In this document: positions 1 to 64,000 of the stretch, one piece after another | Layout: the number at the start of each line of letters is the position of its first letter | Numbering within the stretch: position 1 is the first letter of the stretch | DNA from: Podarcis erhardii | Taxonomy: Eukaryota | DNA: 64,000 nucleotides | Direction: 5' to 3' (one strand) | Assembly: GCA_964252035.1 (NCBI GenBank) | Contig: OZ176209.1 | The notes under the pieces: generated by a model | What the model saw: only the letters and a program-made list of their open reading frames with translations | Told to the model about the DNA's origin: nothing | The model's database searches: none | Made by a program: the position numbers and the translations under genes

Positions 1-919
1 ACATCCAAATCTCTGGTTGCTCATCATGGGCTTCATTCTCAATATTTTTTCCTCTGTTCTTACTCTGAAGCAGGTTTTTCCTAGTCATACTTTCTTTTTT
101 AGCCCTTTGTGTTCTCTGTTCAATTCCCTTGCTGTTCTGGTACCACATGAAGTAAACATATTCATGGCCTGCCACATGGATGCCTCACATGGCTATGTTT
201 CTGAGCGGCTGTCCATGCCATGGGTTATGTTTCTGAATTAGGCTACACCCAAGTCTAAAGTGACTCTTGATTCTACCTGAACTTTGCTCCTCCTTTAAAC
301 ATGAGTGGCAGGAGAGAATCCGCTGCCAAGAAGAAAGCACATATTTGCTGTGTTTCTCACAATCCTGCCATGCACAATAAGGTTGCGCACTGACTTCGAC
401 TAGGGGAGAAAGTATGGTTTAATCCCATAGTCTTAGCTGTTGTACAGTACTTTCAGAAATTATCAGGGGAAGCATTTCAGGTAGCAACAAGCAATAACCT
501 CATCAGCTAGGATTGCCAGATGGGGAAAGAGGACAGGGCTCCTGCACTTTTACCAAATGTCAGGGCCAGCAAAAGATATTGTACCACCTGATATAAGCCA
601 ACACTCCATCTTCATTGCCCATGGGTGCCTGGGGGAGAAGGGCTCAGGGCAGTTAGTTGGCCCAAGGTTAAATGTTCCCCAGATTTCCAGATTCTATTTT
701 AAAATAAAGGGTGAGCCTATAGCGTTTGTACAGCCTGAGGTATGAAATAAATTGTACAAACATTATTCTGTTTTTTAGAACTAGCCTATACCATCCTCTT
801 TCAGTAATTCATTCTCTTATGCCCATGTCATTGCCAGCTTGCTGCTGACAGAAACTTTCAAGTGAGACATAGGGCACTGTGCCACTGTTGTTATGTTGGA
901 TGAAATAGGTGGCTGAGCA

Positions 920-2114
920 ACTTCCGGCACTGCAGCCATCGTGAACAGCGGATCCCACGGTAGCGCATGCCAGCCGTGCAGTTAAGGACAATCTGGAAGT
1001 AATTATCCTTGCAAGCCCCCCCCCCCACACACACACACTGAGTCAGGGTGGGGAGAGCTTTCCCTCCGGATCGTCCGATAACTACCTCTCTCTCCAATGG
1101 AATGCAGGGACAGGGATGCAGAGTGCATAGCACTGTAGGTATTGGAAACTCCCCAATACAGTCACCATGAGTGGAAGTACTTCTGTTTCTTTTAAGATGG
1201 ATCTGAATTTGGACTTAAGAAACAGACATGTTCTGGATGAAGCAGAAAGATAACCTGCTAAATGAATCAGCCACTGCGTGCCAAGATTTGATCTGGAGAG
1301 GACTCTCGTTGTCGTTGGAATGCTACGTAAGTGAAGGGGAGCCTTTGTTCTCTTTTTATATTATATTTACGTTATATTTGCTGTGCTATGATTCAACAAG
1401 CCTTTACTGAATGGATTACAACTATATATGGAATGCAAGAGGGACTCAACAAGAACTTATAATTTTCTTTTCGGAGTACTTGAAAGAATAGACTGTGTGA
1501 AATACTGTGATGACTTATGACATTGCCTACTCAAGAGGGCTCTAATTCTGATTTATTATGGTTTTGGTGAGACACCAGCTTGTTAGAAGGTTGGAAAGGA
1601 TCAAAAGAGACAACTGCTGGAAGTAAGCCAGGAGTCACAGCCGGACGCTGAAGTGCTTTCGGTTTTGGAGAAGCAAAATGGAGAAGTTGTAGCATTATAA
1701 GAAATGAGTTCTCGAAGGAGGGGCAATGTTGAAGAGAATTGATTGACTACAACATGAAGGAAAAGAAGAAGGTAAACAAATATTTCACACAGAAAATTAC
1801 AGGATATAAATTCCCTCTGCAAGTTAATGGATATGGATTTATTAAATATAAACGAAAGTCATCACACATGGCTGCTTAAGGATTAAGATCGGAATCGTGG
1901 TATTTGGACTAATGAAGAGAACTGAAGCAGGACCAAGGAATAACATCAACTCCTGATAGCTGGAACATGGGAAGTCATCCCAAAATATTGAATTCGGAAC
2001 TGATTAATTGGCTTTTTTGATTGTATTATGATTTGGTATGATTTGGTATTGTATTAATGTGGCCTCCATTGGATTGTTATTAATGAAATATTAATTAAAA
2101 ATATTTTTTTAAAA
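920..2114 (+). mobile_element. Full-length non-coding L1-dependent retroposon (about 1.2 kb)
   Basis: 18-bp TSD GAAA(T/C)AGGTGGCTGAGCA at 902-919 and 2115-2132 (1 mismatch). Starts ACTTCCGG with a CpG-containing 5' end and ends in an AT/A-rich tail. 935-956 resembles the 5' end of the 43417-45249 element. No long ORF. Confidence 0.8.
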
Positions 2115-2255
2115 GAAACAGGTGGCTGAGCAGGAGGAAGGAATGTTTTAAGGAAATGTTAAACTAAGTTGCCACCATCCCAGCAAAGCGCCACTGGCAC
2201 AACCTTTACATCTCCAAACCACTTGGAGCAGGTGACTTGGAGACTGCAACTCTAG

Positions 2256-2356
2256 AGCAGCTTTCATCAATCTTGCATCCTTCAGATGTTTTACACTACA
2301 ACACTCATCAGTCCCAGCATGGCTGTAGTCCAAAATATCTGGAGGGTAAGGCTGCT
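2256..2356. mobile_element. Degenerate hAT-type MITE (CCTCCAGATG...CATCTGGAGGG family)
   Basis: Same inverted subterminal motifs as the intact copy at 10146-10286. Confidence 0.55.
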
Positions 2357-4691
2357 CCTGAAGTTCTGTGCCACAGTAAGTAGTTTGGAGATGAAATGGT
2401 TAAAAAGATTAAATGGTTAGAAATAGAAAAGTAACTGTATTTAACAAGATGCAACAAGAAATAGATGCTCATATGCTGGTAGGCCAAATGATCAATTACT
2501 AAGTTCTTGGTGTTAACTGTTTCACATCAATGATACTGCCTAAAATGGTTTGTGTACTTGATAGTAGCCAAATCCAATAAAATTTAATTGGACTGCACCT
2601 AGCTATATGAACTGTACTGATTTATTGGGTTATAAAACACAGCCCTTGAAAACTTTAATAATCCAAACAACTTGGGCAGAGGGAAGAAAAGGCTTCAAAC
2701 GGCAAGACAAAAAATACATAAGTGAACAAATTGTTTGGCACATGTGGCCATGTTGAAGTCTCACTAGCTGTAATGTAGCTATTAGCACATTATATTCATG
2801 CTAGTCAATGTCCTTTGCCTATTATGGTCACAAGTATGTAGGTACCAAGCCTCAAATCAATGTTTCGCTTCAGATATAAACCATGATGGTTCAAATCGTG
2901 ACAGAGACTTAGCAGTTATAAGGTTTCCTTTATTTTCCAAGGTATTTTGTATTCTGCCCTTTAAGATACTGGTCTATCTATTTTGGCTTTTCAGCAATTG
3001 GTGCCAATGGGGGATTCCTTTCCAATGCAAATACTAGCTTCAGAGGAAGGATCACCCCCAGAACTGAAGCATGGGAGGAAAGGATTATACCCCCTCCCTC
3101 CCAGCTGCAAATATGATAATTATGCTCCCCCTCCCTCACTTGAGGCGACTTAAATGAGGGGGAGGAACTATGTAGGTTAAATCTAAAGATGCATGTAATC
3201 ACATATAGTTTGGCCCTGAAATAGTATGTCCTACACGCAAACCTTGTACTACATGTTAATCCAAATCCAATACATAATTCAGCACTGCACATTACAACAT
3301 CCCCCTTATGCACAAGCATGCAGTGGTGAAAAATCCATTTCTTAATTATCCTGTTTGTGACTACAAAAAGTGTTAAGGGGAAAGTAATCCACACTAAGTG
3401 ATCTTGAAGAGCCAGATTAAAAACATGTAAACAAAGGATATATAACTTGGTTAAGTTTCACAAATATTTCCCCACTAATTCATATGTTATATGAATTTCA
3501 GTTCCACAGCAAGTAAAAGTTTGGTGTGGGAGACCTTCTTTATTTGTAAAAAGATTATAGTTGTCAGAGCAGAAACCACATACAAACAATTCCATCTCAT
3601 TTTTATAGATAGACTTCCTTTTTACTAGGAGATTGTTCTGTCAAATGGCTGTCAAATAATATTTGCCAAGATATTAACTCTTTGTTGAGTATCTGTTTGC
3701 AGTTTTTTATATTAATTTTTAAATGAGATGTATGTTTTGATTATTTCATATTAACTGTATGCAATTAAAACATTTTATGGAAGAGATTAGAAAAGAGATA
3801 GTGAGAAATAGGCAGTCTTAAACATGTTCTGATTTGTAACTCTGTTCATCCTTAACAAATAAAAATTGCCTGACAGAACATGGGAGAAAGAGGGGAAGAT
3901 AACTCTCAGGTCCTCTTGAGATGTTTGTAAATCATCCCCCCCCCTAAAATCTGAATAGGAGACTGTTGGCTGATTCACAATGCAGTTCTGTCCTCATGAG
4001 ATAAAAAAATGCACATGTTTCATGCAAAGCAGGAACTTGTTCACATGGAAATATATTTCTACAATATTTAGGGCGAGTAGAAGTGATGCATTAATTTAAA
4101 ATGGTAGTATTTTGCCTTGTGTATCTAAACGAGCTCAATTATCTTATATTATGTACAATTGTGTAACTAGAATGGCAAAACAAAGAAAAATCTTACAACT
4201 GCAAAATAATAAATGCATCCCACTGGGGTAGATACATTCAACTGATTTGAAATGACATCATCTTAGTTAGACATGTGACCTTGTTCACAAATCCTAGAGG
4301 AGTCTATCACCAAGCATAAAGGACAGATTAGCATCACTTTCTATGTATATAACCCTCCCTCAGCTGCTGAAAGTCATCTTATTAAACTAAACCTAGGGTT
4401 AAAAGGTCTTGTTTTCTCCATCTCCACAACACATGTAAATGTAAAACAAAAGGTATTAACAAAAAAAAAAAAGTAGGAGAGTTCCAAGAGGAAAGAATGC
4501 CTACTAGTTTGTTTTTAATTCAACCACACTATCTGGAATTGAAGAAGCATCATTACTGTTAAGAATTATCACTCAGGAGGCAGAAGAGCGGAAGGAGGAA
4601 TGGGATATGGAGTATTTTCCCCAATGTCATTAATTTGTAATGTCTTTCTTCTGTGCTAAGGATTTTATGATGACACTGAAATGCTACCCTG

Positions 4692-5393
4692 TAGGGGTGT
4701 GCACCAACCACAAGATTTGGTTGAGACACCACACTGGTGCTTGAGAAAATAGCACATCTTGGTCTAAAGCACTTCAGAGGCTGCCCAGTTCAACTCAGAA
4801 TCCAAGCTTTGATCCACTTTGGAAAGACCAGGCTTCATATCCCCCTTCTTTTCTCTACAGGGAAACAAAACAACAGAAATTGGTGGAATTTGCAGACATT
4901 GTAGCCCCTTCAGAATGAATAATATTTGTCACATTACAGGAAAATGGGTTGAATATCTTGTTGTGACTTAAAAACAAGTTTTTTAAAGGGTTTTTTAAAG
5001 GAAACATTTACCGTTTTTGTTCATTTTGGGCAGAATTTGATGGAATTTGCAGACACAGTAGATTCTTCTGACAGTGAATCATGCAATGTTTCATGCAACA
5101 TTTCAGTCTGGGTTAAGTCATTCCTTCTCAATGCAAGTGTGACCTGTCCAGCACATTGGAGTTCTTCCTCACCTTGCTCTGGCATTTTCCTTAATTGGAC
5201 CATTAGCTACACTTTTAGCAACAAGTTGTCTGCATTGGTTTTTTAACACATGAATCACCAAGATGCTCTTCGGATCACCCATGGTTTAAATCACTAACTT
5301 TGGTTCAGGGCACTTCACCTTTGGCAAGCCCAGAATGCCTCTGAAACATCCTGCTTGAGTGCAGGATTTGTCCAAATCTGCTGCACACCTCTA
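4692..5393. mobile_element. Old non-autonomous DNA transposon (hAT-like)
   Basis: TIRs TAGGGGTGTGCA / TGCACACCTCTA. The 8-bp flanks CTACCCTG / CGATCTTG match 5/8. Internal repeat TGGAATTTGCAGACA occurs twice. Confidence 0.5.
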
Positions 5394-6258
5394 CGATCTT
5401 GGGATATAATGGGTATCATACAAATATTTCAGTAAAACTCCTGCTATTAATCTGACTATCGTAGAACAAAAATAGATGGGAAAAGTCATGAACTCTTAAA
5501 CATTTTCACAGGGTAGTCCCACCAATATCAGTGAAACTAACCTCTATAAGTGCTCAGTAGAATAGTATAAATGAGTAAGGGTTATTCCTTTCTGTCCTCC
5601 CCTCTTTTGGCTGTGGACCTGCAAATGAGGAATATGAAGGAGACAGGGAGAACAAATTAAGATCTTTCCCTGCAACATAGAATTTCTTCTGCTGCCCCCA
5701 AATATTAATAGCTGCAGCCTTCAAACCACACTCTCTGGAGGAATCTTAGAGGGGGGGTGAGTGGGACTACTCAACACAGTAGTATAAAGACAGGAGGCTA
5801 AGGGTCATGTCTAGAAAGATTTACCAGCTAGAGCATGAGTTTCTTCAGTGGCTGCTGTGTGACTTGTGCTGACCCTGCTAGTCTGTTTGGACTAGCAGCA
5901 ATCAGCACAAGGATCAGCACAGATGGACCCATGTGGATTGTGAGTGTCAGGTGTGCTGATTCAGTATGCTTGTCACTTTCAAATCTATCCATCCCAAAGC
6001 ACTCTTAAGATCCCTCCATGCACTAAAATGCTAAACTCACCTTCAAGCGTAAAAATACGACTTGCATAGTTTAAAACCTGGATGTTCCTGTTGGTTCAGC
6101 CTATGCATGTTTACTCATATGTAGGTCCTCATGGAATTATTTTATTACTATTTATTAATTTACATACCACTTACTTGCCAAAATGGCTAGGCTTGCACTT
6201 GTTCCCAAGTAAGTGTGCAAAGGATTGCAACTCTGCAGCTGACTTCTGCGTATGTTTA

Positions 6259-6615
6259 AAGGTACCCCTGCCCATCAGGGCTAGTCGTGACCAACTCTAG
6301 GGTTGCGCGCCTATCTCGCTCAAGAGGCCGGGAGCCGGCGCTGTCCAAAGACACTTCCGGGTCACGTGGCCAGCATGACTAAGCTGCATCTGGCAAGCCA
6401 GCACCAGCGCCGCACACGGAAACGCCGTTTACCTTCCCGCTAGAAAGCGGTCCCTATTTATCTACTTGCACTTAGGGGTGCTTTCGAACTGCTAGGTAGA
6501 CAGGAGCTGGGACCGAATGACGGGAGCTCACCCCGCCGCGGGGATTCGAACCACCGACCTTTCGATCGGCAGGTCCTAGGCTCTGTGGTTTAACCCACAG
6601 CGCCACCCGCGTCCC
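6259..6615 (-). mobile_element. Sauria SINE (Squam1), full length
   Basis: tRNA-like head on the minus strand with A box TGGCGCTGTGGGTT and B box GGTTCGAATCC; ACCTTT-type tail; 14-bp TSD TCTGC(G/A)TATGTTTA at 6245-6258 and 6616-6629. Confidence 0.92.
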
Positions 6616-8657
6616 TCTGCATATGTTTACTCATAAGCAAATCCTAATTCAGTTCAGTGGGGTTCATGCCTAAGTAAAGTGTGTTAGTATCATACTTCTG
6701 GCCTGCTAGAGCTTATGCAAGCAATCAGGCCTACTTTGGATACTGAAGATGCATTTTATATCTTGTGCCATCATCTTTATATGAGCTCTTCTTGTCTCTA
6801 TGCATAAGATGCAGCAATAGGTTCTTGACAACTTCATCAAGACTATCTCTTCCATGCCAAAGTAACAATACAAAGTAACAAGGTGAAGGGATTCGATTGG
6901 CACAGGTTCCTGGATTTTGAGAATCCTTAGTCATACCATCCACAATGTCCCCCTTTATCCAGAAGAGGCCAGACATGTAAACTGAAAATAATCTAAGGCT
7001 GCATGCAAATTTTTAAGATAATCTGTGCAATGCTTATTTCCATAATAGTTACTCTCCAGTGGTAAATTTTTACATGGCTCTTACTGTATATGTGAATGTT
7101 TGCTGCAAAATCACCTTCACGAGTAGCAGGGTACAATTTTTTTTTTTATTAAATAAGTAAGGTTTAAATAGAACACTGTTAGACCCCTGGGTTCTCTGCG
7201 GGCAAATACCCCAATTTTCCACCATCTGGAGCTGTCCCTGGATTATATCCCCACATGCTATCTGCAGTGGGGAAGAAATAATGTCTTGCAGTCCTGAAAG
7301 AAGACCACAGCTATAGTATAGAGGAGGTGGGGAACCTGATCTGGACAGTGGGTGAGATCCTTATCTCACCTATGCCATGTGGAGCAAATCTGACAGCTAG
7401 ATGAGGCCACCTACTTGCCAACCACCTGATGTCACACTGGTGTCAGATGATGATTCTTGGGACTTTAAAGCACCGTGCAAGGCTTGAAAAGTGCTTTGGA
7501 GCACCACTGATCAGCAGGTCTGAAGTCACTGTCCATCTGCTGCCAGGCAGTGACACCAAACCTGCTTTTTATAGGAACTGGTTGCACAAATGAGCTTCCT
7601 ACAGTGAGCTCAGTTATGCAGCTGGCTTGGGATTGCCACCTATCAGCTGGTAGTGAATGCAAGCCTGCTCTCTGTAGGGATCTGCTACTAAGGAGGAAAA
7701 TCCAGTGATAGCTTCAGAATGTCTTTGCAGCATAAGCAAAAGTTAAAAATGATGCTTTCGCACTAGAAGACTTACACTTTCCTATGACAGCCCAAGCAAA
7801 CAACACTTGCTTGGATCAGTTAGGAGTCCTACAGATGAGTGCTGCTGGAGACTCCTGAAGATCAGCACTGTCACAGTGATGGTCTTTTATATAAAATGTA
7901 AATTGATCAAGTCGATCAAGTGCAATGGGCACTTCTTTCCCTCCCCTCCCTCCTTCAGAACAGATTATTACTGCTCTGACTATGCTGTCTCGCTTGGACT
8001 CTGAAGCTTAGGGGCAGCACCATTTCAACAATCAGACTTACAGGAGGAGCGCCTGGCACAACCAGGAATCTCCTTACATTTTTTAAAGGTTGTTTTTCAT
8101 ACGATCTCCTCCTCTCATGATCAGCGATCTTCAGAGTACCTGTCTTCTGCTGAGCCGGGAGTGTGGAGGGCAACAGGAAAAAGCCATGCCAAACTATTTA
8201 GGCGGTTCATATGGTTATTCTCTTTGAAATTTCCACATTTCTGGAACAGCAGGGGCACCTAAGCTGACAGACCCCCACAGGATGCACCAAGAAGGAAGGG
8301 GAAAGAGTGTTGTGGAAGAGGGAGTGAGGATATGAGGACTCAGGACAGCTTTAGGCCATGGTCCACTTGGAGAGAGGGATTGCAGCCATGGTATGAGATT
8401 CCTTTCTTTTGACATTCACAATTAAATTCATAACAACTCACTGGTTCATCTGACAGCTCCTGAGGGAAAGCAATCAGAGCTTAGTTGGTGTCAGCATCCA
8501 GCCCCAGAACAATTTTAGAATACCAGAATAGGCAAGGCAAACCTGTGGTGCCCTGTGGTCAGTATTATGCCAAGGCTAATACTAGTATAATGCAATCACA
8601 GCCCTATGCCCAACTAGCAAGAGAGTCAGAGGCACAGTAGTTATGGAACAGTAGCAA

Positions 8658-8806
8658 ACATGGCTCAGTCAGTAGAGTATGAGACTCATAATCTCATTGT
8701 TGTGGGGTTAGAGCCCCTCATTGGACAAAAAGATTCCTGCATTGCAGGGGGTTGGACTAGATAACCCCTGTGGCCCTTTCCTACTCTACAATTCTATGAT
8801 TCTATG
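8658..8806 (+). mobile_element. tRNA-derived SINE with CR1 3' tail (Squam2/P.s.1-like)
   Basis: Degenerate tRNA head (TGGCTCAGTCAGTAGAGTATGAGACTCATAATCTC) followed by a CR1-type end with ATTCTATG repeats. Confidence 0.75.
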
Positions 8807-10145
8807 GTATCACTGACAAGACACAACATCCTCACCAACTCTAGACCACCAGGGATGCTTCCTGCTATGTTAGTCCTGCATGCAAGGAAAACATTGCATC
8901 ACCCATTCTGGTGCACACATCCCCGCCATAAACAGCACACAGTTTGACAGCTAGAAAGAGGTAACAGCACTTTCCCCATCATATAACATACAGTGTGGCA
9001 GCAATCGATGCCTATTGTCACTCCAGGGATCTCAGTCCAGACTTATCTGAATTTGTCCAAACAGCAGCAGATCAGAGCCAAATAGAAGGGAAAGAAGAGA
9101 TGTCATTTGAACCACAATACCTACAAAGTTCCCTAGCCTTGTTAGAGGGTCTGTTCCCCCCGCCCCTGTGGCCCAGCCACTGACCTAAATTGCCCTAATA
9201 AAAATTTGAAAAAGAAGAAAGATGATCAGCTTTGATACTTACCGAAGCGGCACTGTACTCTGAAATAATGTCTATTCATATTGAATTAGAATGTGTTTAC
9301 AATTGGGATGAGTTAATGGTTAAATCTGTACATAGATTTAACCATTATTTTACTTTCCAAAGAAAGAAGCATACAGTATGTATCTAGGTATTTCAAATAG
9401 TCTTACGTAATGCACAACCCTATGATAACTTGACCTTTTCAGTGTCTTGCAACATGATTGCTTGACTGTGCCAGTTCTTTGCTTAACAGCCATGGCAAAC
9501 TAAGCATAAGAGGTAGCATGGGCAAAACTGTAAGTCACATTTCCTGCCTTTATCATCAGGCTCTGAATCAATGCGCTTGTCTCTTCAAGGCTGGGCTCAA
9601 GCCACATGTTTTGTGCCTGCGGTATTTCAGCCTTGCCACACCAGAGGCATAAGAACTACAGGCTGGTCCATAAGGTCCACCACAGGTGGCCCAATTGTGT
9701 CTTGTAATGGTTGACCGGCATTGTCTGCAAAATGTCATCTCTCTGATGAATTATTATGACAGCATCATAAACCTCTAGCAAAATAGATCACACACTCAAC
9801 TTTCAGCAAACCCAATGTGTCTTATTAATTAATGTACATTTGTAAACATGAAAGTCAGCTGTTGCATTTTTAAGAACTAGCAAACAAAAATAGCCCCCAG
9901 AGTAGATGTGAAAAGTGGAAACTTTTTCAGTTTCTTTCAAGACAAAAAATATGCAGCACTTTAAAAAAGAGAAAGTGAGAGAGTGGTGGCCCTTAAAAAA
10001 AGGATGAACCCCTTTAATTTATTGGAATGGGAAGGACAGCTTGCCTTGATCAAACTGCCTTACCCAATTCAATTTATGTACATACCCTTCCAATTCATCT
10101 TCTCCTAGGGGCAAAAGCTAACCTAAAACTTTTGTCATCAGTTTA

Positions 10146-10286
10146 CCAAAGGCTTCCTCAACCTTGGCCCTCCAGATGTTTTTGGCCTACAACTCCCATC
10201 ATCCCTAGCTAGCAGGACCAGTGGTCAGGGATGATGGGAATTGTAGTCTCAAAACATCTGGAGGGCCAAGGTTGAGGGAAGCTTGG
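10146..10286. mobile_element. hAT-type MITE
   Basis: Long near-perfect inverted ends (CTCAACCTTGGCCCTCCAGATGTTTT / AAAACATCTGGAGGGCCAAGGTTGAG). Confidence 0.8.
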
Positions 10287-10940
10287 TTTACTACAACTTG
10301 CATAATCGCTGGCAGAAAATTGCAATTGACAGGGATTGTGGGAATTGTAGTTCAACTCCCATGATCCCCAAGCAGAAGGAAACTTGCTATGTCAGAACAC
10401 TGGCTGTGCCTCCTCTCAATTTTGCAGAGAAAGGAGCAGGAGGTAAGATAGGCCTTTTTCACCCAAGGAGTAACCACGCTGGCTAGAACCTCCACTGCTA
10501 CCTGCCTGGTTCCAAGTTAGCTTTTGCCTAAGAGCAAAGATAGGCTCGCAAAGAGGAGGAGGAAAGGAGGGTGTGGTGGAATTAAGGAAGGAATCGGTCA
10601 CAAGAACTGATGTTCAAGAAGGCTTGGTTCATTTTCAGGGTGAACAGCCTGCTGCTTGCCTATTCCTACACTGCATATAAACTGAAAATGAGGACAAATT
10701 ATTTATTGCATTCGTACATAAATTTCAGAAACATCAGCAACTTTTGAAATTGCTGAAGACAACACTGGAAAGAAGGACATATATTTCGGATTATATGTTA
10801 CTAGTTCATCCTAACACAAGTGCATTTGTTTCAGAAAATGCATTTCCCAGGGTCTTGGCAGCCATAATATAGCTGCAGGGTGAATGAAGGCCATAGCAAC
10901 ATCTCTTTTTATTGATGTCACCACTACCTCCAGCTAAGTT

Positions 10941-11130
10941 CATAGAATCATAGAATCATAGAGTTGGAAGAGACCACAAGGGCCATCGAGTCCAACCCCC
11001 TGCCAACCCCCTGCCATCAGAGCACTCCTGACATATGGTTGTCAAGCCTCTGCTTAAAGACCTCCAAAGAAGGAGACTCCACCACACTCCTTGGCAGCAA
11101 ATTCCACTGTGGAACAGCTCTTACTGTCAG
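10941..11130 (-). mobile_element. CR1 LINE 3' fragment
   Basis: (CATAGAAT)n is the reverse complement of the CR1 (ATTCTATG)n tail; followed by typical CR1 3' sequence. Confidence 0.85.
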
Positions 11131-11543
11131 TTTCAGAAGGAAAGGGAAAAAAGCAATCACAACTTAATTATGAACTGAGCCTGATCTTTATAGAGGTTTG
11201 CCATAGACATGTGATTAGCTTGAAAGTTCCAAACAGCAGATGTTCTTGCTACAGGTTCCCCCAGTTCTGAATTGAAGCAATATCACAAACACAGGTTCAT
11301 TTTGCTTTTGTGATTATTTCTAGTAAACGAAACAGACACTTGTGAAATGCATTGGATCAATAACACTAGGAGCAAAATTACTTCAATAATTTATGAAACT
11401 ACCACAATTCAGTGGCAGCTAACAACTCTAAGCTGAACTGAGTTAAATTGCAGTTACAGATAGGTAGCCGTGTTGGTCTGCCATAGTCAAAACAAAACAA
11501 ATTCCTTCCAGTAGCACCTTAAAGACCAACTAAGTCAGTTCTT

Positions 11544-11583
11544 GGTATGAGCTTTCGTGTGCATGCACACTTCTTCAGATACC
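11544..11583 (-). ncRNA. Minimal type I hammerhead ribozyme (PLE-associated)
   Basis: Exact reverse complement of the hammerhead at 11591-11630. Confidence 0.8.
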
Positions 11584-11590
11584 AGATTCA

Positions 11591-11630
11591 GGTATCTGAA
11601 GAAGTGTGCATGCACACGAAAGCTCATACC
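11591..11630 (+). ncRNA. Minimal type I hammerhead ribozyme (PLE-associated)
   Basis: GGTAT (stem I) - CTGAAGA core - extra A - GTGTGC AT GCACAC (stem II) - GAA - AGCT (palindromic stem III) - C (cleavage nt) - ATACC (stem I). Confidence 0.8.
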
Positions 11631-12003
11631 AAGAACTGACTTAGTTGGTCTTTAAGGTGCTACTGGAAGGAATTTGTTTTGTTTTGAGTTAAATTGGGCA
11701 GGCTGTGGGGAAATTAATTCATGCATATAACACATTTAGATTTTCTCATGAATCTAGAAGCAATAATTACTGGCAGGATCAACCCTATGTCTAAACTGGA
11801 ATCAAAAGGGAACCAAAGCAAATACCATCCAATTTTCTAGCCCAATCTGTAGTTCTCTTTGATTCACCCCCACCCCCACCCCTTTTCCCCTTATATAACT
11901 TATACAAAGGTTTCTAAATTTTGGAACCAGTATAACTCAAACTGTAAATATCTGTAGGTTCACCAAATAATGTGTTTCAATATGGGTTGACAATATAGAT
12001 TAC

Positions 12004-12119
12004 GGGTTGTATGTAACTAAATCCTACTCAAAGTAGACCCAGTGAAATTAATGGATCCAAGTTAGTTATGTCCATTAACTTCCATAAATCTACTCTGAAT
12101 GGGACTAATGTTGAATACC
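12004..12119. repeat. Small palindromic (hairpin) repeat, degenerate MITE
   Basis: Imperfect inverted arms: CTACTC..AGTAGAC..TTAATGGA versus TCCATTAA..TCTACTCTGA. Confidence 0.55.
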
Positions 12120-12727
12120 TCCCCCAAAAATTATGGTATAGCCATTATGTTGTACACTAGTGTTATGATTTGCCAATACCATAAGAATTTTAGAAATTTT
12201 CAGATTATATTTCATGTAAAAACTTTTCCCTTTTAGAATAAATGTACAGTTGCAGCATTTGGTGTTATTCTTACAGATTTTTTTCTTTGGGATTCCATTT
12301 GGTGTAGATAAGGAGATTCAGATAAATAAGCTAAAGGTGAATTCACATGTTACATTATTCAGGTTTTATCTGCCATCAGCACTTGATAACACGAACATGT
12401 GAAGCTTCTGTAATCAGCCTCTGCATAAATCATTGGTTGTTATCATTTCACACCATTGTTCAATAATGGAAGTCAAGGTGGGAGGTAAATTGGCTATCAC
12501 CCATCTTGAGTCTACCACTTAAAATGGATGTATGAACTTGCCCTTGTTTTCTTATGGTTTTTCACATGCTGATAAGATCTACATTCTGTCTCCTTTTTTT
12601 GCTCTACTGAAAGTTTTTGTTCAGTTGTGTGGAGAGAAAAAATGGGAGTACCAATAATTTAAGGAGACTATGGTTAGGCATTTATATATCGTTTATTGAA
12701 ACAGATTTATTGTCTTTATCTTCCAAG

Positions 12728-12820
12728 GTTTTGAACCAAGGCAATATACTACAAAGATCATGTTTGTTTCGAAAACGAAGAAAGCAGACCACATCCTTTC
12801 CAGAGATACTGAGTCATCTG
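12728..12820 (+). other. Candidate 93-nt exon of an unidentified transcript
   Basis: Acceptor TTATTGTCTTTATCTTCCAAG| and donor CTG|GTATGT; stop-free in two frames; protein not recognised. Confidence 0.3.
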
Positions 12821-12887
12821 GTATGTACATTTCCCTAGAAAGACCACATATTTGCAGTTGAAATGCATGGTTTCTATTTCAGTAAGA

Positions 12888-13170
12888 CAGGGGTGGGAAA
12901 CCTCAGACCTAGGGACCAAATGCAACCCTCCACCTAGTCTCTCGAAAACTCCCCATGCCACAGCCCTCACTTGCCCTGTTTGCATCTAGCTAGAATGTGT
13001 CCTTCATCTCTGACAATGCCTATTGTTTATCTGAATGGAGGATAGGGTACTACAACACAAACATTGATTTATATTTGTTTGTTTACCCAACTTTTGTCTC
13101 TGGGACGGCCTACCATCTTATGAGGCCTTCAGAATGCAGCCCTCAGGCTAAAAAGGGCTTCTGATTCCTG
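12888..13170. mobile_element. hAT MITE
   Basis: CAGGGG...CCTG termini; 8-bp TSD CAGTAAGA / CTGTAAGA. Confidence 0.75.
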
Positions 13171-13317
13171 CTGTAAGACATGAAATTCTAGTGTCAGTGG
13201 AAGGTTCCTAATTCCGGATTGTAGAATTAGAATTGGATGTAACTATATTTCTCAACTCTGTGGCAGGAAACAAAAACTTATCCACACTTATCCACACTTA
13301 CCACGGAAATTAAGAAT

Positions 13318-13556
13318 TGGAACAAGCTTGTTTTCTCCTGCTGTGGAGGGTAGGACTCAAACCAACCGCTTCAAGGTATAAGAAAGGAGTTTCCAACTAA
13401 ACATACAGAAAAACTTTTGCCACAAGAAGTGGTGGATTCTCCCTCCTTGGATGTTTTTAAGCAGAGGTTGGATGGCCAAATTTCATGGATGCTTTATCTG
13501 AGATTCCAGCATTGCAGGCATGACCCTTGGGTCCCTTCCAACCCTACGATTCTATG
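13318..13556 (+). mobile_element. CR1 LINE 3' fragment
   Basis: CR1 3' sequence (TCCTTGGATGTTTTTAAGCAGAGGTTGGATGGCCA) ending GATTCTATG. Confidence 0.8.
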
Positions 13557-14014
13557 CTATTTGTTGCACTTCAACTTTAAAGAGTGGATTTTTGCAGGGA
13601 AAGCTGCGAGTCGGGGGGGAACATACTCTCCAACATTCTTCAGATGAAGATGGGGACATTTTTCCTTCCTTCCCCTCACTGACCCTCCTTGACCCTCCCA
13701 TTCCCCCCCCCATGAGCATTTCCTATCAGAAGACGGGTGAGTGTCACCGCTAACACAGCACAGGCACCTACCACCGTCCTGAGAAAACCCCTTAAAAATA
13801 AAATAAAATCCAGATTGTTTTTGTTTTCGTTTATTTATTTGGTAGATTTACAAAAAGAAAAGCACACACTACTAAACAAATTTCAGAAAGTCACAAAACT
13901 AGACATGGATGGACAAAGCATTAAAAAATAATAATCAAGACTTGTTACTCCATCATAACACCTGAAGAAGGCTGTATAAATGGCAAAAAAAATGTCCTAG
14001 TTTCTCCTAAGATT

Positions 14015-14393
14015 TGACAACTTTCCGCAGGGCCTGAAAGACGGAGCTGTTCTGACAGGCCTTTGGTCAGGGCCCAGTCTGACCCCCCCCCTTTTTTTTT
14101 TTTTTTTTGTTATAAGACCCAATAAGTAAGTGGCCTCCCTAACCCCTTCCACCGGCTCATATATGACATATATAAAACAGTTGGGCCTGGTGAGCACTCA
14201 GTGTTCCCGTCCCCTATAGTTATAATCTGTGGGTTGCCATCTGATTTTATTCTGCTCCAAATTTGATTTTAAGCTGTATTTTAATGGATTGTTTGATTTA
14301 TGTTTATAATGTATCATACTTTGATGTTAGCCGCTCTGAGCCTGGTCTTTGCCAGGGAGGGCCGGATATAAATAAGTTATTATTATTATTATT
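14015..14393 (+). mobile_element. L2 LINE 3' end
   Basis: GCAGGGCCTGAAAGACGGAGCTGTTC...TTAGCCGCTCTGAG...ATAAATAAG followed by a (TTA)n tail. Confidence 0.7.
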
Positions 14394-14565
14394 AAGCATT
14401 TGCAAAGGTCAGTCTCAAGCAAGATGCTTCACTTCACTTCTCTCCAGTCCTAAGGCTACTCAGGGGACAGGGCTATTTCTCTCCCCCCCCCCCATTTTCT
14501 TTTAACTATAGAGCAACTTTGTTTCTCTACAGCAACAATTCTGGGGTGCCTCCAGTCTGTCAGTA

Positions 14566-14780
14566 CAGTGGTACCCCGGGTTAAGAACTTAATTTGTTCT
14601 GGAGGTCCGTTCTTAACCTGAAACTGTTCTTAACCTGAGGTACCACTTTAGCTAATGGGGCCTCCCGCTGCAGCCGTGCGATTTCTGTTCTCATCCTGAA
14701 GCAAAGTTCTTAACCCGAGGTACTATTTCTGGGTTAGCGGAGTCTGTAACCTGAAGTGTCTGTAACCCGAGGTACCACTG
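14566..14780. mobile_element. Tc1/mariner (pogo/Tigger-like) MITE
   Basis: TIR CAGTGGTACC(C)CGGGTT / AACCCGAGGTACCACTG; TA on the left and CA (mutated TA) on the right; same family as 41118, 42338, 46812 and 49238. Confidence 0.9.
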
Positions 14781-15671
14781 CATTCTGTGGGAAGGATTTG
14801 ACCACATCCATAAAATTAGACTGATGTTGATTTAGTGCAACAAATCCACCTCTTTTTTAAAAGGACTTTTTGCAGTTAAGAAAGCATATTGTTAATAATT
14901 TCCTTTTTCTTTTAATGTTCATTGTTTAATTTGTTATTGTTATATCCTGCTCTTGGGTCTTAGGGGGCGAAAATAGTTGAACATGGAATTGACAGTACAG
15001 GCTTACCAGGCAAGTTAAAAATCTGTTTTAAAAGTAAAAAAAAAAACAGGTGTTCAATCACCATCATATTAGCAGACCTTAAAAGTTGAAAATGGAGCTA
15101 TTTCTATAAGGAAAATCTTGTTAATTACCAGGACCAGAGTCTGTGCTAGTGTATTTGTACTGAAATACACTGAAAACGGCTCACTGATTTTGGATCCTGG
15201 AAGCTGCAACTAAGAAAAGCAGAGAGTACATCTCATGCATTGTGTTTTCAAGACATCTCCTTTTACAGCTATCCATATGTTCCACTAATAATTTCAGATG
15301 TTAAGCAGCAGGGCACAGAGTCATACCATGCCATAATCCCCTAAACAAATGGGGCCTTAAAATATGTTAAAGAAGCAGGTCCCTCCTTAAAACAACTTTG
15401 TTTTCTGTCTGTGTGCTCATAACAGTTGTTGCAATAGCTTGTTCATATAGGACCAGCATATACAGCATTAAATCTAAGTAGCAAAAGTCACTGACATAGG
15501 CTCCTCACAATTTACTTTCATCTATTCTACAGGACCAAAAAAAATCCAAAAATGAACTTGATGGGTAAAGCAACCACAAAATACTGGATTTTTTTCACTT
15601 GGCAAGTTAATTTGCCCTGAAAGTCCTGATTCCCAAATATCACATGAGACAAGTTGGTCTTAGGATGACGC

Positions 15672-15785
15672 CAGTGCCCATTTTTCTAGAAAAAGAGGTG
15701 CACGAATGCCTCCCTTGTTCTGTTAGAAGGGCAATGGTGCCCACCTGAGAGATGCCAGAACTGCGTTCCAGGTGAAAAAGCCCAG
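15672..15785. mobile_element. hAT MITE (CAGTGCTTTTTTTCTAGAAAAAGAGGTGC family), degenerate
   Basis: Shares TTTTTCTAGAAAAAGAGGTGC with 21001-21072; related to 52987-53126. Confidence 0.55.
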
Positions 15786-16770
15786 GAAAACACAGAACAG
15801 TGTCAACACATTTTCACCACATGAGGGGGCCCTGCTAGGAAGCAGTTGAATCTTCAAGTCTCATATTACAATTCCTTTCTAGAAGCCCAATATTGTATTT
15901 TTTTAAAAACCATGTCTACTTCAGCCTTATGTTTTATATAGTTTTTGCCTCTGAAGTAGGACTGGCTTTTCATAAGCACTCTCCCACCCTATAAAATAAG
16001 GCAACTAGTGGTCTATAATTAACTAGCAGGCTTGACTATTGTGAAGTCCTATTTTTTAATGCAACAGTTAAGTGGGGAAAGGGGCACTGGAATGTATTAA
16101 TTTCAAGGAATCGTACCATATTTCGGAAACAACAAAACTGTCAACCATCCCTTTACACACACGTACAAAAAAAAAGGAAAGGTGGTGTCCGTTTTATGTT
16201 CTGGGTCACCTTTTCATTTTTACTTTTTTAAAAAAAGCTTCTAAAAAGCTCTCCTTTTAAAAAGTCTTGTAAGTTTCTTTTAGGTAATCGAGAAACAGCT
16301 AGAAATATCTTTTAGATTGGCAGTCAAAGCTATACTGTAAGTAGTAAGTGATTTTCTGTTGAGGTACAAAAAGTCAATAAGGACCTGAAGGTCTGAACAT
16401 TAGTAGAAAAACATACGTAAGGCTATTTGTCAATCCCAGTTCTACCTTGAAGCAAAGTCTCAGAATACTACAAAAGGCATAATACACAGGATTCTATTCC
16501 CTGCAGAGTAAAGTAGAATTTGCAACTGGGGAAGCAGATCCAGGCAAAGTGAATCTGGTGTTTAATCTGAGTCATTCCTTGAAGCATCATTGGCATCAAG
16601 CCTGAGAAGATGAACCACACAACTGGATCTTCTGATATCATACATTTCCTGGAACAAGTGATGCTATCCAGGACCCCCACTAAGCAGAATGGGCAGAAGG
16701 GTATCCAAATGCAACCAGCCAGCTCACCATATTTTGAAGCAAGATAAACAACACACATTAGTCTCCAAAT

Positions 16771-16903
16771 CAAGGGTGGGGAACCTGCCCCCCACCAAAT
16801 GTTACTGAGCCACAACTCAGCCCCAGCAAGCATGGCCATTGGCCGGGAATGATGGAAGATGTAGTAATGCAGCAGCTGCAGAGCCAGAGGTTCTCTACAC
16901 CCG
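16771..16903. mobile_element. hAT MITE
   Basis: GGGTGGGGAACC / GGTTCTCTACACCC ends; 8-bp TSD CTCCAAAT / CTCTAAAT. Confidence 0.7.
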
Positions 16904-19699
16904 CTCTAAATGGAGAATCAAGACACACACTTTATTACAAAAAGTGTCTGCACATTGCATGGAAAATCTCAGTGCAATGATAGTAGACCCCAAAGTAAGC
17001 CGGGCCAGATTGAGACCTTTAGAGGTCCTAAGCACCAAAAAGATTATTGTGCTCCCTGCATATGTAATTCAAAATAAAAACAATAAAATAAAAGTTTATT
17101 TTTTTATAAAAAAATGAAACTTACAGGTATGCTGAAATTAAAATATATTCTTTCTATATTTTCTAGATGACTACTTTTATGCTTTTTTATGTATCAAATG
17201 TCAGATTCCTTTATTTCATGAGTGCCCCTGCTTTGTAGGTGCCCCAAACACGTGCTTAGCCCACCAGTAGGGTAACCCAGCACTGAAAGTAAGCATTTCT
17301 AAATCTTATGGGTAGGGCAGGGATCACTCACTAAAAGCAGGTTGTTTCCAGCAGTGCCCCATGAGGTGTATATACACTGACTCTTCATTTCATGCTTCTC
17401 ATAACAACTTCCTTTGGAATATTAGGGAAATATTGGTCTTGACAGAGATTTGAATTGCAGCTGAAGCATTTATCCTCTTAGCATGGAAAGAAAGGGAGAG
17501 GGAGCTTATCTTCTTAAGGCAAGACTCAGTCCTACCATAATGCTGCTAGCATTTATTAGCATTTGAGAAACAATCCTATTCTCCTCCTCCAGGTTTTAAG
17601 GTACTCAATGTCTTTGTCAGGACTGCATAATCGCAACTAGTCTTTACTTTCTTTTTAAGCACACACAAACATCGCCTCAACCATTTCATTGCGGCAAAGC
17701 TCACGAAATACAGTTGTCAGCCATCATAACAAAATGCATTAAATGTCAGTCAGAAATTTCTCCTTCGAAGGATAATCACGTTAAAGCTTATGTCATAGGC
17801 TTCGGAAACCCTATGGGAAAAAACCCTCTAAAAATAACCTGGCTTCAAATACTGGTGATGGGACACCTGTGGCACTCCAAATGTTACATTTATCTTATTA
17901 TCTTATTAAATTTATATCCTGCCCTTCACCAGTTCCATGTTGGACTCTGGTTCCCATCAGCCAACATGGCCAATGACCAGAGATTATCCAAGTTGTAGCA
18001 GTAGATAACTTGGGGGGGTGCAAGGCAGGGCATGTGGGACACAATTTTGTCCTCTAGCAGTTGAAGGGCTACTGCCACTACCTTCTAGTATGCTGCCTGA
18101 GGCAGTTACCTCATTCTGCCTAATGTTTGGGTTGGCCTTATCGCATCAGCAGGGCCCACCAGTGCTGATGCTGGGTCCAGCCAGTCCTGCTTTTTATTGG
18201 CCTGTTGGCCATTACAGACAGAAGCACGAGGACCATGCAGCTGACCCTGCCATTGGAGAGGGGGGATTGAGTGAGATTATTGCAGATGTATATAGTGGTG
18301 TGCTGCTCAAATTGGATGACCTGCTCCCTCAAACTTGTGGAACAAATCAGAGGGGATATGGTGTGGGAAGCCTAATCCTCCTACTTGCACTGAGGTTGCT
18401 TCCTCTCACCTGAGATACCCAGCTCTCAGGCACCCTGTTTGCTTTCCCCAGCTGGAGAAAGTCAAGGCAGCAGCAATAGCAAGGAACAGGCAGGTGAGTG
18501 AGGAAGGACAGCAACGCTTGGTTTCCTTGAATGCACTTCTCTCCTTTCATTTGCAAAGCAAAGATCTGAAGTATGAGCTGTGGGTTCTGTTTTTAATGTT
18601 ACGTCAGTCTACTCTTGGGCTCTTAAGGTGAATGGCAGACAATTGCCTACCCTTTCAGCCAGTTTGAAGGAAGTCTGCAAAAGTTACAGGTTGATGCCAT
18701 GGGTTGCAGTCAAAATTGAAACTATAGAAAGATGACATGGGTCAGTCATTCTGCAAAGACAAGTGAAAGACTGGCCTCTGGGGCTGCTCTTCAAAGAGTC
18801 TAGCAGTTCCCTAGAGAGAAAAAGCAAGAGTTTGCCAAGTTAAGAGGCTTTTGTTCTTTCTTGACTTGAGTTGCTTTGATCTAAATTTGACAACGGATGT
18901 GTGTATTGCTCAATGAAAACAGTTGTTTAGCTTTTAGATTTTTAAACAAATAGCCTGTGGGTCAAAGTCTACTCTGCAATATGTGCACACAGCTCCCACT
19001 GACTTATAATTATTAAGTATGAAAAACTGCTCAGGGAACTTGTGCATCATACAAGGGCTTTCCTTTCTAAGAAATGTAACCTCTAGTCAAGAAGTTGGAT
19101 TTATGGACATGAGACCAAACTTATTGGAAGGGATTTTGAGATCTGTGCTGTTTAAATTCAGCACCAAATGCAAACCTGCTGCTTTCTAGCAGAGCTGAGA
19201 GACACTGCTCCAGATCGAATTGATGCTATCATATGATGTCAGGTGATTCACAGGTAGGCAGACCTGCCCACCAGTCAAATGTGGCCCAGGGAGAGTTGGC
19301 CTGTTTTTGATCCAACCCACTGGATAGAAATGGTTCTACTTCCCTGATGTAAAACAATGACAGTACACTAAGAACGAAAAATCCCTAAGGACTGGGGCGA
19401 TCCCATTGCAAAGTAATACACATATTTGACCATTTTGATCTGCAAAATTCACACTTTTACAAGTGCCATATAATGTTTGCATTTGCAGAGCATTGATATT
19501 TCAGTGACAGAACTTATGTTTTGAAACTCCCTGCCTATCACTTTTGATTTCAGCAAGCCTGCCCATTGTTGGAGCCAGCCGTCACAAGTGGTTTAGCATA
19601 GCATAGAAAGAAGACACAATGAGGCAGCGAGTATTTTCATAATACTGGAGGGCAGCTCCTTCCAACCTTTCTCCTCCGGCAACTTTTTATTATCTCCTT

Positions 19700-20020
19700 T
19701 GTTCTCCCAGCCGCATGGCCGTTTTCCAAAGTCTCCTGTTACCTCATCTGGTCAAGGCTTGACACTCCCCTCTCCATATAAGGTAATCATTGCCCAGAGG
19801 AATGTCAGGGGGCACCCTGCAGTATTTACAAGCCTCTGCCTTGGCTGTATGACTCCCACAGCCCATACATATAACACACCTGTTATTGTATATTGTATAT
19901 TTGTTTTAAAATATTTTGATAATTTTGATCTGTGTTTTACTGATGATTTTACTATATATACCACTTGGGCAGTTTTCTGATTAAATCATATCTACATCAT
20001 TCTAAATAAAAATAAATAAA
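19700..20020 (+). mobile_element. Old L2-like 3' end
   Basis: T-rich 3' UTR ending in (A)ATAAA repeats, resembling an L2 terminus; degenerate. Confidence 0.4.
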
Positions 20021-20455
20021 ACAAATAACATATCTGTATAAAATAATTCACACATCTTAACATTTGAGTGGCATGATAAATTGGGAATGGCAAAGATTTC
20101 CTTTGGCGGGAGCTCCCTGCACTTTCCATACAGATTCTCCCCAACACTGTGGGTCTGGGAGTACCTATGATGGTCATGCCACCAATTTACACAAGTTCTT
20201 TGCCTTGAATGGCTTGCATCATTTTTGGGAATGCAAAGTCCTGTCTAGTACAAAAACCATCTACTTCGTTGGCACAAAGCATTATCCTCTTTCAATCTTG
20301 TCTAAATAAATAGCAGTAATAGCATCAATACCTTCAACAATCCATGCTTTAAAGTCTCTAGCTGCATGTTTTCAAGACTGACATGTCAGCAGCTATCACA
20401 GTCCTTTTCACAATGTTTTAACCATGCTTTGATGCTCATAAAGCCTCTTGATTTT

Positions 20456-20457
<2 letters not shown>

Positions 20458-20487
<30 letters not shown>
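20458..20487. repeat. (GT)15 microsatellite
   Basis: Direct reading. Confidence 0.95.
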
Positions 20488-20489
<2 letters not shown>

Positions 20490-21000
20490 TTGGCTATTAG
20501 TAGTAGCAATTTTATCTACAATATTTAACAAGGTAAGTTGCAGGCAAAAATTTAGTACAGTTTCAATAGAAACACCCTTTCCTGAAAATACAGCAGTATT
20601 TGGTGGACTAATATTTTCTGCATCATTTATAAGGAAGCTTCCCATCTATGGACAGGAACAAAAAAAGTATCTACCACCCAATTAACACTGTCCTCTGGGC
20701 AGTTAACAACCATTAACTGTGCCTTAAAACTATTCACTTTTAAATGCAAGCTATGACAGAACTTTGCTAAATAAATGACACCCCCCACACCGACTTTCAA
20801 CTGACATATAATTCTGAATATGTACACCCCTACACGTATTGTCAAACTTTTTCTAGTTACTGATTATATTGCAAAAATAAATAAATCACATTTTCATCTC
20901 GCCTCCCAAGAGACCTAAATGGCACATGTTACAATATGGCAAAATTAGTACAAAATGATGCAGTGTAGCACTGGAAATGGAAGTAGTAGATGCCTGCAGG

Positions 21001-21072
21001 TAGTGCTTTTTTTCTAGAAAAAGAGGTGCTGGTACTGTGTGCCCTTGAGTACCCCCTGGAAAAAAGGCACTA
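21001..21072. mobile_element. 72-bp mini hAT MITE
   Basis: TAGTGCTTTTTT / AAAAAGGCACTA inverted ends; deletion version of 52987-53126. Confidence 0.6.
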
Positions 21073-21761
21073 ATTATATGTATGGTCACTTGAAATCAAG
21101 TTCCATTGAACTTTGTGGGGTGCTTTTGTCCCTTGCAAGTGAGTGTGTGTACATATGATTTATTGATTTTTATCTATATTTTGATAATTTTATTAAGTCT
21201 GCTTGTTTATAAAGTATGTTGATTTTGTTGGTGTGTTTTTTATATATATAAACCACTTAGATGCTTGCCAAATAAATAAATAAGGTTGCCCTCCCACCTT
21301 TCCCACATAGTGCTCCCAAAGTTCACAAATGATCTCAGCCACTTTAATTAAAGTCATTTTGATCAAACTGGAAGCACTGAGCCAGTACACTTGGAGAGAC
21401 GGGTTGATTGCTCTAAAATCTGTCTGCAATTGCATCCAGTGCAGCTACATTTTCCCTTCACAGTAGCTGGAGTGAATGGAAGCCTCCTATTAATTCATAG
21501 GTAGAGAAACCCTTAGTGTGTCTCTTCCAGATAACATGATAAATGGAAAATATGTAGGTTCCCTGGAGGGTTCAGTAATAATAACTCTAAAGCTATGTCA
21601 TCAAGAAGGAGCCTAGATAGTAAAGTAAGAGTAACAAAGCAATAAACTTCAGACTAGCACTTCAGACTGTCCCTAGTGAAATTGTCCCCTTTTTTGTAAG
21701 TGAGAAAGCAGACTGTACAAATGGGTTTTTCCTTTCTTTTCAATTTCTCCCCTTCTAGAGA

Positions 21762-22010
21762 GCTAGTGTGGTGTAGTGGTTAACAACAGTAGTCTCGTAA
21801 TCTGGGGAACCGGGTTCACGTCTCCGCTCCTCCACATGCAGCTGCTGGGTGACCTTGGGCCAGTCACACTTCTTTGAAGTCTTTCAGCCCCACTCACCTC
21901 ACAGAGTGTTTGTTGTGGGGGAGGAAGGGAAAGGAGAATGTTAGCCACTTTGAGACTCCTTAAAGGGAGTGAAAGGCGGGATATCAAATCCAAACTCTTC
22001 TTCTTCTTTT
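21762..22010 (+). mobile_element. Squam3-like SINE, full length
   Basis: tRNA head (TGTGGTGTAGTGGTT A box, GGGTTCACGTC B box), core GGGTGACCTTGGGC, L2-like 3' end and (CTT)n tail. Confidence 0.85.
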
Positions 22011-22180
22011 TAGCAGCTGCTTTCCCCCGCCCCCAGCAAGAACTTTATTCCAAGAGCCAACAGAAGAAAGACTGCTCGTTCAGGAAAGGCAAAAGCTCAG
22101 GGACAGAGGACTCCCTTCATTAAACTTGATGATACCAGGGTGGTTTTACCTGTGAAAGGCTCCATGCCTCTCAATGTAGG

Positions 22181-22312
22181 GCCAGTGTGGTGTAGTGGTT
22201 AAGAGCAGTAGTCTCGTAATCTGGGGAACCGGGTTCGCGTCTCCGCTCCTCCACATGCAAAGTGATAAAGGGGGATATCAAATCCAAACTACTCCTCCTC
22301 CTCTTCTTCTTC
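22181..22312 (+). mobile_element. Squam3-like SINE with internal deletion
   Basis: Head nearly identical to the 21762 copy up to CCACATGCA, joined directly to the 3' end GATATCAAATCCAAACT and a (CCT/CTT)n tail. Confidence 0.8.
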
Positions 22313-22354
22313 AAGGAAACACACCTGTCTAAAATACTGTTAGTAAAGGCAGGC

Positions 22355-22486
22355 CAGTCTTTCCCAACCTGGTGCCCTCCAGATGCTTTAGATAAGAACT
22401 TCCATCAGCCTCAGCAACCATGACGAATATTCAGGGATGAAAGAAATTGTCCAAAAATCTGGACACAGCAACTTGGGGGAATGCTG
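22355..22486. mobile_element. Degenerate hAT MITE
   Basis: CAGTCTTTCCCAACCTGGTGCCCTCCAGATG...TTGGGGGAATGCTG. Confidence 0.6.
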
Positions 22487-22663
22487 GTGTAGATAATGCT
22501 GAGCTAGATAAGGCAGGTTTAAACATTATTTTTCATTTCCTCATGCACTAGATACTTCATGTTATCACTCATAGCTATGACTGCAATTTTTTATAAAGGT
22601 AAGGCTGTTTAAATCCCACTAAAGTCAATGGGATCTAAGTCTGCACAACTCTGGAGCATTACA

Positions 22664-22756
22664 CTGCAATCCTATACTGTACATGTCTACCCAAATTCAA
22701 GTCCCACTGAGTTCAGTGGGGCTTACTTCCAGGCTAGCTAGTATACATTGGAGCCT
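22664..22756. repeat. Small hairpin repeat (CAATCCTA...CCCACTGAGTTCAGTGGGGCTTAC family)
   Basis: Related degenerate copies at 23661-23748, 42604-42688 and 57741-57815. Confidence 0.55.
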
Positions 22757-23797
22757 AAACATCTTGCATTATGAGGGTAGCATATCCAAATTCTCTCTGC
22801 AGAACTAATCCTGTAGGACTGTGTACTATGGTTCAGAGGTCTTTTTCCAATATCCTACAGTACTGATGATGTTATTAAATCATTCATTGATTAACCAGGA
22901 GCAACATTTAATTCCAGACCAAAAAGGGACTCACTCTCAATATATACTGCTATGTGTGTTTAAGCATGGACTTGTTTAAGCATTTCTCCTGGTGTCTGAA
23001 GTAAACCTAGTCTTCCATAATGGAAATTTTACAAATCTGAATGCCCAAATTATACTTTCCTCAATATTTATTTGCCTACAGCTGACAAAAGTTAGTGGCC
23101 TTTACTGCTGGTTTAAATAGTTGCAACATATTCTGTTTGGTAAAAAAAATATAAGCTACACCTGGCAGAAATTCTGAAATCAAGGTCCATAGGTTTTGGT
23201 TTGCTGGAATCAGTTTTTTTAAAAAAAGCAATGGGCAAAGAAATGTACAAAGTTTGAACTGAAATAGATTGCTCACACTGTTTTGCTGCCAATGGGTTTT
23301 TTCTTTACAGCCTCAAATGCTCTGATCAGCCAATAAATAAAAATGGAAAGAATCGTTTCAAGCATTTGTCATAAGTATACAGGAATAATAAAACACCACA
23401 CACAAAAAACGTTCTAAGTGCAAAACTGGCTCTCAGGATATGTATTCCTGGAATATGAAAAATAGTGACAGGAAATTGATTGCCTTCTAAATGCCCTATA
23501 TCTACCTCACATTAAGTTTCAAATGCTAAGCATCAGAGAAGGGCTATTTGCTTTGACAGAAGAGTGTGAAGAATCCATGTACAATATGGCAGAGCTTAAC
23601 TTCTTATACTAGTCTAACCTGATCCAGGGCTTCTTTGGATGCAGTGACACTAATTGACTGAGGCTACAATTCTATACTCGCTTATCTGGGGACAAGACCC
23701 ATTGAAATCAGTGGGGCTGACTTCTGAGTAGACATGTACAGGATTAAACAGTATAGGATTACATTTAAGCCACGAGTATTAAATGAACTAAATAAAC

Positions 23798-23915
23798 CAG
23801 AGATGAGGATTCCGTGGCCCTCCAGATGTTGTTGAACTACGACTCCCAACATCCCTGGCTTGGGATAATAAGTTGGAGACCAACAGCATTGGGAAATAAA
23901 CCATATGATCCCTCT
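23798..23915. mobile_element. Degenerate hAT MITE
   Basis: GGCCCTCCAGATGTTGTTGAACTAC motif shared with the 10146 family. Confidence 0.5.
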
Positions 23916-23974
23916 TATATCTCACGACAGGAGATCATATGACCTGTACTAAAGTACCTCTGGTGCCTGACCTT

Positions 23975-24100
23975 TTGAAGACCTCCAAAGAAAAACAGCC
24001 CACAAATTCCTGAGGCAGCTTGTTCCCTCCTTGAATTGCTCATACATTTAAGAAGCTGATCCTAATATTTAAATGGGAATTTACCTTCTGTTAGAAAATA
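23975..24100 (-). mobile_element. Old CR1 fragment
   Basis: GAAGACCTCCAAAGAA...GCAGCTTGTTCC resembles the CR1 fragments at 10941 and 33715. Confidence 0.45.
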
Positions 24101-25971
24101 AGCAAGTAAGGCTCTGTTCACGCATTCTCAGTGTGTGGATGAGAGTTCTCCTCTGGTGTTTGGAAGTCTGAGGATACTTCCATTATCCTGTTTTCTGAAC
24201 AGTCATCAGGTTAGGAGAAGTTCTGAGTTCTGTCCGGACCCCATAACTAGAAACTTTGTCACAGGGGGGCATAATGGAGAATGCAATCATTGAAAGAACA
24301 TACACATAAACACAGGCAGCCTTGTTTTTTCAAAGCTATTGAATATTAGTAAAATTAAGCTCAGGAGTGCTTGTCATTTATCCCAAGGACTATGCACCAA
24401 CTGGTAAGAATGTAGAGATTTATTTATTGTAGGTATTTTTATATCTCTCTATCTTCAAGTCAAATTTCCAGGCAGCGGCAAATTTACTTTATCTCCAGCA
24501 ATGGTACAGAAGGCTAGCCTGCCTCATGGTTTCGCCTAGTCAGACAAGATCAAATGATGAACCGTTATTTAAGAATGCAGCCAGGGCTGGCAAAGATGTT
24601 TTTCCCCCGCCCAAAGTATTTCTATGGAAAATAAAATTCTTATCATCATGGGTAAATTTTCTCCATTTTAAATTTTACAGTCCATACACACAACCACTAT
24701 GAAAGCATTGTGCTTCAAATATAATAGTCCTTCGAGAGTGTAGAATATAGCAAAATGCCCCTACAATATTTTCAGCTTAACTAAAGCACCTTGCTAGTAA
24801 GCCAGCAAGGCAGGAGCAGCCACCCCACCCACAAAAGAGGGGCTGCTGCGATGCAAGATTTTAGCTGTTACCACACCAGTCACTATAAGCTCTTGTTACA
24901 TACTAATAAAATACTAAATAATTGTCTACCCTCCTCAGGTGGTAGAACAACTTTTGTGGGACTTAAATAGTGTCATTCCTTTCAAGAATATATTTGAAAA
25001 ACGTCTAATGCACACAGGAATCTATCAATAAATATTTATATTTTATGGAATCTATCAATAACTAGCATTTTGGGTCAAGAGCTTTTATAAGAGCGTGGAG
25101 GCTAAAGCAGATTTTATAGCAAAATAAAGCAACAACATTGTCCTCTTATTACAAACGGCAAAACCAAGGGATATCCCTATTTGAAGACATATGTTAATTG
25201 AAAGCCCTGGGAAAGTTATCCTCGTTACACACACATATGCGTTTTCCTCACATTTTCATAAATTATTAGAAAGCTGTGATGTCAGTGTTCGAGGAAGAGA
25301 CAAGAATAGGTAAATATAAATTAGCTGAGGGAATTAAAACACCTCACAATAGCGGTGCTTGGTGCATATAAAATAGCATTTGGAAAAGGCCTTTGGCATC
25401 TTGGGTATAGAAGGAACCCCTCAGAACTCCAGCAATGGATTTTGAATTTCAAATATTTCTTTTGGGTCCTTTTCCAGCCTCATATGCATATTAGTCCACC
25501 TGCTAATTCTGCTGCAGAAAAAGAAGTCGCACAAAAGATAAGAGGCTTGTAAAAATCAAGAACTGAATGTGGTGAATGGAGTGTGTGTGCATTTGTATTG
25601 TATTCTCCAAGGCACAAAGCCATCTATTTTATCCTAAATTGAGTGAGAGCAGAAAGTTAAGAGAAATGAGATATTAAAAACAAATCCCTTTGGGGCTTGC
25701 TACTCAGATGGCTTTAGCCAAACCTAAGCAGATTATTGTTATTGTTTTTATTTTGACCTCAAATGGTAAGCAATTAGAAATTTTAAACTTTAAATATACA
25801 CATGAATTAACACATGTAGGATCTCTTATATTAACAATAGAATGAAAATCATTGCTGTTTTTTTCTTCTCTTTTTAGGGCCCAGCCCTGTTATTCTGATA
25901 TCCAGAAATTCAGCAAGTGAAACTTTTTCTGGCATGGAGATAAGTAGTAATTTATCAATAATCTGGGATGT

Positions 25972-25987
25972 AAGATGGCGCCATTTT
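25972..25987. promoter_or_regulatory. Overlapping inverted YY1-type motifs
   Basis: AAGATGGCGCCATTTT gives AAGATGGCG on the plus strand and AAAATGGCG on the minus strand; sequence match only. Confidence 0.35.
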
Positions 25988-26236
25988 CTGTTCTGGTCTG
26001 TATTCATTGCATGCAGCGCTGTTTCCATTCCGCTCCAATTCACCTTCCACCAAAACCTTCCATTGTGGCAAAATTATGTAACTTCTGATTGTATTATCCC
26101 ACCCCATTAATTTCAGTGCAAAGGAAATAAAGATACGGTATGTATCATTTGCAGACAGAAAGAAACAACAACAGCAAAGACCGAATGTATTCACTCGATT
26201 TGTTTCTGTTCTGGACGTGGAACAAATAAGTGAATA

Positions 26237-26470
26237 CAGTGGTACCTCAGTTTTCGAACATAATCCGTTTCGGAAGACGGTTCGAGTTCCAAAATGTTCA
26301 GAAACCGAAACTCAATAGCTGACAACCAGGCTGCAGGTATTGCACTCAAAGAAAGCTGCATAGCATGTTTGACTTCCAAGACATGTTCAAAAACCAAAGC
26401 ATTTACTTCCGGGTTTATGGCGTTCGAGTTCCGAAATGTTTGTCAGTGTTCAAAAACTGAGGTACCACTG
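26237..26470. mobile_element. Tc1/mariner MITE, second subfamily
   Basis: Same CAGTGGTACCTC TIR and left TA as the main family, but a different internal sequence. Confidence 0.85.
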
Positions 26471-26817
26471 CATTGGCAATTTCCTCTCCCATTTCCCTTG
26501 GAATTCTCCAACATCCCTACCAGTAACATGTCATGAAAATATGAATAGCCACTGTATTGTTTTCTCTCAGATAGGATAGCAACCCTCCCCAAGAATGAAA
26601 GTGGGTGAGTTAAGAGCTTCGCCCAGAAAACTGAGAGGAAATGGATAAGAAGAAAGAAGAAATGAGCAAAGTAATGGCAGGAAAATGGTGAAAATGCTGA
26701 CTGTTGGACAAGCACAAAAGCCTGGTTCGCACCACATGGTAAGCCAGAATATGGTTTGTCATGTGGTTACAGGTTGTGGTTTAAGGCTTTTTTGTGCTTT
26801 TTGAAAACGCCGTTTCT

Positions 26818-28022
26818 CTACTAAAATTGATAACTTGGGACAAAAAGTGACTAACTTGGGACAAAAAGTGACTGATTTGGGACAAAAAGTGAACATCAAT
26901 ACAGAAATTATTCAGGATCTGATACAGGAATCTACTTTGACAAAATTGTCGAGAAGGCGAAGGCGAAGGAGAAAGTTGCTGTTGTTGAACCTAAAGTAAT
27001 ACAAGTGGGAGCCCCAGCCTTACAGAGGCAAATTGAGGACTATAAGTTGAGGCCTTTTATGATTGAATTTAGAAAAAGTCAGATTTTGAGGATCAGAGCC
27101 CTGCCTGGACTGGAGAAGGAAAGTTGGATAGATCCCTTCATGCAGGGATTTACTGACTTTTGGGATTTGGACTTGGGTCGTGAGGAGATTGGAGCTGTGG
27201 GGGACTTTGGATTTGGAGGAATTTTGAAACATGTCCTGAAATACCTTATGGATTTTAGATTTAACCATGGAGATTTGGTTGACCTGTTGAGAAGGAATAA
27301 AAGCATTGCTAGGTTGGAGCTTCCCCGAGATCTGCTCTTCAGTATTAAAGGAAGGAAAATAAGAACAAGATCAGTAGAAGACAAAGTAAAGTGCATGTAT
27401 AAATATGAAGAAGACCTGCAGAAGGGACTTGGAAAAGAGTTAAGAGCTTTGGACAGAAGATCACCAGGTTGATGGACTATTTGGAATTGACGAATGACTG
27501 GCAGTATCCGAGACCAGGGAGAAGAGATGGTGGAAGAAGATTGGAAAAAGTTTAAAGTTTATTTTCAGAAATAGAAATGTTGTAAAATTACTGAGTGTTA
27601 GAAAAATGTTGGAATGAAATCTTATGGCTTTAGTAGAAATGTTATAAGGAGTTAAGCATAAATAAGCATTATAGTATTAATGGAAAATAAGGGTAAAAAT
27701 AAGTTAAGATATTTATATGACAGAAAATAGAGAAAGATGGAAAGGAATTGCTGAAACAGTTAATAGAAGTGGAATACAAAAAGGGAGGTGAGAGGAGGTC
27801 GATGAAACAAGGGTATGAAAGATAGACTACTGAAATGGTATGATGTATGTTTTTAAATTTTGTTTTGTTTTGTTTTGTTTAGGTTAATGTTGTGTTTTGT
27901 ATTGTTTATATATTGTATTGTATTGTTTTTTCCCTTTCTTGTTGTTTTTTTCTTTTTGTCTTTTTTCTTCTCTTTCCTTTTTGTAAGTTTTTAAAAGTAA
28001 TAAATATTATTATAAAAAAAAA
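26818..28022 (+). mobile_element. 5'-truncated ORF2-less L1-derived retroposon (HAL1-like)
   Basis: Perfect 15-bp TSD GAAAACGCCGTTTCT (26803-26817 and 28023-28037); AATAAA and A tail; 3' UTR starts with about 95 nt homologous to the end of L1 ORF2 at 32915-33010. Confidence 0.88.
26820..27472 (+). pseudogene. ORF1p-like reading frame (coiled coil plus RRM-like region), 5'-truncated, with one frameshift
   Basis: Frame from 26820 encodes heptads NLGQKVT NLGQKVT DLGQKVN (stop 26997-26999). An overlapping frame is open 26876-27472 and contains LRIRALP and LPRD motifs reminiscent of L1 ORF1p; ends RSPG-stop. Confidence 0.65.
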
Positions 28023-28865
28023 GAAAACGCCGTTTCTATTTGCCTAAATAGCAGATTGCATGAGGCTTAAGGTTCACCATTTAATCTTGTCTCCATTGTT
28101 CAGAGATCAATAAGGTTTAAAGCACAGATGGAGATCACCCACACATTACAGAGTTCAGGTGTTCATTACACCATTCTAATGGAATCTCTGGCACGTAATC
28201 TACAGGGTACAGGAGCACTACCCTCGACAAAATGTTTTCTTAGTCACCAGCTGCACCGTGGTAATATGCGTTATCATTCATACAGTGCAATCTTTGCGAT
28301 GCAGGACTGCATTTTTATGTGTAGATTTCTATAAAATTATGTCCGGAAATCAATCCTTGACTGTTACTGAGCAACAGCAACAGTTGCTGTGTTACAGAAA
28401 AGGAATGGCATCTATGAACATCTCCTGTTTTGCTTCCGCCTTTACAATTTACCTTGCCTTCCCTCACACTGTTTTATGGTGGCATTAACCCCATGCTAGT
28501 GAGGAGAAAGCTTCAAGGGGGAAAAGATGAAGTGCAAAATCTTTACGGCGGAGCCAGATTATTATGTAACAGAGAATAATTCACGGTGGGAAGTAGAACT
28601 TGAACCTAAGCCAATAATTGCAGCATATCACGCTCGCTAACGCATTTGTCAATAATATCCCCTCTGAGCTAAGTGTATCCTATCCAATATTCCAAAAAAA
28701 ACAATGCTGAAATAAAACAGAGTTCTATTTTTTTTTATTCATTTCTTTCTAAAGCAAAGTTGGTGGCCCTATGCCAAGCACTGTTGGGGGGGGGGGGTGG
28801 AGAGACACCCAGCTACAAACAAGAGGAAAGTTTTTGGCGGTGCCGAAGGCAATCTGCAAGATTGC

Positions 28866-28988
28866 TGGCAATTGTAGTTTGTTAAGGGTCCTGGAAATTG
28901 TAGTTCTGTGAGACTACAGTTCCCAGAACTCTTTGGGTAAAGCCATGTGCTTTAAATGTGCTTTAAATATATGGTGTGGGCGTGACCC
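28866..28988. mobile_element. Short palindromic MITE (ACTGTAGTT/AACTACAGT family)
   Basis: Related to 56339-56435 and 59197-59358 (ACATTTAAAGCAC, GGGAACTGTAGTTT motifs). Confidence 0.55.
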
Positions 28989-31518
28989 TGCAAAAATAAA
29001 CATGGACATATCCAGCCATTGTGATGAGCTATAATATTAGAGTGTACTTACTTTATTTATTAGAAATAATTGTTCAGATTAGACTTAGTCACTCAGTGGA
29101 TGGCCATATGAGTAATAACTTGAGTTGGGAGATGTCATGCCAGAAAGACAGTGGCATGCTTGGCCAAGTAGTCCTGAACTGAGAATCTTATAAGGCTGCC
29201 ATAAAAGTAGGGAAGAGTTAAACTGCATACCATTTCGGTCCCTTCCAGCTCTTTGGATTTCTTTAAAAAGAATGAGCACATTTACAGGCTCTCACTCTTT
29301 TGGGTGGGTTTCAATCGCAGAATAGCAAATTCAGGTTATACAACTAATATTGATTTGGAGCTCCTGCGCAACAACCACCCTCTCCCCCAAAAAACCCCGA
29401 CTTCTAGTGATAAGGAAAGGGATGGGAAAATGCACTGGAATTTGACAGACACGTGCAACAACATCTAACCACCTCACAAAAAATCCAGAATGAATGCTAA
29501 ATACATAGTGTTGGCCAATCTCCCTGCAAACTTTGTGCAAACAAATCAAGTTGAATGCTCATTGAACAAGTCATTGGGAAGAGACCTGTAAAGCAGAGAG
29601 AAACATGAAGAAAATGCCACTATTTCCAACAAAATGCATGAAATAAAATCCTCCTTTTCTTTTTCTCTGCAGTTGAAGCATAACCTAACCTTGTATTTTA
29701 CAACTGCAGCCGACGATAGGTCATTTTGCTTAGAAGTTGACTCATTCCTCCTATTCAGGTGCTAGGAATAAATAGCATTTCAGAGCAAAGCAATTCTGGT
29801 ATTCGCAATAGCACCTTTTTCAATCAAAGCTGAATGTTTATTGCACATTTGAAAAGGCAGATTATCACCTTGCATTCACTTCTATTTCAGGATCTTCTTC
29901 ACACCTTCTGCCAAAAAGCCAGCAATATGAATCACTACTGGCTTAATTTTTCCATAAGCAAAATTAATGTAATTTTACACATCCCTCCTACACAGCCTTG
30001 CTAACCAGATTAGGAAAACTTAATAAAATTAGTTTATTCTAATTACAATAACATCTTGCCACCCCATATAATCATGGGTCTAGAGGAGGTCAATGAGGTC
30101 CAATCCTTTACCCTGAGGATGACCACTCGGGGTCTTTCTGCACTAACCATTTTTAGTGGTGTAGTTGTTACTTTTTCAGGATTTTTGGCATGCAGCCACA
30201 AAGCTTTGTCATTATTCAGCTAGTATTCTGGAATAATGCACTAAAAAAGTGCTTTCTATATTGCAAAAGGTCCAGACTAAATCTTCAGTGTTTTCATTTG
30301 TGTGGCATATGTACAAGCATCTTCCTGCATTTTTTGTATGGAGGGGTTGGGGGTTGGTGGGCATGGTTTTGGAGAGACATGTTTTGTCCCATTTTTCTCT
30401 TGACTAACACAAGTTGTCCACATGTGAAGTCAGTTCAGAGAAGAGATATAGCAGATAAAGATGATGGCACTGAGTCAAAGTACTGCCCATGACAGCAATC
30501 ATTAGCTGCAGACAAAATTTTGTCACAATAACCAGGCTGGCCATATCTCAAGCAGACATGTAGTACCTCTTCTGATCTCCTACACTTCCACAAGATTAGA
30601 ATTCCAGAATGCTAGGTATTAAATATGCACACACAAAAACTGCAAAATGTCTGTCTCCGTGTGCATGCTGGTAACTCCAACATTTACTGGCTCGAACCTG
30701 AGGATCACAGCCATGGAACTTTTCTCAGTTTGGGCACAACCTACCATCAGTGTGCACAGGAAAAACCCTGCATTCACTCTCTAATAACAGTGGCATGCAC
30801 CAGCAGAGCAGACAATCATCTTCAAATGACCTCTTAATAACGTCAGCTCAGACAGAAACTATGCCACTATAAATGGCAAGTGTGGAAAGGCTATCAGTAG
30901 ATCAATCACCACAGTTTAGCCTACATATTTCAGAGTAGGCAAAATCGCCTGCACCTGACCAAGATAGCTACAGGTGGCATCTGTGCAGTTTGTACAGTTC
31001 TCAGCAGTGTCCGTACTAAATAAGTGTTGTTGCATCCCTGCTAGTATCTCTGTCTCTTATTATCTGTAGGCTGTAGGACAGTATACACATATTATATGTA
31101 AACAGGTATAGCCCAGGAGCAGACTTGGCCCTGATGCATATTCAGTAGAACTTGTGAAAGACTGGCAAATTCAAATTAAAGTAATTGAAGTTGATTTGCT
31201 GTTCTTGCACAACAAACCCACTTCTGGGGGGAAGCACACTGGAAGGTGTGGGGTTGCATTTTTTATTTTTATTTTTTTTGACGTGGTGCCATATAACCTT
31301 CCCACAGGCAAAGTCCAATGAACGCTCAATAATTACCCAATATAATCTCACTGTCTGCCCTGCAAACTTTGTGCAAATAGATCAGGATGAATGCTCAGTA
31401 AATAGACCATCTAGAAGCAACCTGCCTCTCCATGAGTGGCTGGGATTGCCCTGATTGGCCATTGCCTCTCGCCACCCACAAACCCCGACCTAGAAGGACT
31501 ATGAAAGACTTTCTCTTC

Positions 31519-33042
31519 ATGACAGATACAGAGTCAGAACGGTTTCAGAGAGAAACAGAACTAACTGTGGTTAAAAAAGTAAAGTACCTAGGGGTAAATA
31601 TAACAGCAAAAAATCTGAGTCTATTTAAGGATAACTATGAAAAATGTTGGTCTGAAATTAAGAGAGACTTGGACAGTTGGACAAAACTGAAGCTTTCTTT
31701 GTTAGGCCGAATTGCTGCTATTAAGATGAATGTATTGCCAAAAATGTTGTTTTTGTTTCAAACACTACAGATTGTGGACAAGACGGAGTGCTTCCGGAGG
31801 TGGCAGAAAGATATATCTAAATTTGTCTGGCAGGGCAAAAAGCCCAGAATTAAGTTTAAGATATTAACAGATGTGAAAGAAAGAGGGGGCTTTGCCCTGC
31901 CAGACCTAAAGTTGTACTATGAAGCCGCAGCTTTCTGCTGGCTAAAAGACTGGCTACTTCTCGAAGACACTGACATACTGGACCTGGAAGGTTTTAACAA
32001 TGCTTTTGGTTGGCATGCATACTTATGGTATGACAAGGTTAAGATCAATAAGGCCTTTAAGAACCATATTGTCAGGAAAGCAGTGTTTAATGTCTGGACA
32101 AAATACAAAGACTTATTGGAAAATAAAACTCCAAGGTGGCTTTCACCTCTGGAAGCTAAGGCCCGAAAAAGACCCAATATGGAGGCCAAATGGCCAAAAT
32201 ATTGGGAAATATTAGAAAAAGATGGAGACAATTGGAAATTGCAGAGTTTGGAGAAAATGAAGGATAAAGTGCGAGACTGGTTACATTATGCTCAGATTAA
32301 AGAAGTTTTTAAAAATGACAAAAAGCTAGGGTTCCAGGTGGAGAAATCGAAGTTAGAAACAGAATTGTTAGAACCAAAGACTAAGGTACTTTCAAGAATG
32401 TATAACTTGCTGTTAAAATGGAATACACAAGACGAAACGGTTAAATCAGCTATGATAAAGTGGGCACAGGACATTGGGTATAATATCATGTTTGAGGACT
32501 GGGAAAGGTTGTGGACCACTGGGCTGAACTTCACTGCATGTAATGCTTTGAAGGAAAATGTAATGAAAATGATATATAGATGGTACATGACCCCAGTTAA
32601 ACTTGCCAAGATATACCATTTGTCTGATAATAAATGTTGGAAATGTAAAGAAAATGAAGGAACATTCTTTCACCTCTGGTGGACTTGCCCTAGGGTGAAG
32701 GCCTTCTGGGAAATGATATATAATGAGCTGAAAAAGGTATTTAAGTATACCTTCACCAAGAAACCAGAGGCCTTCCTTCTGGGCATTGTCGGCCAGAAGG
32801 TGTTAAAGAAGGACAGAACATTTTTTATGTATGCAACAACGGCAGCAAGGATACTCATCGCTAAGAATTGGAAAACTCAAGAACTACCCACACTGGAAGA
32901 GTGGCAGATGCAACTGATGGACTATATGGAACTAGCTGAGATGACTGGCAGAATCCAAGACCTGGGAGAGGAGAGGGTTGAAGAAGATTGGAAGAAATTC
33001 AAGATTTATTTAAAAAAACACTGTAATTTGGTTGAATCTTAA
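31519..33042 (+). CDS. L1 ORF2p fragment: end of RT (KYLG), GGFALPDLKLYY segment and C-terminal Cys/His region (CWKC...FFHLWWTC)
   Basis: 507 uninterrupted codons inside the TSD-defined insertion; motifs typical of vertebrate L1 ORF2p; lacks EN and the YADD core, so it is not autonomous. Confidence 0.9.
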   Translation: MTDTESERFQRETELTVVKKVKYLGVNITAKNLSLFKDNYEKCWSEIKRDLDSWTKLKLSLLGRIAAIKMNVLPKMLFLFQTLQIVDKTECFRRWQKDISKFVWQGKKPRIKFKILTDVKERGGFALPDLKLYYEAAAFCWLKDWLLLEDTDILDLEGFNNAFGWHAYLWYDKVKINKAFKNHIVRKAVFNVWTKYKDLLENKTPRWLSPLEAKARKRPNMEAKWPKYWEILEKDGDNWKLQSLEKMKDKVRDWLHYAQIKEVFKNDKKLGFQVEKSKLETELLEPKTKVLSRMYNLLLKWNTQDETVKSAMIKWAQDIGYNIMFEDWERLWTTGLNFTACNALKENVMKMIYRWYMTPVKLAKIYHLSDNKCWKCKENEGTFFHLWWTCPRVKAFWEMIYNELKKVFKYTFTKKPEAFLLGIVGQKVLKKDRTFFMYATTAARILIAKNWKTQELPTLEEWQMQLMDYMELAEMTGRIQDLGEERVEEDWKKFKIYLKKHCNLVES

Positions 33043-33349
33043 GAAAGGATGCTAGATCATAAATAATTGTGCACCACTAAATTAGAAAGAATTAAGATGA
33101 TAAGTAAATTTGAGAAAAAATTATAAACCTTTTGGAGAATTTATAGATTATATTTAAATGAATTTGACACAAGAGTGCAAACAAGATGATAAATTGCTGG
33201 CAAGAATTGACAACGATGCAAATGGGAGCGGGAGGCGTGAGGGAGTCCAAAGATGTTATGAAAAGATGTTATATTTGTTATACTGTTCTTTATTTTTGCA
33301 TTTATGTTTAAAAACCCAAATAAAATATATATATTTTTTTTAAAAAAAA
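31520..33349 (+). mobile_element. L1 LINE, 5'-truncated, young
   Basis: Perfect 17-bp TSD GAAAGACTTTCTCTTCA (31503-31519 and 33350-33366); open ORF2 C-terminal half; 3' UTR with AATAAA and A tail. Confidence 0.95.
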
Positions 33350-33714
33350 GAAAGACTTTCTCTTCAAACTGGAACTTTGCCTGGACTGCAACAGTGGTTT
33401 GTGACTTGTGGCAGCCAGATCTGACAGAAAGGCCTAAGCTCTGTGCTCTATCCTGAAGCATTAAAACATCCATTAGCAGTGCTCTGAGGTGTAGAAACAA
33501 AATGTGCTGTTTCTTGTAAATGCAATACACGGAACATTTAAAAACAGGGGCTGAGTATGCAGAGCCATACCAATGGATTACACACCCTGTTCTCCTGGCA
33601 TATGTGCCTTCACAGCACCTTCAAGGCCCTGTGTGTCAAGAAAAGCTGGTGTTTTTGCTTCTGCTGCTTTCAGTGCATGCCAGCAAACTGGCATAGACAG
33701 AGGTATCACTGCAA

Positions 33715-34048
33715 AGCTGGAAGGTACCAAGAGGGTCACCTCGTTCAACCCCCCACAATGCAGGAATCTCAACTAGATCATGCATGACAGATGGCCATCC
33801 AACCTCTGCTTAAAAACCCCCAAGGTAGGAGAGTCCACCACTGGATTCCCAAGGGAGTCCATTCCACTGTCGAACAACTTTTACTGTCAGGAAACTCTTC
33901 CTGATGTTTAGTCAGAATCTCCTTTCTTGTAACTTGAAGCCATTGGCTTGGGTCTTAGCCTCCAAAACAGGAGTAAACAAGCTTGCTCCATCCTCCATGT
34001 GACAGCCCTTTAGATATTTGAAGGTGGCTATCATATCTCCTTTAAGTC
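33715..34048 (-). mobile_element. CR1 LINE 3' fragment
   Basis: Homologous to 10941-11130 and to the reverse complement of 13318-13556 (ACAGATGGCCATCCAACCTCTGCTTAAA). Confidence 0.85.
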
Positions 34049-35555
34049 ACCCTCAAGTTGCATGCAGTTGCTTTTAAGTTACATTCTAATTTCATGATGG
34101 CTGGCAAACTGATAATGTACAGAACAACGTTAAAATAATCTCAAAATATAAGAGTATAAAACTACAACAAAAGACCGACAACAAAACCAGCAAGTCTGTT
34201 TGTGCTGCCGCAACCGACATCTCATCCGCTGTCACTGGTATATCTCCTAAGCAACAGGGCCCAACCCCCAAATCGGTTTCCATACTTATCTCATTCCTCC
34301 TCCCACTATCACTAGCTCTGCCAAGAAGCCTCCATGGGGTTTCTATCAATAATACGGCAACTGCATAGCTGCTTCAGATGGAAAGCGCAGTGCAAAAACA
34401 ACATAATAAGTAAGGGGGGGAGTCACTGGAAATCCCATAATAAAGGGGCAAAAGTAAAGGAGTGCCTACAGGTTGGTTCTTGTGCCAGGCACCCCATGAG
34501 CAAGCAAGAAGCAGTCCTGGGAGGGAGGGTGCCCATGTGGATTGGGTCCCAGTGTCCAGAACGCCTGGAGTTGTGGTTGAGCAAATAGGATAGTTTACCA
34601 TATTTTATCCTTGCCTTGACAGCTGTCTGACACAGATTAGACAGATGATTCCCCTCCTCCCCAAGCTAAATAAACTGATGCTGAAAGCTTCACCTGTTCA
34701 TTTTTTTGTGTCAACTTCTGTTACAGGCACAGGACCAGCTGTGAAGGGGTGGGGACTTTCTAGAAGCAAAGAAACTTAGGAAGCCAGAGAATTGTGGACC
34801 AACAAAACATAAGGTTATCTGATTCGAAACTGAGTGGTTTTGACCAGCTTAATATCTCAGTAAAGACCAAGGATCCCAATGGTGTTTTTAAGGGGTCCTC
34901 AAGGGGTCTAATATTAAATTACAAATTAAATTTGAATGCTATACTGAGTTCTTTAATGCTAGAAGTTCATTTTTCAGCATCTTCACCCTCATTCTCTGTT
35001 CTGCCTGCCTCTTTCTCTACCCATATATCAGCTAGGCTCCTCTTTAACAAACCGTTGCTCCCAGGGCACCCAAAGTGTTGTTGCTGTAAATTATTGTTGT
35101 TGAATACACTAATTTCAGGAGGGAAAATAATGTAACATTTGATCCTTGCCTGTGCAATGTTATTAGACGTGCATGTTTCAAAATCAATCAAATATTGCAT
35201 GGGGGTTTTCTCTGTGTGTTCTTGACTTTGTTCAGATAATATTTTCCAGAGACCAGAGCTACAATGCTCAACACATTTACTAGGCCAGGGAGGAAGCATC
35301 ATCAGACATAATGGGACATACTTCTGAATAAATGCCATAGGATTGCGCAGTTAGATTTTTTTGGTAGAGGTTGCCAACCTTTTCAGGCCTGTGTGCACAT
35401 TTGGAAAAGTGAAAAATTCCATTTCATCCCCAGCCATCTTAGCCAATGGTCAAGAATGATGGTAGTTGTAGTCCAGCAACAACTGATGCCCCATGATTGA
35501 CGCATACTATAACTTGATTTTTCTACCTTAGGCTGATGATGAGCACAGCTAGCGC

Positions 35556-35923
35556 GCAGACTGTCCAAGGGTTCCTATTTTCCAGGAACAGTCTCAGATT
35601 TACAGAAGTCATCCCAGTTTCTGATTTGATCCTGGAATATCTCACTTTACCTTAGGATGTCCCTATTTTCATTGGAGAAATGTTGGAGGGTATGGAGTTA
35701 TGCGACCCCCGAGCCAAGGAGCTAAGTAACTATACAACCTTTAGAAGACATCTGAAGGCAGCCCTGTATAGGGAAGTTTTTTAATGTTCAATGTTTTGTC
35801 ATGTTTTTATATATGTTGGAAGCCGCCCAGAGTGGCTGGGGCATAAAAAATAAAGCTATTATTATTATTATTATTATTGAATAGGACGTCCCTGTTTTCA
35901 CTGGATAAATGCTGTAGGATATG
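35556..35923. mobile_element. Composite MITE carrying an L2 3' end between duplicated 40-bp terminal modules
   Basis: Direct repeats 35655-35694 and 35884-35923; enclosed L2-type tail (GGAAGCCGCCCAGAG...AATAAA (TTA)n); near-matching 8-bp flanks GCTAGCGC / GCTAGCGT. Confidence 0.7.
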
Positions 35924-36676
35924 CTAGCGTCATGACTGTGGGGGAAACTGAACCAGTCCTAATTTAGCAGGTTTACCACTACAACACAGTGGCTTCCACA
36001 GTTGCCAGTTTAGGACTTGGGCACAATCTTCATTTTCCCTCATGGTTGCAGAATTTACCTATTGGAATAAGCAGGCCTAATTCTGGGCATGGTTTTCTCC
36101 ACTGAAGATAATGCATGACTCTGCCAAAAATCTGAGTGCTGTTGCAGTCAATGTTGGTTTCAGCAAAATTGCTCAGTTGAGACCTCTGCAGTGTTAGTCC
36201 TCTAATGCTCAGCTGAGCCCTTAATCAACATTGCCACCCCAACAGCAGCCTCCCAGATGTGCTGAATCCAGGTGCCCACCAAATTACCTCATTAATTCCC
36301 GTTTCTTCATCATTCTTTTGTTGAGGGTCACTGCCAATAAGCATTACAATGGGATTATTGTTTTACACTCCGCGTGAAAGAGGCGCTTAGCAGGAAGAAA
36401 TATGTTTAATCGAGCTAAAATCAGTTTAAGAAATGAATGCAAATTGAAATTATTTGGAACACTGCTAGAGTTTGGAAATTAATGCCATGTAGTAAAGGAA
36501 TTAAAACATCTCACTGGCTGAACTGGCTGGTGCATCAGTCTGTAGATTTCATTAACACCCACACAAATACAAGCACAGCTACATCCCACTAATAAAACCC
36601 ACCATCCAAATATAGAATCCTCATGAATACTTGTTGTACAGACAGGTTTGTTAAGTGTACTGCATGCCCAAATGTA

Positions 36677-36826
36677 CCGTATTTTTCTGTGTATAAGACT
36701 AGGTTATCTAACCCAAAAAATAGGTTTAAAATTGGGGCTCGTCTTATACATGGGTAGTGCTGAGGGTGGTTTTCTTAATTTGGAGTCCCCCAAAACAGGG
36801 GGCATCTTATACACAAAAAAATATGG
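36677..36826. mobile_element. Tc1/mariner MITE (CCGTATTTTT TIR)
   Basis: TA|CCGTATTTTTCTGTGTATAAGA ... TCTTATACACAAAAAAATATGG|CA. Confidence 0.8.
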
Positions 36827-39800
36827 CAACTAGCAGTTGTTTGAACTTCTGATTATCCAAATGGTTTTGTAGGACCTACATACCGGTATATGTTTCATAG
36901 AAATGGGACTGTAATGGACATAGATCAAGCTGATAAGGATTATTTTTGCCTGGTAATGTGGCTATTCAAAGCAAATGAAATGGGCCTGTTGGTAAAATAT
37001 TCATCATTGTTGAAATGTTTCGATCTCCTTTTAATTATAGAATCAAATAAGTTGAAAGAGGCTATTGTATTCTGCCCAGCTTGTCCCCCACCTGAACCCC
37101 CTAATGGCTCAGATCCAAGGCCAGACAAATACCAGAGAGAGAGTAGTCTGGCCGTGTACACCGTGTACAGTGGCCTCTCCCACTGACAAGTTGGCTAAAC
37201 AGAGAAAATGTCTCAAAGCTTCAGAGAATACACTAGCAGGGGAGTGGCTCACACTACATTTCCGCTAACAGCCTGGCTGCAGAGCCCTAGCTCAAAGTGC
37301 CTGCAGTTCCCTTCCCTGAACTGGGCGGGGGGGGATCACTATGTGACTCCCCTGAGCTCCCAATTCAACACCAGCAGCACCTGACTCTAAAAGGAGCGTT
37401 GTCTACCACCCACTGATAATACTGATCGCCTGTTGGAACAGAGGGGCCACAACCTGGTGCCCTCCCTCGGGGGCCCTCCAGTTACCATTTTTATGGTGCA
37501 TTCATGATAATTTGTGTTGCTTTTGCTATGGGGGTAGGTCACACACAATTCCACTCTCAGTACTGTTTGCACTTAAACATTTTGAACCTTGCACGCTGCT
37601 TCCTTTGCACTCGGCACCGATCCCGAAAGTTCCTCCTGGAATCCCTTAACTTTTTTAATACCCCAAATGTTTTATCTTTGTTCCACTTTTGTTGAATCAC
37701 AGGATTTTGTCGGACAGCAATAATGCAAGGGGAGCATCACATGACAACTAATAAAACGGAATCAATTCACCACTGGTGCACTGTTATTGTGTCAAGAACA
37801 TGTTGCAGGATAAACCCACAATAAAACACTAGTCTGGAGGGGGCCACTACTCCTTAACAGGCAGCAGTAACTCTCTTAGGCAGAATAGGATGGATGCCTG
37901 GCCTACTCAGCTGGCCTAGACAATGAATAGCTTTGAACAGGCTGGAACAGTACCTGGCAAGGTGGCCATTCTAGCCCTTTCCAAAGCTTTGATAGATGGT
38001 TGGAGGTACTTGATTTAGCAGACAGTAGCATGGAGTAAGTGATGAGATGGAGGGAACCCTTCTTAGCTAAAGGATTTCACTACAAATTAATCTTTCCATT
38101 TCAGTCTGTTCTAACACGGGATGCCAGAGTAAAAAAGAATTACTGGTGTCAGTTCACATATTTAGCTACAAATCTTCTCAAGTACCAAGGAATCAAGTAT
38201 TGAAGTGATGTATATGCATGTGTGAACCATCCCTTAGAACTGCAGGCCGGACAAGAAAAATATGTTTGTGGTAATGAGAGATTTTATTTTTTAAAAAATC
38301 CCAATGCTTAAATTACAGTGGGGGGGGAGGGAACCTTCTTAGCTGTTGTTTTTACAAAGCAACAGAGGACATGATTTGGCTAAACTTTAGTGAGTCCAAG
38401 GGTGGGGTTTCTGGATTTCATTAAGCCTCTCCAAACACACAGGCACATTATATTTGTATGTGTGGAAATTATCAGTTGAAACTACTGTTATCCGGTGATG
38501 GGCTTACATGTGAAAACTGGAATACTGAAGAACCCTGTTAGTAAAATTGCAAAATAAAAACAAATATCAACAAGAACTACTTAAGGTGGGTGTAAGAAAG
38601 TAAACATATCAATTTGTGCAAGGTCAGGCTAGGTGCCACCTGGATAAAATAAAAAGATGAACAGGCACCAGTGCTCACTGATGCAAAAAAACCCATTCTC
38701 CCCTTTGTTTAGTTCCTTTAAGTTGCTCCCCTCTCCCCGCCTTGCACTTAGGTAGCACGTGAGACAGAATGTAAGAATTGGAACCAACACACCTGTTCAG
38801 CATCAGTATAAACATATATGAACCAGTACAAGACAAGAAACAACTCAGACTTACACCTAAGTCAAAGATATGAAACAACATTACAATTGTAAGGTGCCAT
38901 AATATATGTGTGCCTCAAATTGGGGGCACCAGAAGCTAGTTACTTCCTAATACTCTGCTTTCTCCACATACCTGAATGACTAAGCATTGCAGCCCAAGGA
39001 TACCAGGTCAGGCAGCAGTAATTGTGTGCTGACACCATCACACCATGTCAGTTGTTGTTCATCTAGCCCTAAAAGCTACAGCCTCAAAGCTCACACATCT
39101 GACTTTTATTAGGAGCAGCAGCAGCAGCAACCCCACTGCCTTCTCTGGAACTCAGACTTTGGCTCAGTTTTGACTATGCTGCTGCCTCTGGCCCCTTGGA
39201 CAGTGATCTGCTTTCCTGAAGCCTGACCTGGCCCCTGAGACCCTAATCTGCTTGCTCTGACCTAGACGGTGCCTGTCCAGACCATGCCCTTGCCTCAGAG
39301 CTTGGTGACCAAGAGCAGAGTCTGGTTAAGGCCTGACAAGATGTGACCTGAGTCCAAGGCAGGAGGTTGAAATGGAAAATGAATCCTCATGACTGGCAGG
39401 CCTCTTTATCAGCATCTCCCATGCCCTATCGGAAGCAGCAAATTGCCTCCATTGCAGCATATTATCCAAAAGAAAAATAGATATTTCATGCTTCAGCTAA
39501 AATAATTAATGCAAGGGAATGACCTGGTGGAAATGGGCTAATTATGCTAAAGACATTGTGAGCATAGAGTGCTGTAGCGCTGCTCATTGTTGATGTGACC
39601 TTGTCTTTCCATCACATATTAAGCATCACAGTGTATTTGAGATAGTAGAAAGTTGCTGTTGATAGAAGGTTCCAGGGCAGGGCAATGCGGTAGGTGAGAA
39701 TGTTTTCTCACTGTGTGATCTCTCAAAAGTTTTGAGACAAAACACTATTCTGAATCAAATGTGTTCAGTTTTCTTTATTAATCCCAAAGCTAACACCCAA

Positions 39801-41117
39801 AACTGTGCTTTACATTGACATGATTTCATTCTTTGGCACAATCCTAGTCCCAGTTCCTACTATAAGCCTAGACACATACAACTGAAATAATGGTGTTATG
39901 CACACCCTAACCTCCAAGCGGGGTGCCCAGAACATAGTTGGTTTTGGTTTCCTTGAACAAAGGTAACTGGAGAGTGAGGGCATTTTCTGCAATGTTAAGA
40001 TTTATTTACACACATTATATATGCAGGCTGAGCATAAGATGGATGGGCTCATAAGTATTAACTCTCCAACAGATCACGGTCCCCCATTAGGAGGGAGCCA
40101 CCAAAGCAATAGTTTTAGATTATGCAGACAGCAAGACAGGCCTCCACCTCTCTTTTTTCATCTCTATTACCAAGACTGTTCTCTTTCAAACACCCCAGTG
40201 ACATCACCTCCAGCCAGGGGAAGGGGAAGAGAGACACGCTCCCTTCTGCTAATCTTCCAGAAGAACCATTGTCCTAGCCTACATTACAAAGCAGACACTT
40301 AGCAGACCTGGCTAAGTGGGAAGCTAGAGGACATCTGAAATGCACAGCATTACGTGCTTGTGGTTTTCACTGAGAACAATAGACTCCAGCTGAGCCTGGG
40401 TGTCTGAATAGCACAGGCCCCATCATGACAAAAGTTGAGGTGTTCTGGGCCTAACAATTAAAATCCCTGAAACCAGTACAAATGCTGCCAATTCTTCCAC
40501 CTCACATTCCCAATATGGTGCTTCGTTGATCATCACACAACATGTTGATTACCTTCTTCAGGTAATGAGGGTGAGATTCCCATGTGGGCTGCCCTCTGGA
40601 ACTGGGGTGGATCTAAACACAGGGAAAAAAACGCTATAAATGAGAAAATTAGATTGTTCTAACAAAAGGGGGGAAAAACTCTGACGGAAAATTACGTTTT
40701 AACATTTCCTGCTCTCTGGCCCCATCTGGTGTTGCATGTTTATAGCGCATACAAATTGCTGTTTCTTTACTAATGTAGCTGAGTCCCTGCATACCAGTAG
40801 ACATTGCAGCCAGAGAGAAGAGTGGGTAGGGGAAGAAGCAAAAATGGGTGGGGCAATGGATGTGGCTCTTACTTTTCTACAGCAGGCTATATTTCAGCCA
40901 GGCAAAAGCCAGAGGTGTCTGTGCATACCCACACACCTCTCTCCATCCATCTAGGTGAGTGAAATGCTATTATCACATTCTGGTCATGTGAAAGCATCTA
41001 AGGAGCAGGGCTGGGTGAGGGATATGACCTGAAGAGACGATGCATGGCCCTGGAGAATCCCAAGCACTGTTTATCCCTCCATTGGCTCTATTCCACACAG
41101 ACCTTGTGTGGTGTATA

Positions 41118-41324
41118 CAGTGGTACCTCAGGTTACATACGCTTCCCAGAAATAGTACCTCGGGTTAAGAACTTTGCTTCAGGATGAGAACAGAAATCAT
41201 GCTCCAGCGGTGCGGCAGCAGCGGGAGGCTCCATTAGCTAAAGTGGTGCTTCAGGTTAAGAACAGTTTCAGGTTAAGTACGGACCTCTGGAACGAATTAA
41301 GTACTTAACCTGAGGTTACCACTG
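41118..41324. mobile_element. Tc1/mariner MITE with internal deletion
   Basis: CAGTGGTACCTC TIR; TA TSDs. Confidence 0.9.
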
Positions 41325-42257
41325 TATTATTATGGCATAAATGCTATAGAAAGCCCAGTAGAACATATGTATCATGGTCTGCTAGGTTTTGTGTTTCTAT
41401 GTATCCAACCTTTAGTAAATATTTTTTACTTAAAGTCAGTGCAAGGGAGGGATTCAACTGATGTCTTTGAACAATCTTATTTCTCTTTATGTGGGGTATA
41501 TTTGCATTAATGAAAGCATATTTGCTGGAAACTCTCATCAAGTTGCAGACAATGTTGTTTGTAGACTGGGCACACCTGCATCCAGCTGTTAGCCCATGTT
41601 TCCTGAATTCTATTCAGCCCAACAATGGGAAAAACATTGTTTTCTTATTTTTCCCCTCACAATATTGCACGTCACTTGTATACTGTACTGATCTTACCCT
41701 GTTCTCTTCTAGCCATTCCAGCAGAGCGGGGATTTGCATTGTTAGGGGATAATTTCTCTTAAAAACAAATGGAGGAAAAACATAATTTAAGCCTTTCCTC
41801 ACAGAGGGTAAACACTTATACACTGTTTTGTTTTGAAACTGATACCTAACCACTGGCAAGCAAGTTCAGCTCAGGGGATTTTTCTGAGCATGAATCAAGG
41901 CCAAAGAATTCCTAAGCTTGCTTTCATAATGCAACCTCAGTTCACAACAGACAGGGCCTATTCAAATGATACATGTTTTCCACTTCAGAGTATTATCAGG
42001 CCCACAATTATTATTACTATAGCTATTTATATATTCACTGTTGAAAGTGAACTAATATTTCCTGAGAATTCCCATGATGTTATTTTGGCACATCAAGTTT
42101 GTTTTTGCATTCATTCATTCATTCATTCATTCAAAATAGTTTTATTTAGCCGTCCCATAGTAAACAACCCTCAGGACAGCTCACAACATTTTAAAAGAAC
42201 AACAAATATAACAAAGATTCAAATTACAAAATAAGAGGCAAGTCTCTTACTTTGTTT

Positions 42258-42277
42258 TTATTATTATTATTATTATT
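42258..42277. repeat. (TTA)n microsatellite
   Basis: Direct reading. Confidence 0.85.
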
Positions 42278-42337
42278 GTGTTTTAAATACGTAGCAAGCC
42301 ACCTCAAGAACTATAGTTGACAGCCAGGCTTTAAATA

Positions 42338-42571
42338 CAGTGGTACTTCAGGTTAAGTACTTAATTCATTCCGGAGGTCCATTCTTAAGCTGAAACTGTT
42401 CTTAACCTGAAGCACCACTTTAGCTAATGAGGCCTCCTGATGACGCCAGAGCACGATTTCTGTTCTCATCCTGAAGCAAAGTTCTTAATCTGAAGCACTA
42501 TTTCTGGGTTAGCAGAGTCTGTAACCTGAAGCGTATGTAACCTGAAGCGTGTGTAACCTGAGGTACCACTG
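42338..42571. mobile_element. Tc1/mariner MITE
   Basis: TIRs and TA TSDs; same family as 14566. Confidence 0.9.
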
Positions 42572-43798
42572 TACTCCAAAATAAATCAAATTGTAACAAC
42601 TTACAGTGCAATCCTACAAACGTCTACTCTTAATCAGTTTCATTCAGTGAGGCTTATTCTCAGGTACTGTGATAGGAATGCATGCTGAGCAGTCAGCAGA
42701 CAGGCACAGCACAAACCAATACAGAAAATAAGGAAGGTAGCAAGTTCTGATCCTGCTCTGTTAAATTCACCATAGATGTCTCAGCTAACCTATCAAAAAA
42801 GACATACAGTATGTACTTATTATTTCTTTAACAAGATTTACAGTCTGCTTAATAATAATAATAAGTCTTGGGTAAAGGACTTACATAAAATAGTATATTC
42901 ATGAGAAAATACTGATAAAATTGATAAATTTTAAAACAAATAGAATATAGATAAAATAAACAGTTTAAGAAAAAGCACATATAATAAAATTACATGTCTG
43001 CATAGGCTTGCCTAAACACAATTCTTCTTAGCAGGCGCGAAAACAACACAACGATGGCAATTATTGCATATGGCTGCTTGTTGTATTGCAGACACTGATA
43101 TTTACAGAGGAAATATATGGAGCCACATGCAATTAAATGAGTCTGGCCATGTTACAGCCTTGACTGATATTGTGACTTCCCATTAATACCAGTCCTAATA
43201 TTCTTTATGCAGCACACTTTCCCTGCCATGCTGCCATTAATAAAAGCATGTTCAGCTCTTTGAGTAGTAGTTCCTTGTTTGGATCTTCAAAAATATTTAA
43301 TAAAAGAAGCTTAGGCTCTAAGAATACTTTCTGATTAAGTGTGACAGACTTCTGCAAACCATAAAAATAGAAGAACAGCAGTCACAGTAGACAATAAAAT
43401 TTAGCAGAGCAGATAATATAATATTTATTGAAGTTTCAAATAAGACAGATACACAAAAAGACAAAGAAAACACACAAAACAAGTATACTTTCAGTCCTTA
43501 TTTTCTTATACCTTATTTCCCACGACTTCCTCCCGCCTCCCCTTCCTGTATTCCAGTTCCAAATATTAGTTCAACAAGTTCTTAAGTTTTTTACCTTATT
43601 TCATTGTTATATCCGTCCTTCTACTTAAACCCTTTTTCCAAGGTCGAATTTCCCAATTTTATATTAATACCAAACCAAAAATACAAAATAAGAAATATAT
43701 ATAAAAAAAAGTATTTATACAACCTTTGGATTGATCAAACCCCACCCTCCCTTTCCCGGTTTCGATCCCCAAACCAATGTCCATCAGTCCATATGCTA

Positions 43799-44449
43799 TC
43801 AGCCTGGCGATCTCACATCAGAGGCTTTTAAGTCTCTCTCAGTTCCTCTTTGCCGGTTCTTTGGATAGTCCTTCATATTAAAGCCCAAGTCTCGGAGGAG
43901 TACAATCCCAAAAAAGTCCATATTTCTTCCAGCCAGGCCTCCATGTTTAAAAGAATTGATGAATTTAAATGTCCCAAGCGCTCGAACATCCATCTTAATC
44001 AAATTAGTAATCCACAAGTCTTCAGGTCTCCTTCTAGATAGGTCTCTCCATTCTTCCTTCTCCAATTCAAGCCAAATCTTCATCACCCAGTTCTTATTTT
44101 CCTTTGTGACCTTCCTGCCAGGCCTCTGGCCTTCCTTAGCCTTCTGCAACATTATAACTCCTCCTTCCTTTCCCTCCAGATCCTCATATTTCTCTTCCAC
44201 TTGTTCCACTTTCTCAAGTTTGTCAAGTTTCTTTTCCTGCTCAGCTGCAAAGTCTTTTAATTCCGCTACAGGGGCTTTTGGTTCAAAGACAAAGACTTGA
44301 GTCAAGTCCCTTCCATTTCCAGTAAAGTTATTTACTGTTTCATTCAGTCCCATGACCCCTGTAGCCAAAATATTACTTTGTTCTTGAAGCTTTCCCAAGA
44401 GATAAAATGTCTTGTTCAACTCAGTGAGTATTTTTCCACTTCCAGCCAT
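43799..44449 (-). CDS. Intact 216-aa ORF of the ORF2-less retroposon; likely a derived L1 ORF1p (E/K-rich coiled-coil-like segment plus RRM-like remnant)
   Basis: Strong Kozak context AGAATGG with an in-frame upstream stop; gapless similarity to the 27005-27472 ORF; shared RSPG-stop end. Confidence 0.7.
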   Translation of the reverse strand: MAGSGKILTELNKTFYLLGKLQEQSNILATGVMGLNETVNNFTGNGRDLTQVFVFEPKAPVAELKDFAAEQEKKLDKLEKVEQVEEKYEDLEGKEGGVIMLQKAKEGQRPGRKVTKENKNWVMKIWLELEKEEWRDLSRRRPEDLWITNLIKMDVRALGTFKFINSFKHGGLAGRNMDFFGIVLLRDLGFNMKDYPKNRQRGTERDLKASDVRSPG

Positions 44450-44949
44450 TCTTGCAGTGTCCCAAAACCCCCTCTAGAGGGATTATGGATATTTACTATC
44501 CTTCTAATTCCAGTCCCAAAAACAAAATAACTTATTTTTCAACGATTTATAACCAAAATGTAACAAATCCAACTGGCAAAGGCAGCAAAAACAATGTTGC
44601 TTTGTATTCCCCAACTTTGACAGCTACTTTTGACAGCTGTCAAAGTCTTCTGTATCTTTCCAACAGGCTCTCTCGCTGATCACTCCCGGGTCCCGGGGGG
44701 TTATGCAGCTCTCAAAATCCACTCTTATCCTCCAGCAAAATTACTTATACTGTCCAATCGTGAAATTGATGACTTTGTTCCGTTACAATGAGAGATATTC
44801 TCTCGACCTTAGTTATTTAGTCCTTGCTTTAAGTTGTCTACAAGAGGGGAAGACGGACTTCCTTTTTGTATCTTCCCCGGTCGTTCCAAATTCCAAGAAA
44901 AAAATTCCTTTTTAAGTCCAATTTCTATATTACTCACGGGTTGTTGCTT

Positions 44950-45249
44950 TTTAGTCCGAATGTTCTCAGGAAAAAGTCAGCGCTCTCCGTCCATGGCATG
45001 CGGCTTCGCTCAGCAGGGGAAGCAGAGGACTCTCAGCACCGCGCCGCTCCCGTCCCCCGTCCCGAAGCCTTTAAAAAGGCTCCTTCGCAGGTCGGGGGGG
45101 CGCAAATGGTGCCCGCCGAGTCACCAAGTCCACAGGCTTCTGCGCCTGTGGTTTCTAAGGGTCCCCACATCGCCGGCGCGGCAGAACCCGATCCCTGCGG
45201 ATCCGATTCCCTCCGGAGCTCGGAGGGAATCCGCCATTAGACGTTGGCG
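44950..45249 (-). promoter_or_regulatory. CpG-rich putative internal Pol II promoter of the retroposon
   Basis: Dense CpGs relative to the flanks; YY1-like TAATGGCGG near the 5' end; internal promoters are established for L1 5' UTRs. Confidence 0.55.
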
Positions 45250-45336
45250 AATAAAATTTAGCAGAGCAGATAAAGCCACGGTTAAAAGCAGCTTACACCA
45301 CATGCTAGAGTGTAACTTTTAAGAAAACAAACTCAC

Positions 45337-45506
45337 CTGGTGCCAGAATGACATGAAAGATGAAGAGGGCATTCCATAAGTGATGGGCCTTTCCTCCAGT
45401 CATCCTCTGCTTAACATCAAATGATGGGAAGATGCAGAAAAGGGTCTCTGGTGGTTCTGATGGCAAAACATTTGGGTGTGTTTTGAATTCTAAGTGAACC
45501 GATTTC
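45337..45506 (-). other. Candidate 170-nt exon of an unidentified transcript
   Basis: Acceptor TTTGCTTTCAG| and consensus donor CCAG|GTGAGT; one stop-free frame; protein not recognised. Confidence 0.3.
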
Positions 45507-46211
45507 CTGAAAGCAAACCTATTTCTTTCAATTGTACTCCAAATTTCCCCTGAATCCTCCTGCACTTACCGGTGCTCTTGTCTTGTTATATGCCACGGTT
45601 AGAATGATACTTTGGTTTTATTTTGGAGAAACTGGAATACATACTAATGTAGCATTATTTGAGCAACAGGGCCACCTGGGATCACGTTCTGTTCAAACAA
45701 GCCATTTTCTCACCAGTATCAAGCAAAGGGTGGGGGAGACACAGTTTGGTAAATTTGCAGCAGAAGCCAGCTGTATGCAGTACTGATTCGCTGATCTCTA
45801 GGGTGGCCAATTATGCATTGCCAAAGAAAGAGAGGCACACTTCACCAAAATAATGACATAGTTGCGTAATGTTTGCATATCTTAATTTATATTAATTTAA
45901 CACATGCACATTTATGAATATAATTTAAATAGAAATATAATTTATAATAACATAAGAATGATAGAACATCCCACTCTAGCGGAGAAGATTTTGGTTAGGT
46001 TGCCTGTGGTCGTGTTCAGTCTGCTGCCCAGGTGCTTTTCTACCTGTTGATGAGCCAGCATGCTGTACTGATTAGAGTGCCAGACTGGGACCTGGAAAGC
46101 CATACCTGTTCTGCAAAATAAATGAGGGGGAGAACCATGTATGTCACCTTACCTCCTTGAAGACAAAGGTGGGATATAGATGTGATCAACAAACAAACTT
46201 CATGGCCCACC

Positions 46212-46398
46212 CAGTGGTGGAGCTTCATGCTCCGGCACCGGGGGGGGGGCAGGGCAGAGAGCAGGCAGGGGCAGGGCTGGTTTGCATCCCAGGGTTGTGG
46301 CACCCAGCACAAGTGGGGGAGCAGCCATGATGGCACCCCACTGGGATCGCGCTGCCGGGGGGGGGTGGTCCCTCCGCACTCCTTTTCCTTTGCCAGTG
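46212..46398. mobile_element. hAT MITE
   Basis: CAGTGGTGGAGC start; perfect 8-bp TSD GGCCCACC (46204-46211 and 46399-46406). Confidence 0.85.
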
Positions 46399-46418
46399 GG
46401 CCCACCCTGCTCTCCCTC

Positions 46419-46794
46419 TGTCACAGTCTGGTCTACAAGCGATCAAAGTCCTGGCTGAGGACATCGGGACCCAGGACAAGATGGCAGAGTGGGAAAAGGA
46501 ATGAGAGTCCAGAAGCCAGGGGTCCAAGGGTCAGGAAGCAGGGAATCATGAAGTCAAAGGTCAAGAAGCAAGGAGCCAAACGCAGCAAGGCAGGAAACAT
46601 GTTGCTGAGGCAAAGAGCCGAAGGGAAATGCTGACCTTATATCCCTTCCCGGCTCTTGCTACCAGGTGCAGTGAGTTACCAAGTGGCCTTACCTGTGCGG
46701 CTGCGCCTTGCCTCTCCAGAACAAACTTAGGAAGGCCCCAGTCTTGTGAAGCTCTACTGGTCACAGGGTCTGGCTCCTGCACGCACTCCTGACA
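46419..46794. mobile_element. Solo LTR (376 bp, Gypsy/ERV type)
   Basis: TGTCA...TGACA termini; perfect 5-bp TSD CCCTC; TATAAGG on the minus strand. Confidence 0.85.
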
Positions 46795-46811
46795 CCCTCT
46801 TTACGGTTGTA

Positions 46812-47053
46812 CAGTGGTATCTCGGGTTACATACGCTTCAGGTTACATACACTTCAGGTTACAGACTCCGCTAACCCAGAAATAGTACCTCAGGTTAAGA
46901 ACTTTGCTTCAGGATGAGAACAGAAATCGTGCTCCGGCGGCGCGGCAGCAGCAGGAGGCCCCATTAGCTAAAGTGGTGCTTCAGGTTAAGAACAGTTTCA
47001 GCTTAAGAACGGACCTCCAGAACAAATTAAGTACTTAACCTGAAGTACCACTG
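46812..47053. mobile_element. Tc1/mariner MITE
   Basis: TIRs and TA TSDs. Confidence 0.9.
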
Positions 47054-48942
47054 TAGATCTTCAAACCAGACTTAAACTGGGCAGCCCTTCAAAATATAGG
47101 ACTGCGCTCTGCAAATTTGACATCTAGCCCACCTATGCAAACTCATGTCCTCTCTTTCTCTGGATAAGTTTTGCATGAATATCTAACAGAATAAAAACAC
47201 TTAAAAATATATAAAGACAAAGTGGAGAATGAACCATTGATGGTAGAACAAGACTTAGAAGTGAAGCACTGTTCAATGTGCTGATTTGTTGGTCTGTCAC
47301 TTAATATTGCAGAGACAGGAAGATGCCGGGCTTCCCTCAGGGGGAAAAATCTGTCATGACTCTGTTTTTAAGGTTGGATCTATCTAGAAACACAATGAGG
47401 TGCCTCCAGATGCCTAGATGTCCATTTGTAAGGGAGGTCAGGCAATATCTGTGATTATCCACAATGGTGGGGAACAATTACAACCTTTATTTGACATTTT
47501 TCATTTTAGCAGGGTCATGCCCCATGGACTAAAGCAAGGGACCACTCTGCTGTGCCAACACCTTACATTTGAAACAGCAGCAACAATTCCTAATCAATCT
47601 TGCAAGGAGTTTAAGCACACTGAGTGCTAGTGTGGTGATTTCGGACCTAGATCTTACCGTAAGCTCTGCATGAAACCTGCAGCCCTGCAGAGCATAAAAT
47701 GCTGTTGGTGTGCTACTAGCCCTGCAGGGATTATCCCAAAGGCAAAATTGCTGATTGTTCTAAGCTTGAGGTAATATAATTAACGTGCATTCCTAGTCCT
47801 TCCTGAGCTGTTAAAATAATTTCTGTGAGGATGTAAAATTACTTCACACACATACTTTCTCTCTGAAATGCTTACAGTGAGGAAAGGAAACAGATAATCT
47901 CTCTAGATCTGCCCCCCTCCCCACTCCATACCTTTATTCAGATATATAATATCCAACCTCTACTGAGGCTTTATTTACAATCTATTTCATCTTTTGAAAT
48001 GCACACAGTGGTTTGCTCATTATACCAGGGAGGCTGTCCTGTGTATGCTTACACGTAAACACTGCGACTTCCAAAGAGATTTGAATTGATTACTGGAAAT
48101 GCAGAACAAAATTGAAGAGGCAGCATGATTTGCAGAGGAGGGCCAGGAATCAGTATGAATCATTTCAGCACTAACCAAGTTCAGTTACAGAGTGATAGGT
48201 ATGCCTCTCCTCTGTCCCCTTCGCCAACCCTGATGAGATCACGTATAGTACTGCCATTAGCAACAGGAGGATTTTTTTAAAAAAAGAGCCAAGATCTTAA
48301 AACTGATATTTTAAAAGACTTCACTGGCAATTCCAGTAACTTAGATCACTCATTGCTGAAGCATAAATTAACGCAACTGTGTCAAGATTCCAGGAGGTAT
48401 ACATTTCAATGAGGAAAAGAACTCCCACCTAGATGTCTTCTCATGTTCTGGGTAATTTGCCATGTAAAACAAGTTTTCACACAATTGCGTTACAGTGATG
48501 TACATTTTCTGGCGGCATGACAGTCACAATATCATTTTTGTATGAAAGCGAGCTGTTCCTGAGAGACATAGGAGGTTGCAAGATATAATATATCCATAGC
48601 ACAGAGACTCCCTCTGACAATCACGTGTAATCAGTCCTGTAGGGAAGGCGGTCATCGCCCATGTCACATCTGCATAACAGCAGCCAAGATGGCGATGTGT
48701 GATATTGGCTAATCGAATTCTGCAGCGAGAGAATAGCACAGGGCTCATGATAAAATCCAGTGGGGAGAGAAGAATAAAACAGAATAAAACTGGGAGCTCT
48801 TCAATGGGCAGGTTCCATTGTTGCACATACAGCGTCTGTGCAAATACAATTTGTACATGCACCATTTTTTTCATAGGGGACTGGACTTGCTCGCTTCAAC
48901 ACGAGCTTGCATGTTCAACATAGGCCCCATGGGGGGCGGGTA

Positions 48943-49012
48943 ATAAAATGAAAAAACTTTGTGGGGTTGGGGGCTACATAAAATGAAAAAACTTTGTGGG
49001 GTTGGGGGCTAC
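48943..49012. repeat. Perfect 35-bp tandem duplication
   Basis: ATAAAATGAAAAAACTTTGTGGGGTTGGGGGCTAC x2. Confidence 0.95.
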
Positions 49013-49237
49013 AGAAAAAAGCTTTTGGTATCATGGCATCATTTGGGGAAACAATAGGAGCAATTTAAAAAAGTTAAGGTAACAAATTGGAAGGAGTCTT
49101 GGGAGATCCAAAAGCACTGTGGGTCAGGAGTGGACTGTGGGTTATTTGCACTAACTTAGGGTGTGATTTGTCCTTAAGTGAGCGGGTTCCTGCTGCTTTC
49201 AGCATATGTCTAATCATTCATATCCCAAAACCATCTA

Positions 49238-49479
49238 CAGTAGTACCTCGGGTTAATAACTTAATTCGTTCTGGAGGTCCATTCTTCACCTGAAACTGTT
49301 CTTAACCTGAAGCACCACTTTAGCTAATGGGGCCTCCCGCTGCCGCCGTGCTGCTGCTGCGCAATTTCTGTTCTCATCCTGAAGCAAAGTTCTTAACCCG
49401 AGGTACTATTTCTGGCTTAGTGGAGTCTGTAACCTGAAGCGTCTGTAACCTGAAGTGTCTGTAACCCGAGGTACCACTG
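49238..49479. mobile_element. Tc1/mariner MITE
   Basis: TIRs and TA TSDs. Confidence 0.9.
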
Positions 49480-49991
49480 TACTTCTAAATGTTTAATCTT
49501 TCTACATTTTACAGTAGCTCAGGTAGGGTTTGCTTGTTATCCTCACTTTGATAGAAGTAGGGTCATTGTCTTCCTAGTACCTTTCTGTCTGACAGAATGA
49601 CCTAATTTTTCTAGTAAACCCCCAAAGAGTGGACCAGTGGTTACGCAGCAAAATGAGCTTCCATGTGTGTGTAAGTAGAAAAACCATAATTTTAAGGCCA
49701 GTTCCCATAATGAGGGGAAAATTGTATTTATAAAACAAAGAGCTGTTGATCGGTAGGAAACTGATTGAATAGAGCAAAATTCTTATTTCAAAAGCTGCTT
49801 AATGTTAAGAATTAGTTGTGGGGAGGGGGAGGTCATACAAATAACATCAAATCCAGCAGTGTTGGGGCTGCTTTGCTTAGCAAAATCCAGATACCACAAC
49901 CATGCTGAGCTTCCAATTTCTAATTTTTCAATCTGCTGGAAATCAGACTTTCAATGGCAATGGGACAGAGACAGGTCTGATTGCATTCAAA

Positions 49992-50271
49992 CACAGGAAG
50001 CTGTCTTATCCTGAGCCAGACCCCTGGCTCATCTAGTTCAGTAGTGTCTGCACAATAATGAACTACACAATAGTCACCAAGTAGGACCATTCTGCCCTTC
50101 CAACAGATGGTGCAAGACAGACTGAACTGACCCCATGTAGACATCATGTTGTGTGACTGTTGGTCTCCAGGTTTCATGCAGGGGTGTCTCCCAGACCCAC
50201 CTGGGGGTGTCAAGGCCTAAACCTGAGACCTTATGCATTCAAATCAGGAGCTCTGCTGCGAGTAATGGCCC
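49992..50271 (-). mobile_element. Old tRNA-derived SINE
   Basis: Degenerate tRNA-like head (reverse complement of AACCTGAGACC...CTCTGCTGCGAG) at the right end; AGGAAGCTGTCTTAT tail typical of reptile SINEs. Confidence 0.6.
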
Positions 50272-52986
50272 TTGATCAATCTGAACACACACATTGCTGT
50301 TGGTGCGACATGAGAAGAATGTTTATAACCAGCAGCTAATAGCTGACAGGTAGCAAAATTAATTCCTCGTCAGTTGCACAAAGTAACCACCAAGTGGCTG
50401 CTCACGTGTGGCTAGTCGAGAGATAATCCTACAACCGGATATCAAGGCAATGTAAAGGACTGATTTGAAAGGGAAAATGAAGGTGTGCGTTATTGGGTGT
50501 GGGTGGGAGAAAAATCATGTATTCAAAGCACACCTCTTGCCTGTAACAGCTGTACTATACTAAGAACCGGGGAAGGAGGATTTGCATTACAGAGGATCTC
50601 TCTTCGGATTCTCTCGAGTAGCTCAGCATGGAGGCACTAGCAATATCACAACAAACGCAAAAGCAGCTTTAGTGTATTCTTGGTAGTGGAATATGTCTGA
50701 GGAGACTTTAAAAGTTAAGATGCATTCTGCTCACAGGAAAAGAGAGACATTAACAAAGGTTGTGGGATTTGTGTGGTTGTGTGCGTTTTCTTGCTTTTAT
50801 ATTGTAATAAGTCCAGTTATTACAAAGAAATTCAGAATGTTAAAACGTTGGAAGACGAGGCAAGTCACTAAAGTGGACTATGGACTATCTTATAATATTG
50901 TCCATTTGTTTTAATACAGATTTGGTGCTGGTGAATGTTTCTGGAAGTTTAACTTGAGTTTCTATGATTCTGAAATATCCATTTGTAATGTTGTGTTTAC
51001 AAGATACAAAAAGTGTGGGGGTTTTTTATCTGATCAAAGGAAATCTAGCATTGTGGCCAGCCATACATTTTCAAAAGCTTACCAGTTCCCCTGGTTTTTT
51101 GTCTCCCTCACCCAGGAATGGAACATTGCCTCTAATCATGGAGGCGCCATTTAGTTTTCATGGCTAATATAAAAGCCATATCTTCAACTTGATTTGCCCC
51201 CCCCCAAAAAAAGTCTTAACGCGTATTTAAAACAATAAGAGAATGAAATTCCTATACCCAGGGTCTGTCGGGTGAAGGGCTACAGGATTTGGTGGCAAAC
51301 GCTGGCAAAAATTGAGACAAACCACCAACACAAAAAGATATGCCAGCCAATGAAAATAACCAGCTGGTGAAAATACACTGGCAGAATGAAGCAGCAGAGT
51401 TATGGGTGGTGCGAGGGAAGGCACACTCATGCCAAATCTTATGCTACCCCAGATTATGACCACTCCTTTGCCACTGGCGCAATTTTACAGCAGTCTTGGA
51501 TGTAGTGAAAATAATTTCCATCCCAATGGGAAAATATTTTAAAACCCGCCCTGCATCAGCAGTTGCCCCACCCACATCACTATGGCAGAGCACACAGCAC
51601 AGATTTCCCCAACACAGGTTGAAGATACATATTTTCAAGCTTCAAGTTTTTAAACAAAAACTGCAGAAACTTGCACTTAAAATATATATATTCTTCACCA
51701 CCAGGAGGTCAGTAGTTACTCTAAAGATCAACAGCCTTGCACCCATACTGAGACCACCGCCTCTTTAATAGCTAGCTGGAGCTAATATCTCCACACAAGT
51801 GTCAAGGTTACTTGTCTAAATGGCAAATTGGGATAAGAGTGCCTCTATTAAAGACCTTGCCCCTTTAGGTCTTGAGCACGAGTCCTCTTCCTGATCACTA
51901 TTAACAGGGTGCCAGCTGTAATTTTAGAGGAATCCAAATCCATTCGGTAAGCCAATCAGAGCCGTGTAGTTCATATTAAGTCATTTATTAGCTAAACATT
52001 GATAACAAAGACATCACGACTAAGAAGGCTTTCTCCTTTGAACTAGAATTTGCACAGCTCAAATCCCATTCCCTCAGTCAGTGGATTAATGTCTACATTA
52101 TCTGTGTGTATGAAGGCATCTCTGTTCTCCGGGCTTTGTAAAAAAAGGGGGGGCTGTTTTCCTCGTGTTGTCAGGATATACAGATTTGTGTGTTATTTGC
52201 CAGGAGCTCATACTCCAGGGCAGTACAGCGTATCTTTGGGGGTGGCATGTGGGATAAAGTGTATTACCATTAGAAAGCTCCCATGCTGGGTATTAGACAT
52301 TATTTCTCTCCTACATTATATGTTGTAATAGGATCTGAATGCAGTAATGCCTCTTTGAAATATAGCTGGAAGTAAGGCCCTGCAGAGAGCAAGAGATAAA
52401 TCCATTTTATAAGCTAACCTATTCCATGCTAGTACCATCTTCAGCCAAGACTACATGAGACCCTTCTGCTGAAATTAAGACAGAGTGTTTATATAAATTT
52501 GGAAACACGCCTTAGCCTTATCTGGTTTGTAACTTAGCAACCTCTAATTTAGGTTTTCTTGCTGCTGCTTATACGGCAGCTGATAAATCTAGCCAGGTTT
52601 GCACTATATACTTGCGCTGGGTGTGCGCACAATGTAATTTCACACACGTAGCCCACAAATACCTGGCGCTACATTGACTGCGCCAACGTTTAATTCTACC
52701 TATAAAGACAAGCACAAAAACACCCACTGTTCAAAGTCATGTTTAATCAGGCTGAATGGGTTTATAAAAGCTGACACTGTTGCTGGAAGGAAAACAGAAA
52801 TTTTTGGGCCACAGAAGCTTCTTGGGAGAACATTTTGCCTTGTGAGGTGTCTCCATCTCATTTGAATCCCCCATCAACTCTCCTGAAAGACATTTCTCTG
52901 TATGAAATATCTTGGCACTTTGTTCCCTTTCCCTTTCAGCTCCCCCCCCCCCAACCAAGGGTTTTGAAATTCATTATGGCTTTATA

Positions 52987-53126
52987 TAGTGCTTCCCCCC
53001 CCCCTAGAAAAATAGGTGCCGGTACTCACCATGAAGCTGTTACAGTAAGTGCCATACATTTTAACAACAACAAAAAGAGGTGCCAGTACCACGTCCCCTT
53101 GAGTACCCCCTGGGGAAAAAGCACTG
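52987..53126. mobile_element. hAT MITE
   Basis: TAGTGCTT / AAGCACTG ends; 8-bp TSD GCTTTATA / ACTTTATA. Confidence 0.75.
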
Positions 53127-53582
53127 ACTTTATATTCATTAATTTATCTATGAAGTGTTTTTGAGTGCCAATCAGCTGGGGAATTTCATAATTATGAGTA
53201 GTAATACTACTTTAAAAAACCACCCCTTCACTCATTTAAACTGGGGCTCTTTATTTAGAGAGGGACCTAACCTAATGCACGTTAAAATAAAGTAATAAAG
53301 GCAGAGCATGATGAACATCTTGCTTTTGGCATTATTTTGGCCCCCCGCTGAATAAGATGCTGTGCTATAGGCAGCCTTCTTCATCCATAAAGAAAAGGCC
53401 ATTATATTAAACGGGGCCTCAGAGCTTTTCTCTGTAGTGTGGCAAAGCTCTGAATGACACATTCATCAAAGGTGGTTGGCATATTCATTGCAGATGTTCA
53501 CCTTTATGAAAGGCATTTGGTACATGGCGAAAGGATTCCTCTTCACATACTGGCAGTTGCAGAACAAGCTTTCCTTTCTCAG

Positions 53583-53642
53583 GGCATTATTTAGCCATGT
53601 TTCCTCCTGGAATTGTATTGTATCCCACTGAATGTCGAAAAG
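53583..53642 (+). other. Candidate 60-nt symmetric (phase 1-1) exon
   Basis: Acceptor CTTTCCTTTCTCAG| and donor AAG|GTACGT; one open frame HYLAMFPPGIVLYPTECRK; not recognised. Confidence 0.3.
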
Positions 53643-54238
53643 GTACGTTTGAAGAGCCAGGATGCTTCCAACAAACCTAGTACAAGGGTTGCAGGTATAT
53701 GCTTTGGCTGAAAATCTGCAGCCTGTTTATTTTCTTTTCTTTTTCACAGCAAAGACATTGTTTACCGAATCTCCCTGTTCCATTCTTTCTTTCTGAAAGC
53801 ATTTTCCTCCCAAAGAGTATAAGCACCAAAGCACTAAGTTTTATTTGCTACATGTATATCCCACAGTTTCCTTTAGGCACTTAGGAAAGCGTACCTGGAT
53901 TTGTCCTCCGTTTATCCTCACACATAAGAGTGCTTCCCCACCAGACAACAATATTGTGATAGCATTGGAGAAGCACTGCAGGAGAAACTAAAGTGGAAAA
54001 AGTCCAGCACAAAGAGCTACCATTTTGTTAAGAGCATGTTACAGGCTGTACCTGCAATAAAACATCCTGGGAGGTGGATTTGGCTGAGAGACAATTATTG
54101 GGTGAAACTTTATGGCTGAGCAGAGATTTGAACCCAGGTCAGCCTGATTTAAAACCTACATTCTATCCAATTCACCACTCTGACGTAAGTAATAAATGGA
54201 TAGTTCTCCATGCAAGCGTACACTGAGTTTAGGTTCAC

Positions 54239-54539
54239 TAGGCTTGGCATACGTCAGGAAAATTCCTGACATGTCCTGGTTCTCATGTGTAAAAATGGTG
54301 TCAAGGGTGGGGGGATTTTGCTAAAACGTCAAAATGTCAGGGAAAACCCGGATGTATGGCAACACGATGGAAAAAGCAGCAGAAACAGCTCCCAAAGCTG
54401 GGAATGGAAGGCATTTTGGGGGGAGGTTTCCCCAAAAAATCTCAGCAATTTGGGTTTGTTCCAAAAAAAAAGAGAGAGAGAGAAAGCTCAACAATTTTGT
54501 GGTTGTCAGGAATTTTGTTTTTTAAATATGGCAGTCCTA
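54239..54539. mobile_element. hAT MITE (TAGGGTTGCCATA-type TIR)
   Basis: TAGGCTTGGCATA / TATGGCAGTCCTA imperfect TIRs; TSD not evident. Confidence 0.55.
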
Positions 54540-55272
54540 GTATCACAGGGGCTCCACATAAGTGAGCAACCATATAAATAAATAAATGGGGACTTCTGGG
54601 ATAGGACATCCCCTTAGCAGGACTTATGTGTTGTCAAACATTGAAATGCATCACCAAAAAAAAAGAGGGCAGGACACTGAATTGCCTAAAATTTTCCTAT
54701 TGTATTTGTATTGATTTGTATTGTATTGATACAAATTTAGAAATAATTTCTGTAATTTAAATAGACATATAATACATCTCAGTAGGGAAGACTGGCCAAT
54801 TGGCCCGTGTGCCTGCATGGCCTGCTGCCAAAGTCCTAACTGCTGATGGGCAACTTCAAGGCTCTCTTCCTTGTTGTGGTTCTTTATCTTCACAAAGCGT
54901 GTTCTCCTTCATGGAGAGCACGTGTTGCGGTGGGGTCTGCTGAGCCACCCCTCTGTTACCAGGCAGGGTCTCTAAAGATGGCCTGGGGCAGTGATTGGTT
55001 CACTGGGTTGCTGGGGTAAAAGTTATGTTGCAATTTTGGTGGGAGGGGTACAATGTTTAAATACTCTGCACGCAGCCTGGAGCTTTCTCTTTGCTGCGTG
55101 CAATGGATCACCCGCCCACCCACCCTTGAGTAAGGGGTTGTTGCATTGACCTTGCTATGCCTGTCATGGGGTCGTCTGCCATTGGGGCAGGGGCCTGGTA
55201 GGAATTTTGTCCATCTGGCTGATTGGCTGGGCCATTTGGCTTTTGCCTACTGTGTAGCAAATCGTCACAACT

Positions 55273-55699
55273 TGTAAGGTTGCGGTTAGGCATTGGTTAT
55301 AAATTGGTGGAGGAGGGGTTAGGATAGGCTGGGCCTGCCCCTCCATGGTTGCTGCGGAAAGGGAATTCCGTTAAAGGAATCCTGGGGCTTGCCATCTTTT
55401 CGTCCAATCCCTGTAATGGGACTAGGGCCGGCAAGCCTTCGGGGAGCATGTGGATGAGAATTGAGGGTCTGTGACTCAGCTCCATATCTCCCGACTTGTT
55501 TTCCCGCACTGTCTTTCGGTGGTGCCCGGAAGTCAGTTCAGTCCCCAGGCGGGGGGACAGATAGTCTTAACCAATGCCTAAACAACCACTCACGGTTTTG
55601 TATTTAAATAAAGTTGTGGCCAAAATTATGCCAAAAACCTTAAACAAAAATTGAGTGTGCATTGTGAGTTATTTGGGGGGTGGCTTGGGGACCTTGACA
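55273..55699 (+). mobile_element. Solo LTR-like element (427 bp)
   Basis: TGTAAGG...CCTTGACA termini; AATAAA at 55607; flanks CACAACT / CGCAACT. Confidence 0.75.
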
Positions 55700-56445
55700 C
55701 GCAACTTATTTTGACCAGACAGCTATTCATAATATAAGAAAAGCCACAGATTTGCTTCATATTTTTAAAGAGGTAATAATTTCTTAATGATCTATAGTGA
55801 CAAAATTATTTCAGAGAAACACAGAATCAGACACATGGATGGACATTCTCTCTGCCTGGTGGAACAGTTCCAAAATTTTGTGCACGTTTAAGCAGATAAT
55901 CTTTGCTTCCTTCTGTCTTGTTTATACTCGGTTACCCAAATAATCCTACTTCCAAGTTGTAAAATTGTGCCTGCTGTAACCCGAGAAATCTATAGGTTTC
56001 ATATCACCATGCATCAGCAATATTCTTTTGCTCAGGAAAAAATAATAATCTATTTCACATCCTCCAGTTATCCACAGATTTAGAGGAAGGTAATTTAAGA
56101 TTGCATAAATTGTCCAAGGGAATAAAATCCCTATACAAAGTTCTTTTGGAGCGGAGATCCCATACACCCCCAGCTCAGCTCTCTCACCTTGTATATGTTA
56201 TATACAAGGTGGGTTTTTTGTTCTGCTTTGGTGCCAAACAGGAGGGTTTGCAACTATCGTTTCCATTTATAGCCCGTTGGCAGGCACAGAACTGGAAGCA
56301 GCTGTAACCGAAATAAAGCAGCTAGAAAGAGTGAATCAGGCTGTGTACACACCATACATTTAAAGCACATTTAAAGCTTATTCCACCCACCCACCCCGGC
56401 CAAAGAAACTTGGGAACTGTAGTTTTTAAGGTGCTATGAAGTGAA

Positions 56446-56677
56446 GAAGAGAGCTCAAGTGAAGAAGAGAAGACTCCCTGGAAAAGACCCTGATGTTGGG
56501 ACAGACTGAGGGCACAAAGAGAAGGGGATGACAGAGGACAAGATGGGTGGATAGTGTTCTCGAAGCCACCAGCATGAGTTTGACCAAGCTGTGGGAGGCA
56601 GTGGAAGACAGGAGTGCCTGGCGTGCTCTGGTCCATGGGGTCACGAAGAGTCGGACACGACTAAATGACTAAACAAC
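56446..56677 (+). mobile_element. Bov-B (RTE) LINE 3' fragment next to a MITE remnant (56339-56435)
   Basis: GACTCCCTGGAAAAGACCCTGATGTTGG...GTCGGACACGACTAAATGACTAAACAAC; 10-bp TSD ATGAAGTGAA (56436-56445 and 56678-56687). Confidence 0.9.
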
Positions 56678-57929
56678 ATGAAGTGAAAAATTGTGTGGGA
56701 TAAACTACATTTTCCAAGATTCTGTTGGGAAGGGATGCTTTTAATGTTCTTTAAATGTAGAGCATGGTGTTGTGTAGTGAAAATGTTGTCTACTGCACCT
56801 ACGTTATGAGATATATTAAGAGAGAAATGGTAGGCGACTTCTGCCATATTCTTAGATGATCCTGGAAAATGTGTTTTTGTGTTCTTTTTCTCTCTTCCTT
56901 TTATTCCCTATAATGCAACCTGTATTACCTTGCGGGAGTCTAAATTTCGCTTTGCTAATGTGACATCCACCTTCAGGCAGGTACACTAAGGATTGAATCG
57001 CAAGACAGTCATGGCTAAAGGCACAGCTCTTGACAGAGATAGGCTGCCTCAGAATGTTAATTCTAGATGGTTCAGGCGCCGAGCACGACTTGTAAGCTTG
57101 CCTTCAGCCCTCAAGGGATTCCCGCTCCCCTTAAACTCGGCCTTTCATGTGATGTGCAATTTCCCTTCCCGGACTAGGCTGCACAAACAATTGCTTCCGC
57201 GGATCTGATAATTAGTCACATCTCTTCCTCCAACTTTCCCAATTCAGCTTCAGTTAACCTCAGGCCAAGATGGGTTCAACCATCCACCTATCATCATATT
57301 CATTTCAGCGTCTGACAGTGAGGTTTGACGGGGAAAGCAATTGGAACGGTTTCCCCTGGAGCTTCACTGTATCGCTTGCACTCACTCTTATGCTTCCTGC
57401 CCTCCGGAAAAAGAGGCATGTTCATATCACATTCAGTACATAGACACATATCTGTGATCTTGGCTTACGGGAGCAGGAATAGCGATGTCCTTCTCTCTGT
57501 ACAAGATACGGGGCTTTTTCGACTTGACAAAATATAATTTTTTCTGTTTTCAGTCATCACATCAATTTAACTAACCTTCTCTTCATTCAGAAGGGGCAAG
57601 TGGTCTGCAACGCAGGCACTTAATTGATTCTGACAGCACTGCCTGTCCAAATAGGCGTCAAAAAGGCATATCTGCATTAGAAATGAAAAGCAAGCAAGCA
57701 ACACCTGAGAACAGCAGGTCACACGGTTGCCATTTGCCTCGCGCAATCCTGTGCATGCTTACTCGGGAGTAAATCCCGGTGGGGCTTACTCCAAAGGAAG
57801 TGTGCACAGGATTTCGGCCTGTGCTTGGAATATGGGGTGCCATCTAACAGTGTTTACAGGTAGGAGGGTAAAGTGAATTAGAAGTACGCAGGGTCTCTTC
57901 CCTTTTATAGCCCTTCCACCATTCCTTGG

Positions 57930-58826
57930 GAATCTGGTGGCTCTGCCACTGTAACCAAGACCTGGATGAACAAGCAAGCGAACTGGGTGGGTGGGGCAGA
58001 CCTGATTCAGCTGTGCCCACTCAGGTTCTTTAAGAAGCACTGGCACAAGCTGGAAGGGGGGACGGGGGTCATTGTGGTTCATGAAGATTCCATCTCTTAC
58101 TTCTGGGGTGGCATTGAAGGACCTACATCTAAAGGGTCAGATGGAGTATCACCCAGCCGGCTGCACAGCAGCTTCGGCAGATGAAGTCTTAGGTCTTGGA
58201 GAGTTCCAGGACAACCGGTTCTGCTCATCTCAGGATTTTGTGGCTTCAATTTCAACCATGGAGTTGTCCCAGCTTGTTATGGGGCCCATTCACAGGGCAG
58301 GACATGCCCTGGATTTGGCTTTTATCCCAGGGTATGGGAGGGATGACCTGAATGTAGGAGGACTTCCGATAAGCCTGTTGGCATGCCCCAGTAGTGGCAG
58401 GAGAACCATTAGGAATCTCCATGCCCAGAGACTTATGGAATTTTAGAGGTTCCTGAATGCTATTTCACAACAGATAGGACTTAGTCTTGTGGGATGCTAC
58501 TAAAGCCCTTGTTGCTGGAGGCCCATATCACCACAGGTGTGAGAAGCACCATTCCTGGATAGGGACAGCCTTGCTACAGCGGCTGACACATTTGTCGTCT
58601 TGATTACCAATCACTTTAATGCATTCTGTGTGGGGCTGCCCTTAATATTGGTTCAGAAGCTTTTGCTGACTACTCATGGAAGCCATTATGAAATTTAAGG
58701 AGATAGTTCCTGCCAGATTGTTTCTTTTACTGTATTTTAATCATTTCAGTTGGATTTATTTTATGACATTGTTATTGTGCACTGAGATACCTGCATAACA
58801 GGCAGTATCTAAGTATTTTAATAAAC
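57930..58826 (+). mobile_element. Internally deleted, degenerate L2 element (APE endonuclease remnants plus ORF2 end plus 3' UTR)
   Basis: Translations QLCP...GGTGVIVVHEDSI, GPIHRAGHALDLAF, and a DY.NA..VGLP-like segment, then an AATAAA tail. Confidence 0.7.
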
Positions 58827-59196
58827 AGATAGATAAATTGTGGGTGTATTTCTCTCAACGATGTTGAAATGCCCTGCCTGAATGTGGGAGGAAATAAGTA
58901 GGTGCCAATGACAACAGGAAGGCTATACTTCAGGTATCTTTGACAGGGATTCTGGAAATTGCCATGGAGAATTATGGATATGCAAATACTTCAGCATCTA
59001 GGATAAATGCTTCCCCCAGGTAAAACAGATAGTAAGTATTCCTCTTATACCTGGCAGCTCAGGGTAATATGCACTATCAGTTTTTTATTCCCTTAAAAGC
59101 TATGTTTCACTTGAAAATGCTTGCCTTGTGTGAGATTCTGCCTCATGATTTTCAACTCTAAAGAAACTCTATTACATTTCTGCTCCCTGATCTCTG

Positions 59197-59358
59197 AGGC
59201 TGTGTGCACATCATTCATTAAAAATACATTTAAAGCATGTGTGCGGGCACACACAAATAAATAAATCCAGGGAACTGTAGTTTACCCCTCACAAAGCTAC
59301 AGTTCCCAGCACCTACAGTCCCCTAGAATTATTTGGGGTAATATGTTTTAAAGGTACA
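59197..59358. mobile_element. Short palindromic MITE
   Basis: GGGAACTGTAGTTT / AGCTACAGTTCCC internal inverted repeat; same family as 28866. Confidence 0.55.
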
Positions 59359-59435
59359 TAGCTTCTGTCTTGCTCCCAAGTCATTATCTGCAGGGTAGTC
59401 TGACACAGCTTTCCAGCAAGGACTTCAAGTGGTAA

Positions 59436-59644
59436 ATGTGGAGAGACTATTTCAGCTTTGAGGGGTGAGAATTGTTTCTGATACTTATGAAAGTCAGCAT
59501 AAATTTATGGTCTCAGGACTTGATATACTTTGCGGGAATGGAAGGTATAGTGGTGGGAAAGGACAGACATTGTATGAAGATGTGCTGAGTTATTTTAAGA
59601 GTAATTCCAATGCTCTTGATGGAGTTGCTCTGCCTGTCACAGGT
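59436..59644 (+). pseudogene. Possible endogenous retrovirus Gag capsid relic
   Basis: In-frame MWRDYF...*...DILCGNGRYSGGKGQTLYE...LPVTG resembles, from memory, the betaretroviral CA pattern W...DxLxGxGxYSxxxxQxxY...LPVxG; unverified. Confidence 0.35.
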
Positions 59645-59959
59645 AGCATGGTGTTCATAGTGTTCTAGAGCCAGGATGTTATCCCATATCCTGCTTTGCT
59701 GCTGGATAAACAGGAAGTACAACTGGTCACTTTCTTACATTAAAAATAAATAATTTTTATAAATTAAAAATGATTTATAATTGTTCTTTACAGAAAAATA
59801 AATTTATACGCACATTACTATTACACTATATGTAACAAAACAATAATGATTCATTGGTTCATAATATTCCACCACAAATGCTATAAATAAAATTAGATTT
59901 TCTTCATTCACAACACAAGGTCAGTAGGACCTTTTATCAGCTCTTTCTTTTGTTGCAAA

Positions 59960-60560
59960 GTCTGCACCCCATTTTGAACACAAAGGCTCCTGCTACACTT
60001 ATCCATGCTTTTATAACTTCTATAATTGACTGCTGTACTGTGTTCTATTTGGTGTTGTCATTGGTGATAACTCAGAAGGTAGAGCAGGTTGCCATGGCTC
60101 ATCTCCTGGAAAATTCTGGGAAACAAAAGTGTATTCTCTTTTTGGCACCCACACTGGCTGTAAACCCACCTGTAAACTCCAAGCCCAGTTTAAGATTCTA
60201 GTGCTTGCCTTTGAGCCTTTTATGATCTGGAACAAAAATGCATCTCAGAGCATTTCTGCCTCTTCATGCCTCAGCACCAATTGCAGTCATTAGACTGGGG
60301 CCTGCTCTGTATATTCTCATTATGTGAGGTAAAAATGTCATTGCTTTGGAATGATGTCCGTAGTGAAGTCAACCATTGTTTTCTCTCATCATGCCCTTTC
60401 AAGAGGGTTGTCTAATCTAGCTGTTTTGGAAGGCTTCTGAGCTGTCAATTTGATTACAAACTGTTTTGATGATGCTCAGCTGCCATTTTTAATGGTTCTG
60501 TTTTAATTAATTAATTGTTGTTCATTGTAATTATCATTGTAATTATCATTATCACATCAA
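59960..60560 (+). mobile_element. Old L2 3' fragment
   Basis: LIHAFITSIIDCC...QKVEQVA matches the L2 ORF2 end motif (HAL.TSRLDYCN...KLQ.VQN). Confidence 0.6.
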
Positions 60561-60738
60561 AACATAAAGAATAGTGTTAATAATTTGTAATTAATTGCCT
60601 TGCATAACCTGCTTGGAGTGAGGGGAAACCAATACAGAAATATTTTAAATAGATAGTGAACAAACAACTGTAAGGTTACCTTCCCCCCGCCGCCCCCCGT
60701 ACCCAGCATTTAAATGAATATGAAGGTCTACTTTAAGG

Positions 60739-60845
60739 CAGGGATGGGGAAAGCCTTAGGCCCTCCAGATGTTCTTAGACTCCAACCTCCATTGTTCTCA
60801 TCCATCATAGTCAATGGTCAGCACTGATGAGTACTGCAGCTTGTG
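60739..60845. mobile_element. Truncated hAT MITE
   Basis: CAGGGATGGGGAA...GGCCCTCCAGATGTTC. Confidence 0.55.
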
Positions 60846-60849
60846 TGAA

Positions 60850-60889
60850 GGTATCTGAAGAAGTGTGCATGCACACGAAAGCTTATACC
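60850..60889 (+). ncRNA. Minimal type I hammerhead ribozyme
   Basis: GGTAT CTGAAGA A GTGTGCATGCACAC GAA AGCT T ATACC; differs from the 11591 copy only at the cleavage nucleotide (C to T). Confidence 0.78.
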
Positions 60890-60945
60890 CAGAACAAACT
60901 TAGTTGGTCTCTAAGGTGCTACTGGACAATTTTTTTATTTTATTT
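60850..60945 (+). mobile_element. Penelope-like terminal fragment
   Basis: Homologous to 11591-11687. Confidence 0.8.
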
Positions 60946-61803
60946 ATTTTGCCCACAAGCACTGGTTTTGCTCCAGTTCCAGTCTTTGAGGGATACTTCC
61001 ATACTGGACACTTCATATCGAATTGCCAACACCATTGCCACTTTTTATGGTGATCCACCCCACCCATCAAGCTTAACACATGTTCCTTATGCTTCAGTAG
61101 GAAGATTATCCTACACTGGTCCATCACTCAAACCTTAGGAACCATAAAGAGAGATGAATAGGATAAAAGGCAGCGGAGTGAGGATTGTTTGTGGACTTAT
61201 TTCCACAAGGATCATAAGAGATTCTGCAAAGTCTTCTCCAACTTAGTATAATCTCTTACCCAGTCTTTGCTGTCAAATATACAATAATCTGGTGTGTTTT
61301 CTCCCTTAGGTATCACATGTCTAATGGGACCATTTTCCCTTGAGAACCTCCATCGTGTATGAAGTTTAATAACAGATGAACAACAATTTGGATTTGGTTT
61401 CTTGTTGTTTTCTCCTCACATTTACCCAGCATACACAGCTCTGTACATATTTTAAATACCTTTCAGCGCCATTTAGTTAGCTAGGTTGCCACTTCTTTGG
61501 AGTATCTGAATGGGGTTTTTTTTCCCCTTCAAGATACAGCCTCTAAAATTATGCAGTCCAGGCTGCTTATATTGTGACTACAGCCAAGCGCTACTTAGAT
61601 CCAGCCAGTGCCTTGTGTCTGATTCTGCTGGCACTTGTGCAGACCATTACAAAACCCCATCTGTTCCTTAAAACGATCAAGTTCTCATTCTTTCATCTCA
61701 TGTAAGCACATTGTGAAGAACTTGCTGGCAACAAAATAAGCTATCTATCTCTAACCCATTTGCTCTTGAATCATAGCTTCAGTTCTTTGGGTAGGCTTCT
61801 CAT

Positions 61804-61976
61804 TGTTGTTGTTTAGTCGTTTAGTCGTGTCCGACTCTTCATGACCCCATGGACCAGACCATGCCAGGCACTCCTGTCTTCCACTGCCCCCCGCAGTGTG
61901 GTCAGACTGGTCAGACTGGTAGCTTTGAGAACACTATCCAACCATCTCGTCCTCTGTCTTCCCCTTCTCCTTGTAT
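61804..61976 (-). mobile_element. Bov-B LINE 3' fragment
   Basis: (TTG)n tail followed by TTTAGTCGTGTCCGACTC; 9-bp TSD GCTTCTCAT (61795-61803 and 61977-61985). Confidence 0.9.
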
Positions 61977-62094
61977 GCTTCTCATACATCTCTGATATAT
62001 GTAATAGCATGGTTTTAACCCTGCATTCACATCAGATATTTTTCTGGGGTATGAGTAAAATGAGCTCTTCTAAAAGAGAGCTTCAAATGCCCTG

Positions 62095-62360
62095 CCCACC
62101 GCTGCAGCTCATGCACTCTAAACTAGATTACTGCAATGCAATCTTTGTGGGGCTGCCCCTGGGCCTGGTCTGGAGCAGGGAGCAGGTCTTCTAGGACTCA
62201 CAGGCAAGATGGTCTCTGGGCTCTGCAGCAGCCTCAACTTTTTTTTTAGCTGCAGTATCAAACCCCAGTCCAAAGCATAGCTGCCTGAAAAGCTAGTCAA
62301 ATGGTGCATGCTGTGAGACTGAGTTAAAACATCAGCTTAGACATCCCTTCTGATTGCCTA
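62095..62360 (+). mobile_element. Degenerate L2 ORF2-end fragment
   Basis: Translation HSKLDYCNAIFVGLPLGLV. Confidence 0.6.
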
Positions 62361-63227
62361 TCTGCTGACATAGCAGATCTTAGGAAGATAAGTTGCTTCT
62401 TACATGAGAATAATTGTTTTTCATAGATGTTACTGCTTCTTCTTCGGATAGGCTGCTGCGTGGCGTTTTGTATTTGTGGTTTTCTCTATCTCTCAGATTT
62501 ATATCTTAACTTATTCTGTAGGCTATTCACATGTGCCCTAATATGCAGCATTTGCAAATTATCAGCTTCTCTTCATACTTCATTTGTAAGGACAAATAGG
62601 ATCTTTCTGGATGGGTAAATAATTGGAACTATTAATCTGTTTGTAATCCTTCCAGACATTCTGGGTCTTAGATGCCACTGGAGGATTCTTGCAGGATGCC
62701 TCTTTTGTTCACTGCTGCGCTCTGGAATATATAAACAACACGGTTTTCTTTCTTGGACAAAATCCACTGGGAATTGGTCTTATGGAGGCCCCACTGAAAT
62801 GAATGGATGTTGAACTAGAGTACTGTATACACACTGTTCATTTCCGAGAAGTTCACAGAAAAAAGGGGAATCTGTTTTGAACAAGTCGTTTTTTAAGCAC
62901 ATTCAATTCAATCAATATTTCCAGCACAGCCCTTAAACTCTCCACACAACCCCAGTTGCAATTACCAGTATATTTGGTATTTAATGCCAGCAATAGTGTG
63001 CTTGTATTTTACTTCCTTATTGTCTTGCACCAAATGGCAATAATCCTTTCTTTTGGCTGTGATCTTAAGCGTATTCCGTTACGAATTCTAACCACGCAGA
63101 GTAAATATGTTTAAGCTTTGGGGTAATGACAACACAAATAATTTTGTCATCTGATTGTGATATAGGAAGTAAAGGGCAACTGTTAAACTGAATTGTCTCA
63201 GGTGGCAGAAGGAGGGAATACATAGGG

Positions 63228-63841
63228 TAGTGTTTTTCAACCAGTGTGCCATGGCACCCTGGGGTGCCTTGAATAATGGTCAGGGGTGCTGCGGGCAACA
63301 CTGGCTTCTGTCCTTCTTTCCTTTCCTCCGTCCTTTTATGCCTTCTAGCATCTCTGCCTCCCAAAGGCTTGCACAGCTGTTTGTTGCAGCAGCCCTGGCT
63401 ACAAGCTCCCCAGGTGAATGGTGCCTCTGGGCTGGTCAGGGAGTGCTGGTTGCCAGAAGCTGAAGTGGCCTCAGAGTAAGCAAGCAAGCGGGCAAGGGAG
63501 CCCAGCCAGACACTCTGCCAGCCCTTGCTGTTGAGAATGAACAGATAAGTCCCAGGCCCCTGTGGGGCAGTGTGAGGAGGAACCTCTCTGTGGGGTGACA
63601 GGATGAAGCTCAGAGATCAGGAGTAGCAGCAGCTGTTGCCCAGAGGACTTCCAAGGAGAGAGGAGAGCAGAGGAGGCTGAGAGAACACTTCACAAGGGAG
63701 GGTGTTCAAGAAAGGGTTGAGAGGCTACCAGCTCTGTAGTAAAGGGGTGACATAACTGGGCTCCTGAGCCCCACAGGGGTGCCGCAGAAAGAATGTGGTT
63801 GGTCAAGGGAGCCGTGGATTCAAAAAGGTTGAAAACCTTTG
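63228..63841. mobile_element. hAT MITE (614 bp)
   Basis: TAGTGTTTTTCAACC / GGTTGAAAACCTTTG TIRs; perfect 8-bp TSD ACATAGGG (63220-63227 and 63842-63849). Confidence 0.9.
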
Positions 63842-64000
63842 ACATAGGGAGTTGTGGCATACACCACCCAAGCTAATCTAAAAACATAAAAACTTAAGAG
63901 CCCTGTTGAGTCTATGTCTTTCAATTTGGTTAAAAAAAAACTGTTCAAAAGCTTGCAGAATCATGCTTACAGTGCAGTAACCATACTTTCTTGCATATGA

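What the first reader, a model, noticed from the sequence alone, without database searches (positions are those of the whole stretch)
26818..45249. A diversified family of ORF2-less, protein-coding L1-dependent retroposons (HAL1-like) with a conserved protein
Seen: two separate insertions, each with a perfect long TSD (15 and 24 bp), encode homologous but very divergent ORFs. Gapless block LEKESWIDPFMQGFTDFWDLDLGREEIGAVGDFGF vs LEKEEWRDLSRRRPEDLWITNLIKMDVRALGTFKF has 13/35 identities. The C-termini YKYEEDLQKGLGKELRALDRRSPG* vs KDYPKNRQRGTERDLKASDVRSPG* have 10/24. The last codons differ only synonymously (AGA TCA CCA GGT TGA vs AGA TCG CCA GGC TGA). Neither element has EN or RT. Established: Half-L1 (HAL1) elements keep ORF1 and lose ORF2. 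Inference: a long-lived lizard lineage of L1 parasites keeps a shortened ORF1p-derived protein under purifying selection, possibly to package its RNA with, compete for, or restrict L1 ORF2p. The conserved W-x-D...D-x-W pattern is not one I recognise from canonical ORF1p. This is the best candidate for an undescribed system in the window.
Basis: partly seen in the sequence, partly recalled or inferred. Interest (0 to 1): 0.85.

Follow-up and report, generated by a model that had tools for sequence, protein, structure and literature searches.

The report
Lizard half-L1 with shrunken ORF1
These are two copies of a wall-lizard (Podarcis) "half-LINE-1" jumping gene that has lost the copying enzyme. 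It keeps a shrunken but selectively maintained version of the LINE-1 ORF1 protein. It is a reptile counterpart of mammalian HAL1 elements and was still moving recently.

Summary
Both insertions have perfect target-site duplications of 15 and 24 bp. Their ORFs are homologous (BLASTP 2e-7). Neither has an endonuclease or reverse transcriptase.

They belong to a diversified Podarcis family, seen here as about 40 uncharacterised 171-216 aa proteins in roughly ten groups below 50% identity.

A full-length L1 from P. lilfordi (L011) shows the origin. The elements are L1s with almost all of ORF2 deleted. What remains is the L1 5'UTR, an ORF1-derived mini-gene, the last ~42 ORF2 codons (now non-coding) and the L1 3'UTR.

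All seven elements with DNA share the same junction, so there was one origin and not repeated deletions.

The mini-protein keeps the coiled coil (trimer prediction 0.79 against control 0.01) and a conserved C-terminal block. Every member lacks the RRM core.

dN/dS is 0.23-0.46 overall (p 3e-5 to 3e-12), and 0.11-0.34 at the two ends.

e2 looks complete and very young: three related species carry the exact empty site. e1 is a dead, 5'-truncated copy without an ATG.

The "W-x-D...D-x-W" pattern is ordinary lacertid ORF1p.

Verdict: a new variant of a known kind (HAL1-like). This scan had already noted the family at 12 or more other places in this genome. The protein's role is inferred, not shown.

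The parts
26803..26817 (.). 5' target-site duplication of e1 (15 bp); the second copy is at 28023-28037
   Evidence: family D5, 100% identity
26818..28022 (+). e1: a 5'-truncated, decayed copy of the half-L1 family (1205 bp)
   Evidence: It is 85% identical over e1 25-675 to a longer copy in P. lilfordi (L011 18354-19008). That copy has about 900 nt more at its 5' end, including the L1-type 5'UTR.
26831..26893 (+). 3 x 21-bp tandem repeat inside the remnant of the coiled-coil coding region. It reads ..NLGQKVT.. in a frame different from the downstream ORF.
   Evidence: family D1. The relative in L011 has fewer units.
27005..27472 (+). Relic of the mini-ORF1 (155 codons, no ATG). It holds RRM strand 1 and helix 1, a partial C-terminal domain including KGRKIRTRSVED, and the tail ending RRSPG.
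   Evidence: BLASTP 3e-19 to the ORF1 of a full-length L1. Alignment A4.
27469..27574 (+). Last ~42 codons of L1 ORF2 (LMDYLELT...EEDWKKFKVYFQK*), non-coding here, with one frame shift. The mini-ORF's TGA lies inside the L-M-D codons read out of frame.
   Evidence: tblastn 2e-8. blastn 79-82% to five L1 3' ends and 73% to a sixth; each match starts at e1 position 652-654.
27575..28022 (+). L1-type 3'UTR. G-rich motif GGGAGGTGAGAGG at 27783-27795, AATAAA at 27999-28004, A-tail at 28014-28022.
43393..43416 (.). Target-site duplication of e2 (24 bp); the second copy is at 45250-45273
   Evidence: family D3. Contigs of three related species skip 43392->45250 with 24 shared letters (table 5).
43417..45249 (-). 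e2: an apparently complete, very young copy of the half-L1 family (1833 bp)
   Evidence: Its 5' end aligns from 11 nt inside the 5' end of a full-length L1.
44450..45249 (-). 5'UTR (800 nt, CpG-rich). Its first 320 nt (44930-45249) are 76% identical to the 5'UTR of a full-length L1 and about 75% identical to the 5'UTRs of other half-L1 subfamilies.
   Evidence: Summed word depth over roughly 44911-45274 is 10-40 times that of the rest of the element.
43799..44449 (-). Intact mini-ORF1 (216 aa, ATG to TGA). It has an N-terminal heptad helix (aa 3-45), a degenerate RRM remnant, and a conserved C-terminal block ...LLRDLGFNMKDYPKNRQRGTERDLKASDVRSPG.
43705..43810 (-). Degenerate remnant of the ORF2 C-terminus (..RLIAYGLMDIGLGIETGKGRVGFDQSKG..) abutting and overlapping the stop codon. 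The ends are approximate.
   Evidence: The same arrangement is seen in L001-L005.
43417..43704 (-). 3'UTR. G-rich motif GGGAGGCGGGAGG at 43529-43541, AATAAA at 43424-43429. There is no A-tail; the element ends ...TATTATA.
   Evidence: No unusual RNA fold (z = -1.1).
31520..33349 (+). Comparator, not part of the family: a 5'-truncated autonomous-type L1 (ORF2 C-terminal 506 codons plus 3'UTR plus A-tail). It is flanked by the 17-bp duplication GAAAGACTTTCTCTTCA (31503-31519 and 33350-33366).
   Evidence: 96% identical to a Podarcis muralis RT protein.

Best explanation
Both insertions belong to one old, diversified family of non-autonomous L1 derivatives in lacertid lizards (Podarcis).

Origin: the family arose once from an L1 by a deletion of about 3.7 kb. 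The deletion runs from the 3' tail of ORF1 to 42 codons before the end of ORF2.

What each full copy keeps:
- the L1 5'UTR, which presumably holds the promoter
- a shrunken ORF1
- a dead stub of ORF2
- the L1 3'UTR and polyadenylation signal

The mini-ORF1 starts at what is an internal Met (about residue 44) of the parental ORF1. It retains the coiled coil. In every member it has lost the core of the RRM (about 30-40 residues). It ends in a conserved 33-residue block. A stop codon then appears because the ORF2 stub is read out of frame.

How it works:
- Shown: the anatomy, the homology, the constant junction, purifying selection, and a recent insertion.
- Inferred: the RNA is transcribed from the L1-type 5'UTR. 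The mini-protein trimerises through its coiled coil and binds its own RNA in cis. L1 ORF2p supplied in trans by autonomous L1s then copies the RNA into the genome by target-primed reverse transcription, giving the 15-24 bp target-site duplications.

Because the ORF is kept open and constrained in all subfamilies, the protein most likely promotes the element's own propagation.

e2 is a complete and very recent insertion. e1 is a 5'-truncated dead copy.
For: Anatomy:
- The target-site duplications are exact.
- e1 carries the last ~42 ORF2 codons and the L1 3'UTR (tblastn 2e-8). Matches to six independent L1 3' ends (73-82% identity) all start at e1 652-654, which is the stop codon.
- The first 320 nt of e2 are 76% identical to the 5'UTR of a full-length L1 flanked by its own target-site duplication (L011 ~4435-10450).

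ORF1 origin:
- The e1 ORF matches that L1's ORF1 at BLASTP 3e-19.
- That ORF1 matches human and mouse ORF1p structures 2YKP, 2YKO and 2LDY collinearly through the RRM and C-terminal domain (E 0.008-0.013).
- e1 links to e2 at 2e-7. The e1-type protein P0007 links to e2 at 6.8e-21 against 1.84 billion proteins.
- Alignment A4 shows the same RRM-core gap in every member.

Single origin:
- All seven elements with DNA have their stop codon abutting the same ORF2-tail remnant.
- The 5'UTRs of different subfamilies are about 75% identical.

Selection:
- Overall dN/dS is 0.23-0.46, Fisher p 3e-5 to 3e-12.
- The N-terminus gives 0.11-0.16 in the P0001-3 group.
- The C-terminal block gives 0.15-0.34, even where synonymous sites are saturated (18.5 of 24.2 differ between e2 and P0007). 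Its conservation is therefore at the protein level and not the nucleotide level.

Coiled coil:
- AlphaFold2 is confident only for helix 3-42.
- A three-copy prediction of residues 1-100 scores 0.79 against a best control of 0.01. The runs agree in at least 76% of contacts, partner pLDDT is at least 68, and the contacts are in-register heptad contacts over residues 4-45. The tool's calibration: the mark was reached by 21 of 30 proteins solved as pairs of one chain and 0 of 23 solved as single chains. That calibration is for microbes and for two copies, so it holds only roughly here.

Recent activity:
- Organism A has both junctions. Organisms B, C and F each have a contig with the exact empty site and about 99%-identical flanks.
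- 146-465 contig pieces per genome are at least 99% like e2.
Against: - No RNA run holding e2 was found, so expression is not shown.
- e2-type and P0001-type proteins have no direct significant similarity to the canonical ORF1. hhalign of A3 gives probability 0.2 and blastp gives E >= 0.1. Their ORF1 descent rests on the e1/P0007 bridge and on position.
- No member hits Pfam Transposase_22. The cognate canonical ORF1 does not hit it either, so this result is uninformative.
- The AlphaFold2 model is poor overall (pLDDT 46.7). The middle of the protein is riddled with indels, so much of the protein may be dispensable.
- dN/dS of 0.3-0.5 in the middle is only weak constraint.
- The proteins came from ORF callers, so only open copies were sampled.
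- e2 has no A-tail and its target site is not a typical TTTT/AA.
- Only one full-length L1 was available, and its ORF1 is broken by two frame changes.
- Dependence on L1 ORF2p is inferred from structure alone.
Confidence: 0.8

Rival explanations
1. The ORF is a passively inherited relic. The elements spread as RNA-only parasites, like a SINE or a processed L1 deletion product. The protein does nothing, and the apparent conservation reflects recent common ancestry or constraints on the RNA.
For: - The middle of the protein tolerates large indels.
- The AlphaFold2 model has low confidence outside the first helix.
- The 5'UTR is more conserved at nucleotide level than the ORF: 75% against 68% between e2 and L004.
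- The scan noted a non-coding 1675-bp L1 parasite in the same genome (s1-259098).
- No RNA evidence was found.
Against: - ORFs of 171-216 codons stay open in about ten lineages that differ by 50-70% in protein sequence.
- dN/dS is significantly below 1 in every pair of intact copies.
- In the C-terminal block, amino acids are kept while synonymous sites are saturated. An RNA or DNA constraint would not give that pattern.
Confidence: 0.12
2. The two elements are independent internal-deletion products of different full-length L1s. They would have arisen sporadically during reverse transcription or by recombination, and would not be members of a replicating lineage.
For: - L1s do produce internally deleted copies. 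L009 holds one in which a coiled-coil-like piece is joined to the middle of the endonuclease domain.
- e1 carries patches with 80-91% identity to present-day L1s.
Against: - The same junction is present in seven elements from several subfamilies.
- All members share the same internal RRM-core gap.
- Homologous 5'UTRs sit in front of e1-type, e2-type and P0025-type ORFs.
- Each genome holds 1127-4467 similar contig pieces.
- The scan noted at least 12 further copies in this genome.
Confidence: 0.03
3. The mini-protein is a host-domesticated, L1-derived gene (like L1TD1), or a host-selected inhibitor of L1, and not a transposon gene.
For: Purifying selection on an ORF1-derived protein. A predicted coiled coil that could in principle co-assemble with ORF1p.
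Against: - It is multi-copy, flanked by target-site duplications and still inserting. e2 is absent from the orthologous site in three related species.
- There is no single conserved orthologous locus.
- Each copy carries L1 UTRs on both sides.
Confidence: 0.02

Closest known systems
Mammalian HAL1 ('half-L1') elements. They are non-autonomous L1 derivatives that encode only ORF1p and arose several times in mammals (Bao & Jurka 2010, as summarised in PMC5753468 and PMC5322556).
   Same: They are L1-derived and have no EN/RT. They carry a single ORF1-derived ORF, a polyadenylation signal and target-site duplications, and they form multi-copy families that presumably depend on L1 ORF2p in trans.
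   Different: The host is a squamate (Podarcis). The origin is independent, from a lizard L1 clade.

The ORF is not a whole ORF1. It lacks the first ~43 residues and the RRM core, and in most subfamilies also 17 residues of the C-terminal domain.

A stub of the last ~42 ORF2 codons is retained as non-coding sequence and supplies the stop codon.

I could not read Bao & Jurka directly, so the comparison with HAL1 ORF1 completeness rests on the reviews and on general knowledge.
L1 ORF1p (coiled coil, RRM and C-terminal domain; structures 2YKP, 2YKO, 2LDY)
   Same: The mini-protein has an N-terminal parallel heptad coiled coil (predicted). It is collinear with RRM strand 1 and helix 1 (..LRIRALP.., ..FTDFW..) and with part of the C-terminal domain. 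In e1-type copies the KGRKIRxRSVED stretch is retained.
   Different: The RRM core (canonical RAQGRKKPRDCLITLGSREERDKILSLHFQ in L011) is missing in every member. No folded RNA-binding domain is predicted.
HeT-A of Drosophila telomeres. It is a gag/ORF1-only non-LTR element that relies on the reverse transcriptase of TART or TAHRE (general knowledge; see also 10.1101/2025.06.09.658640).
   Same: A non-LTR element that keeps only its ORF1/gag-like gene and borrows the reverse transcriptase of an autonomous relative.
   Different: HeT-A belongs to a different clade (Jockey). It is telomere-specific and has a complete Gag. Nothing suggests targeting or a host benefit here.
L1TD1 (the domesticated ORF1p-derived host gene of mammals, PMC4161310)
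   Same: An ORF1p-derived protein under selection.
   Different: L1TD1 is a single-copy host gene. The present ORF sits in mobile, multi-copy elements flanked by target-site duplications.

Membership tests
HAL1-type (half-L1) non-autonomous L1 derivative | Both ends derive from L1 (5'UTR and 3' end) | tested here: met
   e2 1-320 is 76% identical to the 5'UTR of a full-length L1 flanked by its own target-site duplication (L011). The e1 tail is 73-82% identical to six L1 3' ends. The G-rich 3'UTR motif is shared.
HAL1-type (half-L1) non-autonomous L1 derivative | No ORF2 (no endonuclease, no reverse transcriptase) | tested here: met
   The elements are 1.2 and 1.8 kb long. Pfam finds nothing. 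tblastn with ORF2 finds only the last ~42 codons.
HAL1-type (half-L1) non-autonomous L1 derivative | The single ORF is homologous to L1 ORF1 | tested here: met
   e1 ORF against the ORF1 of the L011 L1: 3e-19. That ORF1 against solved ORF1p: E 0.008. e2-type is linked only transitively; the direct comparison is not significant.
HAL1-type (half-L1) non-autonomous L1 derivative | The ORF1 is complete (coiled coil, RRM and C-terminal domain) | tested here: not met
   The RRM core is missing in all members (A4). There is no Pfam hit in 17 members. AlphaFold2 predicts no beta-sheet.
HAL1-type (half-L1) non-autonomous L1 derivative | A replicating family whose copies share one structure | tested here: met
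   The same junction occurs in 7 elements. About 40 proteins fall into several 90% clusters. Between 1127 and 4467 similar contig pieces were laid per genome.
HAL1-type (half-L1) non-autonomous L1 derivative | Hallmarks of L1-type insertion: target-site duplication and A-tail | tested here: inconclusive
   e1 has a 15-bp duplication, an A9 tail and a TTTTT/GAAAA target. e2 has a 24-bp duplication and an exact empty site, but no A-tail and an atypical target.
HAL1-type (half-L1) non-autonomous L1 derivative | Mobilised in trans by L1 ORF2p | not testable with these tools
   This needs a retrotransposition assay.
L1 ORF1p (Pfam Transposase_22 and related domains) | Trimerising coiled coil | tested here: met
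   Prediction only. Three copies of residues 1-100 score 0.79 against a best control of 0.01, with at least 76% contact agreement and pLDDT of at least 68. AlphaFold2 gives helix 3-42 at pLDDT 70-83. The number of chains was imposed, so the stoichiometry is not tested.
L1 ORF1p (Pfam Transposase_22 and related domains) | Intact RRM and C-terminal domain; match to the Pfam model | tested here: not met
   The cognate full ORF1 also fails the Pfam model, so the Pfam result alone says little. The deletion of the RRM core is the decisive point.
Domesticated L1-derived host gene (L1TD1-like) | A single orthologous locus conserved between species | tested here: not met
   The e2 site is empty in three related species. 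The sequence is multi-copy.

The most novel reading that the evidence does not exclude
The mini-ORF1p may be a specialised hijacking adaptor. It has shed its own RNA-binding core but kept the coiled coil and a conserved charged C-terminal peptide. It could co-assemble with full-length L1 ORF1p trimers, or dock on ORF2p or a host factor through the C-terminal block. That would bring the parasite RNA into L1 ribonucleoprotein particles, and at high dose it might poison them. This would make it a protein-level parasite and modulator of L1 that co-evolves with the many concurrent L1 lineages of lizards.
Probability: 0.2. Interest if true: 0.75.

Novelty: new variant of a known kind. Interest (0 to 1): 0.5.

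Why it matters
HAL1-type elements have so far been described in mammals, as far as the library I could search shows. I found no paper on a squamate counterpart. I could not consult Dfam or Repbase.

A recently active reptile family is a natural deletion experiment on ORF1p. The RRM core is gone, yet the coiled coil and a short C-terminal peptide stay under purifying selection. This pattern points to which parts of ORF1p a parasite of L1 needs in cis, and that can be tested directly with reporter assays.

The family also matters for annotating lacertid genomes. Copies are currently listed as 'hypothetical predicted protein' in P. lilfordi.

Insertions such as e2 are species-specific presence/absence markers.

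Tried and rejected
- Pfam on both ORFs and on 17 family members gave no meaningful hit.
- A profile search of PDB sequences with the family gave only sub-threshold coiled-coil noise, mainly coronavirus spike HR1.
- The ESM Atlas feature search gave nothing above 0.80.
- The AlphaFold2 model was too poor (pLDDT 46.7) for a fold search, so none was run.
- The Flavobacterium Ig-like proteins in the phmmer list (P0008, P0009, P0014) are repeat-driven and spurious.
- I tested whether the conserved C-terminal block is ORF2 sequence read in another frame. The last 117 nt of the ORF show no similarity to the 200 nt of ORF2 upstream of LMDY (z -0.9 to 2.4). This idea is rejected.
- The first three L1 loci fetched to find a cognate ORF1 (L007-L009) were 5'-truncated, as was L010. 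A motif scan for canonical ORF1p in L001-L008 and the window found nothing. L011 finally supplied a full-length L1.
- Direct profile comparison of e2-type proteins with the canonical ORF1 was not significant.
- No RNA run holding e2 was found, so expression could not be assessed.
- The e2 3'UTR has no unusual fold, and Rfam finds nothing in the elements.
- Bao & Jurka 2010 is not in the held library.
- Summed word depth from read laying is not a copy number, as the tool itself warns, and I did not use it as one.


Full report
**1. Observation**

The window has no N.

Element e1 spans 26818-28022 on the + strand. It is flanked by an exact 15-bp duplication (26803-26817 and 28023-28037) and ends in AATAAA plus A9.

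Element e2 spans 43417-45249 on the - strand. It is flanked by an exact 24-bp duplication (43393-43416 and 45250-45273).

The two ORFs are 27005-27472 (155 aa) and 43799-44449 (216 aa). They align at BLASTP 2e-7. Neither ORF has any Pfam domain.

**2. e1 is a dead copy and e2 looks complete**

The e1 ORF starts at a GTG and has no ATG. Upstream lies a 3x21-bp tandem repeat that reads as coiled-coil heptads in another frame.

A relative 85% identical in P. lilfordi (L011 18354-19008) extends about 900 nt further 5'. It has an L1-type 5'UTR and an ATG-initiated N-terminus. e1 is therefore 5'-truncated inside the ORF.

e2 starts 11 nt inside the 5' end of a full-length L1 when the two are aligned. 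It has an intact ATG-to-TGA ORF.

**3. It is a family**

phmmer against 1.84 billion representatives and two word-indexed searches returned only proteins of 154-215 aa with the same ends. These are P0001-P0007, P0010-P0013 and P0025-P0030. With their cluster mates the total is about 40 sequences.

All are unnamed Logan contigs, except three 'Hypothetical predicted protein [Podarcis lilfordi]'.

The L1 fragment in the window (31520-33349) is 96% identical to a Podarcis muralis RT protein. The genome is therefore a Podarcis or a close relative.

The family alignment shows three parts:
- a conserved N-terminal helix, MAxxGKLQAELxRxFxLxGxLQEQ
- a middle full of indels
- a conserved C-terminal block, LLRDLxFNIKDYQQNRRRGTERDLRASDVR[SN]PG

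**4. Origin from L1**

Directly after its stop codon, e1 carries the last ~42 codons of ORF2 and the L1 3'UTR. Alignments to six independent L1 3' ends all begin at e1 652-654, which is the stop codon.

All seven elements for which I have DNA (e1, e2, L001-L005) show the same arrangement. The stop codon abuts a more or less decayed ..RLMDY.. remnant. In e1 the TGA lies inside the L-M-D codons of ORF2 read out of frame.

The last 117 nt of the ORF are not ORF2-derived.

5'UTRs about 75% identical precede e2-type, e1-type and P0025-type ORFs.

The decisive locus is L011 (P. lilfordi). It holds a roughly 6-kb L1 flanked by a 14-nt duplication. Its parts are a 5'UTR (76% identical to e2 1-320), ORF1 (5370 to about 6435, broken by frame changes near 5590 and near 6290), ORF2 from 6443 (endonuclease Pfam 4.9e-11), and a tail.

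The ORF1 piece 5588-6307 matches human and mouse ORF1p structures collinearly through the RRM and C-terminal domain (E 0.008-0.013). It does not reach Pfam Transposase_22.

The e1 ORF matches this ORF1 at 3e-19. One large gap removes the canonical stretch ..RAQGRKKPRDCLITLGSREERDKILSLHFQ.., which is the RRM core. Alignment A4 shows the same gap in every family member. Most subfamilies also lack 17 residues (GRKIRxRSVED...) that e1-type copies keep.

The e1-type N-terminus matches the canonical ORF1 from an internal Met (..ALVKINESLESL..).

The mini-ORF's tail (EDLxKG..) continues in the reading frame that stays open across the nominal ORF1-ORF2 spacer of the L011 copy. By my recollection of ORF1p alignments it resembles the ..LxELLKG.. 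end of mammalian ORF1p. I therefore read the tail as the natural ORF1 C-terminus and not as a new peptide. This rests on one damaged L1 copy and is not settled.

e2-type proteins have no direct significant match to the canonical ORF1. Their descent rests on the bridge through e1 and P0007 and on the shared architecture.

**5. Selection**

Codon alignments of six intact copies give an overall dN/dS of 0.23-0.46, with Fisher p from 3e-5 to 3e-12.

| Region | dN/dS |
|---|---|
| N-terminal helix (P0001-3 group) | 0.11-0.16 |
| C-terminal block | 0.15-0.34 |
| Middle | 0.31-0.53 |

Between e2 and P0007, 18.5 of 24.2 synonymous sites in the C-terminal block differ while the peptide is kept. The constraint is therefore on the protein.

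The decayed e1 against P0007 gives 0.56-1.45, as expected for a dead copy.

One caveat applies: only open copies were sampled.

**6. Structure**

AlphaFold2 with the 17-sequence alignment is confident only for helix 3-42. The mean pLDDT is 46.7 and no sheet is predicted.

A three-copy prediction of residues 1-100 scored 0.79 against a best control of 0.01. The runs agree in at least 76% of contacts, and partner pLDDT is at least 68. The contacts are in register with heptad spacing over residues 4-45.

The tool's calibration is as follows. The mark was reached by 21 of 30 proteins solved as pairs of one chain and by 0 of 23 solved as single chains. The counts are for microbes and for two copies, so they hold only roughly here. 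This supports a parallel coiled coil. It does not establish the number of chains.

**7. Activity**

Contigs of organism A cross both e2 junctions. One contig each from organisms B, C and F skips exactly 43392->45250, with the 24-nt duplication counted once. Flanks are about 99% identical in B and C; the right flank in F is about 93%.

e2 therefore inserted after these lineages split, or it is polymorphic.

Between 1127 and 4467 contig pieces at least 85% alike were laid per genome, and 146-465 of them are at least 99% alike. The first ~340 nt of e2 are far more abundant than the rest, which fits a 5'UTR module shared with autonomous L1s.

No RNA run holding e2 was found.

Organism names were coded by the tool.

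**8. Interpretation**

This is a monophyletic, diversified and recently active family of ORF2-deleted L1 derivatives. It is HAL1-like in architecture, but its ORF1 is reduced to a coiled coil, RRM/C-terminal-domain scraps and a conserved tail.

Dependence on L1 ORF2p, cis-binding of the mini-protein to its RNA, and any interaction with L1 ORF1p are inferences.

**9. Novelty**

HAL1 is known in mammals (PMC5753468, PMC5322556). I found no report for squamates. I could not check Dfam or Repbase.

This scan had already noted the family at 12 or more other places in the same genome, and two of those notes were followed up with the same conclusion.

- the full-length L1 comparator
- the mapping of both breakpoints
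- the RRM-core gap shared by all members
- region-wise dN/dS
- the coiled-coil prediction
- the empty-site evidence for e2

Noticed in passing
window 31503-33366: A 5'-truncated autonomous-type L1 (ORF2 C-terminal 506 codons, 3'UTR and A-tail) with a perfect 17-bp target-site duplication GAAAGACTTTCTCTTCA. It is 96% identical at protein level to a Podarcis muralis RT protein.
   Followed up: partly
window 44911-45274 (first ~340 nt of e2): In all four genomes laid, this CpG-rich 5' module has a summed word depth 10-40 times that of the rest of e2. It is evidently shared with much more abundant repeats. These include at least full-length L1s, since it is 76% identical to the 5'UTR of the L011 L1.
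   Followed up: partly
L009 7200-7600 (P. lilfordi OX395133.1): Another kind of internally deleted L1. A coiled-coil-like piece (..ARIDKNH*MVTNLTTKVETLTKKV) runs straight into the middle of the endonuclease domain (KKRGVVIYAKD...). This shows that sporadic internal deletions also occur.
   Followed up: no
L011 18985-19176: In the e1-type copy of P. lilfordi, the ORF2 stub (..LMGYMELTE) is followed by ORF2 sequence that restarts about 80 codons from the ORF2 end (ILKKPEAFLLG...EEWQMKV). This could be a chimera, a template switch or a nested L1. The locus ends before it can be resolved.
   Followed up: no
L006 7514-10549 (P. lilfordi OX395126.1): Two half-L1 copies of different subfamilies lie head to tail. 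The first is e1-type (ORF from 8454). It is followed within about 15 nt by a P0025-type copy (ORF 9962-10549) whose C-terminus is altered.
   Followed up: no
window 8654-8725: A tRNA-like match (Rfam RF00005, 30.1 bits, just above threshold). It is probably the head of a tRNA-derived SINE.
   Followed up: no
window 43417-43430: e2 ends ...AATAAATATTATA with no A-tail, directly before its target-site duplication. e1 and the neighbouring L1 do have A-tails. The 3' ends of lizard L1-type insertions may be more varied than in mammals.
   Followed up: no
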